The notes under the pieces: model-generated
What the model was told of the DNA's origin: nothing
Database searches by the model: none
The model's input: only the letters and a program-made list of their open reading frames with translations
In this document: piece by piece, positions 1-64,000 of the stretch
Position numbering within the stretch: the stretch's first letter is position 1
Layout of the letters: each line of letters opens with the position of its first letter
NCBI GenBank assembly: GCA_008632985.1
Contig: QPGO01000151.1
Span: forward strand, 124,001 to 188,000
Reading direction: 5' to 3'
DNA length: 64,000 bases
Source: Psammoneis japonica
Taxonomy: Eukaryota
Position numbers and translations under genes: made by a program

Positions 1-3000
1 TCTCTTCCACACCTTTTTGATGCACAGCCTGGACTCTGTTGAGTTTCTTTTTGGCAATGAGTGCACCAACACACCTGTTCATGGTTCATGGGACAGCCCC
101 CCCCATTCATTCATTGGTGCCACTGTCAAACCATGCTTCAAACAACATGCAGCCAGAGTTTGGCTCATCAAAGCAACCAAACAAGTGTGGAACAGGCTCC
201 ACTGAGTTGCCAGGGTGCTTTTTTTTGTGATCCCATGAACTTGGCTCAGTCCAAATTAATTTTGCAACCTTCAACATTGCTCGAGCATTGCCGTGCCTTT
301 GCTCAGTTGTCTCCCTTTCTTTTTGGTGGCACTCATCTTTACTTGGCAGCCAAACCAATGATGCTCTTGGTGCTCTTGGTCTTGGCTTTGAGGTGCAAAG
401 GCCATGAAAATCATTGCCATTGCTTGCTTGGTCCATTGACAGCTTTCAACATCTCCTTTTGGCATTTGTGATGTGCATCTCCCACCTTCTCCTTCTTCTT
501 TTCCTTTCTGTCTCTGAGTTGCACAAGTTGTCTGCAGCTGTGTCTGCCTTGCGCAAATCATCCAAGTGATCTGCACGCAGCTTGACTTCCATCGTGCAAC
601 AATGGCATTGCATTTTTCTGCACAACAAATGCTGTTGCAGTTGGAGAGCTGCCCCACACCAATCAACAATGTGAGCCAGGGGCGTCTTGAAAAATTCCTT
701 CTCTTTTGTGTTGTGTGAGAATTGCCATTGTGACAATTCTCTGTTGTTTGCAACTGACTCCACCAACTCAGAGAGCACCACTTTGGTGAAAAAGACTTCT
801 TGTGCAAACAGCTGCACCTTGTTCCAGAAAAAAAGTTGCTGCTCTCATCAGTCAAAAAAACACACAGCACATGGTTGCACCACCAACCAACAACAACATC
901 ATGTGCAATGCCTCCAACAGTGACACCTCTTTGTGATGGCATGGACCAAACATGAAAACTTTTCTGCAACCCTGACTGTCAGAATGACATGCCAGCACAA
1001 TGTGCAGCCAGCATCAGCAGAAAGTCTGGGAGTGCAAGGATCATCCTTCTCCACATCATTGTCTGAATTGTCAGGATCTGTCCTGCTGTGACACTTGTCA
1101 TGAAAAACACAATCGTTGTTGTTGTGAATGTTGGACACTTCAATTTGTTCCATTTCTTGACAACTGGAGCATGATGCAGCTTGTTGTCCACCTGATTCCT
1201 TTGAGCAGCTTCTGATGTGATCAAATGATGGTTGTGTGTTTCACACCAATTTTTTCTTGATCATAAAATGAGGCACTTTGGGTCACACACAAACTTGACA
1301 TGCAGTCCTTCAAAGCCAAAATGTCAAGCTCACTCTTCTTTCCTAACAGTGTCTTCACTCTCAAACAACTGTCAAACACTGTCTTCCCAAAAGGCAGCCA
1401 TGCAGTCCTTTTCATGTCACAGCTCAACTTTTTGGGTGTGCACTTTTCCAAATCACCAAGGTTGACCTGGCTTTCTTCATGAATTTCTTCAAACTTGTCA
1501 GCGCAAAATGACTCTCCCAAATGCAGCTTCTTTTGTCAAGTGGTTGATCCCAAAACTCAGGATCCCCACTTGTTGCAGTGGTGTGGGTGATGTGCTTTTG
1601 GCTAGAATGAGGCAATGTGCCAGAGCAACACCTCCAGAGCTCATTTGAGCAACTGGCTCCAAGCACACAGTGCTGGAGTGTTGTCTCCATCGTTTTCTAC
1701 AAGCTTCTCCCACTCCTCCCAGTGCTGGCAAACCACTTTCAAGTCTGAAAGTTGAGACATGGCATTCACAACATTCTCAAAACCCAGCACTTGTTGCAAC
1801 AAGGCAACAGTGTCTTCTGACAATGAAGGCACACACTCCAATTGTTGTTCATGCCCAAAAAAAGGCTTGAACAACAAGTCCAATTGAAAAAAGACAACAC
1901 CACAATTGGATGGCACCATCATCCACTCATCATCACCCAGCCCAATCTTCAAAACTGAAGAGTCATTCACACAGACACAATCAACAAGCACGCCAGTTCC
2001 TCCATTCTTGACATGGCACAACAAAGCAGCAGCAAGACATTTCTTCATGGCATCTGTGATCAACATTCTTGGTGGCACCGGCACCAACATCAACATGTCA
2101 TTGTTCTTGTTGCTGAGATGTTTTGTAATTTGTGGTTGACTCTCATGGTGAAATTCTTCAACAAATCAATTGGCAACAATGTTGTGGAGCAGTTTTTGTT
2201 GTTTGACAGATTTTGACCCATCCACACATTCTTGTGACAAACAAGGTGTGAGGCAGAAAAGGCCAGTCTTCTGGATCCAGGATCTTCTGTGGTCAACTCA
2301 CTCAAAAAAGCACAAGACCTTGTGGGCATGTCTGGGAGTCAATTGCAGTTTGGAGATGTTGCTCACACCAAGGTTTGGAGACACTGGCCTTGCTTTGAAC
2401 AATGTTTGTCCATTGAGTTGATGAAACCTCTTGACTTGAGGGGACACCTTTGGCTGGCCAGAAGAATCATTTGCTTGAGGGGTGCCACCACCAACAGAAG
2501 ACTCCACCAGCCCTTGTCTTTTCTTGGCAGCTGTTGTGGCTCATGTGTCTGTTGGGGCTGCACTGATCACATGCTTGTGTTTGTGCAACAGCTGGAGGGG
2601 TTCAACATCAGCTGCCATAAAATTGAAACAGATGAACAGAGGCAGCCTCTGAGGCAGCTCCAGATGACAGGTGCAAGACACCAGGCATCACAGCAAACAA
2701 ACCACAACAGGAATGGCGCCAGTGCACTGATCACACACTTGTGTTTGTGCGACAAATGTGCTCCAGAGAGGGGGCCAACATCAGTTGCTGCAGAATTAAA
2801 ATGGATGAACAGAGGCAGCCTCTGAGGCAGTGACAGACAACAAGTCCAAAACAGCAAGCACGTTGCAGCAGTCAAATGAGTTGTTGTTTAAGACAGCAGC
2901 AGCTCTCATTTGGAAACCATTGGGGTGAACAAGAATTTGGCAGAAATTTGGAATGAATGATGAAAGCAACAAAAACAAATGTGTGCAAAGCAACCAAAAA

Positions 3001-6000
3001 ACAACACGTGTGAAGCAACTGAAAAAGAGCAACACGCAAGGTGTCTCTCATGCAAATGATGCCACACAAAATCAATGGCACCAAAGTGCAAACAAGAAAA
3101 TGCAAAGAGGTGGGGCCATCTGCAACAAAAGTGACTGCACAGAGCTGCAATTGTCTTGCAATGGCATGAGATGACTTTCAATGAAAACAACAGATGCCCC
3201 ATGCAGCCACAGCAAAGGTGAAAAGGGGGCTGTGGATGCTTGCAGCAGTGTGCTGCATTGTGGCTGATGTTGTGCACAGGGTGTTCATGTGCATGGATTG
3301 CATGTGCATGTGGAAGCCAGCATTGATCAATGCATGGACTTTGTGCACTTCAAATTTTTGGTTGCTTTCTGGGTTGCTTGGATGTCAGCATTGTTCACTT
3401 TGACACCGCGTGCAAAGAAATCAGCCAAAACAACACAGCAGAGTTTCTAGAACAATGGACAAAACAAAATGTCTGGCTTCTGCAAGGCACAGCAAAACCA
3501 ATGCCGCATTGTTTTTAAAGCACTGGTTTGTGCATGAAATTGCCTTGGAACCCCCAGGCAATTCAGACATCGGCAAAGTTGTTCAGATCATGTTTTTGAT
3601 GAATGCCGCCAGCAACAAAGTTGGTCATTTTCATCTGCTTGACCACTCGCTCACACTTCCCAAGAACCTGTCACTGGCAACTGCACCTGACAAAAGGATC
3701 TCATGGCTGGTGAGCTTTCCATCACTTTTGGCAAAGAATGGCTGAAGCAGCAGCTGCCCCCCCTGCTTGCCATGTGGCCAAAACACACCAGCAGCCCTTG
3801 TCCAGGATGTTTGTGGAAGAAAGCATGGAGGTTGGGTCTGTCTTTTGAAAGTGTTCTTGGCGCCACATCAGCCCACTTTTCTCCAAGCAGCCTGAGTCTG
3901 ACATTGCTTCCAGCCAAAGCTCCCAGCTGCCAAGCCACCCACAAAGTTGCAGAAAGATTCCACCTTTGACAACATTCCTGCCACAACAAAGTGAGTGCAT
4001 GAGTCACTGCAAATGTGTGTCTGTGGGATTCTCCATCAGATCAACATTTGCACTGTCCCAATTTGCAACACACTTGTTTCTGTGCTGTCCCTTCTGTTTT
4101 TCAGAGTGAAGGGACATGCCCTCCTTGTGACAAATGCATCTTGGCCACCAATTTGCTGCAGACTTCACAAGATCCAGTTTTCTTTCAAACATTTTCTTCA
4201 GATGCTTGTGGTGTCTTGAAGTGTTTCATCCATCTGTTGCAACTTGCTCCCACCAGTGGTTTGGCAGGAGCAGGTGGTGCAATTTTGGAGCCAGCAGCAA
4301 TGTTGTTGTTGCAATTTTGGCAGCAGCAGCGACGGGTGCTTTTTGATGCTGGGAGTTTTGACACCAGACTCTTTGTTCTGTTTGATGATTCCATTGCATC
4401 ATTTTGTTGCACCTCTGGTTGTGACTCTGATTCCTCCAGATGTTCTGTTGCAAGTCTTCTTTTTGCCACTGCTGCTTTTGTTCATGGATCCATGCAAGTT
4501 CTTGCTGTTTGGAACAGTTCATTGACTCTCAGCCTCAGCCCAGCATCCATCAAAGAAATGGCAGCATCAGCCAAACCATGCCCGACAATCATGGTCTCAT
4601 CCAAGCTTTGGTTGCAAACAACAGTTTTGGCAAGGCACTGCACAGCCACAATGTTGTCATGTGATCAGGGTTGGGTGATGCATCTGATTCATTTGCCACA
4701 TTTGTGGTTGGCACTGATGCTTTTTCTTCTTTCATCTTCAATGCAATCTTTGCTTTTTCCTCTGGTGAAACTCTTTTGCAGTTTTGCATTGGCCCCAATT
4801 TTTCTGGGTCAGGTGGGTCAGACAGCTTGTTCTTGCCCCTCTTGGCACCAACCGCGAATGCTTGCAGTGGCTCATGTGGTGACTTCAATTGGAGAAAATC
4901 ATCATTCTTGAAACTGGCAGCATCAATCAGTGTTGCAACAGACACTCTCAATTTTTGTTTGTTGGAAACATCTGGGCTGTTTTTCTTTTGACAGCAAAAA
5001 CAGGATGAGAACTCAACAAGAGCATGTTCTGCCAGACCATCCATCAAAAGAATTGCAAGCTTGTGTGGCACCGGAAGGCAGTGCATGCAGACATGCTTTC
5101 CTGCATCGATGGTGGTGGTCCTGCCACTCTCTGCCACCCCTGACTGATTTTCCACTCTGGCTTTACACTTGCATTTGCTGGCCAACAAATGGGGTGCAGC
5201 ACGCACAGATGACATGGCATGCATGCCATCCTTGAACTACGGCGACATTCTGTCATGTGTTGCAAGGCCCATTTCTCCATTGTGCTTGATTGTGCTCCCA
5301 TGTGCATGGAGCATTGATGGATTTTTTGGGTTGAGAGCATGTCGCACGCAGCACTTCATCAAATGCTCTCTGCTGTCAACTCTTGCTTCACTTGGACATT
5401 TTAAGAGAAGACATGGTGGCACCTCTGCACACTTTGGCAAGCTTTCATTCTTCCCAAATGTGACAAGGTCGTCTGTCAACAGGTTTGTGATGCTGCACGC
5501 AGGTGAGATTGCAATCACAAAGAAAGAGAGTGCCATCTCTAAAGTCAAAATCAGCCACAACATCAAACACTCTCTCACTCAACTCTGGCACACTGGGGTG
5601 GCACAATGGACACTGCACTTGCTCAAACAGCTTTGAAACCAAAGAGTCCATTGAGTTGCCCTCCACAATGCTGACATGTGGCTCCTGGAGATCCGCCATC
5701 GGCATGTCATTCGGCACTTCAATTTTGTTGCTTGGCACCTCCCACAATCCATTCTCTGACATCTTGGATGTGGGATCTACAGAGTCTGTTGTGGATCCAA
5801 GACAAGGGGCACACACTGCATCAGCACTGCTGGATTTGTTTTCATTTGCAACTGCGCACATTTGGCAAAAAGTCTTTTAATTTTTTCCACACTCTTGGGT
5901 GCCCTCTCCCGTCACACAAATGTGGCTGTGAGAGGAACAGGGGCCAGGGCAAATTCCAAGATCACATTCATGTGTGACTGGCCCAATGTCATCTCCACTT

Positions 6001-7750
6001 GCAAAGTCTTCAATGTGGTGATCTGCTGGCCCCATTGGTGGACAAACAGAGCACAGCATTTCTCCAAACTGGGTGACTGTCTCTGGTTGCTTTCAAGACT
6101 GGTTGGGGGTCAGTTCAGCCAGTCTTGAGTGCTGCTGCTGTTCAAGCAACACAGCATCTGATGCCCCCTTTTTCTGTGCCACTGTGTTCAAAGCTTCTTT
6201 CTTGCAAGTTGCCACATCCAAGCAGGCTTCCGATGGCAAATCATTGAAAGGTTCATTGCCATCAGCATCTTGACCAATGCGATGAATCATGTCATGAACT
6301 GCAGCTGGTCCCATGTTTTTAAAGAATGTCAGACTCTTTGGTTCTTTTGGGAAAGTGTTGTTTCCAAACAACACTGCAGTCAAAAACAAGTTCGGACATC
6401 AGCAACACCATCAAGCAAAGGCAGGTCCATGGCCCTGTAAATCCCAATGAGTTGTTGCCAAGACACCCACAGACTTTTTGGGTTGTGCCACTTGACCCCG
6501 TTGCAACCATTTCTTCCTTAATTTCTGCTTCATTGCAGTGTCTGTTTTGCTTGACAGCAATGCCAAAACCAGACAGTTGCAAACATGTGTTGCCAGAAAT
6601 GATTGAAAAGTTGGCATCACTCCCGATGGCCAGATCTGTGGTCTTGGCTGTCAACAGATGCTGAGTGCAACTGGGTCAGCCTCAAAATCTCCCTGCAACA
6701 ATCACAACAACAATTTTTGGGTGCTGTTGGGCATCTGCACCAGACTTTTCTGCTTTCTTGACCCTTTTTTCCAAATCTTCTGGCTGACTCTGCAAGATGC
6801 GCTTCTCCTCCCCTTCATTTTGACAAGATTCTTCATGAAGAATGCAACAGATCTGAAGCAGTTTTGTCTTTGCTCCAATGCAGTCAGCTGCACCATGCTG
6901 ACAATCGAAATCATGCTGCATGGAGGCCTTTTTTACGATGACAACAATCCGGATCAAACACTGCATGGAAGACAAAACCTTCACCAATGAGCTTCAACGC
7001 AAGCTCTGTCGTGTGAGTTCTTGTGTCGGCAATGCCAGTTTCATGGAGTGTTTGTGAACCCATGCAGCAAGCATCTTCTTTGCCCTTTTGCATCACAAAG
7101 AGACTGTTTGCAACAATGTTTGGCCTCCCAGCACATGCAGGAGCTTTGAGCCCAGCTGTGTGCCCATCTCACAAAGACCACGTGGAGCCAATGTGAGCTT
7201 TGGACAGCCCGCATGGATTGCCAGTGCCTGGTTTTCTTTGCTCCATCAAGTTGGAGTGAGTCTTGTGGTTGAGAATGATTTTTCAGTTGTGCTTGGTTTG
7301 TGCACTGCACGAAAAGCAACCAAGATTTTGAAACGCACAAAATCCATTGCGAGAGCAACGTCAACTGGTGACAGCTGATGCTGGCCTTCTTCTTGTGACA
7401 AAATGGGTGCCTCTGTGGCTGGAGAGAGGCAGACATGCACTCTTGTCAGAATTTTGTGTCATCATCAAAGCATTTGATTTTTGCTGAAAGCCTAAAAATG
7501 CCAGCTCTGCCAGGTTGCGTGGTGGATCGCGGATCACGACCCTGAGCTGTGGAACAGGCCTGGTGTCAAAAAGTGTGACTGAAAGGCCAAGCAGCACAAA
7601 ACACAGATGATGGACAGTTTGCCAACTTCAGTGCATGTGCTTCTGCATGAGGTGCCTTTCTTGCCTTTGCATTGTGTTCTGCTAGAGAGTGCATCTCGTG
7701 TCGCTCGTCGCCACGAGCATTGCTCCAGCGCGCAACGCTCGTTTGTGCGA
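1..7750. repeat. Highly degenerate TE-like block, depleted of both TpA and CpG; family not assignable
   Basis: TA and CG are rare while TG/CA are abundant. Only short Cys/His-rich ORFs are present, with no recognisable intact domain. Composition returns to normal near 7750-7800. Confidence 0.6.
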
Positions 7751-8025
7751 CCGACCGACATGTTGTGGACAAACAGACAGAAAATCCCAGCCAATCAGAA
7801 CGTAGCACGCCGGCGACGTCACCATTCGTCGTCCACGTCACGTTCATTTTTACACAAGTCAAGCACAAAACTCCAACCAACACCAAACCAACGTCGTCGT
7901 CGTGTAGTTCACTCCTCTTACTCGCTTTTCGACATCAACTCTTTCTTCATTTTCTGCCGACGAAAAGGAGGAAGATACTCCGTGAGACGCAATCCCCCAG
8001 TCCAACTCAAGAAACGACAACAACC

Positions 8026-9638
8026 ATGGGCAACATTGAAGAGGGTCCCCTCGTGACGCAGGCCATGGTCTGTCCCGGCGTGGGCGAGAAGCTCGTCCTC
8101 ACGGAGATTACCCTGCCGCCCATGAAGGCCACCATGGTGCGTACGAACGCTCTTGCCCTTTTTCTCTCGTCTTCGTCATTTCGGAATACGCGCGACGCTC
8201 CGGGCCCGTTTCGACCTTCCTTCCACTACCACGTCGTTTTCCACTCCCGACTGTTCTTGCTTCTCGACTTCTTTTCTCTCCCTCTTTTTTTCCTCCGCTG
8301 ACATGCCTCTCTTCCTTCGACTCCAACAATAATAATAAAAACAGGTCGAAGTGGACGTCCAGTATTGCGGCCTCTGCCATACCGACATTCAGTAAGTCTT
8401 TTCCTTTTTCACATCGGTCGAGTGCTTTGCTTCGTCGGAAAAACGCAACTCCCTCACTTCCTGTTTTCTTTTGTCCAGCATGCGAGACAACGATTGGGGC
8501 ATTTCCAACTATCCCCTCGTGCTGGGACACGAAGGCATCGCCACGGTCCGAAAGGTTGGTTCCTGCGTCCGTGCGCTAAAGGTGGGGGACACGGTCGGCA
8601 TTACCTGGGCCCGGGATTCCTGTCTCAGTTGCGGTACGTTGCGACGCCGCATGTATGGAAGCGGGCATGCATACGCGAATAACTCGCTCACTATAATTCT
8701 GTTTTTCTCTTCTTGCCGACGATCTTATCATGCTGCATCGAATATGTAGACCCTTGCATGGAAGGCCGCGAGAACATGTAAGTAGCCGACAACCTGTAGA
8801 CCCTGAAAGAGGCAATCTTTTCATCCGAATCTCACTCTTAAACTCTACCCATGCCCCTACACTACATGGCAGTTGCGAAAAGGGCTACCAGGGCACGTAC
8901 TTGGGACCGTCGGCCGGGTGTTGGGGAAAGTCCCCGCACAATGAGCACGGCGGATGCTTCTCCAAGGTCATGCGCATCGAAGAACGCTTTGCCATCAAGT
9001 TGCCCGACAATTTGCCCCCCGAAATTGCGTGTCCCCTCATTTGCGGCGGCGGTACCGTCTTTGAGGCCGTCGTGGATTACGTTCAGTCGGGAACTCGCGT
9101 CGCCGTCGCCTCGATTGGCGGCCTCGGTACGGCGGCCATTCGCTTTTCCAAACTCTTTGGTGGACACGTGACGGCTCTTAGCCGCGGTGATGCCAAGCGA
9201 GACAAATGTCTCGGAGTCGGTGCCGACGAGTACTACGGCTGCCTTGGAGATGCCGATGCCATGAATGCGCTGGCTGGCAAGTTTGATCTCATTATCGATA
9301 CCTCGCCGGCCAACGCCGACATAGGACCGTACATGACGATGTTGAAGTTCAACGGCACCTATTGTCGCGTCGGCATTCCCCTCGCTACCGACATGACCTT
9401 CAAGTATGATTACATTCCCCTCATTTTTACGCAGAAGAAGATTGCCGGTTCAATCGTTACCGGTACGCGACGCATGAATCGGATGCTCACTCTGGCGGCC
9501 GATGAATTGGAAATGTTTGCCAGCGATCAGGAGGACTGGCAGACGGAAATTGTCCCCTTTGAAGAGGCCAATGAAGTCATGGAAAAGCTCAAGGAGGGCA
9601 AGAACGACAAGACATACCGGTACCTCTTAAAGTGGTAG
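8026..9638 (+). CDS. Zn-dependent medium-chain alcohol dehydrogenase (cinnamyl alcohol dehydrogenase-like); 5 exons: 8026-8136, 8345-8391, 8479-8633, 8750-8777, 8873-9638
   Basis: The spliced product has CGLCHTDIH and GHEG catalytic Zn motifs, structural Zn CLSCDPC..C, ACPLICGGGTVF and an IGGLG nucleotide-binding motif. All four introns are GT-AG and phase-compatible. Confidence 0.9.
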
Positions 9639-10029
9639 AGAGTGATCGATATCGAGTACCGATCTATATCGGTTGAGGTGATTGTCGCTCTGGCCGGCAG
9701 TTGGCTTTCATTTTTTATACTGTTGATTAGTGCGTTCTTTCGTTCGCTCTCTTCTACTGCTGATTTGCGTGGGCTAGTTTTGGCCCTACTAGCTACTGTA
9801 GAGTCGTAGATGCATTGTAGTACGCATCTTGATAATATCTTATCGACCCGTCTATCAGGAAGCGGCGAATCGACGGTCATGGCTTCAACCTGTAGAAATC
9901 GACATGTGTAGCCGGTTTGCATGCTGCCCTGCGCAACGGCACGTCGATTGTTGCTCGTCAACACTTGAAGTGATTTCCCAGCATTTCGGTTTCGTACTAG
10001 ACCCAATGATGAAAAATGCGGGGAAAAAG

Positions 10030-13000
10030 GAGACAACAGAACATCTTTGGACAGTTCAAAAAGAGCCGGGCAAAGGCCTTGACCAATTCACCGTGGCTGA
10101 ATTGCACTTGTTGGAGATTGGGGCAGTTTTTGATGGAACCCATTCGGACAGCTTGACCCATTTCTTCTTAACTGTGCAGGACAAAAGCTGGGGAAGGCTG
10201 TGTTCAATTGGCAGCGGCCATTTCATGGAGATTGGGACAGCTTTGGATGGCCTTGACCAGTTGTTTGGTGTGAAGCCAGAAGAAGCAATTGTCCCATGGC
10301 ACGATGAGTTTCCACACAGACCGTTTTCATGCAAAAAAGACATGTCCATTGTTGGAGAACAGCTCTGCATCCAAGTCCAAGGCCAAGGCTCAGCACACAA
10401 AACCAGCTGTTTCACGGCCATCAGACAAGTTGAGCCATGTGACACATTGTCTGTGCTGCTGGAGAAGGGTCTGCAGGGGCCCTGGGGTGGATGGCATGGC
10501 ACCCCTTGTGACAGTTCACATTCTTGAAGATCATGCATGTTGGAACCACCACAAAAAATGCATGGGGCACTCAGTGAACATGTCACCAGGCTGTTTTTAA
10601 AATGACATCGGAGGGGAACAATTTGAATCGGGTCAAACTTGACAATTGACAATGTGGGTCTGTCTTTCATTGTCCGCGCAGGTGTTTGGTTCATTGCATT
10701 TGGGGTCCCACTGCACTCAATGGGGGTGGCCACACTGGTGCTTGTTTCATTTGCAATTTGGGTCCTTCATTGAAAATTTAGATCAACAAGTTAGCCCTGT
10801 TTTGTGCTGATGCACAAACAATTCTGATGCCTTCTCATCTTTCCTGTGTCCTCCGTTGATGCATCTGTTGTTCGTCCCCCCCCCCCCCCGCTTCCCATCT
10901 GTCCATCATCCATGCTTCTAATTTTTTTCATTTTGCCAAGTCGTTGCTGTGTCTCAATTTAAATGGCAGCCTGTTGCAGTGTGTCTGCGAACCACAAATC
11001 TGGGTTTTCTGCATCTTGCTTGGCATCTTTGTCTGTTTGCAGCTGATTGTCTTCCTTTTGCCTTGCTGCCCACGCACTCCCAGAACTCCTTTGACCACAG
11101 TTTGTCACACTCCTCTGTGTCCTTGCTCCTTCTCCACTCCTGCATCTGCTTTCCCAATTCCCTGCACCGGTCCAGTCTCTTCTTGTCCCACCAGTGATTC
11201 ATCTTAGCTGCTGAACCCTTGCCATTGCAGAATTTTGCAATGCACAGCTGCTGATGAGAGTCAATGTATCACGGCGACGTGTGCAGCTTTAATGTCACAA
11301 AGGCGTGACAAAAAACTTTGTCTGAGTGGGAGTTGTCTGCAGCAACGTGATCACTGTCGACGCGCAAAACTCTGTGCAGTTCTGCACGTTCCTTCGCACC
11401 ACCACACTGTTCCCAAAACCGGCATGTCAGTGCACATCAGTAAAGAGCCGCAGAGCGTGATGGGGAGGAGTGCAACACACAGCTGCTGATGAGAGCCAAT
11501 GTGTCGCGGCGACGTGTCACAGCCTTTAAATGTCACAAAGGGCCTGACAAAAACAACCTTTTGTCTGCATGCATGCTGCATTTTGCCTTTGGAGTGAGAC
11601 ATCCTCCTGTTTTGCCTCTTTCAACTCTTTCTTTGTTTCGCTGTGCATGTGCACCTGCTTGTTCCAATTGTTCTCTAAAACCAGCAGGCCAAATGCCTTG
11701 TTTTTCACAGACACCAACTTGGCCAAGCAACATCTTGATTTGAAACAATGTTTCCACATTGTCTTCCCCACCACGATTGGCAGGAAGTGCACTGTGAAAG
11801 AGCTTTGTGCCCTCATGCAGTCCTCCCCCCTCTTGCATTTTCTCCAGAGATGGCACCTTGAATTTTTTCTTCCCCCTGTGTGCTCCTCTGGTCATCATCC
11901 ATGCACCCTGTGCATCCACAAAACAACAAGCAACATGTGTCAGCAAAATCTGATTCCCCGTTTTCACCTCACTGTCTTTTGATGCAATTCTTGTGGAGTA
12001 TCTTTCTTCAGTTCCCCACTTGCATTGTTCCTTTTTCTGGTTGTCTGCCTTCATGCTCCATTCTTCAACATTTCCCAAACTCATGCTCTCTTTTCTTGAG
12101 GCACATTGAGCTCAGACAGCACTGTGCCTGCCACTCTTCCATGCTGTTGTCAAGGGCCTTGTCATTCAGAAATTTGCGTTGTCTGAACAACATGTTCTTG
12201 CAGCAGTTCTCCAACACGATCTTGTCCATGTTGTTCATTTTTTCATTGTGTTGCTTTTTCTTTTGTCTCTTGCTTGTCATGTTGTTCTGTTCTTTTGTTG
12301 AAAACATGGTGAGAGTCCCACCTGTGACCACCGATCCACCATTTTGTTGCACCACAGCAGCAACTGGTGCATTGTTCGGTGCCATGTCTGTTCCCTGCTC
12401 TGCACACAATGAGCCAAAATGTTGGTGAGTCATGTGCAACCGCCTCGCATCTGACTTGGTTAACTCTCACCTCTTCTAATGGTGGGCTTTGGTGTTGTCT
12501 GTTCCCAGCTGTCATCAGTGTTGGCACGGTGCTGTGCATTTTGTTTTGTTTGCAAAAAAGTGACCTTTTTCCACATGGTCATGATGAGATTGAAGCACAA
12601 GGCTGCTGTCCACTGATGCACCAGCCCCACCTTCACCAGTTCCTGCACGTTTTTACGATGTGCTCTTTTTTCAAAATTCTGGCACAGATTCTGATTGGTT
12701 GAAACTGTCTGAACACCACAAACTTGTTGTTGTGATCCCCATCAAACAAGCATGCTGTGTCTGCAAAACAAAAGACATGCACATCCAGAGCTGGTGTTCA
12801 CTTTCACTCAATCTAAAAGCCTGTTGCAAATCATGATTCTTTTGCTTGTCACTTCCAAACTCTTTCTTGAACTCATTCTCCACTCTTGATGGCAGTTCTT
12901 TCTCCCAAATCTTCCTTGCACGTTTGGTCTTTTTTCCTTCTTGAGCAGTGTGCAGACATTCAATCAACTGGAGCACTCAGAATCCTCCAATGCTCTCTCA

Positions 13001-14028
13001 CTCTGATGGCACCAAAGGAACAGTCATGGCACAGTGGACGTGACCCATGACAACATGCTCAATCTGGTTGTTGGCAGCTTGAAGGTTGCCCTCAAGCTCA
13101 ATGCTTTGACACACTCCTGCCACTTTCGCCAATGTGTTGCCATGGTGGTGGGATTGCTGAATTGACTGTTTCATTTCCCAGGGTGCCATCCAATCCCATG
13201 AACTTGTTGACATCCTTGTCCTCATGTCACAAATGAGCACAATGTCCTGCATCTGAGAAATTGAGCATCTCATTGAATGCATCTGTGCAGTCCTCCACAG
13301 ATTCCACGGACTCTGCAAACCAGTGGATGTGGGCACAACAAACAATCTCTCTGATGATGTTGTCTGGCAGGTCATGCAATGAAGCCTTGATCCACTCATC
13401 AATTGTCCCCAGGTGCAGGTCAAAGAACTCCATTCTGGGACACATCCACACCATGACTTTTTCATGTGCACAGTTTTGTGATGAAAGAATTCAGCCAATT
13501 TCCAGGTTGGACCCCGCCAGCACATGCTGATGCAGTTCGTGACTCTGCGTTCTTGTTGCCACAAGACAACTCAGATGAACTTGGGTGGACATCACCACAA
13601 CTGGAGAACACAGTCCAGTTGGTCCATGACTTGGCATGCAAGCCACGTTGCAGCACACTGACCACAACATTGCACTCCAACAAGGAGAAGCATTTTCCAG
13701 AGCTGCTGCACATTTGTGAGACAATGCAAGTGCCAAAGTGTCATTTCCAAGATGTCCCACAATGGGCGCACTTTCACTGGTTTTGCTGGCAACAGAGACA
13801 AGTTCACACACCTCCACCCACAACCATTTGTGTTGGGCAAGAATTTGTTGGAGGAACTCCACTGCACCTGCAGTCTGTGGATGTCATCATGTTGTGCAGT
13901 TGCAGGATGGATGTGCATTCTAGGATGCCACACGTCTGTTGTGCAAAAATTCAGAAGTGAGATTTTGCAACTGGCATCTTGTTTTTTGCAGACAAAACAT
14001 GGGTCACACAGAATGGGAGATTTGCTTG
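10030..14028. repeat. Degenerate TE/pseudogene block depleted of TpA and CpG
   Basis: Same composition as 1-7750, with fragmented ORFs. Contains an ~85 bp diverged direct repeat at ~11243-11323 and ~11479-11567. Confidence 0.55.
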
Positions 14029-14039
14029 CAGGAAGTCGC

Positions 14040-14205
14040 TGCAGCAACTCACTCGCACGCTTCTGACATGTGGCATTAATTTTGGATGTCAGATTAACGC
14101 AGCCGTTTGAGAGAGGCTCGCCAGCGTTCGCCAACGCTTGGGGCTCCCCTCTCTTTGGTCTACTCACTTCTTTGTTTTGACATCAGTTTTCAGCTTGAGC
14201 TTGCA
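14040..14205 (+). repeat. Gypsy 5' LTR (166 bp)
   Basis: Direct repeat of 19323-19475/27624-27635. Termini are TGCA...TGCA, probably from TGTA...TACA. Confidence 0.92.
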
Positions 14206-14437
14206 CTGTAATTACAGTCGATTGTAAAGAGCTGAATGAGAAACAATGATGCAACTGATGGGCTTGCGAAACAAGAGAAAAGAGTGTTGAGAGCGAAGGC
14301 AGCAAATTGGGCTTTGGAACAAAAACGGCAAAAGGAGACACGAAAACAACGCGAACAGGATTTGGCGATTCGGGTTGCACAACTCGAGTCGAAGGTAGAG
14401 TGCTTGAAGCAGTTTCTTGGAGGACCAACTTGGCCTG

Positions 14438-15655
14438 ATGAGCAATCGCGAGAGTCTTGAAGAACCGTGCATTTTGCATGCTGTGAAATTTGCTCATTCG
14501 GATTTGGAACTTGTAAAATTGACTCAATCGCATGATGATGGTAGCACGCGTACGAAGAAGTGCCCTTGTTTTGACGGAACTAATGGCATTGAAGCGTTGT
14601 TGTTCGTGGAAGATCGTTTTCGTAAACTGGCTGCAAAACTTGAGTTCACTGCAGGCGAAGAACTGTTTGACAATTTCGAGGAAGTGTTGACAGATGCCGC
14701 TGAAGATAAATGGTCCAATCTCACCGTGGCCATTCCGAATGCACAGAAGACGGTGGCTCGTTTTGACCAAGAATTGGCTCGTTTTTATTTGTCACATTGT
14801 GAAACTGAAGCGCGTGACACGATGATTGAATGCTTGCTCTCTCTTAAAAAACCACATGATGTTGAAGCACAGGCACATGCGGATCGAATGGAGACCTCAG
14901 TGCGATGCACGAACAAGTTGCCGGGAAATGATCCAGTTGTCACTCAGAACCAAAAGAAGAAGATGATCTTCAACAGCTTCCCTTTGTCGTGGCGCGAGAT
15001 GCATGCAAGAGCAGGACGAACGATTGGAAATGACACGTTGGCGGAAATTGCAATGCACATGAGCACGGATAAATCATTTGCAGATGGAAACAAGAAGACT
15101 TCGAAGAAGCGCAAAGACGGACAGTCAAAAGGTGGCGGCTCCACCAAGAAGAAAGGCAATTGCATTGACCCAGAATCTCAATGTCCTTTGCATGCTCACA
15201 ATCACAAGTGGAAAGATTGCGTCATGAATCCCGACTCTAACAACCACCGTCCAAGAACTGATCGCGGAGGTCGCGGATGTGGTGGCCGTGGCTGTCGAGG
15301 TGGCGGTCGAGGTGGAGGTCGTGGTTGTGGCGGAGCGCAAGGTCGTGGTTGGCAAGGCCGTGGCCATCAAGGTTGTGGTGGTGGCCAAGGAAACTACGGT
15401 GGTCGCGGAAACCATGACTCTGGTGGCAACAGCAGCGAGCATCATGATGATGGTGGCTCTTACATGCAACATCAAAACGACACCCGAACCAATGCAGATG
15501 GCGGCGGTTGCGGCAATCCGGCCAGAACGGCTCCTCCCAATGATTGGTCTGCTGAAAGCCATCATCTTGATTCGACAGGAGGGCCTCGAGAGCATCGAGG
15601 TGGAACGGGAAGTTTTCGACCTGGTGGTCGCTTCTCGGGACGCGGTCGACACTGA
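14438..15655 (+). pseudogene. gag: Gypsy gag-like ORF with C-terminal RGG-rich region, TpA-mutated
   Basis: Lies after the 5' LTR. Has a CPLH..H.W..C knuckle-like motif and GRGCGGRGC repeats (probably from GRGY). Confidence 0.8.
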
Positions 15656-15924
15656 CCCAATGAGCTTGAAGAGCTGTCGTCCGAGTGTGTCGCTCCTGAT
15701 TTTTACATGTTTGATGATTGTGCTGATTGTGTTGATGATTGTTGTGCACATGCTGCTGATTTATTTGATGATGATGATTTTGGAAATTGTGCTGTGAATG
15801 ACGAAGACGATGTGGGACTTGAGTGCACTGCACCAACCCCAAAAACAAACCAATTGAACCATTGAATGTGGTCCCAACAACCTCATTCGCGGCGTGATTC
15901 ATTCAAGATAAGGAAAGCAAGCGC

Positions 15925-18900
15925 GTGATGCGGGCATTGCTTGATTCCGGTGGAACCCATTCAATGATTCATGCTCGGGTGTTGCCGGTTGGAGCGGTTC
16001 CAGCATTGGAAGAGACAGGACCGATTCGTGCGAAGTTTGGGACAATGGCAGGAGAATTCGAATCAACTCGTTGTGTTCGATTGCAGGACTTGGTGCTCCC
16101 TGAATTCGACAAGACCAAACATGTTGATGGCATGCATGCGCATGTGTTTGACTCACCCTGCCAGTGTGATGTGATCCTTGGACAGGACTTCTTGGCGAGA
16201 GCGGGTGTCACATTGGATTTCGAACATGGAATTGTCAAGTGGCTCGGTTCAAGCATTGCAATGAAGCCGAAGAATCAGCGGACTGGCATCCAGCAATGGC
16301 TCGATGATTTAACTGATGAACTGGCCAATGATGATGACGTGTGGGACAGTCACATCCTCAATGCAAAGCATGAGGAGACGTCCCCGTCTGAAGTGGCTTC
16401 AGCTCAGAAGCATCTCACTGCCGAACAGCAAGAGAAATTGCGTCTCGTGTTGGAGAAACACACTGCTCTTTTTGATGGCACCCTTGGCAAGCACACTGGC
16501 GAAAAAGTTCACCTTGACATTGACCCTGACGCCGTTCCGTGCCATTCTCGAGCGCGTGCAGTGCCGCACAATGATCTCGAGACTTTTGAGCGAGAATTAG
16601 ATCACTCAGTGGCTCTTGGCGTTCTTGAAGAAGCCGGAACTTCGGAATGGGCTGCAGGTGCCTTTATTCGGCCGAACAAAGATGGTCGAGTGCGGTGGCT
16701 CAGCGATTTTCGGGAACTCAACAAAGCCCTCAAGCGCAAGGTTTGTCCCTTGCCGATCATTCAAGATGTGTTGCAAAAGAGAGCCAGGTGCAAATTTCTT
16801 ACAAAGTTGGATCTCTCAATGATGCATCATGCGTTTGAACTGGACGACAATTCCAAAGATCTGACGACAATCGTGACACCCTTTGGAAAGCATCGATGCT
16901 GCCGTCCAGCAATGGGTTTGAAGCCGGCTCCAGATGTTGCGCAATGCTTGATTGAGAAAACTGCACATGACTTGGACGTTGACGCACACATTGATGATCT
17001 CGCTCAATTTGATGACAATTTTGACACTCACCTTGCTCGTCTCAACAAACTCCTGCAACGTTTGGAAGAAGCTGGATTTAAAGTGAACCCTTTGAAATGT
17101 GAATGGTGTGTGCAGGAAACGGATTTCCTTGGGCATTGGCTAACTCTGACTGGAATTCGTCCGTGGAAGAAGAAAGTGGAAGCCATTCTGCGAATGCAAC
17201 CTCCGGAAAATGTCAAGCAGCTTTGTTCGTTTCTTGGTGCTGTGACATGCTGTCGCAACATGTGGCCTCGGTGTTCTCACTTGTTGAAACCTTTGACAGA
17301 TCTCACAGGCAAAGGCTCGTGGACGTGGACAGCAGATTGTCAGGCAGTGTTCGAAGAGATGAAAGCAGCACTAGCGGCCGAGACGTTGATGGCGCACCCG
17401 CATCACAACAAACCCTTCCACATCTGTGCCGATGCCAGTGATCACCAAATGGGCGCAGTGATTGTACAAGATGGAAAACCTGTTGCACATTGGTCTCAAA
17501 AGCTGAGCGCGGCGCAACAAAACTGCTCGACGATCGAAAAAGATTTCTTGGCCATTGTCATGTGCTTCCGCGAATTCCAAACAATGCTCCTTGGCGGCGA
17601 CTTGCATGCATTCACCGACCACAAGAACCTTGCCTTTCGCACCTTAAGTTCACAACGTGTGCTCCATTGGCGCCTCTTTCTGGAAGACTTTGCCCCTCAA
17701 TTCCATTGTGTCGAAGGCCGCTTGAATGTCTTGGCTGATTGTTTTTCTCGTTTACCTCGCATGGATCCTCCCTCTGAAGGGAAGAGTTTGGCTCTGGGTG
17801 AAGGAACTGTTGTTGATTTTGCTCCGCTCGATTCGAAGTTGGTGCCGAGTGAGGAACCATCCGAAGTCGAGGATTTCCGCGATGAGGACTTGGAGCTCAG
17901 CGCATGCCGATTCAAGTGTTGTCGCAACATTGAAAATGAAGGCCACTCACACTTCTTCTCTTTCTTCGTTGATGAGCCGGAGCTGTTTGATTCCTTTTTG
18001 AATTGCCCCATGATGCAGGAGATGCAAAATCCAATGACGTTACAACGGATTCAAGAGCACCAGTTCGAGGACCAACAATTGAACCAGATGCGCATTGCTC
18101 ACCCTGATCGTTTCCTTGTGGAACATGTGAACAATCGACCGCTTGTGTGTCATCGTGTGCGACCAAATGATCCTCCAGGACAGTGGAAAATCTGTTTGCC
18201 GACTGCGCTTGTGCCCGACATCTTACGGTGGCATCATCTCGTTCTTGGCCATGCCGGAAGCCAGCGCATGCGTGAAACAATCCAGGCTCATTGTCATCAC
18301 CCTGGGTTGCATTACATGTGTGATGAATGTTCTTGTGCTGATTGCCAACGTGACAAAACTTTGGGTCCTGGCTGTGGAGAACTGCCCAAACGAGAAGATC
18401 AATTGACTCCCTGGTCGGAAGTGGCGGTTGACCTCATTGGCCCGTGGAAAATCAAAGTGCCGAATGGAGAGATTGAGTTTCGCGCGTTGACCTGCATTGA
18501 TCCTGTCTCTGATCTTGTTGAACTGGTGAGGATTGAGAACAAAACTGCTCGACATGTTGCCAACCAATTCGAAAACTGCTGGCTTGCACGCTGTCCCAGA
18601 CCGAATCGATGCATCCACGACAACGGCGGCGAGTTCACCGGGTGTGAGTTTCAGATGCCATTGCAGCGAGCCGGAATTGATGATGCACCGACCACTTTGT
18701 ACAACCCTCAAGCCAACACCATTTGTGAACAAATGCACCAGACTGTCGGCAATGTGTTGCGCATGCTCATTGCTTCTGATCCACCTCAAAACCTTCAGGA
18801 TGCAGCTGGCCTCGTGGACGATGCTTTGGCAACTGCAATGCATGCAACCCGTTGTGCTGTTTCCCGTTCCTTGCAGATTTCACCAGGTGCTGTGGTGTTT

Positions 18901-19362
18901 GGATGTGACATGATCTTGGACATCCCAGCACTGGCGGATTTGTTGACGATTCAAGGCCATCGCCAGATGCTGATCAACGACAACTTGCGAAAAGCCAATG
19001 CAAAGAGAAGATCCTGCGATTGTCAAGTGGGCGATCAAGTTCTAATCAAGCACATTGAGCCATCCAGACTCAAGCCTCGTGCTCATGGTCCTTGTCCTGT
19101 TGTTCAAGTGCATGTAAATGGCACACTCTCGGTTCGTCGAGCTCCTCATGTGGTTGAGCGCCTCAACATTCGGCGCCTGATTCCTTTTTCGCGGTTGATC
19201 AGGGGGTTTTCTTCCCAACACCTGGGTTTCCTCCTGTTGTTGTCTTTGCTTTTGGTTTTTGGTCCTTGGTTTTTGGCCCTTTGCATGATCCTCCAGTTCT
19301 TTCGGATCATGGAAGGGAAGAGTGCAGCAACTCACTCGCACGCTTCTGACACACAGCATTGA
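15925..19362 (+). pseudogene. pol: Gypsy pol (protease, RT, RNase H, integrase); frame open but conserved Tyr residues destroyed
   Basis: ALLDSG protease; DFRELNK; RT HIDD in place of YIDD; RH ICADASDHQMG; integrase VDLIGPW and IHDNGGEF. Only 2 Tyr in 1145 aa. The true C-terminus probably lies near 19190. Confidence 0.92.
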
Positions 19363-19475
19363 TTTTGGACATTGGATCAACGCAGCCGTTTGAGAGAGGC
19401 TCGCCAGCGTTCGCCAACGCTTGGGCTCCCCTCTCTTCGGTCTACTCACTTCTTTGTTTTGACATCAGTTTTCAG

Positions 19476-19753
19476 TGACAGGATTTGAACAGGATTTGGG
19501 TGCGTGCGAAGCATCGCGCGCTGTTTAGTTTGCCGCGCACAGTTTTTGTGTGCTTTAGTTCCGCGTGTTCACGCGCGATGTAGTTTGCTTTCGAGCCACA
19601 AGGCTCACAAGAATGACAACAGTGGCCCGATTGTGCCGACTTACACGTCTTTCGGCTCCTGCAACGGTCTCTGAGCGGAGACTTGTCTGCCATTTAGACA
19701 GCAGTGAGGAGTTGTTGTTTTGAATTCTTGCCATTTGCCTTCAATTTCTGTCA
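19476..19753 (+). repeat. Copia 5' LTR
   Basis: Direct repeat of 27342-27618 with terminal inverted hexamers. Confidence 0.93.
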
Positions 19754-22700
19754 GATTGACAGTCTTGCTCATTGTCAACCCATTGAGCAACCGCCATCAT
19801 CGTCGTTGATTTACCAACGACGCCACCTCAATCCTGCGTGGACCTCCACGCACATTCTACATGCACCGGCAAGTCTGCGCGCATTCAATGCCAGGGCATC
19901 GGCAGGAGGTTAACGGTCAAGAACCCCACACATTCAAGGATCTTAGTCGCTGAAGACATGCGCACACACACATGTCTTCACGGCCAAGAACCTTTACCCA
20001 CTCTTCGGACTGCAGTTTTGCTGCCACTCTACAAGCACACCGAGTCCATTGCACCTGATCTACCCCGGACCACTGGTGCCCCACAGTTCTGCCAGGTCCA
20101 CGAGGACGACTGTGAGAGCAAGCAGCCGTGATTACAGCCTACGGTGGGGCGAGGGTGCTTTCCCGCGTTTGTTCATTCGTCCACAGCGCCTGACGCCTGT
20201 GTCAACTGGCCAGCCTGATTGGGAAATCCAACCGACATAAAATGAGAACGGTTCGGGGGTCTTGTCCACCTCTAGTCAGCTTACCTGCAGGGGTTTACAA
20301 CCCGCTACTCCGCTCATAAGCAACCCAAAGCGCCACCAGCTGCGGGTTCGGACGTGCCGGCACAACTCTACGGACCGGATGGGAAGTTTAGCACTTGACA
20401 ACGAACGGGACAGCAAAGCCCGGCGACTTCTGATTTTAAGATAGTTCAAGATTTCAAGTCAAGTCCATTTCAAGTCAAGTCTATTCTCACCCAAGTTTCG
20501 AGTCTACCTTCGCTTCCCAACCAGAATTGATTGTCCTGACACCACTTTTGTCTACCATGGTTCTCACTCGTCAGCAACAAACCGATGGTTTCGAGCACGT
20601 TGTTGGAACCGTGCTTGCCCAAGGTGCTGGGAGTCCTCTTCGTTTGGCTTTGGCCCAAGACGGCACGGACTCGCATCAGGAACTATTCACGTTCATGCCG
20701 TCCCAAATCGACTCGCTTGAGTGCGACAACGGCACCAATGTGATCCCTTTGCCCCGTGGTTATAAGAACATGTTAGCAGCACTGGTTGGTCTGTAAATTG
20801 TCAAAGCACACAAAGGTCTTGACGTTGCCAACGACTCCTCTTTGTTCACGCATGACGAGTTCCTTGCCTGCTGCCTCAGCCCCGACCACATGTCTTCTGT
20901 GTCCATCGGCAGCTCACCCCTTGCACCTCCGCATGTCACCAACCCGACCAAGGCACGCGACCCGGTGCGGGACTTCAAGCGAGGCATCAAGCGTGATCCC
21001 ACCGCTTTCACGGCTCTCAAATCCGACAAGCAGTGGCACACTTGGCACACCTCACTTGTGGCACAAGCCCGTGCCCAAGACGTCGAGTGCATTCTAGACT
21101 CGTCACACAAACCGACCAGCCCCGAAGACAAACTGCTCTTTGCTGAACAGCAAAAGTGCATGTTCGCCGTCTTCGAACGCATCCTTCTCACCGACAAGGG
21201 CAAGGCTCTCATTCGCGAAAATGTGGGGTCTTCTGACGCACAGACCGTCTGCCGCGCCTTGTCTGAGTGCGCGCTTGCCTCCACCCGCGCATCTGTCGAG
21301 TCCTCCACCCTGCTCACGTGCCTCACCACCGCACGTCTTGGTGATGGCACTTAGAAAGGTCCGACCCACGGGTTCATCCTTCATTGGCAAGATCAGTTGC
21401 GCAAGTGCGAGGCACTCATCCCGGCCAGTGACCACTTCTCTGAAGGACAGAAGCGCGTCATGCTCGAGAATGCCGTGCACCCTGTCAAGGAACTCCGTGC
21501 TGTCAAGAACCAAGCTGATCAGCATCGTACGCAGAGTGGCAAGAGCCTCACATGCGATCAATGCTGTGGCTTGCTCCTCTCCGCGGCAGCTCAGCACGAC
21601 AGCACGTTTCAACCCAAGACGACACCTCGAGCTCCCCGACGCGCCACACACGCACACGACGTCTGCTCCGAGGAACCGTCCGACGATGTGTTCTACGACA
21701 TTGACAGCGACATTGACGTCCTTCAGGCCAATGCTGCCTGCACCCGCGGTCCCAGCCTCACCGGTGACCAGTGGAGACATCTCCCTCCCGACCACCAATG
21801 GCTCTGGGATTCGTTGCCCGATTCCTCCAAGGCGATCATCCTTGAGCATTCTCGTCCGCCTCCCTGCAACCCGCGAGCCAGCAACTGCCATGAGTCTGTT
21901 ACGGCCAACCTTCACGACCAACGCCTTGGGAGTGACGGTGATGTCAACTTGTCCAACACGACTCCTGCTGACTCTGGTGACTCCGCTCCACATGTGGACG
22001 CCACTTCGGACAATCCCATCCTGGCGCACCTCACCAAGCGCAAGCCACTGCCACCCGGTGATCTGCAACGTCTGTTGTCTCCTAACCAAGCCCCCAATGC
22101 CAGTCGACCGGGGCCATCCACCGCTTCCTCCACCCCGCCAGCTTCTGCAGATGCCACAGAACTTAACGGCCGCACTTGCCGCCGTGTTGACAACCACAAT
22201 GTCATTTGCTCTGCCTCTGCTCATCGCTCCACACGCACTGGCACTCTAGTCAATCGTGGGGCCAACGGCGGCATTGCTGGCGACGACTTTCGCGTCATTG
22301 CACACACCTCTCGCCAAGTCGACGTTCAGGGCATTGACGATCATCAATTGGTGGACATCCCCATTGTCACCGCTGGTGCCGTCATTGAGACCCAGCGTGG
22401 TCCCGTCATCGCCATCCTCCATCAGTGCGCATGCACGGGCAAGGGCAAGACCATCCATTCCTGCAGCCAGCTCGAATGGCACAAACAGGATGTCAACGAT
22501 CGCTCTGTCAAGGTGCCCAACGGCTTGCAACGCATTGCCACTCCTGATGGCCATGTCATCCCCATTGACATCAAGGCTGGCCTGCCTCATGTTGCCATGC
22601 GACCTTACACTGATGCCGAATGGGACACCCTGCCCCATGTCATCCTCACCGGTGATGAAACATGGGACCCTTTTGTCCTCGATCACTCTGTCACTGACGA

Positions 22701-25142
22701 CGACCAGTGGCACGACGCGATCTCTGACCTGCAGGACGATCCCACTGCCAACCCATTTGACGAATGCGGCAACTGCCGTCATCGTGTCGTTGTCAACGAG
22801 ACCATCATGTCCGCTTCCTTGTCTGCCGATCACGCGTCCGCCCTCGATGATCACCTCACTCCGAACGACGACGTGTTCTACGAGTGTCATCTGCATGCGA
22901 TTGACCCCAAGGGCGATGACGTTCCACCTCCGGAGCGCACTGTGCAGCCCAAGGACCCCCCCTTCGAGTCTCTTCGGCCTTGCTTTGGCTTCCTGCCTGC
23001 CGATGCGGTCCGTCATGCTTTTGACTGCACCACGCAGTGCGCCCGCATGCCCGCCGGCACACACCTTCGCAAGGCCTGCAAATCACCCAACCCCGCCCTT
23101 AATGTGCACCGCCGCAACGAGCCCATCGCCACTGACACCGTTTGTGCCGACACCCCGGCCGTCGACTCTGGTTGCACCAGCGCCCAACTGTTTGTTGGCA
23201 CCGAGTCTACCGTCACTGACGTCTGCGGCACTGAGACGGACAAAGAGTTTGTCAACACACTCGAGGATCAGATCCGTGAACGTGGTGCCCCATCCAAACT
23301 CATTGGCGACCGTGCTCAAGTTGAGATCAGCAACAAAGTGCTCGGGATCCTGCGCGCCCTCTTCATCTCCAGCTGGCAAAGTGAGCCTCACCAGCAACAC
23401 CAAAACTTTGCCGAGCATCGACACCAGACCGTGAAGCACATGGCGAACACTGTCATGGATCGTTTTGGTTCGCCCGCCCACACATGGCTGCTGGCGCTCA
23501 TGTGCATGTGCTTCACACTCAACCATGCAGCATCCCCACGTCTCCACTGGCGCACGCCCCTCGAGACTCTCACTGGCTCCACCCCGGACATCAGCCCATT
23601 GCTTCGCTTTCACTGGTGGGAACCCGCGCACTTCCACCTCGATGACTCCGATTGGCCACCCGAATCCCGTGAGTTGCGTGGACGCTTCGTTGGCATTGCT
23701 GAGCACGTCGGCCACCAGATGACCTTCAAGATTCCATCTGACGAGACTCAGAAGATCCTCTGCCGGTCCAACGTCCGCTCCGCTGCCCCCGATCCTGCCG
23801 TTCGAAACCTGTGTCTTGATCCTCCTGATGGGGAGCCACCTGAACCCATCATCAAATCTCGCCATGACGACAACCCCGTCGATTCTCCTGATGGGGAGAT
23901 CAGGACACCCAAGATGCCAGTTTTCGATCCGCAAGACATCATTGGACGCACCTTCCTCATGCAGCCACAAGAGGACGGACAACGCCACAGAGCTCGCATC
24001 GTCAAGGCCATCGAAGACCACGAATGGAAAGTGAACGGCAATCCCGAGCTCACTGGGTTCGTCTGCTCTGTCAACAATGACGAATGCGAGGAAGTCCTTG
24101 CCCACAATGACGTCATGAATCACATTGAGCAAGAAGACGAAGACACCACTGTTTGGAAATTTCGATGCATCGTGTCACACGAAGGACCTCTGAAGCCTCA
24201 CGACCCAACCTGGAAAGGCTCCAGCTACAACATCATGCTTGAATGGGAAAGTGGGGAGGTCACGTCCGAGCCTCTTGCCATCATCGCCAAGGACGACCCC
24301 GTCACCTGTGCCATCTGTGCACAAGAGAACGGACTCCTCGACACGGATGGCTGGAAGCGGTTCCGCACCATCACGAGGCGCCAAAAGAAGCCATTTCGCA
24401 TGGCCAACCAAGCCAAGCTTCGCTCCTTCCGCACTGCACCTCGCTGCAAGTGCGGGTGCGAAGTTCCCCGGAACTGCAAACACGCCATGTCACTGGACGA
24501 ACGCAACGGCAACCACAAGTGGGGAGATGCAACTAATCTCGAGATGGACCAACTCGACGAATGCGAAGTCTTCTATGACTGCGGGCCCTTCAACTCTTCC
24601 ACTCCTCCTGCGGGACACAAGAAGATCCGAGTGCACCTGGTGTGCGACGTGAAACACGACGGTCGCCACAAGGCACGACTCGCAGCCGACGGGCACCTCA
24701 CGGACGCACCTGTCGACAGTGTCTGCTCCGGAGCAGTCTCCCTCCGTGGCCTTCGGCTGATGATTTTCCTGGCCGAACTCAACGAGTTGGAGACATGGGC
24801 CACCGACATTGGCAATGCCTGCCTTGAAGCCACCACCAAGGAGAAGCTTTGCATTGCAGCTGGACCCGAATTTGGCAAACTCGAAGGACACATCCTTGTC
24901 ATCCACAAGGCACTGTGTGGACTGCGCAGCTCCGGTCTCCGCTGGCACAAGCGCTTCGCCGACTGCCTGCGAGCTGAAGGCTTCTTCCCCTGCCGCGCCG
25001 AACCCGACATTTGGGTGCGCAGGAACGGCGACCACTGTGAACGCATTGCCGTTTATGTGGATGACCTCGCCATTGCCATGAAGGACCCTCAATCTTTGGT
25101 CGACACTCTCACGGAAAAGTGCAAGTTCAAGCTCAAGGGTGC

Positions 25143-25725
25143 CTGGGTTCAAATCATCAACGGTCCTCGCACCATGACAGGATTTAAACAAGATTGACCA
25201 ACTCGATTAAATCCGACCCATCAACCTGAAAAATTGCGATACCCAGGAATCGAACCTAGGTCCTCTTACAACCGGTTACCGACTAAACCATTTGCCGCTT
25301 TCTTCAAACTGACAGGCTTTTTGTACACAGTCACACATGTTTCAGCCAGAGAGTGACACACACCTTTAATTCTTCTTAGAATTCTGTCACTCCCCACAGG
25401 TCACGAAGCTGTCTGACGTCACGAAGCTGTCTGACATCACGAAGCTGTCTGACGTTCCTTTCTTTGGACAATGATGCTTCTCACAGCTCCCCTTCTACCT
25501 GGGCCACATTTTTCTGCACACGCCATGACCTCCCCGGCGAGCTGACAATTGGGCGGCCATTCCGGCCTCGGCATCCCTAATGAGAGCACTGTGTGCATCG
25601 TCGGTCTGTCTCACTGCAGCTTCTCCTCAGTTTTAGAGTCATCTTGAAGGAGCACACACACCTGGGTTCAAATCATCAACAGCCCTCGCACCATGACAGG
25701 ATTTAAACAAGATTGACCAACTCGA
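25143..25725 (-). mobile_element. TRIM-like non-autonomous LTR element fragment (LTR end - PBS - ~300 bp interior - PPT - full LTR - PBS)
   Basis: On the minus strand: GGGGAG PPT (25395-25390), 215 bp LTR 25389-25175 with TGACAG...CTGTCA ends, and PBS TGGTGCGAGG after both LTR ends (from 25174 and 25693). The interior is non-coding with a 3x18 bp tandem repeat at 25401-25454. Confidence 0.75.
25235..25298 (-). ncRNA. tRNA-derived Pol III-type cassette lacking a normal anticodon arm, inside the TRIM LTR
   Basis: Minus strand reads GCGGCAAATGGTTTAGTCGGTAACCGGTTGTAAGAGGACCTAGGTTCGATTCCTGGGTATCGCA followed by ATTTTT. It has an A-box-like TGGTTTAGTCGG, a B-box GGTTCGATTCC in a T-stem, a partial acceptor stem and an oligo-T terminator. 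Confidence 0.65.
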
Positions 25726-27341
25726 TGAGTGCGAAGTCTTCCATGACTGCGGGCCCTTCAACTCTTCCACTCCTCCTGCGGGACACAAGAAGATCCGAGT
25801 GCACCCAGTGTGCGACGTGAAACACGACGGTCACCACAAGGCACGACTCGCAGCCGACGGGCACCTCACGGACGCACCTGTCGACAGTGTCCACTCCGGA
25901 GCAGTCTCCCTCCGTGGCCTTCGGCTGATGATTTTCCTGGCCGAACTCAACGAGTTGGAGACATGGGCCACCGACATTGGCAATGCCTGCCTTGAAGCCA
26001 CCACCAAGGAGAAGTTTTACATTGCAGCTGGACCCGAATTTGGCAAACTCGAAGGACACATCCTTGTCATCCACAAGGCACTGTGTGGACTGCGCAGCTC
26101 CGGTCTCCGCTGGCACGAGCGCTTCGCCGACTGCCTGCGAGCTGAAGGCTTCTTCCCCTGCCGCGCCGAGCCCGACATTTGGATGCGCAGGAACGGCAAC
26201 CACTGTGAGTGCATTGCCGTTTGTGTGGATGACCTCGCCATTGCCATTGAGGACCCTCAATCTTTCATCGACACTCTCACGGAAAAGCACAAGTTCAAGC
26301 TCAAGGGTGCGGGACCCATTGAGTTCCATCTGGGTTGCGACTTCTCCCGGGACCCCGACGGAACCTTGTGCCTGTCTCCGCGCAAGCACATCGAGCGCAT
26401 GGTCGACAGCTGCACCCGACTGTTTGGGGAGAAACCTGCCACCAACGCCCTGTCACCTCTAGAGAAGGGTGACCACCCCGAACTGGACACTTCCGAACTG
26501 CTGGGACCCGATGGCATTCACAAGTTCCAGTCTCTTGTTGGTTCACTCCAATGGGCAGTGTCCCTTGGTTGAATTGACATCACCACGGCCGTCATGTCAC
26601 TCTCTAGCTTCCGAGCTGCGCCCCGTCAAGGCCACTTGGATCGTGCCAAATGCGTCTGTGGGTGCCTCTCCAAGATGCAACATGGTGCTCTCCGCGTTCG
26701 CATGGAAGAGCCCGACTGTTCGGATCTCCCTGCTCCGGCCCATGAATGGATGCATTCCGTGTGTGGTGAAGCAGAAGAGATGATCCCGAAGGACGCTCCA
26801 CCGCCCCTTGGCAAGTTCGTCACTGCCACCCACTACGTTGATGCAAACTTGCACCATTGCATGCTCACCGGACGCTCTGTCATGGGAATGCTCCACTTCC
26901 TCAACAAATTCCCGGCTGATTGGTTCTCTAAGAAACAAGCCACCGTGGAGACTGCGACCTGCGGGTCTGAATTTGTTGCCGCAAGGACTTGTGTTGAGCA
27001 GATTATCGACCTGCGCATCACCCTGCGCTGCCTTGGTGTCCCGATCTGTGATGTTAGTTACATGTTCGGTGACAACAAGTCGGTTGTAGACAGTGCCACC
27101 ATCCCGCACTCCAAGTTACACAAGCGACACACCGCACTGTCGTTCCACCGTGTGCGTGAGGCAATTGCCTCTGGCCACCTTGAGCTCCACTTCATCGAAG
27201 GCTCCCGCAACCCTGCTGACATTCTCAGCAAGCATTGGGGTCACTCCCAAATCTGGGACCTTCTCCGCCCCCTCATGTTCTGGAACTTCATTCCATCCGA
27301 AGTCGAATCTGTTTCTGTGGCTCCTCAAACAAACTGGGGAG

Positions 27342-27618
27342 TGACAGGATTTGAACAGGATTTGGGTGCGCACGAAGTGTCGCGCGCTGTTCAGTTTACC
27401 GTGCACAGTTTTGTGTGCTTTGGTTCCGCGCGTTCACGCGCGATGCAGTTTGCTTTCGAGCCACAAGGCTCACAAGAACAACGACAGCAGCCCGATTGTA
27501 CCGACTTACACGTCTTTCGGCTCCTGTAACGGTCTCTGAGCGGAGACTTATCTGCTATTTAGACAGCAGTAAGGAGTTATTGTTTTGAATTCTTGCCATT
27601 TGCCTTCAATTTCTGTCA
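27342..27618 (+). repeat. Copia 3' LTR
   Basis: Direct repeat of 19476-19753. Its right half retains ancestral TpA. Confidence 0.93.
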
Positions 27619-28664
27619 TTCAGCTTGAGCTTGCAGTCGCCGCAAAAGCGTGGAAAGTCTGTCGCGGATACTTTCCACTTTATTAATAATATTCATATAT
27701 ATCAAAATATATGAAATTATTAAAATGTTATGAATAACTTATATTTTCCTTTTTATATTGCCCTTACAACCTAAGTAATTTTGGTTCGCAACCGTTGAGT
27801 GATAATGTTTTATATATAGTGATAAGGTGTTCATTAAAAGAGGGTCATTATGACCGTTTTTGATCAATGACTTTCCACGATAGAATTACATCGTGGCTAT
27901 CGTGGAAAGTGAAGACTTTCCACGATACTATCGTGGAAAGTCATATGACTTTCCACGATGACTTTCCACCTTTCGAGGCTTATGTAAATGCCCGAAAAAT
28001 AGGGTCATATGACAAGATTTTGATCTCATCACAACGCCTTGATGCTTATAAATCTTGCCATTTTCCAACATGATTTTGGAACAACTAGTTCAAGAGCCGG
28101 GCTCGGTCTCGTCAGGAGGCCTTCAATGCACGCATCAAGAACTTCGCATGCCTTTCGGAGACGTTTCGCCACGGCATCAAGAAGCATCGACGATGCTTCG
28201 AGGCCGTGTGCGTGATTGCGCAATACCAGTTGGAATGTGGCTCACCCCTCTTTGACATTTAAAAGTGAGTGACGCCACATCACGAAGTTTCTAGTCATTA
28301 ACATTTAACAAATGACTTTCCACGATCATTTGTCATTAATGACTTTCCACGATATTTAACGACTTTCCACGATAGCATCGTGGAAAGTAAAGACTTTCCA
28401 CGATAGAATTGAATCGTGGAATACTTTCCACGATGCGACTACCTTCCGTTGAATTATGACTGCATTAAATAAACGTTATACACAGTAATTAAATGTGTTT
28501 TAATTAATGGGGCAGTGAGTATTTTTTCAACGGACAGTGAGAGGGCAATATATGGATTCAGGTGTCCTGTTCACGTAATCCCATAGTATATTCTATACTG
28601 AGAAGTGCGAGCGTGTCCACTACGACACTCAACGTACTTTCCACGCTTTTGCGGCGACTTCCAG

Positions 28665-30300
28665 GCCAATGGTTGGTGCATTGTCATGCCTTGCCCAAGC
28701 AGCAAGGAACCAACCCAAGGCATGGTTTGTGCTTGGTTGCATCACCGCGCCACCTCAGGCAGTGACTGATCAGTCCTTCACCAGCAAGCCGCCTTTGGCT
28801 GGACCATTGCAATCCAAGGGTCTCCACTGGTTGAGATTGTGCTGGCCCCATTTGTGGGTGCTTGCCCTCTTCATGTTGAGCTGAAGCCTGTGGAGCTCTG
28901 TTCCTTGTGAGGTTCATTTGCTGGGCAATCAAATTTTGCAGCCTTTCAAGTTGCGCTGGTGCAGACAACTGGTGTGACAACAAGTCTTTGGCAAGGCTCC
29001 ACTGCAACTTTCAGCAATTCATCCTGCCAAAGGCAATTGAGTCACCCAATCTGGAGCAAGACTGCCACCTTCGACACCGTGGCACTGACATCCTTTCACC
29101 TGATTGGGGTGTCATCAACAAGATTCACCAGACCACCATTGACATTGCCTTGTCATTGGATGCCTCCTCCTCCAGCCAAGCAGCTGCAACAGAATGGGTC
29201 AAAGGCCGCCAAGATTGGATGGCTCCAGTCTCATCCCTTCCTCTCAATGCCAAGGCAAACATCAGAGCTGAAAAGCCAGCTGGGAGATGCCAGCAACAGC
29301 ACTCTTCTGACACCTCTGTGGTTCTTCCATTGCCTCATTGCCAGGTGCCTCTCAATGTTGTGGATGGAACAGTTGATGCTGGATTGAAGGCAATGGTGAG
29401 GTGCACAACTGCAGCTCCTGCCTTCCTGGAACACATTAGAGAATGCAACAGATGAGACAACTCTGTCACTGACAAATCAGATTGGAAGCTTCATGCCTCT
29501 CTGGTGTGCAGATTTTCTTGCAAACACGTGTCCACTGTCAAACTCATTCACAAACTCCTTCCTGCAAACAAGATTGTGAGCCAACACAATCCAGTGCCTC
29601 CTCATGCATCGCTGTTTTTGTTGTGCGAGTCTCCATTTGAAGATCAGGATCACATTCTCCAATGCCTGGACAGCGAGCATTGGTGATGCACTTTTCCGCA
29701 GGGCCTCCACAAACAATGCAACAAAATTGACACTGAGCCACCATTGTGTGATCTTCTGCTGCGTTCCATCAAAGCTTGGTTTCAGGACACCATGGAATGC
29801 AAATCTGACATCACTTCTGTGCTCCAACCTCTGTGTTGTGTGCAAACTGACATTGGTTGGCAACAACTTTTCAATGACCGTCCCTCATTGTTGTGGAACA
29901 CTCTTGTCAAGAAATGCATCTTTGTGAACCAGGCCTTCTTGCAAAATCCCAGAGAGAGATTGGTCCTCTGCCAGTGTGGGTGGCGCAAATTGGCGCTCAC
30001 ATTTGGAACTCCCGGTGAGAATTGTGGAAAGCTCACAACAAAGCAATGCATGGGCATGGCAAAAATGCCAGGAAATCACCCCAACGACAATGTGCCGAGG
30101 CTGAGCTCACAGCCATTTGCAACAAACGACAAGAACACCTGGCCAAAGGCAGCAACAAACTGTTGGACTCCATCAAGGAACATCTGTCATTTGTTGCCTC
30201 CCAGATTCTGAATTGGATTGCTGTGGTGAAACCATGTCTAAAGGAGAGCCAGGGCTGGCATTGCTGGCAAAGGAGTGACAGCAGCACTTGAAATTTGGGT
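28665..30300 (+). mobile_element. Degenerate non-LTR retrotransposon 3' region (RNase H-like and C-terminal Cys/His domains)
   Basis: Frame fragments PSSC*AEACGAL (cf. SSYRAEAYG), WCDNKSL, LSPDW, WVKGRQD (cf. WVKGHQD), EDQDHILQC, QTDIGWQQLF and WKAHNKAMHG. Confidence 0.7.
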
Positions 30301-33300
30301 TTGTTTTTTTTTGTTCATGATCTCATCTTTTATGTCCACACACTTCCTTTTTAAAATTTTGTGGATCCTTGACCATCTTTAACACCAACACTGTCATCAT
30401 CAAAATCTTAATTGTCAACTTCCTCCATGAGTGTCTTCGCTGTCCAGCGGGCATCAATTGCACACAGGATTTCACAACTCTGTGGGTGTTGTTGCTTTGT
30501 GACAAGGGAATCTTCCCCATTGCAGCCATCAAATGTTTGTCAACACAGAAATGTTCGGTCAGCATTGTCACATCTCCAAAGATTTCTGGCTTGCAATTTG
30601 AGTGCTTCTTGATCAGCTTCTTCATGTGCTCCTTGGTGCAAGTGGAGTTTGAGTTGCAAACCCCCCTTAAAATCAAGTGAGAATTGGCCTTGTTTTGGTC
30701 TTTCACTGCAATCAACAAACACGGTTCATCCTCCAACAGTTTTGTAAGAAACACAGTGGTCTGACAGCAGTTGGCCTTGGCCCTGTCCTGACTCTCCTGA
30801 GTGCCACTTTTGCAGTGAAAGCAACGATTCCAAATCCAGCACTTTGTTTTTGTCACAATTCCAACCACAGTTCTCCAATTGAAAATTTGTGGGAATGGAA
30901 GAGCTCAGTGCCTTTTATTTTGCTGACAAGGCATCCCTCAAAAACCATCTGACCATGGTGGGCTGTTTGTCTTGACACCTGGCATTGACAGTGGGTTCAT
31001 CACCTTCTCACAGAAGTCATGCACTGCTGTCCTGGGTTTTCAAATGAATGAGGATTTGGATGAATTTGGCTGCAATCTCCTTCATTGCCCTTCTGTTCCA
31101 CTGATGGCAAACTGTCAACAACCCAACCAGTTGGATCAAACCTTCAATGCAATCTTGGGTTTAAGACTTGCTCTTGTGGATTTTGATTTCTGTCAAACAA
31201 AAAAGATGGCGGACCCAAAATTGTTGATTGCAAAAGAACATGGCATTGAGTTGGATGACAACAAACCATTCAAAGGCGTGTCTTCTCCTCTGCCACAAGC
31301 TGCGCTGTCACCCAGCAATTCTTCCTGCCAATGAGTCCAAGTTAAATGCACTGGCCTCCATTGCATTTGTGATGCCCTTGACCTCCGCTGCATCTTCCAC
31401 CATGGTGGGGACAACCAGTTTTTGCAGGGTTGACAAGAGTCCCTGTCACAAGGTCGACAAAAATGCCCTCTTCTCTGACACCCTCCTCCATTGCAGTGTC
31501 TCCAGTGAGGCTGGCAATCATGTGGTTGATGGCAATGCACCAGGTCTGCCCCAAAACCTTTCTTCTTCCTTGCTTGCTTGTTTTGTGCGTCTTCAAGCTT
31601 GGCAGCCTCTGGGTGATTGGGTTGGCCTCCTTCTTCTCCTTCCTTGGTGAGATCAATCACTTCAGTTGCTTCCTTCTTTGCCCTCTGTGTGGGTCATGTT
31701 TCACTCTCATCATTCCCACCGTCCTTTCCCTTGTCCAATCTCTCTTTGACAGAAAGTGAGAAAGAACTCGGTGCTTGCCTGAGGGTGACTTGGAGTGATC
31801 AAGTCCATGCACAAACAGGAGAGAGCAAGCCAAAGCCAGCAACACCTTGTGCTGAAGTGGGTTCCAGACATTGTGAGAGATGATTCTAAGCCAGTCTCAG
31901 AATCAAAGCCAGGATGGAAAGTGGAGGATTCCGACTGGTTGACAAAACTCTACGGAGCTGCAAATGATTTCCATCACAAACTGACAAGAAGACATGACAT
32001 CATCAGTCAGGAGGTTCCAACATCAAAAGGGAATGTGGAGTCCCAGACACTCTTTGCCCCCGTCCAAGCGCACAAAACTCGTCTCCTCGGCCGTGGTCCT
32101 GGTGACCTCGCCTTGGGCACCATGTCGTCTTCTATCCACTGCGGCCACAGCAAATCCTCCGCACTCATTGTCACGATCTAATAAAAAACAGAACAACAAT
32201 TGTTTCATCTGATTGTGTAGAAAGTTGTGAGCTCATCAACTGACCCCTCAAGCATTCTTCATTTTCTTCGATTGGCTTCTTGTCATTGGCCCAGCCCGCC
32301 TCTTGTCGCGCCCGACCCTCCAAGCAACAGATCTCCTTGAGTGCGGCTTGCTTGATCGCCTGGCGTTCCTCCAATGCAAGAAGTAACTCGTCATCCTTTA
32401 CGAAGTCAGTCAAGGCCTGTTGAAAGTTAATCTTGGTTGCCAAACAACGCAAATTTAGAGTGCTCCAAGCATCATGATCCGCGCAGCTTTTGCACAACAC
32501 AAGAAGCACCATCGTTGTACATGATGACAACAAATCCAGCAACTGGCCGGTTTCGTCCTGTTTCAGTCTCCATCTGCAGCCTGATTTCAACGTGTCGCGC
32601 CAGCTGCTCGTGAGCTTTGGCTGTGAAAGCCTCTGCCGGAGCACCTTCAGAAACTTGCTTCAGTTCGAGTGCGACCACACTTTTGGGAGAACTGAATGTG
32701 ACATCCGTCCGTTTTCCTGTCCCTGGCAATCTGTCCTCTTGAGTTGTTTGGGCAACGCCAGCCAAAATGTCGTGGGCTTCTGTGATGACATGTGCCTGGA
32801 ACTGAAGCTCCAGAATGTGATTCTGAGAGTCTGAGAAAGCCCATGCCATCAATCTGCCATGTTGTTCTCGGAAATGGAAGTGACAAAATCAACCAAAATG
32901 TCTTCCCCGTCACTGCAAAGGTCTTCTGTGGAAGTGCATGACACCAATTTTTCGAGGGAAGCTTTCAAAGTTTTCAGGATGGGTTCGAGGAGATGTTTGC
33001 AGGCAATGTCCCGAGGTGAGATGGAATGTTGTGATTTCTGCGTCTGCCGCATCCGTGGTGACCGATGCCACACCCACGTGAACCAATGAAGTCAGGCAGT
33101 CACCAATGTCGATGGCAGGTTGCAGGAGATCCTCCAAACTCAAATCTTAATTGAGTCTGCATCCTTGGAGCTGGTCCCCGGCGACAAGCTTGTTCACTGC
33201 ATGCCGGAGGTTTCTGGCGGTGCACAAAACATCAAATGTGACTGAAGAGACAGGTTCATTGACATGCGACATGTCCTTTGGAACTCGACCAAACTTTGGG

Positions 33301-36300
33301 AACTCCTGACGAGACCGAGGGTTGTCTTGCAATCTGTTCATTGTTCCATTGATGAGCGCAGTGTGACAAAGCGGTTCGCGCCAGGAAAGCCAAGGTCGTT
33401 AAAGTGTTGCCAGAGCAAACACGCAGCTTGGTCGCGTTCTCCGTCTTGAAAGGGGACTTTCTCGTGGACCAGATCCAACATGCGCTGGACATCACTGTGT
33501 GCCAGTCCAACAGCATTCGCCACATTGTCGCTGAAGGTAACGTGAACGACATTCAGTCCGCTCATTTCCTTGATGCCGATGGGTGGGATGCCCGTAAGCC
33601 ACATTTTAAGCGGCATTCCTCCTTGGTCCAGCGCAACTTTGATGGCCCTGAAAAATCCGAAACAAGCGGGGTGGCAGTCCTTGCAGACATTGTTTTTGAC
33701 ATTGGCATGCAGGCCGGCACCGTGCTGAGGTGTCAGGCTCAGCAGACCTTCTCGAATGGGCTGATTGCATTCGTCCACAAGGACTGACAGCCGACCACAA
33801 GCTTTGTTGACCGAACGGGTGAGGATGTTGATCAAAGTCCCAATGGTCAGATCTCCAATCTCTCTTGTTCTCGGAAAATTGTTTGAAGAAACCAAAAAGT
33901 TCCTCGTTGCCGCTGGCATTCAACAAACCCACAACACTCAATCTGATCTCGCTTGCGGCTTCCTTGTCCAAAGCTTTGCATCGCAGTTCCCAGTCTTCTT
34001 CACCGGCGTAAGTGCACACAATGCCAAAGTTCACATGAAGGACATGCCACTTGTTTCTGTCGCTTTCGCCAGGTGAGCAGTCTAGATCCGAGTCAACATT
34101 GGATTTTTTGTTTCTGGAGTGCACTTCGTTGGCAAGTGAAAAGAGGATCGACTTCCCAAGTTGCATTGGGTGAGTGAAGCAGAGCGCATTGTCGTTGTGA
34201 TTGAACAAGGTCTCCAGAACCGGGCTGTTGTCCCGATGGCACGGGTCTCTTCAGCACACGTGGGCAGCACCATCAGCGTGGCGCCCTGGAAATGCAATTG
34301 CCTTTTGCCTCTTTGTTGTCCTTTCGCTGGCAGACAAATCCAGTCGTTCATCAGTCGTCAAAGGATCACCATTGTCGCTCATGCTTAAAAAAAGTCGAAA
34401 CAGCGGCATCTGCTCTCTAGCAGAGTGTAGAGAGTGTCCAATCTAGACTGTTCATTTTTCAGTCTGCGGTGTGTGAGATGATGTCATTGTTGCGTGGTGC
34501 AGTGGCGTGGGGTCGCACCGCGCTCTTGTGCATTTTAGGGCCCCATGCTCCTGGGAGTTGCATGAAATGTCGAAATTTTCATTTTTCCCTGCAAAAATGC
34601 ACAGAAATGTCAGAGAGACCTGCCTGCATGTGAGTGCCACAGTCTGCATGATGCTGCGAAAGTTTGTGCACTTGCCGCTGAAACGCTGCTTGCACTTTTT
34701 GCCAGGGGACACACCACAGATGCACAACATTCAAAGCACGCAGCTGCAGGACAAATCCTGTGCATTCGAGACTCTGTTTGATTTGACAAAACATTGAAAC
34801 TCCATGGAAGGTTCCTCAGCTGTCTTTTTTTCCAATCGGTGCTGAGACAAAATGCTCCCAGAAATGCGGGCATTCTCAGGCCCCACCAAAATTTCTCATT
34901 GAGATGACAACCCACTCGAATGAGAATGTCAAAATGATGTTGTGCACAAAAAATGACCTCCGCCCACTCAATCGGGTTGGTGTGGTGACATCAAGCACTG
35001 AATGAGTGACAAAACGGCGCGACAATCAATGACGACAACACCTTCCTTCTGTCAGTGCCTGCCTGTCAGCTCTTTTTCTGCTGCACTCACATTTGAACAT
35101 CTCTGTTTGTGTCACAGGAGTTGCTGTGAGCACGTCATCATTGCCCCCCATGAGGCTTGCCAGAGCAACCGACACACCTGAATCACTGGATTCACTTGCA
35201 GGAGTTGGCGCCATTTTGGGCACACTCTGAGATTCGATGGTCTTCTCCTCAAGTTTGGCTTTCTTTCTTTTTTCAGACTCACAGTTTCAGACTTCACGAG
35301 AGTCGATCCGCACCCAAAAACCCCGCCAACCTCATCGCCTCCCAAACTGTCAGTTTTCCTCCCTTGGCATGGCAAAGAACATTGGCGGTGCTTTCCACCA
35401 GACCATCAATTTTCTGGTTTCTTGTGGTCTCTTTTGGTTCATTGTTGACACACACAATGGATCCCATCCTTGCTGTGCCAAAAAACCCACATTGCGGTTC
35501 CGTCTCATGTGGTGTGCTGCACTGTCTCTCGGACAACACAAGCATTTCAAAGTTCATGTCTCTGCATTGAAGCCAGCTTGTTGTTGCCTTTGTGACAAGT
35601 GGGGCTTCCAGCACATGGTCAAACAGCATGTGAGTGGCAATTTTTGCCATTTTCATGGCCACATGTCAGCAACCACTGCATGAAAAACCAGGGTTGGAGG
35701 GGGAGGTGGCTGCAGGCACACAATTTTGAAAAAGGGCAGTTGTGTGACATGGTGACAGTGATTGTTGGCACAAAACTGGTGCCAGCATGTGTGCATTGTG
35801 TGAGTTTTTTCAGCTTTGATGATTGAGACCCATCAGAACATGCTTGTGGAAATTGGTGCGCAATTTGGGGTGTGGGGTTGCTTGGATTTTTGCACGAGTG
35901 CAAGAGTGTGAAACCACCCCTCTGCAAACATCCACCTCCCTCTGACCTCAAAAAGCAGCTGGTGGGAAATCACACCATCCAACAATGTCCTCTGCAATTC
36001 ATCGGTGCAACACACACCTCATGGGGACATTGCGTCAAGGTGGAGAGTTGGCCATGGCTGAGCCACACCAGACAGCTGAAGACAAGAAGCTGTGCCCGAT
36101 GACAAGTCTTCAAGATGAGGGCATTCAAGATGCAAAGAGCAAAGCAAAAACCTTAAAGCACCCTGCAACAGGAAAGTTTTTGACTGCCCTTTGCAAGGAA
36201 TGGAAGGCCAACAGGTTTCCCAGCCTTCCAACAAACCAAACAAGAAGCAAGGGCACCATTGCCAAGGTTTTGGCTTGCACTGGGAAACGTGCAGACTGCA

Positions 36301-39050
36301 CTGAGGTGCAACCAAGCCTTCAGAAGAATGGAAAGAATGACAAGGTCTTCATGCTCCAGAATGACAACAAGCACGGTGGGATCCCAATGGTCGTTTCAAA
36401 CCTTGAGAATTGTCGGCACTCCACCATGAGCAAGCACCAGGAAAATTGCACTCCCAAAGATGCGATTCATGAGGCTGCTGCCATGCTTCAACAAAAGTGC
36501 CATGGCAGTGCAAAGGGTCTGCGTGGGATGTGCACAGCACTGATCATGAGCCTGTGCTAGATTGGCTCTGCATGAGTGGTGTCAACAAGTCTTACACAAG
36601 ACTTGTTCTCAAGTCTTTCCATTGACTTGGCACGCACAAGAATTCTGGTTTCTTGGAAAAGAACACCATCGCGCATTTGCACTCTGGCTAAAATGGTCTT
36701 GCAATTTTACACACAACAGGAAATCTCCATCTCTACAACACAAGTGCTTGTTCCCTGTTTCTGCATGGTCATGGCAATGTCACTCCTGCCAAGTGCAAGA
36801 ACAGTCTACATTCAATCAACTGACCATGACTGTCTGCCGCTCTGCAGAGAAGAGTGGAGTGCAACAGAATGTCGTTTGCCTGTTCTCTGTGACTGTTCAG
36901 CCAAGAGGGCAGCAGAAAGCAAAACAAACCTGAAGATGACCCTGAAGATGACAAGATGAAGTCAGTGGATGACCCAATTCTGTGCAAACAACCAAGGCCC
37001 AAGGATCCAGGGCCCTGCACCAAGCAAGTTGACATTGGCAGCAAAGGAGCAAATTTCAATGACATCAGACATGATGTGTGACAGTGCGTGCATGCTCCAC
37101 AGCATGGGTGATCATGGCATCATGCCCCACTGATGATTGCTGGACATTGAAATGTCAAGTCGAGCAACTTGAGAAGATGTCAGCTCAGAAAACAACTGGC
37201 GCACGCGATGAAGAAAAACTCAATGTCACCATTGAATGGGCCGCAAAAATGCATTGCAAGTGATGACACCAAGGCAGACAGAGAACTTTGTGCCTTCAAA
37301 AAGAGTGCATGCCTCTCTGATTGCTCTGATGCTGACACCGATGACGTGGCAGCAAAGCATCTTCAAGAATGACGGCCAAAATGGCAGTGACCTGCAAGCG
37401 GCTTGGACAGCTTGACAAATGTCTTGATGCTCCTGTGTGCAGCACTCACTTGTTCACGTTCTGGAGGCCACACATGGCAAAATGTCCACTGAAAATGTCC
37501 AATGAAATGATGATGACAATGACTCCCTTCGTGTGTGAGAAGGTGGCATGATGTGCTGTTGGACACAACAAAAAATGTCCCTCAGCAGCAGTGGGACCCA
37601 TCTTTCACTCGTGCAACCTTGTCACAGGGGTGAGTGCAGCATGCATCCCTGCCGCAGCTGCCAATGATGCCACTTTCCTGCATCTGCAGGCTGTCCGCAG
37701 CAATGCTGATCCCGCAGAAGCACGCATTAGATGGAAAACGCAACTCCCAGTGCAAGACCCACAACAGGCTGCTGGAGTTTCATGCAACTGAGACTGGCAT
37801 GACTGGTCATCCCACCAGCAACTCATCTTGCATGAAGGGTCTGTGCAGGACGTGTGCAGCACCAAGTGCGAGCCTGCAGATTGGCTCCGCATGAGCATCA
37901 ATGAGGCTTGCTGCAAAAGACTCACTCTCAAGTCTTTCCAATGACTTGTCATACAACAATGACTCTGTTTTCTTGGGAAAGAACACCAAGCGCATTTGTG
38001 CTGCAATTAAAAAGTTTCATGATTTTACACACAACAGGAAATCTCTGTCTCTGCGATGCACAAGCACTTGTTCCCCATTTCTGCACAGGTCAAGAGGTTG
38101 ATGATGACTGCGGTCATTGTCATGTGACACCTGACTGATTTCTTGTTTTTGTGTGACCTGCAATTGGGTGTGAACATGAACAATTTCTGTGCACTCAAAA
38201 ATGAAAACCACAAAACCTTGCTCAAATGACACACGGCAGTTTTAGGACAAATGTGCCACGGTGATGACCCCCCTTGAAAAGCTGTTTGCCAAAGCTTGAG
38301 GCTGCAAGAAAAACACCTGTCTGTCCTCTGCCTTTTGGTGTCTTTTTAAAGTCAATTTTGTTTTCAAAATTGATGGGTTCAATCACTGTGCAATGCTTCT
38401 CATGTCTTCTGACATTGTCAGCTGACATGATGTCATGCCTGCATTCACCACCATTTTCACATTCTGTGAACTGCGCCATCACTGCTGTTGCAAGCAGGGC
38501 CTTTTTTCACTTCAAGAGGACAGACCAGTCTTCAGCAGAATTCCATGTGGCAATGTGGCAAAATTTTTGCAGAGTTTTTTGGGCACCCAACTTGTGCAAC
38601 AAGCCAGCTGTTCAGCCATTGTGTCTCTTGCAACGGCAGCATGACAACTCCACTGTGCACACTCGCGTGTTGAATGATGTGGGCTTTTGAGCTCTCATGC
38701 ATTGTTGTTTTGCCTTGTTGCTTGCATTTTGCAAGAGCATGTGTTTGTGCAACAAGTTTGCAATGGACAGCACAAAAAACGAAAATGGTGCTCTGAGATT
38801 TTGACCCACATGCACAGTGACCGGGCATCAAGGGGCCTCAACAACCTGACAAACCATGTGTCTTGTCTGCCCAAGATGTGTGTGACAACAACTGGTGCAC
38901 CAGGCATCAAAGAGCCAGAAGACCTTGGTGATCACCTGTCCATCTGGAGATGTCAGTGTGCCTGACTCTGCACTCGTGTCGCCCATGCAGTGAGGATGCC
39001 AACTCACCATGGTCTGATGATTCTCTTTTGTTTTCAGCATGGAACCCGAA
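30300..39050. repeat. TpA-depleted block of degenerate TEs/pseudogenes
   Basis: Composition. Contains a diverged ~190 bp direct repeat at ~36597-36790 and ~37916-38125. Confidence 0.55.
32472..34382 (-). pseudogene. AAA-ATPase-like domain plus C-terminal PD-(D/E)XK nuclease-like domain protein, decayed
   Basis: CFTHPMQLGKS (cf. RPRRFGKS), VLVDECNQP (cf. IDEYD), WLTGIPP..SGLN and C-terminal RTDVTF...ALELK. Contains stops and frameshifts. Confidence 0.7.
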
Positions 39051-41488
39051 AGCACGACATAAAATGGTTGCATGATGCAGCATTGTAAGCGATTGTCAGA
39101 AGGAACGGGCCGAGAACCATTGGTGTTTCCATCGCCCCACATTCAGCCATCCATCCATAATCCATCCATCCACACCCATTCCATCCATCCAGCCAGCCAG
39201 CCACGCCATAGCGCCACTGTTCAGTCGGAGTTAAGCTCATGCGCCGACGCTTGATCACAGTCTGTGAGCAGTGTGACGCATTAAGAGGGTGGTTCAGAGA
39301 TCGCCTGGTGCACTTTTTACGCAGAAACTACACGAGAGCCAAGCACGTACATTCCTGCACAGATGCAGTGCAAAAACACAAAGCGGCACTCCATCACGAC
39401 TCCTCTCGACACACCACCTGACGACAATCCATCAAAATGGCATCGTCCGCATCTTTCTGTAGCTCCTCTTTCACTTGCCCCATTTCTCCAAAAAGGGCCA
39501 GGGACAGCTCATACATTTCTGTTGTGATAGAATGATGTAAGTGCAAGTTGTTTTTTCATTCCAAACTCTCAGAATGCAGTGCAACATGTTGTCAAGGCGA
39601 ACTCGCACGTTGGCGGTAACAACACCAGTGAATGTCCACTCCATGAAAACAACAGAGACATGATGCCCCAGAAAAATAAGCTCTACACTCCCATGATAAG
39701 TTGTGAAGCTAATTCTTCTTTTGGGCTTACACTCTTGTGCTGTTTTTGGAGACTTGGCATTGTGCATAATTTGCCCCGACTTTAACATCTAAATGTGTTG
39801 CACAGGCTTAGCAGATGAGGCAAATGAGTCACATATTTCTATATTATAAACTACCTTGTATCTGTAAGACTCAATGTAAGCCATCACAATCGCCATGGCT
39901 CGTTTCTCTGTCGAATAAAACTGCGCATCACCTTCTGGAGGCACGTCAAATGCGCGTCAAAATTGCTCGACGACAAATCTGAGCTGCTGAGAGCTTGAAC
40001 ATCTTCAGACACCACAGACCCAAGCTTCTATATTTATTATGAAGTCATCCGGATGCTGCATCTGTGACTTGGACTTGTCGTCAGACTGCCGTGGCCGTTG
40101 CAAGGTAGAAGTGACATTCAAAGCAAGCATTTCTCTCTCAGGGATGGCCCATGGCAAGGGAGACCCTACAGAACAAAACAACAATGAGGAAAGACAACAT
40201 ATGTGTAAGTTGAAAGAATATGAGCGTGTGAGTACTCAACGAAATGCACAGCATGAATGGTGATGCATAAGTTGCGTGTTGATGCAACAAAATCGGCGGT
40301 GTCAACACCAATCTTCAGTTCAAAATTTCACCATGATCTATCCATGTGAACCTGTGTACTCTCGAGCTTATCACATACCTTATGCTATGACGTGTGATAT
40401 TCCGTTGAGAGTACACTACAAAGTACCTCAGAAACAACCGTATTTTTGAAATCGGCGAAACGCCATTGTCCGTGTTATTTTGCGTGTTATTTTGCGTCGC
40501 GAGCCAGAAAACACACCCAAAAACTGTTCTACAGGGCGAAATGTACTGAATCTACACAGATTTGGGTTGTACCAGGCCACGTAGAAAATGAACGGGCCGA
40601 GAACTGTGGTACGCCCACTTAAAATATTTATGTTCAACTCTGTTTACACCTTTCCGATGTCAATTAAGCATCTGCAGTTACGCGGATGATTTATTTTCCT
40701 TAATTGATGAAGGTTTTCATTTGGATGTTAGGAAACATCCAATGACAACGAGAAGTCAGTTCATCGAATGCCTTTGTTCAAACCCGAAAGCGATCATACT
40801 GTTGAAAAATTAATCGGATGATACACCAGCTGAATACATATGTACATATATATTGAAATATTCACCTTAATAGCTGAATTTGTTCATTTTGCGTTTGTGT
40901 TTGAAATTTGGTGTCGCCCGCCGTGCGCACGTCGCCACGTAAAAATTCCAACGACTAATTTTTTGAACGCGATAGCTCACGAAAAAAGGCGATGCTCATT
41001 TAACCGCCGACGTAGAATCTACGTGGATCAGTACCAATCGGCATTGTTAGTTTCGGCCGCCGCATCACACATTTTGATCTCGCTGTCTGTTTCTGGCAGT
41101 GTGTTTTGCAACATCTCTTCGGTAAGCATGGCGACTTTTTGTCTTGTCAACAGTGTAATCTCCTATGGCTTCGTGGTTGTCGATGAGCGAGGAGGTTCCT
41201 TTCGCATCCGAAAGAAAGCGGTTGTATGCTTCTCGATCCGACGGTATGGTACTTTTGGGCGATTGACAATATAGTTCGCATAGTTGACTGGCGACGAATG
41301 GATCCAGAGCCATTTCGTTCGATAGAGAACACCAATTTCGTTGTTATAAATCAGAACTGTTGTGTTGAATCCGCGTGTTTGACTCTGAGCCATTGTCGTG
41401 GGTACATACAGCTGGGAAACATACTGTTTTTTTTTCAGTCGATCGCTCATACTTTTTTCTATACGCCCTGAAATGAAAAGCAGATACG

Positions 41489-43419
41489 ATGACGCTTTTC
41501 GATGAAGAGAGCGTCCCCGCAAAGCCGGCTTTGACGCATGAGGCCAAGCCTGCTAAGAAGGTGTCTTCCCTTCGTAAATGGGGACCCGCTATGGTTGCAG
41601 TCGGCGCTGTCCTTGCCTTCAACGGAGCCATGATGGGACCTACTGGATGCCGCATTCCTGAGCTTAGTGACGCCCAGGTCAGCAGCCGTAATCTGGCCGA
41701 AGCGCGTACCAAGGCCATTCTTGAAATGGACTACGATGTCAATGCCGACACCAAGCACTACCCGTCCCGAAATCTAAGTGAAGAGGACGGCGGAAACATG
41801 GAATACACCAGACGTCGCCATCGGTATTTGGGAGAGTATGTTCACATTGATGTGTCTGACCAGTTTTCTGCTTTCGGAAAATGGTCCACTGCAGTCATTT
41901 ACTTCGCATACTGGGTATTCCTCATGTTCCCCAACTGGTTTCTTCCCATTGGACGTCCCGGTATCGCCCTTGGCGGTGGACTTACCATGGTCGTCTGGCG
42001 TTACATCTTGCTGGTTGCCGGACAGGGTCCTGCCTTCGATGCTGAGCGCGTCATTATCATGGAGCCTCTTTTCTCCTCTTTGGTCTAATGCTTACCACTA
42101 TCTACCTCGAGAAGATGGAGCGCGGAGGACTCTTTGACAAGCTTCGAGACTCGCTCGACGACCCAGTCAACTGGAAACGTTCTGCCAAGATTATGGCCAT
42201 GTCTACGATTGGATCCGCCGCTGTCATGAACGACTCTATTGTGTTGATCTTCTCCGGTGTCGTCGTCGACCTTTGCGTCCGTCACAAGGTGGCCAACTCC
42301 CTCCCATACCTACTCTCCCTTGCCACTACAGCCAACATTGGTTCTGCGTTGACCCTCACCGGTAACCCGCAGAATATCTTGATTGTGTCTCTTGCTTATG
42401 ATGACATTGGCTGGCTCGAGTTTGCCGTGAACATGCTTCTCCCCGTTACTGCTGCCACCCTTATCAACGGCGCAATGATGTTTATCTACTACGCCGCTGA
42501 GCTCTTCCCTGGTTCCTCTGGATTCATGGAGAACTTGGGTATTATCTTTGCAGGAAACCGCACTCCCGAGATGCTTGCTCAAGAACACGCCTACTACGCT
42601 CGCCAGGCCGCTGCCAAGGAAGGTCAGCCCGCGGAAGAAGAAAACACTGGCTGGACTATTTGGTCGAAGATTCAAGTGGTTATTGTCATTGTCTTTCTTA
42701 TTTGCTTTGCTCTTGGATTTGACGTGTGTGTTGTGTCCATCTGCGCTGGTGCCATTCTTATGGTTATCGCTGCGTACAAGCGTCAGCACTATGATCCCCG
42801 TCCCGACACTACCGAGTACGATGCCGAGGGCAACCCACTACCTCCCAAGAAGACCTACGACATGGATGGTAACGAGATTGAACCTGAAGAAGAAGAGCTC
42901 GTCACCGAATCAGAGACCACGCTCACCGAGGTGGATTACGGTCTTTTGATGCTTTTCATTGGCCAGTTCCTCCTTATTGGTTCTTTTGATGACACTGGTG
43001 TCCCACAAGCTTTCTTCAGTCTTTCCATGGGAAGCTGTGCGGAACAGATGACAAGCGTTCCATGTGTTTACTGGTTCGTGATCATTATCACCATCCTCTC
43101 CAACGTTGCGTCCAACGTTCCTGTTTGCCAGATGCTTGCCGCTACCTTCCCTTATGCAAGCCCCTACGATTGGCTTCAGGTTTCTTTCTCAGCGACGATT
43201 GCTGGTAACTTGACTATGCTCGGATCTGCCGCCAACATGATTGTTGCCTTCCAGGCTGCCAAGGTTGGCGACCGTACGTTTACCTCAGAACGTCATGCAC
43301 CCTTTGGTATCCCATCGACTCTTATTTGCCTTTACGCTGGTACCTTTTTGCTTTCCACCTTCCACTTCATTCCCGAGTGTTCCGAAAGGCTTGGAGAGTG
43401 TGACAACGCTGCTGAGTAA
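41489..43419 (+). CDS. Lsi2: Lsi2-like silicon efflux transporter (ArsB/NhaD/citrate transporter superfamily); apparent 1 bp frameshift near 42073
   Basis: FLPIGRPG, ANIGSALTLTGNPQNILI, LSNVASNVP and TIAGNLTMLGSAANMIV motifs, with many TM segments. Adding one base near 42073 joins the two ORFs as EPLFLLFGLMLTTIYLE. Confidence 0.85.
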
Positions 43420-45326
43420 GCTCAACTGCAGCTCCATGTTGATGTTTTACTACTTGAAAAGACGTTTTATTAGCTTGAATGTAAATGACGTAGACAACCC
43501 ACAAAAACAGTTTCTAGTAGTTCGTAGCTAAAGGTTGCTTCGAATCCTTTAGAAATGGTAGCTAGAGCATACCATACATACTCTACATGTACCGGTACAT
43601 GCTATCATGAGGTTTTGATTACCTTGCAGCACGCGAGGATGAGATAATCCACAAAGCTATTACGTATTGTTTTTATAGGTCGCTGCAATCCTTTAGCCTT
43701 ACTAGACTACTTGGACTTGCAGCATCTCTGTGTTTGCCATACCTGGTACGACGATACGAAAGTGTTTCAACAAGAGGTTTCTTTTGGGCACAGAACGCCA
43801 GGATGAGATCTTTCAATCCAATGCTTTCCTTGAGTGTCCGTTCCGATTTGTGTCATTGTCAAAATCTTTTCTTTGATTCTTTTTGCAAGTCAGAAGCTGA
43901 TGCAGTGTGTTGAAAAAAAAGATCTGCACCATGCCAGGATTGCCACAGTTGCCTCTGTGTGCATCATCTTCAATTGCTTCATTGCTTGAATCCACAATGC
44001 TGAAGACTGATGGCATCAATTGCCATGTCTCAGAAGGAGCCTTGTTGTGTTCACTGACAGACTGTGTGTCAATCGGAAATTGGGCAGAATTTTAGACACG
44101 CAACATCACGATGACAACACAAGAAGCAGACATGCCATGAAGACCAATCACCTCCTTCCTGCAGAATGTGTTGCACACAATGCGTCTTCGATGTGTGTCA
44201 CAAAAACATGAGTGTTGTCAATTTTTGCTCCATTGTGTCTTGCTCAGAACTGGCAAAAGCTCTTCTTGGCTGGTGTCACTGACAGTGTGTTGGACTTGGT
44301 GTCATTTGGCAAGTCTGCACAAGAGGTGACAGCAATTTTGTTGACCCAGCAGTCTGTCAAAATCATGGATGCTGTGTCATTCATGGCTGCTCTTGGTGTC
44401 CTTGTTTGATGGACAGGAAAAGATCTCTTGGACCCAAGTTCATGCCACAACGCAGTGAGCAACCCATGCACTCTGCTTGCTGCTGTGAGAATCCAATCTG
44501 TGAGGGCATTGGATGCTGTCATTTTGGCATGTTTTGTCTTCCTGTTGGCCAGATCTGGGTGCATTGCTGCATGCCCCTTGGCACCCACACTGCCACAACT
44601 GGCACAATGGCAAAGATGGATGACCCTGGATAAAAAAATTGCTGAGATGAAGAGAAAGTCATGCACCCATTTCTCCTCCAAATTGCAATCCATAAAAGCA
44701 TGTCCAAATGAAGTGAAAAACATCTTTGCATCTCACAAAAGAATGAGTGCTGTCAATGTCAGCTCTGCTGGGTCTTGTGCAGAACTGGCAAAAGCTCTTG
44801 GTGTCCTTGGTTTGTGTTGTGCATCCTTTTTTCTTGTGCAAGCTTGAGCAGGACAATGACACTTCCTTGCACCACAAGAAAGTCTGCTCATGTCCACAAC
44901 AGCTCACAATGCTTGTGACAGCAAAAGAGTCACATGGCGCTAGCAGCTGCTGTTGCTGCACACAACAAACCAGTTCCCAAAACCCACAGATCAAACAAAG
45001 GATTTTTCAGATGTCCAAGCTTCTGCAGCTGTCGCACCTTCCACTGAAGCAGCATCATCAACTGCCAGCTGGCAGCACATTTTTTCAATTGTTGCCTTTG
45101 CACCAAAATGTCTGCCTCATCTTAGAACAGAAATGAGTCCAGGAGGAAAAACAACAGGAGCTTTTCCACCCGGCCTGGACTGGACCCACAGCCAACAACA
45201 TTGTGCACTTCGTGCAGATGAGCCTTCTTGCTGTGCTCTGATGCAAAATGCATTGCCAACATCTTGGCACAAACACCCAAAGGACCACACTCAGCAGATG
45301 ACATGATTCATGACTCAAGACAATGC

Positions 45327-48275
45327 CCAAGAGTTGTGCCAACTTTTGTTGTTGCAACAGTGCCCATCATTCTCATTGTCTTTGCCATGAATGAGTCAAT
45401 GCAACAAGAGCTTGTTGGCAATCTGTGGCTGCACCAAGCAAGCACCAATCATGATTTGTTGCCACAAGCTGGCACCTTCCATCTCAAACACACCCACCTC
45501 ATTGTCTGCAAAATGACTGCAATGCTGGTTTGCCAACAGTGCCCACTGCCATTGGAGCTGATCTTTTTTCTCCTTTGGCCACACTGCATGGATCACCAGG
45601 AGGATTGATGAAGGAGCACTTGTTGTTGTCATTGTTCTTTTTGCCATTGTTGCCATTGTTGTTGTTGTTGTTGTTGACCTCATGGTGCCACCAACACATT
45701 TGTCAGCATCCAATGTGGCAACATTTGTGCCATCTTGATCATGCCTTCCTCCTCCTTGACACTGTGGTGAACATGAGGTTGGTGCAGATTGTTGAAACAA
45801 CACTGGAGCAAGCCAGCTCACAGCCCCTTTCCATGCAACAAGGATGACAACAACCCACTGATGGATGTTGCTTGATTTCTTCCATGGCTGCCACTGTTGC
45901 CACAATCATGATCAGAGTCTGCATTGCTTTCATGATTGCTGGGGCCAGTGTTGCTGCATTTTTGGTTCTTCATCTTGGCCTCTTGGGCTCAGCCTTCTTT
46001 TCAGCAATGGCAATGTGCTTGCAGCTGCTGTGACCACTGCACTGCTGCCACTTTGACCACTCACCATGTTTGTTGTCATTGTCAGGTCCACAAAATGAAA
46101 TGGCATCCTTCATCATTGTTGTTCCCAAGCAGGCAACAATGGAAAGAAGGGATGCTGAAAAGATGTGCCGCAGTTTGTTGAGGAGGGCCTTGATGCTGCA
46201 CATGGGCTGGAACAAAAAAAGACAGATGAACAAAAGTCATCATCCAGTGGCATTCAAGGCAATTGAATGGCATGTCAAAAATGCCTGTGCAAGTCTGGTT
46301 TTGAACATTGGGGAGGGACACACAAGTGCTGCAACCCGGGCTGATTTGCTGCACTGCAATTGTCTCAATTGTCCATGCTGGGATTGGCTGTTGAAAGACA
46401 ATAAATGAGTCGACAAAGTCTTGGAGCTGTGCAGCTGAAACTTAAATTTGAGCAACTCAGAAGACAAAAGAATTGCGCAAAGGATTGACCCTGCTTGTTC
46501 TGTTTGGAACAGATTCAGATTTGCCAGCTGGACAAAAGAGAAGTGGTTGCTCCCACTGTGGGCTCTCTGAACTGGCTCTCATCCACTGGCATTGTGTGGT
46601 TTTGTGGCTGATCATTCCAGCCACTGCTTTCTTGTTGAAAACTTTTTGTCCACTCTCACTGAACAATGTCAATAAAATGACATTCATGGTGCTCTTCAAT
46701 GCTCAAACACCTGCGACTTGCATTGCAATGTGGATCACAAGGATGCAATCAAGGCACGGAGTTAGCATCAAAGGGGGCATGCACTCCATGGGCAGCAATT
46801 GCTCCCCAAGCTCCAAGGTGTTGTGGACCCCAAGAGTTGTGCTGCCTTTCATCATGACAACAGTGCCCATCATTGTTGTCTTTGCTGTGAAAGAGTTGAC
46901 ACATCAAGAGCTTGTCAGCAATCTGTGGCTGTTCCAGCAAGTGAGCATCAACCACAATTTCTTGCCACAAGCTGGGCACCCTCCATCTCGAACACCTCAC
47001 AGTTTGCAAAATGACTGTGATGCTGGTTTGAAAATGGTGCTGAGTCTGCTTTTGCACCACATGGAGCGCAAGGAAGATTTAGCATGTTGTTGTCATTGTT
47101 GTTGTTGTTGTTGTTGTTCTGTCCATGTCAGCATCCAAAGCATCAACAACAGCGCCATCTTGATGCCTTCCTTGCTCTTCCTCTTCTCAACTGTGGTGAA
47201 CATGAGGTTGATGCAGATTGTTGAAACAACGTTGGAGCAGCTCCAGCTTGTTGTCCCTCCCAAACAACAAGGATGATGACAACCCACTGAAAAACATTGC
47301 TTGATTTTTTGCATGGCTGCTGCTGCTGCCACAAGAGCTGTGATCTAAATCTGCATCCCTGCCATGACTGCTGTCGTTGTTGTTGTTGCCAGGGCCAGCA
47401 TTGCTGCATTTTCAGCCCTTTGTCTCAACCTTGGGCTCAGCCTCCTTTTTGGCAATGCCAATGCCCACAGAAGTGCCACAACCACTGCTGCTGCTGCTTT
47501 GGCCATGCTGCACTTGTTGTTGTCATCAGATCCATGAAATGAAACTGCATCCTTCATCATTGTTTGTCTTCAGAGAGATCACAAAATGAATGGCAAGCTT
47601 GTCCCAAAGCAGGCAACAATGAAAAAAAGGGATGCTGAAAAGATGCGCCACAGTTTCTTGAGGAGGGGGCTTGATGCCACACAGGGGGTGGGACAAAAGA
47701 AAAAAGACAGACAAACAAAAGTCATCATCCAGTGGCATTCAAGGCAATTGGATGGCACAACAAAGAAGCCCACACAAGTCTGGTTTTGAGTGTTGGGGAG
47801 GGAGACACAAGCACTGCAACCTGGACTGATCTGCTGCCTCACAATTTGATGCTTGAATTGGCTGTTGAACAACAATGAACAAATCAACAGCGTTGGAGCC
47901 ATGCATCCAAAACTTAAATTTGAGCAACTCAGAAAGCATGAGTGTTTGCACAAAGGATTGATCCTGCTTGTTTTGCTTGGAACAGAGTCAGATTTGCCAG
48001 CTGGACAAGAGAAGTGATTGCTCCCACTGTGGGGTCTCTGAGTTGGCTCTCATCCACTGGCATGTGGTTTTGTGAATGATCATTCCACTGCTCTGTTGAC
48101 AATTCCATGTCTGCTCTTGCTAAATGACGTCATCAAAAATGGTGGTTCATGGCACTCTTCAATGCTCAAACACCTCCTGCAACTTGTGTGGATCTCAAAG
48201 ATGCAATGAAGGCATGGAGTTGGCATCAAAGGGGGCATGCTCCATGGGCAGCAATTGCTCCAAGGTGTTGTGGAC
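45327..48275 (+). repeat. Diverged ~1.5 kb tandem duplication (about 45327-46828 and 46829-48275)
   Basis: Colinear shared segments, e.g. CCAAGAGTTGTGC...GCAATCTGTGGCTG, AAACTTAAATTTGAGCAACTCAGAA and GCATCAAAGGGGGCATGC...CCAAGGTGTTGTGGAC. Confidence 0.8.
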
Positions 48276-51200
48276 TGTGTGAGTGCCTCTCAGTGCAGAA
48301 GAATGGGGCGGGAGACACCACTCATGTTGGGCATCATTGTGTTGAGAAGCACGAGATCGGGTTTTGTCCCTTGTGCCATGCGCAACACCACTGTCTCTTG
48401 CTTGAAGGATTGGCAGCATCTGTGTCTTGTGCAAGGGTCAAGGACCAGCAATGTGTGTGCCCCCCTGGAAAACTTCCTTTGTTGTCATCAGAAACGTGAA
48501 GACTGGATCTTCAAAGACTTGGCCACAAAATGCATTTTCAAATGGTTTCAGAGGCTCTCTGCCAACAGTCTGGAAATTGAGAATTGCAAATGCTGAGTCA
48601 CCAACGGAGCAGCGGGGTGGTGGAATCTGGCAAGCTCTGTTGGTGTGTCCATGCCAATGAAACCTGGACATGTGTTCACCCAGCTTTTTGCACTCCAACC
48701 CACTGTTGGCCATGGTCAGCACACACTCAACGTGCACATCCACCAAAGTGTTTGAGTGCAAATCTGGTTTTTGTTCTGCAAATCCAGCTTGGGTTGGATT
48801 TGGGATGAAAAGTCTTGTGCTCAGATGTGACACTCACGACAGAGTCAGTCAGCAGCAGTTTGAAAGACAACATGTCTTCACTTCATCCACCACATGGATT
48901 GTGCTGTCCCCACAACAAATTTGGCAATGCAAATTCCAGCAACTGCCGGATGCCATCTAGACCACTGTTCAGTTGATGAGGAAAGACCTTTTCTCCAGTG
49001 ACAGAAATGACAAAAATTTCAAACAGCATCTGTGAAATGATTTTGTTGTTTTCATCACAAAAGCTGTTTCTCTGCAGTTCTTTGACAGAGTGGGCATCAG
49101 GATTTGTGGTCAGAAGCACTCAAAATGATTGGAGAGAGACGGAACCCAGAAGAAGAGTTTGGTTGCCATGATCTGAATTCCTCTCTGGAGCAAAAGTTCA
49201 TTGAGTGGAAATGTTCCAAGGCCTGGGAAGCTGTCTTGCCTTGCTCAGCAATGCATGTGACAAGTTTTTCAGCCATCCACATGAGAGGATGCATGTGGTC
49301 ACTGACATGAGCATGGATGTTCTTTAGCAGCACAATGATCTGGACTTGATGATCCATGCCAGTGTGGTGGCCAAAGCAGCCAACAATCTCCTCAGTTTGC
49401 AGTGCCACATCTGAACTCACAAAGAGTTAACTTGTCTCAATTGAACTTTTGAAAGTTGCCACTTGCTGATTTAAATGCTTGCACACCTGCTCCACATCTG
49501 GTTGCGCACAAATCCAAGATGCGTGCCAGCAAGACAAAATTTCTGTTGCTGTGGAAATTTGGACTTGTCTTGTGTTGTCAATCACTTGATGCAAGCACTG
49601 CATGCCGGTGTGCAGACAATCAAAGTTGCACATCAAACCAAGGCACAATCTTGCATGGTGACACACAAGTTGACTCATCCAACACAATCTTGTCACCTGC
49701 CACATGTCGTTTTTACCACGGGGGCTTGCCCTGCCCATCTCCATCTCACTTGTTTTTGCAACATGAACAATGGCACCCTCCTTTGCTGTGGGAAATGGCT
49801 GTCCCCTCTTCAACACCACCTGAGAACTCATCTTCCCTGCAAACTCTCCTTTTCTCAAAGCATCCAAGCTGTTTTTTCCCATCAATCGGATGACGCTCAT
49901 GGCAAACATTTGCAAATGGGAGAATCCAAAGAACCAGGGGACATCGCCACCTCTTCTGCCCTTGGCTCTTCTCCCATTGAATTTGTTGCAACAGGGCCCC
50001 ACTCCAATGCTGGGCCAACTCCACAAGTTCACACACACGACTCAATCACTGGCCATTGAGATCCAATTGTGCATTTCAACAGCACCATTCTGCCATCTGC
50101 TGATGTTGTTTCAGAGTGCCAGTTCCCAGCAGACAACAAAGAATTTGTTTCCAATCCATTTGATGAGGATGTGTTTCCTTTTGACACCAAGAGTGCTGCT
50201 GCTGCTGTTGTCAAATCAGGCTTTTTTGCTGCACTAGATCAAGTGGAGCATCTCTCCACTGACAAGGATCTTGTGGCACCCAAAGTTTGCAACAGCAAAA
50301 CCATTTTTCCATGGTCCGCACATTGAATCTGGGTCACTCCAAGGGTGTCCCAATCAGTGCAACCAATGAACTTCTGAGAACTGCGCAAGAGGAATTCTTG
50401 AGTGGTGGGTTGTCCATCACCCAACAAATCCCCTCTTCTCACACTTTCATTTCAAAGCTCAAGTCAATGTTGCCCAGCGTTGTTGCTCCGGTGCTGAAGC
50501 AAGTCCCCCTTGAGTCAGAGTCCATTGTCAACCAATTCAAAAATGACAGAGGCAGCAGTGCAAAATTCACTGTCATTTGTTCTGTGTTTGTCTTTGGTGG
50601 TGGCTCTGCAAAATGGTGAGGGATGGGAAGAGCTTGCCTTCCTGAACTGGTCCAAGTGAAAGTGAAACTCTGCTGACATCTTGTTTGGTGATTCAATCAA
50701 CAGTCCCTCTGCACAAGAACCATCAGAAGAACCGCCCATCCCCTCAGCAGATGCATGCTTTTCCCCACTGTCTGCAACATGGACACACTTTCTTTTGTGA
50801 TGCAGAGCTTTTCTCCTTGCATCTGCCTCTCTTTGTGTGGCCACCTGGGACGGCAATTCCTCTGCCACCTCCCTCAATGGAGATGACAGACATTTGTCCC
50901 CATGCAAACCTGGGAGCAGCGATGCAGCGATCTTGGTCAAATGAGCAAAGCTTGGCCGGTTGGAAGTGTGCCGAGACATCCGTCCATGTCAAGAGTTCAG
51001 AATGGATGATTTGTGTCAGTGGGAGACAATCCAATGGAAGAGACCTTTTTGCAAATCAAGGCCCTCTTGCTGACATGCTGACCAGGTTGGAAATGCATGC
51101 ATTGCTGAGAGATTTTGTTGTTTTTGTGATCCAGTCCTGTCAGAAGGGGAGGGAGATGAGACGCCAAGTGCAGAGCAGAACACAACAATGACATGGAACG

Positions 51201-54200
51201 TGAAAATGGACAATGTGGCAGCATGGAGTGGGTGCAACCCAGTGAGAAAGCTCAGTGGCACAGTTGTTGTGTTGCTTTGTGAGACATTGTGATTGCTGTT
51301 GCCATCACATGGACAGACAGTGCCACATGGGACCACAAGCCAAGTTACAGCAGATGTCCCAAACAATGAAAAATGATCACAAATAAATGGGCAACCTGTT
51401 TTTGTGACAGCAAATTGAGCTGAATCACAAATCAGCAAAAATCAAACAACATGATGAGGACAGAGAACATTGAAATTTTGTGCTCTGTTTCAAAAACACA
51501 AAAGACAGAAAGCTGCAGCAGTGCATGTTGTTCATTGCACAAAACAAAAGATGCACAAAAAATGCCTTGGTCATTTCATTGAGGATGCTGCATTTTTCCT
51601 GGGAGAGAATGCCTGGGCAATTGCCACATTTGCAAAATTTCGGCCCATGCAGCTGCAACAACACAACAATCCTGAAAAAGTGGAGATGCAAATGACAGCA
51701 ATGGAGACTGCTCAGTGCTTGCGTCGAATGTGCTCTGTTCCAATTGCCAACAGCGGGGCATGCTGGGCAGCCTGGAAAGCCTTGCAGCAATGGAAGGCAC
51801 TGTGGAGTGCATTTTTCTTGTCTCAACAGGGGAACTCTGTTGAAAATGGATGAAGCAAACAAACAAACAAAGCAACACACAACCCCATGCTTTGCAAGAA
51901 GCAATTGAGTGCAACGGCACAATGAAAATGCAAGCGTGTGACAACAGCAATCCCAGGTTCACTTTCATTCAGAGACACCGGACTGCCAAGCTCATGCAGC
52001 ATTTGCACAGAGAGCACATTTCCATGTTCCAGTTGTTTGGTTTTTGCATTACAAGCTGGACAAAAGCAGGCCACATGTCAACTTTTGGAGCTTCAATTGT
52101 TGCACTGTGTTGGGATTTCTGGACAATCCAAGGTTTTGTGTTGGACCATTTTTGGCGAGGTGGTTGAGCTTCAGACATGTCGATTGTGAGGAACACATGG
52201 ACAAAGTCACTTTGATGCTGAGTTTGAGCCACTTAAATGTGGAGCAGTGCATCAGCGAGGGGAGACTGCTGCCTTGCGCGATTGTGGTGGCACGTGAATT
52301 GGGGGACAATGCTTGCAGATTCCCAAGAATTGAGTGTGCTCTGCCACCTTGCAGACATGATCCATTCACAATCGGCGACAACACCATGTTGGACATGGTT
52401 CATCTGGAAGTGCATGACAGAAGAAGGGTCACCTGGCCTCATGCAGACAATTGTTTTCCTCCAACAGTTGGTGGAGATGTGGGGCTTTGCAAAGGAGAAA
52501 ATTGCTGGGATTGAGGGTGCACTGTGCAGGAGTCCACGCTGTCCAAGAGGGCTGCAACAGTGGATTGGATGCCAGTTGTGAGCACTTGTTCAAATTTTAC
52601 AGGTTGGAAAGTTCCGGACATGACATTGAGGAAGGCAGAGGGGTGAGAGCAAGATGATGAGCAAGGGTCAAGACAAAAACACCAAACCCCAGCAAGCTCC
52701 AATTGCTGGAAAACCAAACCCCAGCAAGCTTTCATTGCTGTTGCGCCCTTGGCCAAACGATGCTCTGGATTGGTGGGCACAGAGGGATGGCCAAGAGCAT
52801 GGGGGCCCAGATGGCAAAGCAAAGACAGGAAGTTCCAGTCGCAAGCCTCCCAAAAATGCAATGTGGAGTGTTTGGGCTGCAGCCCTTTTGGCAGCATGGC
52901 TGCAGCCCAAAAAATAAAATCAGCTTGTGATTTGAACAATCTGGCATGCAATGAGTGGCAGCGCCATTGTTCTTCACACACATCATGCAACATAGAGTGG
53001 ACGCACAATGTGAAGCTGCAAACGATGAAAACTGCCATTCAAACAAAATGCAAAATTCATCAATTGATGTTTGAAACTGAGCAATTTGAAAATTGTAAAA
53101 AATGTTGGGAACATCATCCGCATGGTTGTTGTGTTTGAATTTTCTTGTGATGCATGACAAAAAAAAATGCATCAGAACTGAGATTTCCAGCACGGTGTGC
53201 GAGAATGTTCAAATTAAAATCAAGAATTTTTTGGCATGATGGGCAAGAATGTCATGTGCGCATTCAAACACGATGTCAGATTGTTGCCCTGCCAGATGCA
53301 ATGGCAGTGATTTTATGATTCAATGTGTTTTTGAGCAGAGTGGTGAATGGCAAACACACTTCTGATTCAGACGTGTTCCAGCTCCAGGTGGGACCTCGTG
53401 CTGCTGAACTGTGACATCAATGGTTTTTTGGGTCACACCACATGTGGCGCACGCAGATGGCTGCATGTGACATGCTGCAAAATTCTTTCACACTCCCTGT
53501 TTTGCAAAGCCAAAGGCTTTCTATTTTCAACATTTGCAAGAGCAAAAATGCGCTGGGCACATTCTTCAATGTCTGCAGAACACACCCAGGCAAACTGTCA
53601 ATGATGTGCTTCAAGTGTGAAGGAGGAGATGTGTTCGTAAAATTGCCTCTTTTTCTGTTGGTGATCATTTGCATTTTCATTGCTTGACAAATTTACTGTG
53701 GAGCTCGTGTGCAGAATTCTGCGAGCCAAATGTCGCACCGAGTCCCACCTGGGACTGGAGCCCATCTTCAACACAGTTTTGTGCCTTGTCCACCAAGACC
53801 ACAGCCTCCTCCTTGCACTGTTCCAACTCCTCAACAAAGTTGACACAGATTCTTGTTAAAATGTGTTCGAGTTCTTAAAGAAGCACACATTCCTTCCTTC
53901 CCCCTCACAAGTTGACCGCCAAGCTGGCGCAGCAGCCAGCGCAGTTTTTGTTCCAGTGCCTCAGCAAGCACTGACATGAACTGAACAATGAGGATTCACC
54001 TTTTGAGTGATCTTGTCAATGAGTTCCTGATGTTGCACCATGAACTGCCTGTGACCGACATCCGAGGATTCAAAAGATTCCTGCTGATGCATCGACTGCA
54101 CCTGAGCATCATGTTTTGCTTGCAAATCCATCGTCATGTTGCCAACAAAGGGTGCTTTGTTTGGTTGCATTTGAATGCCACCATCTTGCTTGCATTTGAG

Positions 54201-54369
54201 CATCAGCTGCAAAACAGTCCTCTCCCTTGATGAATGAACATCAAGACAGGTGGGTCCTGACACCAGCTCTTCATGAGCTCCGTGAGCCATCATGCTCTGG
54301 CGAGTCGACGCATGCACACACACTGATGACACTGCATCACACGATGGCACAGCTGAGATTGATGTGCTC

Positions 54370-54745
54370 TGTGAAAATTTCAATGTCGTGTCAACAGGAA
54401 TCATTCGAAAATGTCGTGTGGGTCACAATTGATGTTTTGCATGAGTGAAAACACAAAATCGTGCAGAAATGCACACAAAGTCATGCGAGAGAGTGATTGG
54501 AGCTGACAACTTTTCGGGAACTGAATTGAAATGCTGTCTGATTGATGGTGTTGGCCTTCACTGTGTGAATCAAAATGCCATCAATCAGACGGCATTTCAA
54601 TTGATTTCCCGAGAAGTTGACATTCACACATGGATGGATGGACAGACTGATGACAATTGTTTTCAGTGCTCTCCTGCACAATTTTCACGTGATGACTCTC
54701 AGGACCCGAATGATTCCTGTTGCTGACAAGATGTTTCTATTTTGT
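54370..54745. repeat. Imperfect foldback (core arms ~54507-54552 and ~54574-54619)
   Basis: The ~46 bp core arms are reverse complements with a few mismatches. Outer match CAACAGGAATCATTCG / CGAATGATTCCTGTTG. Confidence 0.75.
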
Positions 54746-54912
54746 TGCAGGCACTCTGCAACAGAGAGCAGTTGTTCTCTTTGTGCTTGGTTCAGATTGC
54801 AATGGGAATCTTTCGAAAATGACCCGTGACGTAAAAAGCACAAAACAGCTGTGGACACCTGCAGAATCTACATGTTTTTGTGCTGAAACTGTTATGTTCA
54901 CACAATTTGTGC

Positions 54913-55005
54913 AAAAATAGACTTGACTGTTATCGGGTCAGGTGTATTTTTGCAAATGCATTGAAGAAAAATACACCTGATCAGAAAACAGTCAAGTCCA
55001 TTTTT
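54913..55005. repeat. Hairpin with ~39 bp arms
   Basis: AAAAATAGACTTGACTGTTATCGGGTCAGGTGTATTTTT pairs with AAAAATACACCTGATCAGAAAACAGTCAAGTCCATTTTT (about 4 mismatches). Confidence 0.8.
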
Positions 55006-55772
55006 CGCAAAGTTAAAATTCACTAAGGACAGACAGACAGACTTTTCAATAATTATCTTGGTACTGTTCTACACATTTCTACGTAAATGACTCTACAGCG
55101 CGAAAGATTGCTATTGAGATGTTTCTGCTGCAAAAAGTCTGTCCATCGTGAGCAAGCGACAACTCATCAATCGATATTTTCAAGAACTTATAATATTTAT
55201 GCTTATTAATTGCCGGAAATTCCCACCCAAATTTGTATTCATATCTTAATTTGTCAAATTGATACTCCTACCAATGCTGATTTACGTGGCCATCTAGTAC
55301 TAATGTACGCAACGGCGATCACGCACATGTATTATGTGATATTACATCACGATGGTTTCTTAATGAACGTAGAACTGAAAAAATGTTGACCACGTAGGTT
55401 CCTACGTGCTATGTACAGAAGATGTACTGCACAGTACCGGCATGCAACCCTGCCGCCAGCCTGACCTGCTTGCCATGCACGCTTCTCACAGTTCACCCCT
55501 CGCGAAAATTGCCACGCACACGCAAACCCACAGACACAATGCTGACAAAGCCGTTCGGATCCGGACGTTGAACGAGAGGAGAGTGTTTTGCCACGATAGA
55601 TTCATAAACCAAGAACGACCAAGTCCCGGTTCCAGTTGCTCTTCTAACGCGAAGAACGACGCTCAACTGTTCTAAATCGATTCGTATTGACGTTGTATCA
55701 ACCGACGAAAAGTTTGTTGCACACACGAACACTCGATAGATCGCCGAATTCAAATCTATAATAGTACACACC

Positions 55773-57719
55773 ATGGCACGCACGCACGGTCGCCTTCGTC
55801 GCCTGCTCCGACCCAAGTCTTCGCGAGAGATGGAGAAGGCACTCCGTTCTGTGGCAATCGATTCTGTTCCATCTGAAGAAAGCACTCTCCCAGAATCAGA
55901 AGTTTGTTCCACTTCCAGCACCGGAGGTCTTTCGCAAGCGGATTCAGACGAAGACCTCTTTGAGCTATCCACCACCAACGACCCTTATGCAGATGTCCGT
56001 GAACGCATGGAAGAATTGGCAGCAGAGGACAAGGCCATGTTTGCCAATCACGACGCTACAAAAGAAGCAGAAGCGCATCACGCTGCAGAGCCTTCGATCC
56101 CGTCCTTTGCTGCGTACACAACCTATCTCGGTTACGCTGTGTTGATTATCTGCGGGCACATTCGTGACATTTGCGCTCGCCTTATTCGAACCGGCCGTTA
56201 TCTTCGTCGGCATACGGACTTTCCCAGTGACGACCTGACCAAGTACGCGACTCTGCTCAAGAGCTGGGAGAACTTTTACACGAGGCGGCTCTATCACCGA
56301 ATTCAGGACTGCTTTAACCGTCCCATTGCTTCGAGACCTGGTGCCCACATTCAAGTGCTGGAGCGTGTCTCTGCGGATGGAAACAAAACCATGGAGCTGT
56401 TGGGGCAGCTCGATAACCTTGAGACGGAGCAGCAGAGACGAGAGTACTCGGAGGGATCGCATTTTCATACAGTTTCTGAAGGTCGTGTGGCGAGGTCTTG
56501 CCTCAACTTGGGTAGTTACAACTACCTTGGTTTTGCCGACGACTGGGATATCACTTGCCGAAACGACGTCATGGGCTCTCTCAAGCAACTCCCGGTTAGC
56601 ACAGGCTCTAGCAGAATTGAATTCGGAACAACGGCCTTGCACCGCGAGGTGGAGGAACTGGTGGCTGGCTTTGTAGGAAAGGAGGATGCCATGGTACTCA
56701 ATATGGGGTTCAACACGAATGCCACCACGATCCCGGCGCTTGTATCGAGGGGTGATTTGCTCATTTCGGACGCACTCAATCACACGAGCATTGTGAATGG
56801 TGCTCGCGCTTCGGGTGCGTCTATTCGTACGTTCCGCCACAATGACATGACTCACTTGGAAAAGATTCTCCGCGAAGCCATTGTCATGGGAATGCCCCGA
56901 ACAAGACGTCCCTGGAACAAGATTCTTGTCATTGTGGAAGGAATATACTCCATGGAGGGCGAATACTGTGACTTGAAGAATGTCGTTCGCATTTGCAAAA
57001 AGTACGGTGCCTACATTTACCTCGATGAAGCCCATTCGATTGGCGCCATGGGACCAACTGGACGAGGCTGCGCTGAGTACACGGGAGTCAATCCGGATGA
57101 CATTGATATCATGATGGGCACCTTTACAAAGAGCTTTGGTGGCATGGGCGGGTACATTGCCGGAAGCAAGGACGTGATTTCCTTTCTGAGGCGGAAATGT
57201 GCTGGTAGCTCATACCACAACTCGCTTAGTCCAGTGGTTTGTCAACAGATTATCTCCAGCTTCAAGGTATGTGTCATGGTTCTGTGTTGTATGCGACTAC
57301 TGTGATTATGATTTTCGCGTTGACTAACTAAATTTTATTATCTACGTTTTCAGGTCATTATGGGACAAGACGGTACCAATATCGGAAAGCAGAAGCTCCA
57401 GGCACTTCGCGATAACTCCAACTACTTTCGCATGCGCCTAACAGACATGGGCCTTCACGTTCTCGGCCACTATGACTCACCCATTATGCCCGTCATGTTG
57501 TACAACCCAACAAAGATTGCTGCGTTTTCCCGCGAGTGTCTCAAGCGAGGACTTGCCGTGGTTGTCGTGGGTTTCCCTGCCGTTCCCATTCTCATGTCGC
57601 GGGCCAGGTTCTGCATCTCGGCTGGGCATACCCGAGAGGACTTGGACAGGGCTCTCCACGAGATTGATGAAATTGCAGATATCCTCAAACTGAGGTATGC
57701 TCGTTCTACGTTTGGCTGA
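55773..57719 (+). CDS. LCB2: Serine palmitoyltransferase subunit 2 (long-chain base biosynthesis protein 2); exons 55773-57266 and 57354-57719
   Basis: [30 protein letters not shown] and PLP-lysine motif GTFTKSFG. One in-phase GT-AG intron. Confidence 0.95.
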
Positions 57720-58339
57720 GCTACACACCAAGTGCAATTCCACGGTCAGACACGACTATGGTGCTCTACAATTCTTAATCTTTTATTGCCTGCAAGAGCT
57801 CGCTGTCTTGTGTAATTGTTTTATAATGAAAGCAGTTGTTTGTATCTCGTTAACGCTCTGTCGTCTGATTACCGAATAACGAACGAACATACATGCTTAA
57901 AGAGGTACGCCTGATCTGAGTGAAAGAGAAGTCCTCAGGTGAGCTCTCATTCCTATTAGTCTCTACGCAGGCTTGCAGTTTGGTCAAGTGGTTGAGCACC
58001 ACCACTATGCTAGGTAGACTGTAGACTGCTAGAGTAGTCTACCCTAGTCTACTAGCTAGAAGTAGCTAGCGCTCTTGACCGACAACTCCATCTTACTCTA
58101 CCGTTAATGCCGGATGATGGTGGTGATGGGAGTGCACAGTGCGCGCGACGAAGAATGAACGACCACGCGACCACCGCCCGACACGTCAGTTTTTTTCGTT
58201 TGCTGGGCAAGCAAAATGTGAACAGCGGCTATGATATCGATTGGGGACGAAATTGAAAATAAACGCATTTTTGTGCGGCATCGGTGCCTCAATCCTGTTG
58301 ACTTTGCCTGACGATAGTTTTCAGATAGAGAGAATAGCC

Positions 58340-58968
58340 ATGCTGAACTACGCTCCAACACTTTTGCTTCTACTTGTCTCTCTCATCGGAGGGAGCAATG
58401 CATTCTTTGGTTCTGTGGGTGCAGGCGGAAAGCCTTCGGTTTCATCGCCTCAAGCCGATGAGGCCGTAGCGATTTACGGGGAGAAGTATCCGTTCGACCA
58501 GCCGGCGAAGGAGGGGAACTCACTTGCTAGTTTTGGCATGCCCAGCAAAAAAACCTACGGACCAGAGGCGCGCCGTCGATTCACAGACAAGAGCGAAGCG
58601 GCAGTCCGTGCTACCTTTGCGGAGCTTGCCAAGAACTATGGCACCGACAATGCTCTGGAAATGGTGAAAGTCATGCCCACGTGCTTGGCTTTTAACAAGG
58701 ACAACTTTGCACCTTCGCTAGCCAACTTTGGAGAAATCTTTGGTGAAGAAGAGGCGCAGCAAATGGTTCAACGCAATCCAGGTTTGCTGGCAGTAAAACC
58801 CGCGGATGCAGCCACATCCACTGAACAGACAATGGTATTTTCTTACATTGTGGGTGTGACACGTCCGGTAGGGGGGATTCTATTGGGTGCTTTGGCCATT
58901 GCCCTTTGTCGTTACCAGTCGAAGCGGTGACTGGAGTATCGCTTCGTTCCGTCATCTTTGGACAATAG
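58340..58968 (+). CDS. Uncharacterised protein with signal peptide and Phe-initiated transit-like peptide (probably plastid-targeted); as sequenced it stops at 58930, with a likely 1 bp frameshift near 58905
   Basis: MLNYAPTLLLLLVSLIGGSNA-FF presequence and normal coding composition. The hydrophobic C-terminal segment continues in a shifted frame (LSLPVEAVTGVSLRSVIFGQ*). Confidence 0.65.
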
Positions 58969-59677
58969 ACACAGACGACGCTCATGTGAAAGCCTATACT
59001 GCTCACGCAAGGCAAAACTTATAATTCGATAATTCCATAGGATTGAAGATACCGGTTTTTGAAAAGGCAGTTGACTGCAGTTCTAGAGAGAGGAAATCTT
59101 CTTACCGGTATATTCTCTACTGGAAGCTTCAAAACATTGGAAGTTGTGATTGCGTGTAGGTAAGAGAGAGAGAGAGAGGAAATAAACAACACTATTACAT
59201 GCCAGTGGTATGGTACTGTACCGTCCGTTTCAGCTCTCTCGCTCTCTCCACTGATCTTGTGAGAAGATGGAAGGGGATATTTCCTGCAACCTCAGATTCT
59301 GAATATTTTAATTTCTTTTCACATTTCATGTGTGTTAAATAGAAATATTTATTACATAAATACCTTGTAGATTGGACAAAGTAGTTCTGTTACGAACTTA
59401 TATACTATTATAGATGGAATAAGGATTAATATGGCAATTGGACATTAATATAGATATTCGTAGGCATAGGTGAACAAACCCTGCTCTGACGTTGTCTGAA
59501 TTTTTTCGAAAAAAGAGTCGGGAACAAACACGGAACAACAAGATCGAATGAAAACAGCCGTGACACGAACGTCGTCAGCGCTGCTCATTCCACCCCAAAG
59601 AAATTCTCACTCCTCGCAACTCAGTGTACGAGTAGAGAAAAACTTGGCTGCTTTTCCTTTAAACATCACTATCGAGA

Positions 59678-60649
59678 ATGGCTTCGCATCTGCCAGAAGC
59701 AAAAAGCTGTTCATCGCAGAAGTTCAACGATATGCATGATAGCGAGTTGACCTCACCAACTGTTACTGATGCGGGGAGCGTCTCGGATGATGACGGGAGT
59801 GGGGGGTGGTTTGGAATCGGTGCCGACCTCAAGACCTTCGCCAGATCTATCAAAAGCTCCGTACCGAATGCCATTGATGGGATCGCAACGGCTATATCGA
59901 AATCCGCCATGGCAGTCGCAGCGGAGTTCAGTGAATTGGAAAGGGATGCTGAAATAGAAGCGAAGCGGTGGAGGGAGGAAAATTATGGGACGTCGCAGGA
60001 TCAAGAGGCGGGCGTAACGTTACAGCTGCCTTGGGAGATACAACGTGGTGATTCATTGGATACCTTGGTCGAAGACACGGTGCTCAAAATGAAGATTCTT
60101 AATCTTAGTCGTGATGAAAACATGTTTTTGAAGCCTTTCAGTGTTTCCGCCGCATCTGATGGCCGCACGACTTGTGGCAAGGCTGACTTTGTGCTTGACG
60201 AAGCAAGAATCGACCTCATCAGGCGTCTGTTAGCAATTGATGAAAGTCTTGCAACCGTGCACGCCAGACTCTCAGGTGAGAATTGTAACAAAACATGTCA
60301 GCAGTGATCAATTCTCTCCAATTATTTGGACCAACACTTTACCCTTGTTTCGTCCCGTACATCAGGCCGTAGCGATGTCAAGGAAGCTGTTTTCTGGAAA
60401 AACTATTTTCATCATTGCGAAAGACTTCGAAAAGAGCACCTTACCAAGAGAAGACCTAGCCAAGCAATCACATCGGGCTCCTCATTGGGATCCTTAACAG
60501 CCGTACGCAGCTGTGGTGAAGACGACGCCGCGTCGTTTGTTATAGCAAGCCCACCTCAAAGTATGAACAGTGTTCTTTCCACTCACTCAGTTGGGGATAT
60601 GGTGCTTGTTGGTGGTATGGAGGCACTTGACACACACGATGAAAAATAG
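59678..60649 (+). CDS. BSD domain-containing protein; exons 59678-60275 and 60366-60649
   Basis: LPWE...LSRDENMFL and VKEAVFWKNYFHH BSD-type motifs. One phase-compatible GT-AG intron. Confidence 0.8.
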
Positions 60650-60910
60650 GAAGAATGGGAGAGTTCTCTCGAGGAGAATTCATACGAGTAGCAGTTAATC
60701 TCACTCTCTACTAGAGTGACGCCAAGATAAGAGTCTGATGTTTTTCCTACTTCTCGATTCTGCTTTTGCCGTAAACCTAGAGAGCAGCACTTAATCTCAC
60801 TTGGAGAGAGTGGTGTCAAGATGAGGAACTCAAATTGTTTGAAATCAGTTGTTCTCGATCATGTGTTGCTCGTCGCGCCTGTGCAACCCACGTGAATTTC
60901 AGCAATTGTA

Positions 60911-61340
60911 TCCTTCGTTCGAGAGAGAAGAAAGACAAAGGCTATTATATCCGGTAGGTGCGATAGGCAACATTGGTAGGCATTACCAAGGAGCTTCGTT
61001 GCGGCCACATTAACAGTTCTTGGTCCCCGAGGAGTCGTCATTCCGTTGCGAAAACAGAAGCTAAGATACTGAGGCGAAGCTGTTTGGCGAGAGAAGGCCA
61101 CTATTACCCTCAATGCAGTACAGTAATGTAGAGTATAAATCCTTCGTTCAAGAGAGAAGAGAGAGAAAGGCCATTATATCCGGTAGGTGCGATAGGCCAC
61201 ATTGGTAGGCATCACCAAGGAGCTTCGTAGCGGCGACAGTAACAGTTCTTGGTCCCCGAGGTCATTCGGTTGCGAAAACAGAAGCTGCTATAATGTTTGG
61301 CGAGAGAAAGTCACTATTATCCCGGATGCAGTAGAGTATA
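60911..61340 (+). repeat. ~229 bp diverged tandem duplication between convergent genes
   Basis: Units start TCCTTCGTTC at 60911 and 61140 and share ATTATATCCGGTAGGTGCGATAGGC. Confidence 0.85.
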
Positions 61341-61362
61341 AAGGTAACGAGGCGAAACTCAT

Positions 61363-63226
61363 TTATGTTAAACTCATTAGATCCCGCATGAGTAACTCGT
61401 CTTCCTTCTTAACAAAACGACCTTTTACTCGAAGTCGACTGTCCGCGAAATTCTTCCTCACGTCATATTTGACAGTCTTTGTCCAAACGCGATGATTTCT
61501 TTTAGCCAGGAAGCGCTCAATCCTAATTTTTCTGCTTTCAGGAGAGTATGCACCAATCCACCCATCTGGGCGTTCTACTTCAAGCAGTCCATGAATATCC
61601 ATTGATGTTCTCAAGTTGGGGTCGCTCATTGATCTTGGGCGGCCTAGGCCAGATGCATTCTCCTTCCTCTCTTCTTCTTCAACTCTTTTATCCTGCTTTG
61701 CTTTTGCAGCCGCCTTCTTATCCTTCCGCTCCTGCTTCTCGCGTGCCTCCCTCTCTTTTCTTTCCCGCATGTTCTGCTCTCGCTTTTCTTTCTTCTCTCT
61801 CTTCTCCCTCTCCTTTTGTTCTTTCTTGGCGAGTTTCTCACGTCGACGCTCAGCTGCCAGTTCACTTTTAGTCTTTATCCTAGATTCGCTCTTTGATCTA
61901 CCGTATTGCGCAAGGCTTGCCCCGATACCGCCCTCGCCTGGATGTGACGGGCTGCCGCCGGTTACGTTCAGACCCACCATGCCTCCATAAGGGTTTGCCC
62001 TTCTAGCTCTGACACATGGGTGATGCACCATCGCCCAAGAATCGGCGGTCGACCCAACCACCATAACCATCACGCCCATCCTGTGACGACGGGGTTTCTC
62101 CCAAGAGACCACCAAACGCCAACGAGTTCGATCGAAAACGTTGTTGCTCTTCGAGAATGGTGGGAGACGGATCAATGTGTCCCGATCCAAAAGCTTGCGG
62201 CGGCAGCTTGAGGTACTCATCACTTTGGCTAGTAAAATCCCCATTGAACTCCAAATCCCCAATTCCGTCGTCTCCTTCATAAGCAGATGGTGAAACCATG
62301 TTGGGTTGAGCTTCTTCCACCGGATTGTGCTTCTGCTGCGTGACCTGCCCTGGATCTATTGGAATAGGATTTGAGTGGGTACTCTTTGAAGCAATCCCCA
62401 GATGTGACAATATATCTGCATCCGGTGCCCCAGGATGACTCGGCATGTCCATACCGGCGCAGAGATCGTCATCTACAGTCAGAAAATCCAGATCCAAATC
62501 ATCCAACAAGTTAATGTCAGCTGAAGCGCGATTCAACAGCTTTCCACTCGTGATCATGTTTTCGAGAGTGCTCTTGTCTCCCCGTTCATACTTGTCTAGA
62601 GCAGACTGTAGATCCTCGTCACCTGAAATAATGAGATCTTTGAGAATAGCCTTCTGGTGTTGGTCGATGAGTCCTGCGTCTTCCAGTTCCGCAGCAGACC
62701 GCAGTCGTCCAGAAATGCTCTGAGGAAACGAGAAACACAAAATGATATTTTAAGCACGAAATCAAGCAAAAGTTCATGACAACGAAAGCCGAAGATCTGA
62801 ATTACTTACACCACTTCGCGCACGCTTTCCAAAATGTTGCGCTTCATAAGAAGACGGGGCGAAGGTCGGAGGAGTGTGCGACAACGGATCCATAATCCCA
62901 CTGAGAAAAGCACTTCCAGAAGAACCGGCAGATCCAGATTGAAACTCGGGGTTGTTGGGTGTCGGTATCGGCTTCGAGGCTGGTGGTCGTGTCGGCATTG
63001 GCCTTCCAACAGGAATGGGCTCCGTGGTACTCACGGCCGTTTGAGTGGGACCCGATGTACTAATATTGCCATAACCTTCATCCTCGTTGTTCATCGCAGC
63101 AACCATATGCGCAACGGTCATGTCCACTCCAGACGACTCGTCAATGTTGAACCCCAAGGAAGAGTACTCATCGTCGGTGTGCGAGCTGCCGAGGCGCTCT
63201 GCGGACCCTTTCAAATCAGCGCTCAT
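61363..63226 (-). CDS. CCT-domain (CONSTANS-like motif) protein; intron 62809-62720; apparent frameshift near 62000-62030
   Basis: C-terminal RKIRIERFLAKRNHRVWTKTVKYDVRKNFADSRLRVKGRFVK CCT motif. GTAAGT...CAG intron. Overlapping ORFs 62740-62003 and 62280-61363. Confidence 0.8.
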
Positions 63227-64000
63227 CACTGAATTCTCTCTCTCGTGATGTCGCTTCGTGTCTCAACGGTACCGGTAGGCTTTCTGCTTTCTCCGAAATT
63301 ACGTGATCAAAGATTGCTTTTCTGTGAATGCAATAGTGTGCAATCGAGATAGATTGCGTTGTTCTTGTCAGTTCCAGTTATGATAATGCTATAGGCTTGC
63401 TCTACATACCGAGTGGGATTGATTCTTGAAGGGTTGATTGAGGGGGTCGACGCGGTCAACCATGAGCGTGTTGCCGGCTGTTCCGATCGATGAAAATACC
63501 ACGCGGGATGCACCGATACCAGAGTTTTACGTGGCGTTCTACAGGGTTCAGAATTTGATAGTGATTTGGTCCAATATGAATGAAATTTCATCAAAGTTCT
63601 GGGCCATAAATAAATCTAAATGTTCTGACTCCTCACTGAGTCACTGTTTTCTGATTTCGTTAAGTAAATATAACTTTTATTGCTTCATACAAATATATGA
63701 ATAATGACATTTCCGAAATCACCTTTTCCCGCCAAAGCAACTCACAAAAGATGCCAAAAAAACCAACGCAACATTATTATTATTTGAACATACAGTAGTG
63801 GCGAACTTGACCATGTCTTTTCTTCTCAAGTCACCCTTGCTCAAGTCGCTGTTTCGGGTGCCTGCCCCACCGCGGCCTACCGTTCCATCCGGAAAACAGC
63901 GAATTTGTGTCGCGGGATATGGCACATCGCACAACACGGGAAGGGCTCAAAAAATTGCTTTGGAAATCTCGCTGCTCCATCCAGATCGTTTCGAGACTTG

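Follow-up and report, generated by a model that had tools for sequence, protein, structure and literature searches.

The window analysed here is a 64-kb stretch of diatom nuclear DNA, and all the evidence comes from this one stretch. It contains islands of host genes, two nested LTR retrotransposons, a short DNA transposon and four old blocks of unrecognisable DNA (Table 1). Nearly every TA step has been rewritten in the two retrotransposons and in the large decayed blocks, while the neighbouring genes are untouched.

Table 1. Features of the 64-kb window, in order of position.
Feature	Position	Strand	Remarks
Old depleted block	1-7480	.	TpA and CpG almost absent
Host island	7700-9998		Normal TpA
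Old depleted block	10170-14030	.	Mostly single-copy by read depth; TA-type and CpG-type differences from read contigs
Ty3/Gypsy LTR retrotransposon	14040-27635	+	TpA-depleted, split by Copia; LTR alignment and Pfam
Gypsy LTRs	5' LTR 14040-14205; 3' LTR 19323-19475 and 27624-27635		LTR alignment
Gypsy pol frame	15898-19362	+	Open but mutated; conserved Tyr columns kept 0/22 (12 Cys, 9 His, 1 Arg)
Ty1/Copia LTR retrotransposon	19476-27618	+	Inside Gypsy 3' LTR; LTRs ~19476-19753 and 27342-27618; Pfam RVT_2
Copia gag-pol frame	21355-25197	+	Conserved Tyr columns of RT part kept 1/12 (9 Cys, 1 His, 1 Arg)
DNA transposon (~1 kb) with terminal inverted repeats	27636-28663	.	Undepleted: 73 TA per kb, CpG O/E ~1
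Old depleted block	28664-39050	.	TpA and CpG composition
Host island	39060-43755		Normal TpA
Old depleted block	44100-54730	.	Contains an ancient tandem duplication, 45326-46828 vs 46829-48275
Host gene island	54870-64000	.	Serine palmitoyltransferase, CCT-domain protein, others

The Gypsy element is flanked by the target-site duplication GTCGC (14035-14039 and 27636-27640). The affected segment, as delimited in a preliminary description of this DNA, starts exactly on the first base of its 5' LTR and stops on the final base of its 3' LTR. Its ORF matched the Pfam models RVT_1, RNase H, rve, Integrase_H2C2 and Asp_protease_2; two RNase H models and RVT_1 passed the curated cut-offs and the other three fell below them. 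The Copia element is flanked by the target-site duplication TTCAG (19471-19475 and 27619-27623). It is internally rearranged, with 24542-25142 repeated at 25710-26310, and its summed read depth exceeded that of single-copy DNA by a factor of several hundred to about 1900.

The left 27-nt terminal repeat of the DNA transposon is split by the Gypsy element, with 9 nt at 14031-14039 and the remainder from 27641, so the DNA transposon is older here than both retroelement insertions. As evidence for this transposon, GACTTTCCACGAT occurred in 14 copies with at most two mismatches, against 1.5 expected by chance.

With the strands pooled, the observed/expected ratio (O/E) of TpA was 0.65 in the host islands (17.1 kb) and 0.16 in Gypsy and Copia (13.6 kb), where TpG/CpA reached 1.42 and CpG was still 0.86. 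The Gypsy element has 39 TA in 5436 bp. In the four old blocks (32.4 kb in total) the O/E was 0.05 for TpA and 0.26 for CpG; the 32-35 kb part of block 28664-39050 was intermediate (CpG 0.63-0.75, TpA 0.09-0.14). Recognisable domains were looked for in block 1-7480 and none was found. The depletion first noted in the retroelements is real, and it is larger than was described, since the four blocks add 32.4 kb and bring the affected share of the window to about 72%. ApA was not depleted (O/E 1.18-1.23 in depleted DNA vs 1.12 in host DNA). Host genes were spared, as had been claimed: island 54870-64000 has normal TpA (44 per kb) and normal CpG, also in its short intergenic spacers. Three host ORFs contain 3.5-3.8% Tyr, and the fourth, the CCT-domain ORF, 1.2% (4/330).

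Conserved tyrosines and direction of the change

The Gypsy pol ORF contains 2 Tyr in 1154 residues (0.17%) and the Copia ORF 6 in 1280 (0.47%). The scarcity of Tyr noted earlier was thus borne out, and the strings quoted for it (HIDD, KVCPLP, MMHHAF, ICADASDHQ, VAHWS, QNCST, GNACLEA and KALCGL) were all found in the translations. In the consensus of 26 homologues, the Gypsy positions are Tyr (VYIDD, KVYPLP, MMYY.F, YTDASDYQ, VAYWS and KNYST). At 34 columns with Tyr in the homologues, the two elements read 21 Cys, 10 His, 2 Arg and 1 Tyr. Conserved columns in general were kept in 531/588 cases outside Tyr, but Tyr columns in only 1/34 (Fisher p = 2e-29). A single TG/CA>TA change undoes 44 of the 90 replacements at conserved columns, and a CpG-type change undoes 12.

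Tyr made up 2.6-4.5% of all of the best 120 Gypsy homologues and 2.2-6.8% of 120/120 Copia-RT homologues. None of these 240 was below 1%. TpA O/E was 0.39-0.94 in 80/80 related Gypsy loci from metagenomes. The pol frame had been called otherwise intact, which is misleading, because the mutation spectrum cannot create a stop and the RT motif YIDD reads HIDD. With TAA and TAG removed and no stop creatable, open frames are uninformative on function.

The two LTR pairs differ by 24 substitutions, 20 of TA type and 4 of CpG type, and 0/326 sites outside TpA and CpG differ. At the 23 visible ancestral TA sites we counted 28 events in 46 site-lineages (61%), compared with 4 in 60 (7%) at CpG sites. 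At eight sites TG in one LTR faced CA in its partner. The LTR pairs and the conserved Tyr columns agree on the proposed direction, TA to TG/CA, and on the interleaving of both products within one element. Enrichment at TpA over other contexts is seen in the same LTR counts. Neither RIP nor 5-methylcytosine decay accounts for this pattern, as the preliminary description had argued. Its statement that it is the A that is changed to G was not shown: TpA is its own complement, and a change of A to G there looks the same in sequence as one of T to C.

Neighbouring bases, borders and sequencing reads

The survival of TA varied with its neighbours, and an additive two-strand model with four rates fitted the 10 NTAN classes. 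By the base 3' of A, the rates (young/old) were 1.9/2.8 for T, 1.0/2.1 for C, 0.5/0.8 for G and 0.0/0.4 for A. ATAT was absent from both compartments (expected ~59 in young and ~231 in old DNA), and TTAA was found 28 times of 39 expected in young and 70 of 154 in old DNA. Tyr codons after a pyrimidine became 14 Cys and 2 His, and those after a purine 7 Cys, 8 His and 2 Arg (p = 0.02 without Arg, 0.01 with Arg). NTAN survival and Tyr-codon products fit a change of TAY to TGY, in the order T>C>G>A for the base after A. In the LTRs alone, this product rule matched only 8/13 testable events, which counts against the best explanation.

The depletion stops ~50 bp or less from the ends of the LTRs: LTR sequence runs to 27635, and the flank has its first TA at 27669. 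As the older DNA transposon is undepleted, targeting is element-specific and its edges are sharp. The earlier view that repeats are the target was not shown to hold: judged by read depth, the old depleted blocks now exist as single copies, and the older DNA transposon next to the elements was spared. With this transposon untouched and older by nesting, action in place demands very precise targeting.

Contigs built from k-mers of sequencing run X1 (depth ~57) covered the depleted single-copy segment 12197-14039; over 1846 nt they differed from it by 7 substitutions and 3 gaps. Over the single-copy segment 10170-13933, which has only ~14 TA sites, 17 places of substitution between window and read contig were listed; three of these are isolated TA-type changes, and two more form a CA/TG doublet. 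The depletion deepens with CpG age: TpA O/E falls from 0.16 to 0.05 and TTAA survival from 0.59 to 0.38.

Candidate mechanism and alternatives

The interpretation in the preliminary description was supported in part. We consider targeted rewriting of TpA in place, in integrated mobile DNA and most likely by adenine deamination, to be the probable explanation. The process would convert TpA to TpG or CpA mostly on the chromosome and on both strands. A pyrimidine after TA makes the preferred target (TAT > TAC > TAG > TAA, read for A becoming G); the rate at TpA is at least ~200 times that of mutation at other sites and several-fold above CpG decay, and the change halts sharply at element borders. 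It removes TAA and TAG and makes no stops, so that proteins are killed by Tyr to Cys/His and other changes while long frames stay open. DNA adenine deamination is our leading guess; the candidate chemistry is enzymatic conversion of A to inosine in DNA, read as G, and the candidate enzyme is a deaminase of TadA/ADAT type that would be guided to silenced elements. In all known TadA/ADAT substrates the edited A34 follows U33, and the triplet edited by bacterial TadA is UAC; a preference for T-A-pyrimidine would agree with this. The data show the signature itself, its direction, its confinement to TpA, its dependence on neighbouring bases and its borders, whereas action in place, the enzyme and its guide are what we infer from them.

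The depletion is weaker in the LTRs and the Copia leader (18-32 TA per kb) than in the interiors (4-7), and in the Copia 3' LTR the final 120 bp kept TA at 8/8 sites, the same sites in the 5' LTR at 2/8. We counted both observations against the probable explanation.

Editing before integration, by an adenine deaminase that acts on retrotransposon cDNA while reverse transcription runs or shortly afterwards, much as APOBEC3 acts on retroviral cDNA but on A, is unlikely. Elements would then arrive TpA-poor and change little on the chromosome, which accounts more simply for the untouched, older DNA transposon around them; the border near the LTR ends also fits. Both recognisable victims are LTR retrotransposons, weaker depletion of LTRs is expected if single-stranded time matters, and 14/20 TA-type LTR differences have the allowed orientation (5' LTR TG/TA, 3' LTR CA/TA). 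The other 6/20 have the forbidden orientation, however, and TG and CA are interleaved at the conserved Tyr columns (11 runs vs 11.3 expected, by hand count). The deeper depletion with age, disfavoured contexts included, and the TA-type differences between window and contig in single-copy old DNA also speak against it, as does the sole experimental precedent, which in the accessible text of the preprint discussed below was in place, on integrated DNA-virus sequence without reverse transcription. Chemistry directed at thymine is quite unlikely: a TET/JBP-type dioxygenase would mark T at TpA in silenced elements (5hmU, then 5fU), and mispairing with G would give T>C at RTA, formally equal to A>G at TAY. 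The SAR group includes dinoflagellates, diatoms and chlorarachniophytes; we know of no 5hmU in diatoms. 5hmU itself pairs with A, so that further oxidation or a repair error would be required, and we saw no TpC effect, 24/24 LTR substitutions being at TpA or CpG sites. In the accessible text of PMC11572971, a TET/JBP enzyme of dinoflagellates produces 5hmU that is enriched on transposons and brings about their silencing; earlier studies cited in that paper saw a preference for TA and TC in the replacement of T. The 5hmU is presented as an epigenetic mark, with no mutational signature reported.

A sequencing or assembly artefact, in which a modified base at heterochromatic TpA is systematically miscalled and the TA sites are really present, is very unlikely. 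Neither the assembly nor X1 has a recorded platform, X1 may derive from the assembled sample, and a strand-specific miscall could give TG/CA calls like a coin flip. Yet exact 31-mers from the organism's reads gave contigs of up to 315 kb that agree with the depleted single-copy DNA at >99% identity, and raw noisy long reads could presumably not have given such contigs. Illumina data gave the same signature in Bigelowiella natans, according to the accessible text of 10.64898/2026.01.13.699255. Mixed miscalls should also make CpG, and CpG O/E is 0.86 in young elements and 0.26 in old blocks; the strict dependence on neighbouring bases and the change of Tyr to Cys/His fit fixed mutations. Error-prone repair, suggested earlier as Pol eta-type synthesis, is highly improbable. 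The errors of Pol eta are biased towards A>G at WA, more strongly at TA than at AA, and the depleted blocks are the CpG-decayed, presumably methylated compartment, in which T:G mismatch repair would be frequent. ApA is not depleted, though, which disfavours a WA motif; 0/326 LTR sites outside TpA and CpG changed, and in young elements TpA loss (61% of site-lineages) runs far ahead of CpG loss (7%). That native composition or selection made these families TA-poor, with Cys and His natively encoded, is barely credible. The frames are open, and nothing further favours it; it is contradicted by the TA-site differences between LTRs of a single element, all 240 homologues have at least 2.2% Tyr and all 80 related loci a TpA O/E of at least 0.39, and the catalytic YxDD motif is itself altered.

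Relation to known systems

In the literature searched on diatoms or TpA, we found no report of TpA-erasing hypermutation in diatoms. One earlier report of a targeted "reverse RIP" signature was found, in the unrelated alga B. natans, so the statement that no such pathway had been described is out of date. Mettrop et al. (bioRxiv 10.64898/2026.01.13.699255) describe, in the accessible text, de novo A:T>G:C mutation at TpA only in integrated viral DNA, observed by mutation accumulation. TpA>TpG/CpA arose at ~6e-7 per site per generation, ~1000 times background, compared with more than ~200 times inferred for the diatom. Reverse transcriptase and DDE domains were over-represented among the TpA-poor coding sequences, and ADAT2-like deamination was proposed. 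As far as that text goes, both processes are almost purely A:T>G:C, confined to TpA, yield TpG and CpA, and strike only foreign or mobile DNA. The hosts differ, a diatom and a chlorarachniophyte on different branches of the supergroup, and so do the victims, LTR retrotransposons and decayed remains here and giant-virus and virophage insertions there. The depletion is deeper in the diatom (TpA O/E 0.05-0.16 vs 0.45 in the B. natans NCLDV region) and, unlike that in B. natans, coexists with CpG decay. The diatom shows a TAY preference, whereas the words "trinucleotide", "context" and "flanking" are absent from the main text of the preprint. De novo events belong to the B. natans data.

Like APOBEC3 and ADAR, the proposed system would restrict retroelements with a deaminase. 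APOBEC3 converts C to U on one strand, whereas both strands are affected in the diatom elements. ADAR prefers G after the edited A and hyper-edits double-stranded RNA, which would leave LTRs identical; in the diatom, the LTRs of a pair are not identical, and the base favoured after A is a pyrimidine. ADAR also favours U before the edited A (10.64898/2026.01.13.699255, Discussion, as accessible). The proposed A>I chemistry and the T-A-pyrimidine target resemble TadA/ADAT2-ADAT3 and their DNA-editing derivatives, although the known natural role of TadA/ADAT is tRNA editing and not the proposed role on DNA.

Deamination of 5-methylcytosine also yields TpG/CpA, and such CpG decay is present in the old blocks; it acts on CpG, however, which the young elements keep while most of their TpA is lost. 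According to the accessible text of PMC9998398, diatoms possess RID-like DNMT4 genes to which no function has been assigned. As in RIP of Neurospora and other fungi, mobile DNA is disabled and genes are spared, a dinucleotide context is used, each copy bears many mutations and the limits are sharp. RIP, which depends on duplication, a sexual phase and a RID/DNMT4 enzyme, changes C:G to T:A (CpA>TpA), creating TpA and stops and lowering GC; the diatom process is its mirror image, in which TpA is destroyed, stops are never made and GC is raised.

Anatomy of the locus and loss of tyrosine

The preliminary description had singled out 14040..27635, and this interval coincides exactly with one Ty3/Gypsy LTR retrotransposon (Gypsy), which carries a nested Ty1/Copia LTR retrotransposon (Copia). 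Both elements are nested in a DNA transposon, which is therefore older at this site than either of them. Nine nt of its left terminal inverted repeat are located at 14031-14039 and the remainder begins at 27641; the right repeat ends at 28663. Its subterminal regions contain GACTTTCCACGAT 14 times, counting both orientations, with 1.5 copies expected by chance.

Positions of the features in the window
Feature	Position	Strand	Remarks
Gypsy LTRs	5' 14040-14205; 3' 19323-19475 + 27624-27635	+	Target duplication GTCGC
Copia	19476-27618	+	Inside Gypsy 3' LTR; target duplication TTCAG
DNA transposon, ~1 kb	14031-14039 + 27636-28663		Perfect 27-nt terminal inverted repeats GGAAGTCGCCGCAAAAGCGTGGAAAGT; split by Gypsy
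Gypsy pol frame	15898-19362	+	2 Tyr / 1154 residues; Pfam RVT_1 and RNase H above curated cut-offs
Copia frame	21355-25197	+	6 Tyr / 1280 residues; Pfam RVT_2
Old depleted blocks	1-7480; 10170-14030; 28664-39050; 44100-54730
Host gene islands	7700-9998; 39060-43755; 54870-64000

The Gypsy pol frame also gave integrase and protease matches in Pfam, weaker than those to RVT_1 and RNase H. In Copia, 601 bp of the RT region (24542-25142) is duplicated at 25710-26310 with 96% identity, and a 66-bp piece (25142-25207) occurs again at 25661-25726 in a different register. Given this internal rearrangement, the 8.1-kb Copia is a composite. Self-BLAST of the window returned six repeat pairs of at least 150 bp and no more, and the entire window had no match in Rfam. 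Gypsy and Copia are multi-copy families: summed read depth was ~20-45 times the single-copy level over Gypsy and several hundred to ~1900 times over Copia, although summed contig depth does not equal copy number.

The closest named relatives of the serine palmitoyltransferase exon at 55782-57290 are from Nitzschia, Craspedostauros and other diatoms (72-73% identity), and the diatom relatives of the host genes identify the window as diatom DNA. The shortage of tyrosine claimed in the preliminary description was borne out: beside the few residues counted in the two element frames, Tyr made up 3.5-3.8% of three host frames and 1.2% of a fourth, a CCT-domain frame. The observed/expected ratio (O/E) of TpA was 0.16 across the two elements and 0.65 across 17.1 kb of host gene islands, and that of TpG/CpA rose from 1.14 in the host to 1.42 in the elements, where CpG stood at 0.86. 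Low Tyr and low TpA are atypical for such elements. Tyr content was 2.6-4.5% in each of the 120 best Gypsy homologues and 2.2-6.8% in all 120 Copia-RT homologues, and metagenome loci related to Gypsy had a TpA O/E of 0.39-0.94 with a median of 0.65 (80/80). A short Copia RT query, aimed at less-mutated copies of the family, had no match above 70% identity in the protein collection. Members of these families from this organism are absent from that collection, so whether active copies encode Tyr was judged from homologues and LTRs.

Direction, spectrum and sequence context of the substitutions

Both LTRs of one element are copied from a single template, and differences between them date from reverse transcription or later. 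At 8 sites of the pooled LTR pairs one copy reads TG and the other CA, at 12 sites TA stands opposite TG or CA, and 4 differences are of CpG type; the other 326 aligned sites (non-TpA, non-CpG) are all identical. Expressed per site-lineage, events affected 28 of 46 TA sites (61%), 4 of 60 CpG sites and 0 of 652 sites elsewhere, which bears out the proposed enrichment of A-to-G change at TpA over other contexts. The TA rate is at least ~200-fold that of other sites, a bound set by our own 95% upper limit on zero events. With CpG decay at 7% per lineage over 30 sites, far fewer than one doublet would be expected, so the TG/CA doublets are not CpG decay.

The proteins gave the same direction. Among 22 Gypsy columns with Tyr in at least 70% of 120 homologues, the element has 12 Cys, 9 His, 1 Arg and no Tyr, and the 12 such columns of Copia RT have 9 Cys, 1 His, 1 Arg and 1 Tyr. 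Of the 588 other conserved columns, 531 were retained (Fisher p = 2e-29 versus the Tyr columns). A single TG/CA-to-TA change reverses 44 of the 90 replacements at conserved columns and a single CpG-type change another 12, which leaves 34 that neither reverses. The direction from TA to TG or CA that had been deduced beforehand is thus fixed by the 34 conserved-Tyr columns, and 20 of the LTR differences are of TA type (TA to TG or CA), with the remainder of CpG type. The occurrence of both products in one element also held, as seen in the LTR doublets and in the 21 Cys and 10 His at these columns. Strand-coordinated clusters were not found at a spacing of ~150 bp; the order of Cys and His in Gypsy pol gave 11 runs compared with 11.3 expected (hand count). 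The catalytic YxDD of Gypsy reads HIDD, and hence this copy is dead. A tandem repeat in a host gene island (60910-61125 / 61139-61338, 83% identity) provides a check on the spectrum from within the window, since its differences are ordinary: 11 transversions, 7 other transitions and 2 of TA type.

Loss of TA depended on the neighbouring bases, both in the two elements (young) and in the four depleted blocks (old). Relative to a host-like expectation, ATAT survived at 0 of ~59 sites in young and 0 of ~231 in old DNA, GTAC at 12 of 106 and 2 of 252, and TTAA at 28 of 39 and 70 of 154. We fitted all ten NTAN classes with a model in which each strand adds a rate set by one neighbouring base, and obtained young/old rates of 1.9/2.8 for T, 1.0/2.1 for C, 0.5/0.8 for G and 0.0/0.4 for A. 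Compared with a context-free rate, 2dlnL was 112 (young) and 263 (old), values that are to be halved, as every site enters twice when strands are pooled. Among host TA sites, ~29% have favourable neighbours on both strands, whereas only 4 of the 119 TA sites that survive in the old blocks do.

In Tyr codons the base after the A is always a pyrimidine. Those preceded by a pyrimidine became 14 Cys and 2 His; those preceded by a purine became 7 Cys and 8 His, plus 2 Arg (p = 0.02 without Arg, 0.01 with Arg). This dependence of the product on the preceding base points to the motif T-A-Y to T-G-Y, equivalent to R-T-A to R-C-A on the other strand. Support from the LTRs alone is weaker, 8 of 13 testable events fitting the motif. 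Trinucleotide enrichment of the products carried no information, since element and host differ in composition. Overall, the data show an A:T>G:C process that is restricted to TpA, acts on both strands, depends on context, is limited to elements and runs far faster than any other substitution.

Extent and borders of the depletion

The signal is much larger than the preliminary description had found. The four old blocks (32.4 kb) have an O/E of 0.05 for TpA, 0.26 for CpG and 1.80 for TpG/CpA; with the two elements they make up ~72% of the 64-kb window, and the loss of expected TA sites reaches 95%. Host genes of this window are spared, as had been noted, with a TpA O/E of 0.65, compared with 0.16 in elements and 0.05 in old blocks. 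The gene islands have normal TpA and CpG even in their short spacers, so the depletion is no genome-wide bias masked by selection in genes. The old blocks contain 78 ORFs of 120 aa or more, in which no Pfam family reached its curated cut-off; YABBY_N and DUF2871 fell below the cut-off and were at chance level. By read depth, the old-block DNA at 10-14 kb is mostly single-copy.

Within the old blocks, 45326-46828 and 46829-48275 form an ancient tandem duplication with 72% identity and 41 TG/CA doublets between copies. The segment 11336-12002 had a summed read depth of ~29,000, compared with 57 for single-copy DNA; being unrelated to Gypsy and Copia, it is part of another abundant repeat family. 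The region 32001-35000 is of intermediate age, older than the two young elements and younger than the fully decayed blocks (CpG O/E 0.63-0.75, TpA 0.09-0.14), a composition that fits TpA loss well ahead of CpG loss.

The borders are sharp. The last TA sites before depleted DNA are at 9998 (with one more at 10169), 28635 and 43755, and TA sites restart at 27669 and ~54738. The older DNA transposon, which has the retroelements on one side and an old depleted block on the other, retains 73 TA per kb and normal CpG, compared with 4-7 TA per kb in Gypsy and in the interior of Copia. A spared transposon and such borders indicate that targeting is element-specific rather than the effect of a slowly spreading domain, and the fact that a 1-kb neighbour escaped so cleanly speaks for recognition of specific sequences, through small RNA or homology, rather than for spreading chromatin.

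Copia is heterogeneous. Its LTRs have 18-32 TA per kb, its leader between LTR and gag (19754-20800) has 26 and the stretch 25181-25660 has 27, compared with ~4 in the rest. The last of these patches lies between rearranged Copia segments and coincides with a drop in read depth; it and the leader may have been inserted later or may have been protected. In the 3' LTR, the outermost 120 bp (27499-27618) adjoin non-targeted DNA and keep 8 of 8 TA sites, while the matching stretch of the 5' LTR (19634-19753) lies inside targeted DNA and keeps 2 of 8, a difference that resembles an edge effect reaching about as far as one nucleosome.

Origin of the signature and its precedent

An artefact was considered in which a long-read caller consistently misreads a modified base. 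The stretch was found in one sample, comprising four runs of one study, and we compared the window with contigs of one of these, X1 (single-copy depth ~57; longest record 315 kb; platform not on record, possibly the very sample used for the assembly). They span a host gene (8001-10889) as well as depleted single-copy sequence (12197-14039), which was reproduced with 7 substitutions and 3 gaps over 1846 nt. Over all positions at which copies differ, the run shows 440 transitions and 45 transversions, and the differences listed include many CA/TG doublets. Contigs built from exact words would require accurate reads, so that miscalling is unlikely.

Editing of retrotransposon cDNA before integration is a further reading. 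The spared older transposon, the coincidence of borders with LTR ends, the lower depletion of LTRs than of interiors and the 14 of 20 LTR differences that match cDNA order all agree with it. However, the other 6 of 20 have an orientation impossible for single-strand cDNA editing, and we consider this route improbable. The reading that we favour is action in place on the chromosome. The further CpG has decayed, the more TpA is missing, disfavoured contexts included (TpA O/E from 0.16 to 0.05, TTAA survival from 0.59 to 0.38). The single-copy DNA at 10170-13933, in which only ~14 TA sites are present, differs from a read contig at 17 listed substitution places, among them 3 single TA-type differences and one CA/TG doublet (two places); these give only a hint of de novo events. 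Moreover, the only experimental precedent concerns integrated DNA-virus sequence.

As for the chemistry, adenine in DNA is most likely deaminated by an enzyme. The TadA/ADAT target is U33-A34(-C35), which is resembled here by the T before and the pyrimidine after the edited A. A thymine-oxidation route would leave a signature identical to that of adenine deamination; we regard it as quite improbable. Synthesis by a Pol eta-type polymerase, one of the candidates proposed earlier, is disfavoured, since its WA signature would extend to ApA and ApA is untouched (O/E 1.18-1.23, compared with 1.12 in host DNA). Unlike ADAR-type RNA editing copied back into DNA, which changes A to G on the transcript strand only, before integration and with identical LTRs, the process gave both TG and CA and left LTRs differing at 20 TA sites; such editing was rejected as the sole source. 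Nor does fungal RIP or 5mC decay explain the signature, in agreement with the preliminary description. RIP changes C:G to T:A and creates TpA and stop codons, the opposite direction. As to duplication dependence, a feature of RIP, both elements are multi-copy by summed depth and the old blocks are single-copy now. Decay of CpG driven by 5mC is also present in the old blocks and coexists with TpA loss, which it cannot explain.

Targeted hypermutation against mobile DNA was formerly known as a C-to-T process (fungal RIP, APOBEC). The signature described here is real, and it provides a second lineage for a kind first described this year. The preliminary description knew of no such pathway; TpA-only hypermutation has, however, been reported in Bigelowiella natans by mutation accumulation (Mettrop et al., bioRxiv 10.64898/2026.01.13.699255). 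According to the main text of that preprint, 231 of 302 new substitutions fell within two regions, one of an integrated giant virus and one of a virophage, and all but one of the 231 were A>G or T>C, each at TpA. The rate was ~6e-7 per site per generation, in some lines only; TpA-poor coding sequences were enriched in reverse transcriptase and DDE domains, and an ADAT2 homologue was proposed as the candidate enzyme (10.64898/2026.01.13.699255). Like that of B. natans, the process in this window is almost exclusively A:T>G:C, is restricted to TpA with TpG and CpA as products, is confined to foreign or mobile DNA and locally runs orders of magnitude faster than the background. We found no report of the signature in diatoms in the literature searched on diatoms and TpA hypermutation, and nothing closer than the B. 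natans preprint in the broader TpA and A-to-G literature. Diatom transposons are described as CpG-methylated and de-repressed without DNMT5a, and diatoms have RID-like DNMT4 genes of unknown function (PMC9998398). In dinoflagellates, 5hmU is described as marking and silencing transposons, and earlier work reported that it prefers TA and TC (PMC11572971).

These features can be joined in a tentative reading, which as a whole we hold to be possible rather than probable: a dedicated diatom defence enzyme, a TadA/ADAT2-derived adenine deaminase, would act on chromosomal dsDNA, guided with near base-pair precision to single retroelements by small RNA or homology and not by spreading chromatin, and would erase T-A-pyrimidine; chlorarachniophytes would have the same system, which would hence be old in SAR. 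If true, nature would have produced a programmable editor that turns A into G in DNA and that mirrors fungal RIP. With targeting of this kind, a natural adenine editor would be of interest to research on genome defence and genome editing. If the process is general in this diatom, it will have shaped genome composition and inflated ORF predictions, and comparing diatom species with and without the signature would be a route to the enzyme.

As described in its preprint, the TpA-only A:T-to-G:C version is so far known from one species and without a mechanism, and the signature is deeper and better resolved here. The words 'diatom', 'trinucleotide', 'context' and 'flanking' are absent from the main text of 10.64898/2026.01.13.699255. 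Relative to that main text, the preferred base after the A (T-A-pyrimidine), LTR retrotransposons as targets and borders that spare a 1-kb transposon within an affected domain are new. So is the consequence for annotation: the spectrum removes TAA and TAG and never makes stops, so frames remain open and dead elements pass as intact for gene callers and annotation pipelines. TAA plus TAG fell from 18.1 per 1000 triplet positions to 5.7 in the young elements and 2.8 in the old blocks, with TGA increased.

What the first reader, a model, noticed from the sequence alone, without database searches (positions are those of the whole stretch)
19476..27618. Copia LTR pair records independent post-integration TpA conversion
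LTRs are identical at insertion (established). Hand alignment of the two ~278 bp LTRs gives about 10 TA-versus-TG/CA sites, 4 reciprocal TG-versus-CA sites (GCGTGCGAAGCATC vs GCGCACGAAGTGTC; GAATGAC vs GAACAAC; CAGTGGC vs CAGCAGC), 3 CG-versus-TG/CA sites, 1 indel and no transversions. Reciprocal sites are best explained by one ancestral palindromic dinucleotide (TA, or CG) hit on opposite strands. This argues against RNA editing or RT error, and means LTR-divergence dating would overestimate age in this genome.
Basis: partly seen in the sequence, partly recalled or inferred. Interest (0 to 1): 0.88.

Follow-up and report, generated by a model that had tools for sequence, protein, structure and literature searches.

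The report
TpA-erasing mutation of diatom retrotransposons
Two nested retrotransposons in a diatom genome show that, after they inserted, the host DNA lost the two-letter step TA (turned into TG or CA) almost everywhere inside mobile-element DNA but not in neighbouring genes, a genome-defence-like mutation process so far reported only in one unrelated alga.

Summary
The two 278/277-bp Copia LTRs (19476-19753, 27342-27618; 5-bp TSD TTCAG) differ at 21 positions plus 1 indel. All 21 are transitions inside YpR dinucleotides: 10 TA vs TG/CA sites, 4 reciprocal TG vs CA sites and 3 CG vs TG/CA sites. None of the 133 non-YpR positions differs (Fisher p=6e-7).

The Copia sits inside the 3' LTR of a Gypsy element (14040-27635, TSD GTCGC). 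That element's own LTR pair repeats the pattern (11 of 11 substitutions in YpR).

The direction is TA>TG/CA. Conserved Tyr codons read Cys or His at 24 of 29 columns (Copia) and 9 of 9 (Gypsy), and no Cys or His column reads Tyr. Mobile-element tracts across the window have TpA o/e 0.0-0.1 and TG/CA near 2, with boundaries about 100 bp wide. Host genes keep TpA at 0.6-0.8.

CpG decay is a second, slower contributor, and at least one reciprocal LTR site is CG-derived.

Host genes place the organism among diatoms. The same TpA signature has been shown experimentally only in Bigelowiella natans (2026 preprint), and my searches found no diatom report.

The parts
19476..19753 (+). Copia 5' LTR (278 bp, TG...CA)
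   Evidence: pairs with 27342-27618; keeps 5 TpA
27342..27618 (+). Copia 3' LTR (277 bp)
   Evidence: keeps 9 TpA, mostly in its right half next to TpA-normal flank
19471..19475 (.). Copia target-site duplication TTCAG, left copy (right copy at 27619-27623)
   Evidence: a single TTCAG in the Gypsy 5' LTR at 14189-14193 shows the empty site
19754..27341 (+). Copia internal region. The polyprotein is readable at 20557-25140 and 25697-27298. The RVT_2 domain is present twice.
   Evidence: TpA o/e 0.0-0.2 in coding parts and 0.33-0.67 in the 5' leader 19640-20839
24542..25142 (+). First copy of a 601-bp internal duplication of the RT region (second copy at 25710-26310, 96% identical)
   Evidence: 3 reciprocal TG/CA sites; the one at conserved-Tyr column 1110 has a shown TA ancestor
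25143..25696 (+). Insert between the two RT copies. It contains tRNA-3'-end-like pieces (one ending CACCA), an LTR-start-like 21-mer present twice, and an 18-bp tandem repeat.
   Evidence: no tRNA and no Rfam family
14040..14205 (+). Gypsy 5' LTR (166 bp)
19323..19475 (+). Gypsy 3' LTR, left part, cut by the Copia insertion. Its last 12 bp are at 27624-27635.
   Evidence: 11 of 11 substitutions against the 5' LTR are in YpR
14035..14039 (.). Gypsy target-site duplication GTCGC, left copy (right copy at 27636-27640)
15898..19359 (+). Gypsy pol ORF (protease, RVT_1, RNase H, integrase)
   Evidence: Tyr 0.17%, Cys 3.9%, His 5.1%; 9 of 9 conserved Tyr columns read His or Cys
1..7700 (.). Old converted tract, depleted in both TpA and CpG
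   Evidence: in 1-7000, TA 22 observed vs 504 expected, CG 52 vs 373, TG 770 vs 422, CA 849 vs 445
10000..14039 (.). Old converted tract
   Evidence: TA 18 vs 273, CG 58 vs 222; boundary at 9900-10000
28650..39000 (.). Converted tracts (CpG loss is only partial in 32001-35000)
   Evidence: TpA falls from 11 per 100 bp to 0 between 28500 and 28700
44001..55000 (.). Old converted tract with a diverged 1.5-kb tandem repeat (45326-46828 / 46829-48275)
   Evidence: TA 42 vs 787; the repeat pair has 49 reciprocal CA/TG sites among 300 YpR pairs
55740..57719 (+). Host gene (serine palmitoyltransferase, two exons) in a TpA-normal tract. It serves as an internal control and as the taxonomic marker.
   Evidence: TpA o/e 0.5-0.8
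42046..43416 (+). Host gene (CitMHS transporter) in a TpA-normal tract

Best explanation
In this diatom genome, mobile-element DNA undergoes a DNA-level, tract-targeted mutation process after integration. The process turns the dinucleotide TpA into TpG or CpA, that is A:T>G:C at the A of TpA on either strand. A slower CpG>TpG/CpA decay of the usual methyl-cytosine kind acts on the same tracts.

The Copia LTR pair, identical when the element inserted, has since diverged only through these two processes, hit independently in each LTR. Where both LTRs were hit on opposite strands, the site now reads TG in one and CA in the other.

Shown here: the context specificity, the direction, the post-integration timing, the use of both strands, the confinement to mobile-element tracts with sharp edges, and the faster rate of TpA loss compared with CpG loss.

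Inferred, at about 45% likelihood: the chemistry is enzymatic deamination of adenine to hypoxanthine in double-stranded or transiently single-stranded DNA of silenced chromatin, acting as a RIP-like genome defence. This is the mechanism proposed for Bigelowiella natans.
For: LTR pairs. In the Copia pair, 21 of 21 substitutions fall in YpR and 0 of 133 non-YpR positions differ. In the Gypsy pair, 11 of 11 fall in YpR and 0 of 83 non-YpR positions differ. Both elements have intact TSDs, and the nesting order is clear.

Direction. In the Copia pol, aligned to 40 full-length homologues (of the 78 homologues of 1700 aa or more among the 120 listed), 29 columns have conserved Tyr. The query reads Cys at 18, His at 6, other residues at 3, and Tyr at 2. 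Of 71 departures at 493 conserved columns, 32 are single TA>TG/CA changes, 9 are CG>TG/CA, 6 are other single transitions and 24 are not single transitions. No conserved Cys column (0 of 3) and no conserved His column (0 of 16) reads Tyr. In the Gypsy pol, aligned to 31 homologues (those of 900-1700 aa among the 150 returned), 9 of 9 conserved Tyr columns read His (5) or Cys (4). Copia Tyr content is 0.47%, against a homologue median of 3.91% and minimum of 2.86%.

Window scale. Tracts totalling roughly 45 kb have TpA o/e 0.00-0.2 and TG+CA 1.4-2.0. Four host-gene tracts have TpA o/e of roughly 0.4-0.8 and CpG 0.7-1.3. Edges are about 100 bp wide.

Internal control. A 215-bp tandem repeat in a host tract (60910-61338) has 10 transitions and 11 transversions, keeps 10 shared TpA and has no reciprocal site.

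Independence arithmetic, done by hand from the table. The expected number of TA sites converted in both LTRs is 7x3/2 = 10.5, so about 5 should be reciprocal; up to 4 are observed. The same calculation for CG gives 2x1/18 = 0.11.

Family copies. Contigs of public runs X1-X4 (one sample, probably the assembly's own) show 312 transition places against 34 transversion places. A loose-end consensus reads TA where LTR3 reads TG (19557) and CG where LTR5 reads TG (19566).

Precedent. In mutation-accumulation lines of Bigelowiella natans, all 230 A>G/T>C mutations among the 231 in the two viral regions fall on TpA (bioRxiv 10.64898/2026.01.13.699255; Results and Discussion read).
Against: Not all of the LTR divergence is TpA conversion. 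Three sites are CG-type. Reciprocal site 19505 has C in 99% of family contig depth, with G unchanged, so its ancestor was CG. A double CG hit is unexpected under independence (0.06 reciprocal sites expected).

At 19684-85 the family reads CA in 99.9% of depth while the LTRs read TG and TA. TA at integration is still the most parsimonious state there, but the family consensus is not TA.

Conversion is uneven. Tyr codons survive at 2 of 29, whereas about a quarter to a half of the inferred TpA sites survive in the LTRs, and the 5' leader keeps TpA o/e 0.33-0.67. Part of the interior change may therefore have been inherited from an already converted source copy, or the rates differ along the element.

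The six rightmost TA sites are all converted in LTR5 and kept in LTR3 (hand calculation, p about 0.03). This could be an edge effect, but it could also be a gene-conversion tract.

At Copia Tyr codons, A>G on the sense strand outnumbers T>C 18 to 6. The Gypsy ratio is 4 to 5. This asymmetry is unexplained.

No enzyme, base modification or real-time mutation was observed here. No whole genome was available. The sequencing runs are not independent of the assembly.
Confidence: 0.85

Rival explanations
1. The signature is real and DNA-level, but it is a passive by-product of a base modification placed on TpA in silenced chromatin, not the work of a dedicated deaminase. Candidates are a thymine derivative such as 5-hydroxymethyluracil that mispairs with G, or a modified adenine.
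For: Both routes give TA>CA/TG on either strand and would follow chromatin-domain edges, as seen. TG and CA show no strand runs along the tracts (runs-test |z| below 1.7 in all 11 tracts), so hits are independent site by site. That fits a diffuse chemical lesion as well as it fits an enzyme. It is recalled, not tested here, that dinoflagellate hydroxymethyluracil is enriched at TpA.
Against: I know of no evidence for such a modification in diatoms, and none can be read from the sequence. The surviving TpA have a marked context bias: a 5' T at 116 of 228 and a 3' A at 94 of 228, against 5' A at only 20 and 3' T at only 22. This shows sequence selectivity, which either route could have.
Confidence: 0.2
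2. The LTR differences were imported by ectopic gene conversion from other, already converted copies of this high-copy family, and were not made in place.
For: The family is abundant: 10,797 contig pieces were laid in X1, and summed depth is 369,037 in an LTR bin against 1,914 in the flank. The copies differ from one another mainly at YpR sites, so imported tracts would look the same. The six rightmost TA sites all differ in the same direction, as a single conversion tract would.
Against: Derived states alternate between the two LTRs in the left half. The Gypsy pair shows the same pattern. The four reciprocal sites need hits in both LTRs. This rival also still requires the same DNA-level TpA process in the donor copies, so it changes only where the hits occurred.
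Confidence: 0.08
3. RNA-level A-to-I hyper-editing (ADAR-like) of the element's transcripts, fixed by reverse transcription.
For: The context (a U or T 5' of the edited A) matches ADAR preference, as noted in the Bigelowiella preprint Discussion. Copia Tyr codons show an 18:6 excess of sense-strand A>G. The interior is more converted than the LTRs.
Against: Both LTRs are copied from one template and would be identical, yet they differ at 21 positions. Each LTR carries both A>G and T>C changes. The Gypsy Tyr codons show 5 His and 4 Cys. Tracts without any recognisable retroelement protein are converted too. ADARs are known only in animals (established knowledge).
Confidence: 0.03
4. Fungal-type RIP or another C>T process, in which TA is the derived state (CpA/TpG>TpA).
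For: Diatoms carry DNMT4 enzymes related to fungal RID (PMC9998398, passages read). The ten TA vs TG/CA sites alone carry no direction.
Against: Mobile-element tracts are nearly free of TpA rather than enriched in it. At 24 of 29 and 9 of 9 columns conserved Tyr has become Cys or His, and no conserved Cys or His column has become Tyr. The long ORFs remain free of TAA and TAG stops in several frames.
Confidence: 0.01
5. Sequencing or assembly artefact, for example modification-dependent base-calling errors in methylated repeats.
For: The effect is confined to repeat tracts, which are likely to be methylated. The only runs found come from one sample, probably the assembly's own.
Against: Logan's k-mer contigs of run X1, assembled separately from the raw reads, hold 53% of the stretch's sampled 31-mers. 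They show the same transition-dominated variation among copies. Conversion is nearly complete over many kilobases and strand choice at each site is random. The same signature was seen in Illumina mutation-accumulation lines of another alga.
Confidence: 0.02

Closest known systems
TpA hypermutation of integrated viral DNA in the chlorarachniophyte Bigelowiella natans (Mettrop et al., bioRxiv 10.64898/2026.01.13.699255)
   Same: Both show almost exclusively A>G/T>C changes, only at TpA, on either strand. Both are confined to foreign or mobile DNA while the rest of the genome is spared. Both leave a long-term TpA depletion with CpA+TpG gain that includes reverse-transcriptase and transposase genes.
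   Different: The host here is a diatom (Stramenopila) and not a rhizarian. The targets are LTR retrotransposons and unidentifiable repeat tracts, not giant-virus or virophage inserts. Depletion is close to saturation (o/e 0.0-0.1, against 0.45 for their viral region). The same tracts later also lose CpG, which the sections I read do not mention. Here the timing comes from LTR pairs, not from mutation-accumulation lines, so no real-time rate is known.
Repeat-induced point mutation (RIP) of ascomycete fungi
   Same: Both are DNA-level, context-specific transition mutagenesis that inactivates mobile elements in place. Both hit either strand, destroy reading frames and make LTR dating unreliable.
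   Different: The chemistry and the outcome are opposite. RIP is C>T, mostly at CpA, and it creates TpA and lowers GC. Here A>G at TpA removes TpA and raises GC. No strand runs are seen. Dependence on duplication or on a sexual phase is untested.
CpG decay of methylated transposons by 5-methylcytosine deamination
   Same: CG>TG/CA on either strand accounts for 3 single LTR sites, at least 1 reciprocal LTR site, 9 of 71 Copia protein departures, and the CpG o/e of 0.05-0.25 in the old tracts.
   Different: It cannot explain the loss of TpA. It is also clearly slower here: the Copia and Gypsy elements keep 87% and 86% of expected CpG but only 21% and 11% of expected TpA.
ADAR hyper-editing of repeat RNA in animals, and its fossil record in retro-copies
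   Same: Both give A>G with a 5' U/T preference in repetitive sequence.
   Different: ADAR acts on RNA, affects a single strand and would be identical in both LTRs. Those expectations are not met here.

Membership tests
Bigelowiella-type TpA hypermutation of foreign DNA | Mutations are almost exclusively A>G/T>C and fall on TpA | tested here: met
   Polarised departures in Copia: 32 TA>TG/CA against 6 other single transitions. In Gypsy: 12 against 4. In the LTR pairs, 32 of 32 substitutions are in YpR. A CpG component is also present.
Bigelowiella-type TpA hypermutation of foreign DNA | Confined to integrated foreign or mobile DNA, with host sequence spared | tested here: met
   Host-gene tracts have TpA o/e of roughly 0.4-0.8, against 0.0-0.2 in mobile-element tracts. 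Edges are about 100 bp wide. A host-tract repeat is unaffected.
Bigelowiella-type TpA hypermutation of foreign DNA | Long-term TpA depletion coupled to CpA+TpG enrichment | tested here: met
   For example, in 44001-55000: TA 42 vs 787 expected, TG 1302 vs 685, CA 1231 vs 683.
Bigelowiella-type TpA hypermutation of foreign DNA | Ongoing de novo mutation at a rate about 1000-fold above background | not testable with these tools
   This needs mutation-accumulation lines or resequencing. The only result here is 0 substitutions at 216 non-YpR positions against 32 at 212 YpR positions.
Fungal RIP | C>T at CpA (or another CpN), creating TpA and lowering GC | tested here: not met
   The direction is the opposite.
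Fungal RIP | Triggered by sequence duplication | tested here: inconclusive
   The family is high-copy. A 215-bp tandem repeat in host DNA is untouched. No single-copy foreign DNA was available to test.
ADAR-type RNA hyper-editing fixed by retrotransposition | Changes on the transcribed strand only, and identical in both LTRs | tested here: not met
   The LTRs differ at 21 positions, and each LTR carries both A>G and T>C changes.
Ty1/Copia LTR retrotransposon | Copia-type reverse transcriptase (Pfam RVT_2), TG...CA LTRs and a 5-bp target duplication | tested here: met
   RVT_2 at E=6e-17 and 5e-20. LTRs and TSD. The polyprotein is collinear with homologues of 1,850-1,900 aa. An integrase domain was not detected by Pfam in the converted ORF, and the integrase-before-RT order was not tested.
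Ty3/Gypsy LTR retrotransposon (host of the Copia insertion) | Protease, RVT_1, RNase H and integrase in that order; LTRs with a target duplication | tested here: met
   One search gives the domain order 2-89, 250-405, 468-589, 759-928.

The most novel reading that the evidence does not exclude
Diatoms possess an enzymatic, chromatin-domain-targeted DNA adenine-editing defence. It would be an A-specific mirror image of fungal RIP that strips TpA from newly integrated mobile DNA far faster than CpG decays. It would share its origin with the process seen in Bigelowiella, which would make DNA editing of invaders an old trait of the SAR supergroup.
Probability: 0.4. Interest if true: 0.92.

Novelty: new member of a known kind. 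Interest (0 to 1): 0.8.

Why it matters
Apart from fungal RIP and animal APOBEC/ADAR systems, there is almost no evidence that eukaryotes mutate invading DNA on purpose. A TpA-specific A:T>G:C process was first shown in 2026 in a single rhizarian alga.

Finding the same signature at near-saturation in the retrotransposons of a diatom, with LTR pairs that time it to after integration, has three consequences:
- It widens the phenomenon to a second major lineage of marine phytoplankton.
- It gives a simple genome-wide assay (LTR pairs, Tyr>Cys/His counts, TpA o/e maps) for finding which species have the process, and hence for finding the enzyme by comparative genomics.
- It warns that LTR-divergence ages, Kimura repeat landscapes and ORF-based gene calls are distorted in such genomes. 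ORF calls are affected because loss of TAA and TAG creates long false ORFs in several frames.

Tried and rejected
- Whole-genome access was not possible: no genome is held for this window.
- A metagenome scan with the 21-nt LTR start gave 6 loci that share only that 21-mer, a tRNA-T-arm-like word, and no family copies.
- Read laying prints only 40 of 349 variant rows, so family states are known for only a few LTR sites. Sites 19614 and most single TA sites remain unpolarised by family data.
- The runs X1-X4 are one sample and one study, probably the source of the assembly, so they are not independent support.
- The runs test for strand clustering of TG and CA found none.
- tblastn of Copia and Gypsy proteins found no further copies in the old tracts. 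Pfam found nothing in their long ORFs. What the old tracts once were is unknown.
- ARAGORN and Rfam gave nothing for the tRNA-like insert.
- Earlier-findings look-ups returned nothing that bears on this.
- RIP-type direction, RNA editing, GC-biased gene conversion (not context-specific, and opposite to the CpG loss) and artefact were considered and rejected, as set out under the rival explanations.

Full report
**What is there.** The interval 19476-27618 is a Copia-type LTR retrotransposon. Its LTRs of 278 and 277 bp run from TG to CA. A purine tract (GGGGAG) precedes the 3' LTR, and the 5-bp target duplication TTCAG flanks both ends. The interior encodes a polyprotein collinear with homologues of 1,850-1,900 aa, and the Copia-type RVT_2 domain is detected twice. 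It is detected twice because a 601-bp piece of the RT region is duplicated (24542-25142 and 25710-26310, 96% identical) around a 550-bp insert.

The element is itself nested. It sits 12 bp before the end of the 3' LTR of a Gypsy element spanning 14040-27635. That element's LTRs are 14040-14205 and 19323-19475 plus 27624-27635, and its target duplication is GTCGC. The intact Gypsy 5' LTR shows the Copia 'empty site' with a single TTCAG. Both elements are therefore single, clean integration events, and the Gypsy is the older of the two.

**The observation.** There are 21 substituted positions and one T indel, with no transversions. The sites comprise 10 TA vs TG/CA, 4 reciprocal TG vs CA and 3 CG vs TG/CA.
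- All 21 substitutions lie in the 144 positions that belong to a pyrimidine-purine (YpR) step.
- None lies in the other 133 positions (Fisher p=5.9e-7).
It has 11 substitutions, all in YpR (4 reciprocal sites, 2 TA-type, 1 CG-type), and none in 83 non-YpR positions (p=9.6e-5).

**Direction.** Three lines of evidence show that TA is the ancestral state and TG/CA the product.

First, the coding sequence. I aligned the Copia pol ORF to 40 full-length homologues, taken from the 78 homologues of 1700 aa or more among the 120 listed.
- 29 columns have Tyr in at least 80% of homologues. The element reads Cys at 18, His at 6, other residues at 3, and Tyr at only 2.
- Of all 71 departures at 493 conserved columns, 32 are single TA>TG/CA changes, 9 are CG>TG/CA, 6 are other single transitions and 24 are not single transitions.
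- No conserved Cys or His column has become Tyr.
- The Gypsy pol, aligned to 31 homologues (those of 900-1700 aa among 150 returned), reads His (5) or Cys (4) at 9 of 9 conserved Tyr columns.
- Tyr makes up 0.47% and 0.17% of the two ORFs. Their homologue medians are 3.9% and 3.4%.

Second, composition.
- About 45 kb of the 64-kb window has TpA observed/expected of 0.00-0.2, with TG and CA raised to 1.4-2.0. For example, 44001-55000 has 42 TpA against 787 expected.
- The four tracts that hold recognisable host genes (an ADH-type dehydrogenase, a CitMHS transporter, serine palmitoyltransferase and a CCT-motif protein) have TpA o/e of roughly 0.4-0.8 and CpG 0.7-1.3.
- The edges are about 100 bp wide.

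Third, the reciprocal sites in the internal duplication. The one at conserved-Tyr column 1110 reads TGC in one copy and CAC in the other, so a TA ancestor was hit on opposite strands.

**Post-integration, on DNA, on both strands.** The two LTRs of an element are copied from one template and start identical (established knowledge). Here each LTR carries derived changes of both kinds: LTR5 has 5 TA>TG and 2 TA>CA, and LTR3 has 1 TA>TG and 2 TA>CA. This rules out RT error and single-strand RNA editing as the source of the divergence.

- The table has 2 TA kept in both LTRs, 7 lost only in LTR5 and 3 lost only in LTR3.
- About 10.5 sites should then be lost in both, and half of those (about 5) would be reciprocal. 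Up to 4 are observed.
- The same arithmetic for CpG (18 kept, 2 and 1 lost) predicts only 0.06 reciprocal sites.

**What the family copies add.** Public runs X1-X4 hold the stretch. They are one sample, probably the assembly's own, and are kept as Logan contigs. I laid them on 19200-24500 at 80% likeness.
- The family is very abundant: 10,797 contig pieces were laid in X1.
- The copies differ mainly by transitions (312 places against 34 transversion places).
- Only 40 of 349 variant rows are printed, so few LTR sites can be polarised.
- At 19505, 99% of depth reads C with the following G unchanged, and a loose-end consensus reads GCGCGCG. That reciprocal site is therefore CG-derived and not TA-derived.
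- A loose-end consensus reads TA at 19557, so LTR3 was converted there. It reads CG at 19566, so LTR5 decayed there.
- At 19623-24 the family is a mixture.
- At 19684-85 the family reads CA, while the LTRs read TG and TA. All three states of a former TA occur at this site.
- The divergence is therefore a blend of TpA conversion (the majority) and CpG decay. A family 'consensus' is not a safe outgroup, because the other copies are converted too.

**Further anatomy of the process.**
- TpA loss is much faster than CpG loss. The Copia and Gypsy elements keep 21% and 11% of expected TpA but 87% and 86% of expected CpG. The old tracts have lost both.
- The Gypsy is older than the Copia, yet their LTR distances are the same (7.3% and 7.6%), which points to saturation of the available sites.
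- TG and CA are randomly ordered along every tract (runs-test |z| below 1.7), so hits are independent from site to site and are not processive on one strand.
- Surviving TpA are mostly TTA or TAA. The 5' neighbour is T at 116 of 228 and the 3' neighbour is A at 94 of 228. ATA and TAT are rare (20 and 22), whereas host TpA have even neighbours. This indicates selectivity beyond the dinucleotide.
- A 215-bp tandem repeat inside a host tract has a normal spectrum (10 transitions, 11 transversions, 10 shared TpA). Short local duplication alone does not trigger the process.
- An old 1.5-kb tandem repeat inside a converted tract has 49 reciprocal sites among 300 YpR pairs.
- Conversion is uneven within the Copia. 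The coding interior has o/e 0.0-0.2, the 5' leader 0.33-0.67 and the LTRs 0.2-0.4.
- The six rightmost TA sites are all kept in LTR3, which abuts unconverted flank, and all lost in LTR5 (hand calculation, p about 0.03). This may be an edge effect or a gene-conversion tract.

**Dating.** The pooled LTR pairs show 0 substitutions at 216 non-YpR positions, which gives a 95% upper bound of 1.4%. The naive distances are 7.6% and 7.3%. Standard LTR dating would therefore overestimate divergence at least 5-fold, and it would also stop being clock-like once sites saturate.

**Organism and prior knowledge.** The serine palmitoyltransferase ORF finds its best named relatives in diatoms at about 70-79% identity (Nitzschia inconspicua, Craspedostauros, Attheya and others). 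The host genes have few introns. The window is therefore from a diatom.

Full-text searches found one paper on such a process: Mettrop et al., bioRxiv 10.64898/2026.01.13.699255. I read its outline, Results and Discussion.
- In Bigelowiella natans mutation-accumulation lines, all 230 A>G/T>C mutations among the 231 in two integrated viral regions fall on TpA.
- TpA-poor, CpA+TpG-rich clusters include reverse-transcriptase and transposase genes.
- An ADAT2-like DNA adenine deaminase is proposed as the cause.

No search returned a report for diatoms. Passages of Maumus et al. 2009 (PMC2806351) and Hoguin et al. 2023 (PMC9998398) do not mention the process. Subscription journals and the preprint's supplements were not visible to me.

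**Verdict.** The finding is best described as a new member of a very recently described kind. It is the Bigelowiella-type TpA conversion, seen here in a diatom, acting on LTR retrotransposons and other repeat tracts nearly to completion, timed to after integration by two nested LTR pairs, and followed by slower CpG decay. The chemistry (adenine deamination against a mutagenic base modification) and the targeting signal remain inferred.

Noticed in passing
14040-27635: The Copia element is nested in the 3' LTR of a Gypsy element that has its own intact 5-bp target duplication (GTCGC). Its LTR pair gives a second, independent record of the same YpR-only divergence.
   Followed up: yes
25143-25726: Between the two copies of the duplicated RT segment lies a 550-bp insert. 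It begins with a tRNA-3'-end-like piece ending in CACCA, joined directly to a 21-mer resembling the LTR start (TGACAGGATTTAAACAAGATT, present twice). It also holds a reverse-complement T-arm-like piece and three 18-bp tandem repeats. It looks like a product of aberrant reverse transcription or template switching. ARAGORN and Rfam find nothing.
   Followed up: partly
21098-24174, both strands: Loss of TAA and TAG stops creates overlapping false ORFs of 270-390 codons in several frames and on both strands of the Copia interior. Gene callers would over-predict genes in such tracts.
   Followed up: partly
21397-25197: At conserved Tyr codons of the Copia pol, A>G on the sense strand (Cys, 18) outnumbers T>C (His, 6). 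The Gypsy pol shows 4 against 5. The asymmetry is unexplained.
   Followed up: partly
mobile-element tracts, window-wide: Surviving TpA are mostly in TTA or TAA contexts, and ATA and TAT are almost gone. This suggests a preference that extends one base beyond TpA.
   Followed up: partly
45326-48275: A 1.5-kb tandem duplication inside a fully converted tract is 72% identical in normal letters but 87-90% identical in purine/pyrimidine letters. It has 49 reciprocal CA/TG sites.
   Followed up: partly
27641-28650: An AT-rich, TpA-normal spacer with short palindromes (about 27897-27960 and 28375-28436) lies between the nested elements and the next converted tract. Its nature is unknown.
   Followed up: no
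32001-35000 and 14040-27635: Some tracts have lost TpA but kept most of their CpG (o/e 0.6-0.9). This gives a relative time order for the tracts: TpA goes first and CpG later.
   Followed up: partly

Follow-up and report, generated by a model that had tools for sequence, protein, structure and literature searches.

Does a 215-bp stretch in the genome of the diatom Psammoneis japonica belong to a small retroelement whose LTR carries its own Pol III promoter, and could the same LTR supply the element with a primer to start reverse transcription? This question arises from an earlier note, made from the sequence alone, which described a TRIM-like LTR containing a tRNA-derived cassette. The window, that is the whole stretch of DNA analysed here, comprises 64,000 nt of assembly GCA_008632985.1 (contig QPGO01000151.1, positions 124,001-188,000, forward strand). 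It holds one complete LTR of this kind and the last 33 nt of another (25726 to 25694), and no copy with two LTRs and target-site duplications. We consider it on balance probable that these 215 bp are a true LTR and belong to a family of small LTR retroelements of the Helenus/TRIMp3 type, present in multiple copies in a diatom, in which a decayed tRNA gene is most likely the Pol III promoter; the assignment to Helenus is made by description.

The sense strand of the small element is the minus strand of the window, and its LTR, PPT, PBS and cassette all lie on that strand. The parts of the element, leaving the cassette aside, are the following:

25175..25389, minus strand: complete LTR, 215 bp, TGACAG...CTGTCA, from T25389 to A25175, with 6-bp inverted ends
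25395 to 25390, minus strand: PPT-like GGGGAG, adjoining the LTR upstream
25174 to 25165, minus strand: PBS-like TGGTGCGAGG, TGG-type, adjoining the LTR downstream
25142..25164, minus strand: leader that follows the PBS and extends to the Copia RT breakpoint (direct-repeat search; the X2 contig introduced below continues here into the internal domain)
25390..25660, minus strand: internal domain, 271 nt, including the PPT GGGGAG at 25390-25395
about 25400-25453, minus strand: three 18-bp tandem units inside the internal domain
25661..25693, minus strand: second copy of PBS and leader, 33 nt, within the repeat of 25142-25207 (64/66 identical)
25694..25726, minus strand: last 33 nt of an upstream LTR copy, ending at a 12-nt microhomology GACCAACTCGAT with Copia

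On the minus strand the sequence reads ...CCTGTGGGGAG, then TGACAGAATTC...(215 bp)...AAATCCTGTCA, then TGGTGCGAGGACCG..., and the LTR first proposed, 215 bp long with TGACAG...CTGTCA ends between GGGGAG and TGGTGCGAGG, is borne out on this strand. The plus-strand orientation was ruled out, there being neither a purine tract before the LTR nor a TGG after it on that strand. The unit measures 519 bp, made up of the LTR (215) and of PBS, internal part and PPT (304), and a canonical element is predicted to have a length of 215+304+215 = 734 bp.

Within this LTR lies a short tRNA-like region that reads in the same direction as the element:

25298 to 25235, minus strand: tRNA-like cassette of 64 nt at LTR positions 92-155, with acceptor, D and T arms and with 8 nt in place of the anticodon arm
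25279..25290, minus strand: A-box-like TGGTTTAGTCGG in the D arm (RF00005 alignment)
25256 to 25246, minus strand: B box GGTTCGATTCC, 11 nt, exact (pattern scan)
25233 to 25229, minus strand: TTTTT (T5), Pol III terminator-like, one base past the discriminator A

Over its full length (positions 1-71), the tRNA model of Rfam, RF00005, can be aligned to 25298 to 25235, with 8 nt in place of the 17-nt anticodon arm. In this alignment the D arm (GGUU/AACC) and the T arm are intact, and the acceptor stem keeps 5 of its 7 pairs, one of them G-U. The B box is the sole match to GGTTCGANTCC in 64 kb, where 0.08 would be expected and 8 of 100 shuffles had one. The A-box-like TGGTT...CGG has one mismatch to the TRGCY...YGG quoted by Kojima (PMC10886601, in the part of the text available). 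The test against tRNA models, suggested beforehand, came out divided: the model aligns over its full length, but its 13.1 bits stay under the gathering score, which is 29 (101 bases searched against 4227 families, E = 2.2), and the Rfam scan of 1001 bases gave no tRNA match. ARAGORN found 0 tRNA genes across the 64-kb window, and with the anticodon arm gone and the score below the gathering level the cassette does not qualify as a functional tRNA gene. Its predicted fold (-20 kcal/mol, z = -1.66) is not better than that of shuffles, 10 of 200 folding equally well. The reported inventory is confirmed, with an A-box-like element, a B box within the T arm, a partial acceptor stem and an oligo-T but no proper anticodon arm, and the A-box-like element, the perfect B box and T5 form, as far as sequence can tell, a tRNA-derived unit of Pol III type in the LTR. 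We conclude that the cassette is a decayed tRNA gene which most likely acts as an internal Pol III promoter.

Evidence from other copies comes from contigs of three sequencing runs (X1, X2 and X3) made on one sample, which may be that of the assembly itself and so gives no independent support. Fitted at 80% likeness to a 1001-base stretch, 568 contigs of X1, 1 of X2 and 1 of X3 were retained. The existence of further copies, on which the initial reading depended, is supported in this one sample by contigs that have the same LTR and other flanks. Among the matches listed, two X1 contigs diverge from the window precisely at the LTR boundary, 25175, and one contig ceases to fit at 25392. The X2 contig links 25660 to 25142 and continues to 25239, which is the order of internal part, PBS and full LTR expected of an intact element. 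Summed depth, which is not a copy number, amounts to 271-3024 per bin over the insert formed by the small element (LTR bins 902-3024; internal bins 271-1730) and to 38,138-85,849 per bin over the Copia parts, the short bin at the end having 17,241. Among the eight X1 contigs listed, six have a depth of 43.5-68.4, and contig depth, taken only as a rough guide, suggests several to tens of copies of the small element. No second copy occurs within the 64-kb window, and no two-LTR copy with target duplications was seen among the contigs listed or in the window, where the copy ends in the leader and inside an LTR and so has no LTR-to-target junction. Within the LTR only four positions (25241, 25328, 25359 and 25360) vary in at least 10% of the depth; the first of these falls within the cassette, and the A box and the B box contain none. 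The conservation asked of these two boxes is thus found at this threshold among the contigs. However, the family looks young, given its few variants, so that unvarying boxes say little on selection.

Beyond this sample, exact patterns spanning the B box to T5 and the LTR end plus PBS gave 0 loci each in JGI metagenome contigs. Two viral-contig loci, L001 and L002, that fitted a T-arm/acceptor pattern were dropped, as ARAGORN found no tRNA in either; around the match in L001, nothing is alike beyond the pattern itself. The loose-end strings of other copies, including the 30-letter end of the X2 contig, have no match in the window. Three kinds of variant were also observed: in one contig 25172-25234 is present twice, separated by GTG, two contigs carry other letters (ending ...GGAAAC) in place of the PBS and leader before the LTR edge 25175, and one contig is without one of the three 18-bp units at 25400-25453.

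The cassette might have no function at all, being a dead tRNA-gene or SINE fragment caught in an LTR, with the element transcribed by Pol II from the 91 bp that precede the fragment. We regard this as unlikely. The sub-threshold tRNA score and the deviant A box are in agreement with such a fragment, and the insertion of a SINE into the LTR of a TRIM has been proposed as the origin of Helenus (Kojima 2024, PMC10886601, in the text available). T5 directly past the cassette should halt much Pol III transcription before the element gets transcribed, and the apparent youth of the family means that the kept boxes prove little. On the other side, the B box is perfect over 11 nt and the D and T arms are intact where the anticodon arm has been lost, and this is the pattern expected if the promoter parts alone had been kept, and the cassette, T5 and the order PPT-LTR-PBS all have one orientation. 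On the sense strand of the 519-nt unit no further run of four or more T occurs in 449 nt, which would also argue for a Pol III transcript but is not significant; T-run depletion was dropped as a Pol III sign because 32% of 5000 shuffles equal it.

It is quite unlikely, in our judgement, that the element is not miniature, i.e. that its LTR is part of a longer retrotransposon of LARD-like or autonomous type, and that the 304-bp internal part is a deletion derivative. This possibility is brought up by the X2 contig (1183 nt), which has the LTR, the PBS and 84 nt of leader and is then, past 25577, unlike the window for 1001 nt; the LTR and leader consequently also occur with another, longer internal part. 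That part may be a longer relative, possibly coding, or a nested insertion. The summed depth over 25478-25613, a segment missing in the X2 contig, is 836-1730 and no lower than the 385-1238 of the shared leader, which indicates that the short form is not rare.

As a short element with a probable tRNA-derived promoter in its LTR, the family is best compared with Helenus, a group of TRIMs whose LTRs hold tRNA-like sequence with conserved boxes A and B (Kojima 2024, Biology 13:119, PMC10886601). Helenus elements are 311-1263 bp long, with PBS and PPT, and are grouped with Cassandra and Ajax as TRIMp3. In fungi they have 5-bp duplications and depend on Copia, in animals 4-bp duplications and depend on Gypsy; in zebrafish they occur in tandem arrays (LTR-11_DR). 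The small element shares with them a short LTR of 215 bp with a tRNA-like piece that keeps boxes A and B (A with one mismatch), a PBS and PPT around a short non-coding internal part, a predicted 734 bp that falls in the range of 311-1263 bp, a cassette unlikely to encode a working tRNA, and dispersion in multiple copies, as judged from contigs of one sample. Its probable dependence on Copia recalls fungal Helenus, and its tandem arrangement recalls LTR-11_DR. It differs in the deletion of the anticodon arm and in the T5 terminator directly past the cassette. The discussion in PMC10886601 holds Pol III transcription from the Helenus LTR to be unproven.

The host sets the small element apart as well. 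Helenus has been reported from fungi, six animal phyla and the lycophyte Selaginella, and the words 'diatom' and 'stramenopile' are absent from the available text of PMC10886601, whereas the small element resides in a diatom. No report of TRIMs or Helenus in diatoms was found among the matches listed, in a weak search in which 'trim' also stood for 'trimmed'; a sugar-beet study, in the part available, names Helenus in passing. As far as searched, the small element is a Helenus-type element new for diatoms. If this holds, TRIMs with tRNA promoters are extended to diatoms as a fourth major eukaryotic lineage, and a diatom member supports the repeated origin of such elements. It also follows that tRNA-like matches in diatom genomes may be LTR-borne.

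The LTR had initially been likened to Cassandra, the plant TRIMs that have a Pol III promoter and terminator derived from 5S rRNA in the LTR (Kalendar et al. 2008, as cited in the available part of PMC10886601). The analogy is sound in so far as the small element is a tRNA counterpart of Cassandra, both being miniature elements whose LTR contains a small-RNA gene with its internal promoter and its terminator, and both forming tandem arrays, but the exact counterpart had already been named Helenus within TRIMp3 (PMC10886601). In contrast to Cassandra, the cassette is tRNA-like and not 5S, and the host belongs to a different kingdom; Rfam scans of 1001 and 101 bases gave no match to a 5S family at E up to 10.

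The small element lies within a Ty1/copia element of the window, which had been put forward as the family of its autonomous partner:

19476..19762, plus strand: 5' LTR of the host Ty1/copia, followed by GATTGACAGTC, with no TGG-type PBS
27342..27618, plus strand: 3' LTR of the host Ty1/copia, preceded by ...TGGGGAG
19471-19475 and 27619-27623: TTCAG target duplication of the host Copia

The two Copia LTRs are 92.4% identical, with an RVT_2 domain between them. The agreement of the ends and of the PPT is real: TGACAG...CTGTCA and TGGGGAG|TGACAG in the host Copia are the same as in the small element, both elements having the GGGGAG tract. At one terminus the two are identical in 19 of 21 positions, a score reached by 0 of 300 shuffles. 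The partnership itself is less straightforward, since this 19/21 match pairs the PBS-side end of the small element with the PPT-side end of Copia, and since the PBS differs, Copia having GATTGACAGTC... after its 5' LTR where the small element has TGGTGCGAGG. A Copia of the general kind with TGACAG/CTGTCA ends would be a reasonable helper, a suggestion that extends to the kind and not to the particular Copia family of the window. The sequence GATTGACAGTCTTGCTCATTGTCAA (19763-19800) follows the 5' LTR of the host Copia and contains no TGG-type PBS. An internal tRNA site, known from some Copia lineages (fungal examples in PMC10886601), may serve as its primer.

Taken together, we propose a life cycle in which the RNA of the element would start at the cassette of the 5' LTR, read through the weak T5 there and terminate at that of the 3' LTR, giving a repeat (R) of about 65-70 nt. 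Minus-strand synthesis would be primed by a host tRNA with the 3' end ...CGCACCA, and the proteins would be provided in trans by an autonomous Copia with TGACAG/CTGTCA ends.

A bolder idea is that the cassette itself encodes the primer. As originally pointed out, the cassette end ...TATCGCA with CCA added pairs with exactly 8 contiguous PBS bases, from the first PBS base onwards; without CCA, no part of the LTR is complementary over at least 6 bases to the first 20 nt past the LTR. The Pol III RNA of the cassette would be cut after A25235, given CCA, anneal to the PBS of its own element and prime minus-strand DNA, a scheme that we consider very doubtful. Its more specific form, in which a 64-nt anticodon-less mini-tRNA is trimmed and CCA-tailed by host tRNA enzymes and anneals to TGGTGCGA beside the LTR, strikes us as a similarly long shot. 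The scheme gains from the fact that the cassette end is fixed independently by the tRNA model (position 71 = 25235), that a complete Pol III unit with terminator suits a separately made small RNA, and that variation of at least 10% is absent among the contigs at the PBS and at the last 5 bases of the cassette. The acceptor and T arms, which are what tRNA 3'-processing and CCA-adding enzymes recognise, are largely kept, and the anticodon arm is lost.

Nevertheless, 3 of the 8 paired bases are the universal CCA/TGG, which leaves 5 informative ones and a chance of about 1 in 1000 at a fixed position, a figure to be discounted because a striking pattern was freely chosen for report. The pairing ends at base 9, a tract of 8 nt is at the low end for a PBS, and the acceptor stem of the cassette has two mismatches. 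Ordinary tRNAs that end in ...CGCACCA are common in eukaryotes (Phe and Gly types). A further tRNA, a tRNA-Leu which we take to be that of E. coli, ends in CCUCGCACCA. As given in the accessible part of the appendix of PMC13363220, this tRNA-Leu would pair with 10 PBS bases, so that genuine tRNAs can outdo the 8 of the cassette. [quoted passage not shown] If the scheme were true, the small element would be the first LTR retroelement known with its own primer gene. It offers a compact test case for an LTR-borne tRNA-like RNA as primer, with an anticodon-less cassette, its own terminator and an 8-nt PBS match. In self-priming of the Tf1 type, the genomic RNA of the element folds back so that its own 5' end lies on the PBS and serves as primer. 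The small element would, if the scheme were true, likewise take its primer from the element and not from a host tRNA, but unlike in Tf1 the primer would be a separate Pol III-made tRNA-like RNA needing CCA addition, of which no description was found in the literature searched.

The copy in the window does not have the form of an ordinary insertion. It is enclosed by two copies of one segment of the host Copia:

24559..25141, plus strand: Copia RT segment, first copy, 561/583 identical to the second; RVT_2 profile cut at 195 of 244
25727..26309, plus strand: Copia RT segment, second copy, 561/583 identical to the first and continuing into the rest of pol

Between these 583-bp segments lies an insert of 585 bp, or 1.13 units of the 519-bp repeat of LTR and internal part. 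The order is RT segment (24559-25141), repeat r (25142-25207), the rest of the LTR to 25389, internal part (25390-25660), repeat r again (25661-25726) and RT segment (25727-26309), where r comprises 66 nt of leader, PBS and the last 33 nt of the LTR and its two copies are identical in 64 of 66 positions. At the junctions there are 12 nt of microhomology (GACCAACTCGAT, 25715-25726), common to the LTR and Copia, and about 1 nt at 25141/25142. Neither end of the insert is an LTR end, hence the local copy was not placed by integrase; it is a rearranged fragment and not an integrase-made insertion. The order of its parts identifies the insert, at the level of sequence, as a portion of either an LTR-internal-LTR tandem array or a circle with one LTR. 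Most likely, a microhomology-mediated template switch in the course of DNA repair or replication would have copied it between the Copia RT segments, and the same switch at the DNA level would also have duplicated the 583 bp of Copia. A tandem or circular form of the small element would then have been used as filler in a duplication within another retrotransposon.

That the LTR features coincide by chance, or that the block in its entirety arose by the mis-joining of Copia copies, is very improbable, for although the window has one complete LTR only, no contig among the matches listed (568 X1 contigs fit) bridges the two Copia junctions and the differences between the RT copies could mean two distinct Copia copies, the PPT, the TG...CA inverted ends, the PBS, the tRNA model match and T5 stand in register and the same LTR recurs with other flanks in other contigs.

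Several of the differences between the two RT copies consist of TG in one and CA in the other at the same dinucleotide, which fits TpA decay. The observed/expected ratio of TA is 0.08-0.19 in Copia, 0.22 in the internal part of the small element and 0.55 in its LTR; gene blocks and one young-looking element have 0.64-0.81. The LTR is thus far less TA-depleted than the surrounding Copia. Along the window in 2-kb steps, the ratio is 0.02-0.17 in most repeat blocks and 0.64-0.73 in the gene blocks (8-10 kb, 40-44 kb and 56-62 kb), and tyrosines of the Copia are read as Cys or His, with decay of TpA to TpG or CpA.

Regarding the leader (GGGTTCAAATC...CCTCGCACCA on the plus strand), its reading as a read-through copy of a primer tRNA was rejected, because the leader exceeds the required length by 4 nt and lacks a T stem. 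Its 33-nt length is not a natural unit, since the breakpoint sets it, and an Rfam scan of the PBS and leader (25110-25180) gave no match.

Other repeats accompany the Copia in the window. Directly past its 3' LTR, a block of about 1.05 kb (27619-28670) has 34-nt TIRs (27625-27658 and 28636-28669, 88%), a second inverted pair of 46 nt and repeated GACTTTCCACGAT motifs. With a GC of 0.40 and a TA observed/expected ratio of 0.79, against 0.01-0.2 in the flanking repeats, this block resembles a young DNA element, of foldback or MITE-like type, that has been spared TpA decay. On the other side, a Ty3/gypsy pol frame (15898-19362, plus strand) with protease, RVT_1, RNase H and integrase stops shortly ahead of the 5' LTR of the Copia. 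A direct repeat of 103 nt (14040-14142 and 19323-19425, 90%) may mark the Ty3/gypsy LTRs, in which case the Copia lies at or in the 3' end of the Gypsy element. Between 45376 and 48012, direct repeats 1429-1500 bp apart and 80-91% identical (D3, D7, D9, D11, D13 and D14) constitute a tandem duplication of about 1.45 kb.

The window also contains host genes, as identified by Pfam: a zinc-type dehydrogenase (8697-9635, plus strand), a CitMHS/NhaD-like transporter (42046-43416, plus strand), a class I/II aminotransferase (55740-57302, plus strand) and a CCT-motif protein (61366-62355, minus strand). The product of 42046-43416 is 87-92% identical to proteins labelled as coming from Bacillariaceae sp., Nitzschia inconspicua, Pseudo-nitzschia multistriata and Seminavis robusta, by which the host would be a raphid pennate, Bacillariaceae-like diatom; relatives are named 'silicon efflux transporter LSI2' in some sources.
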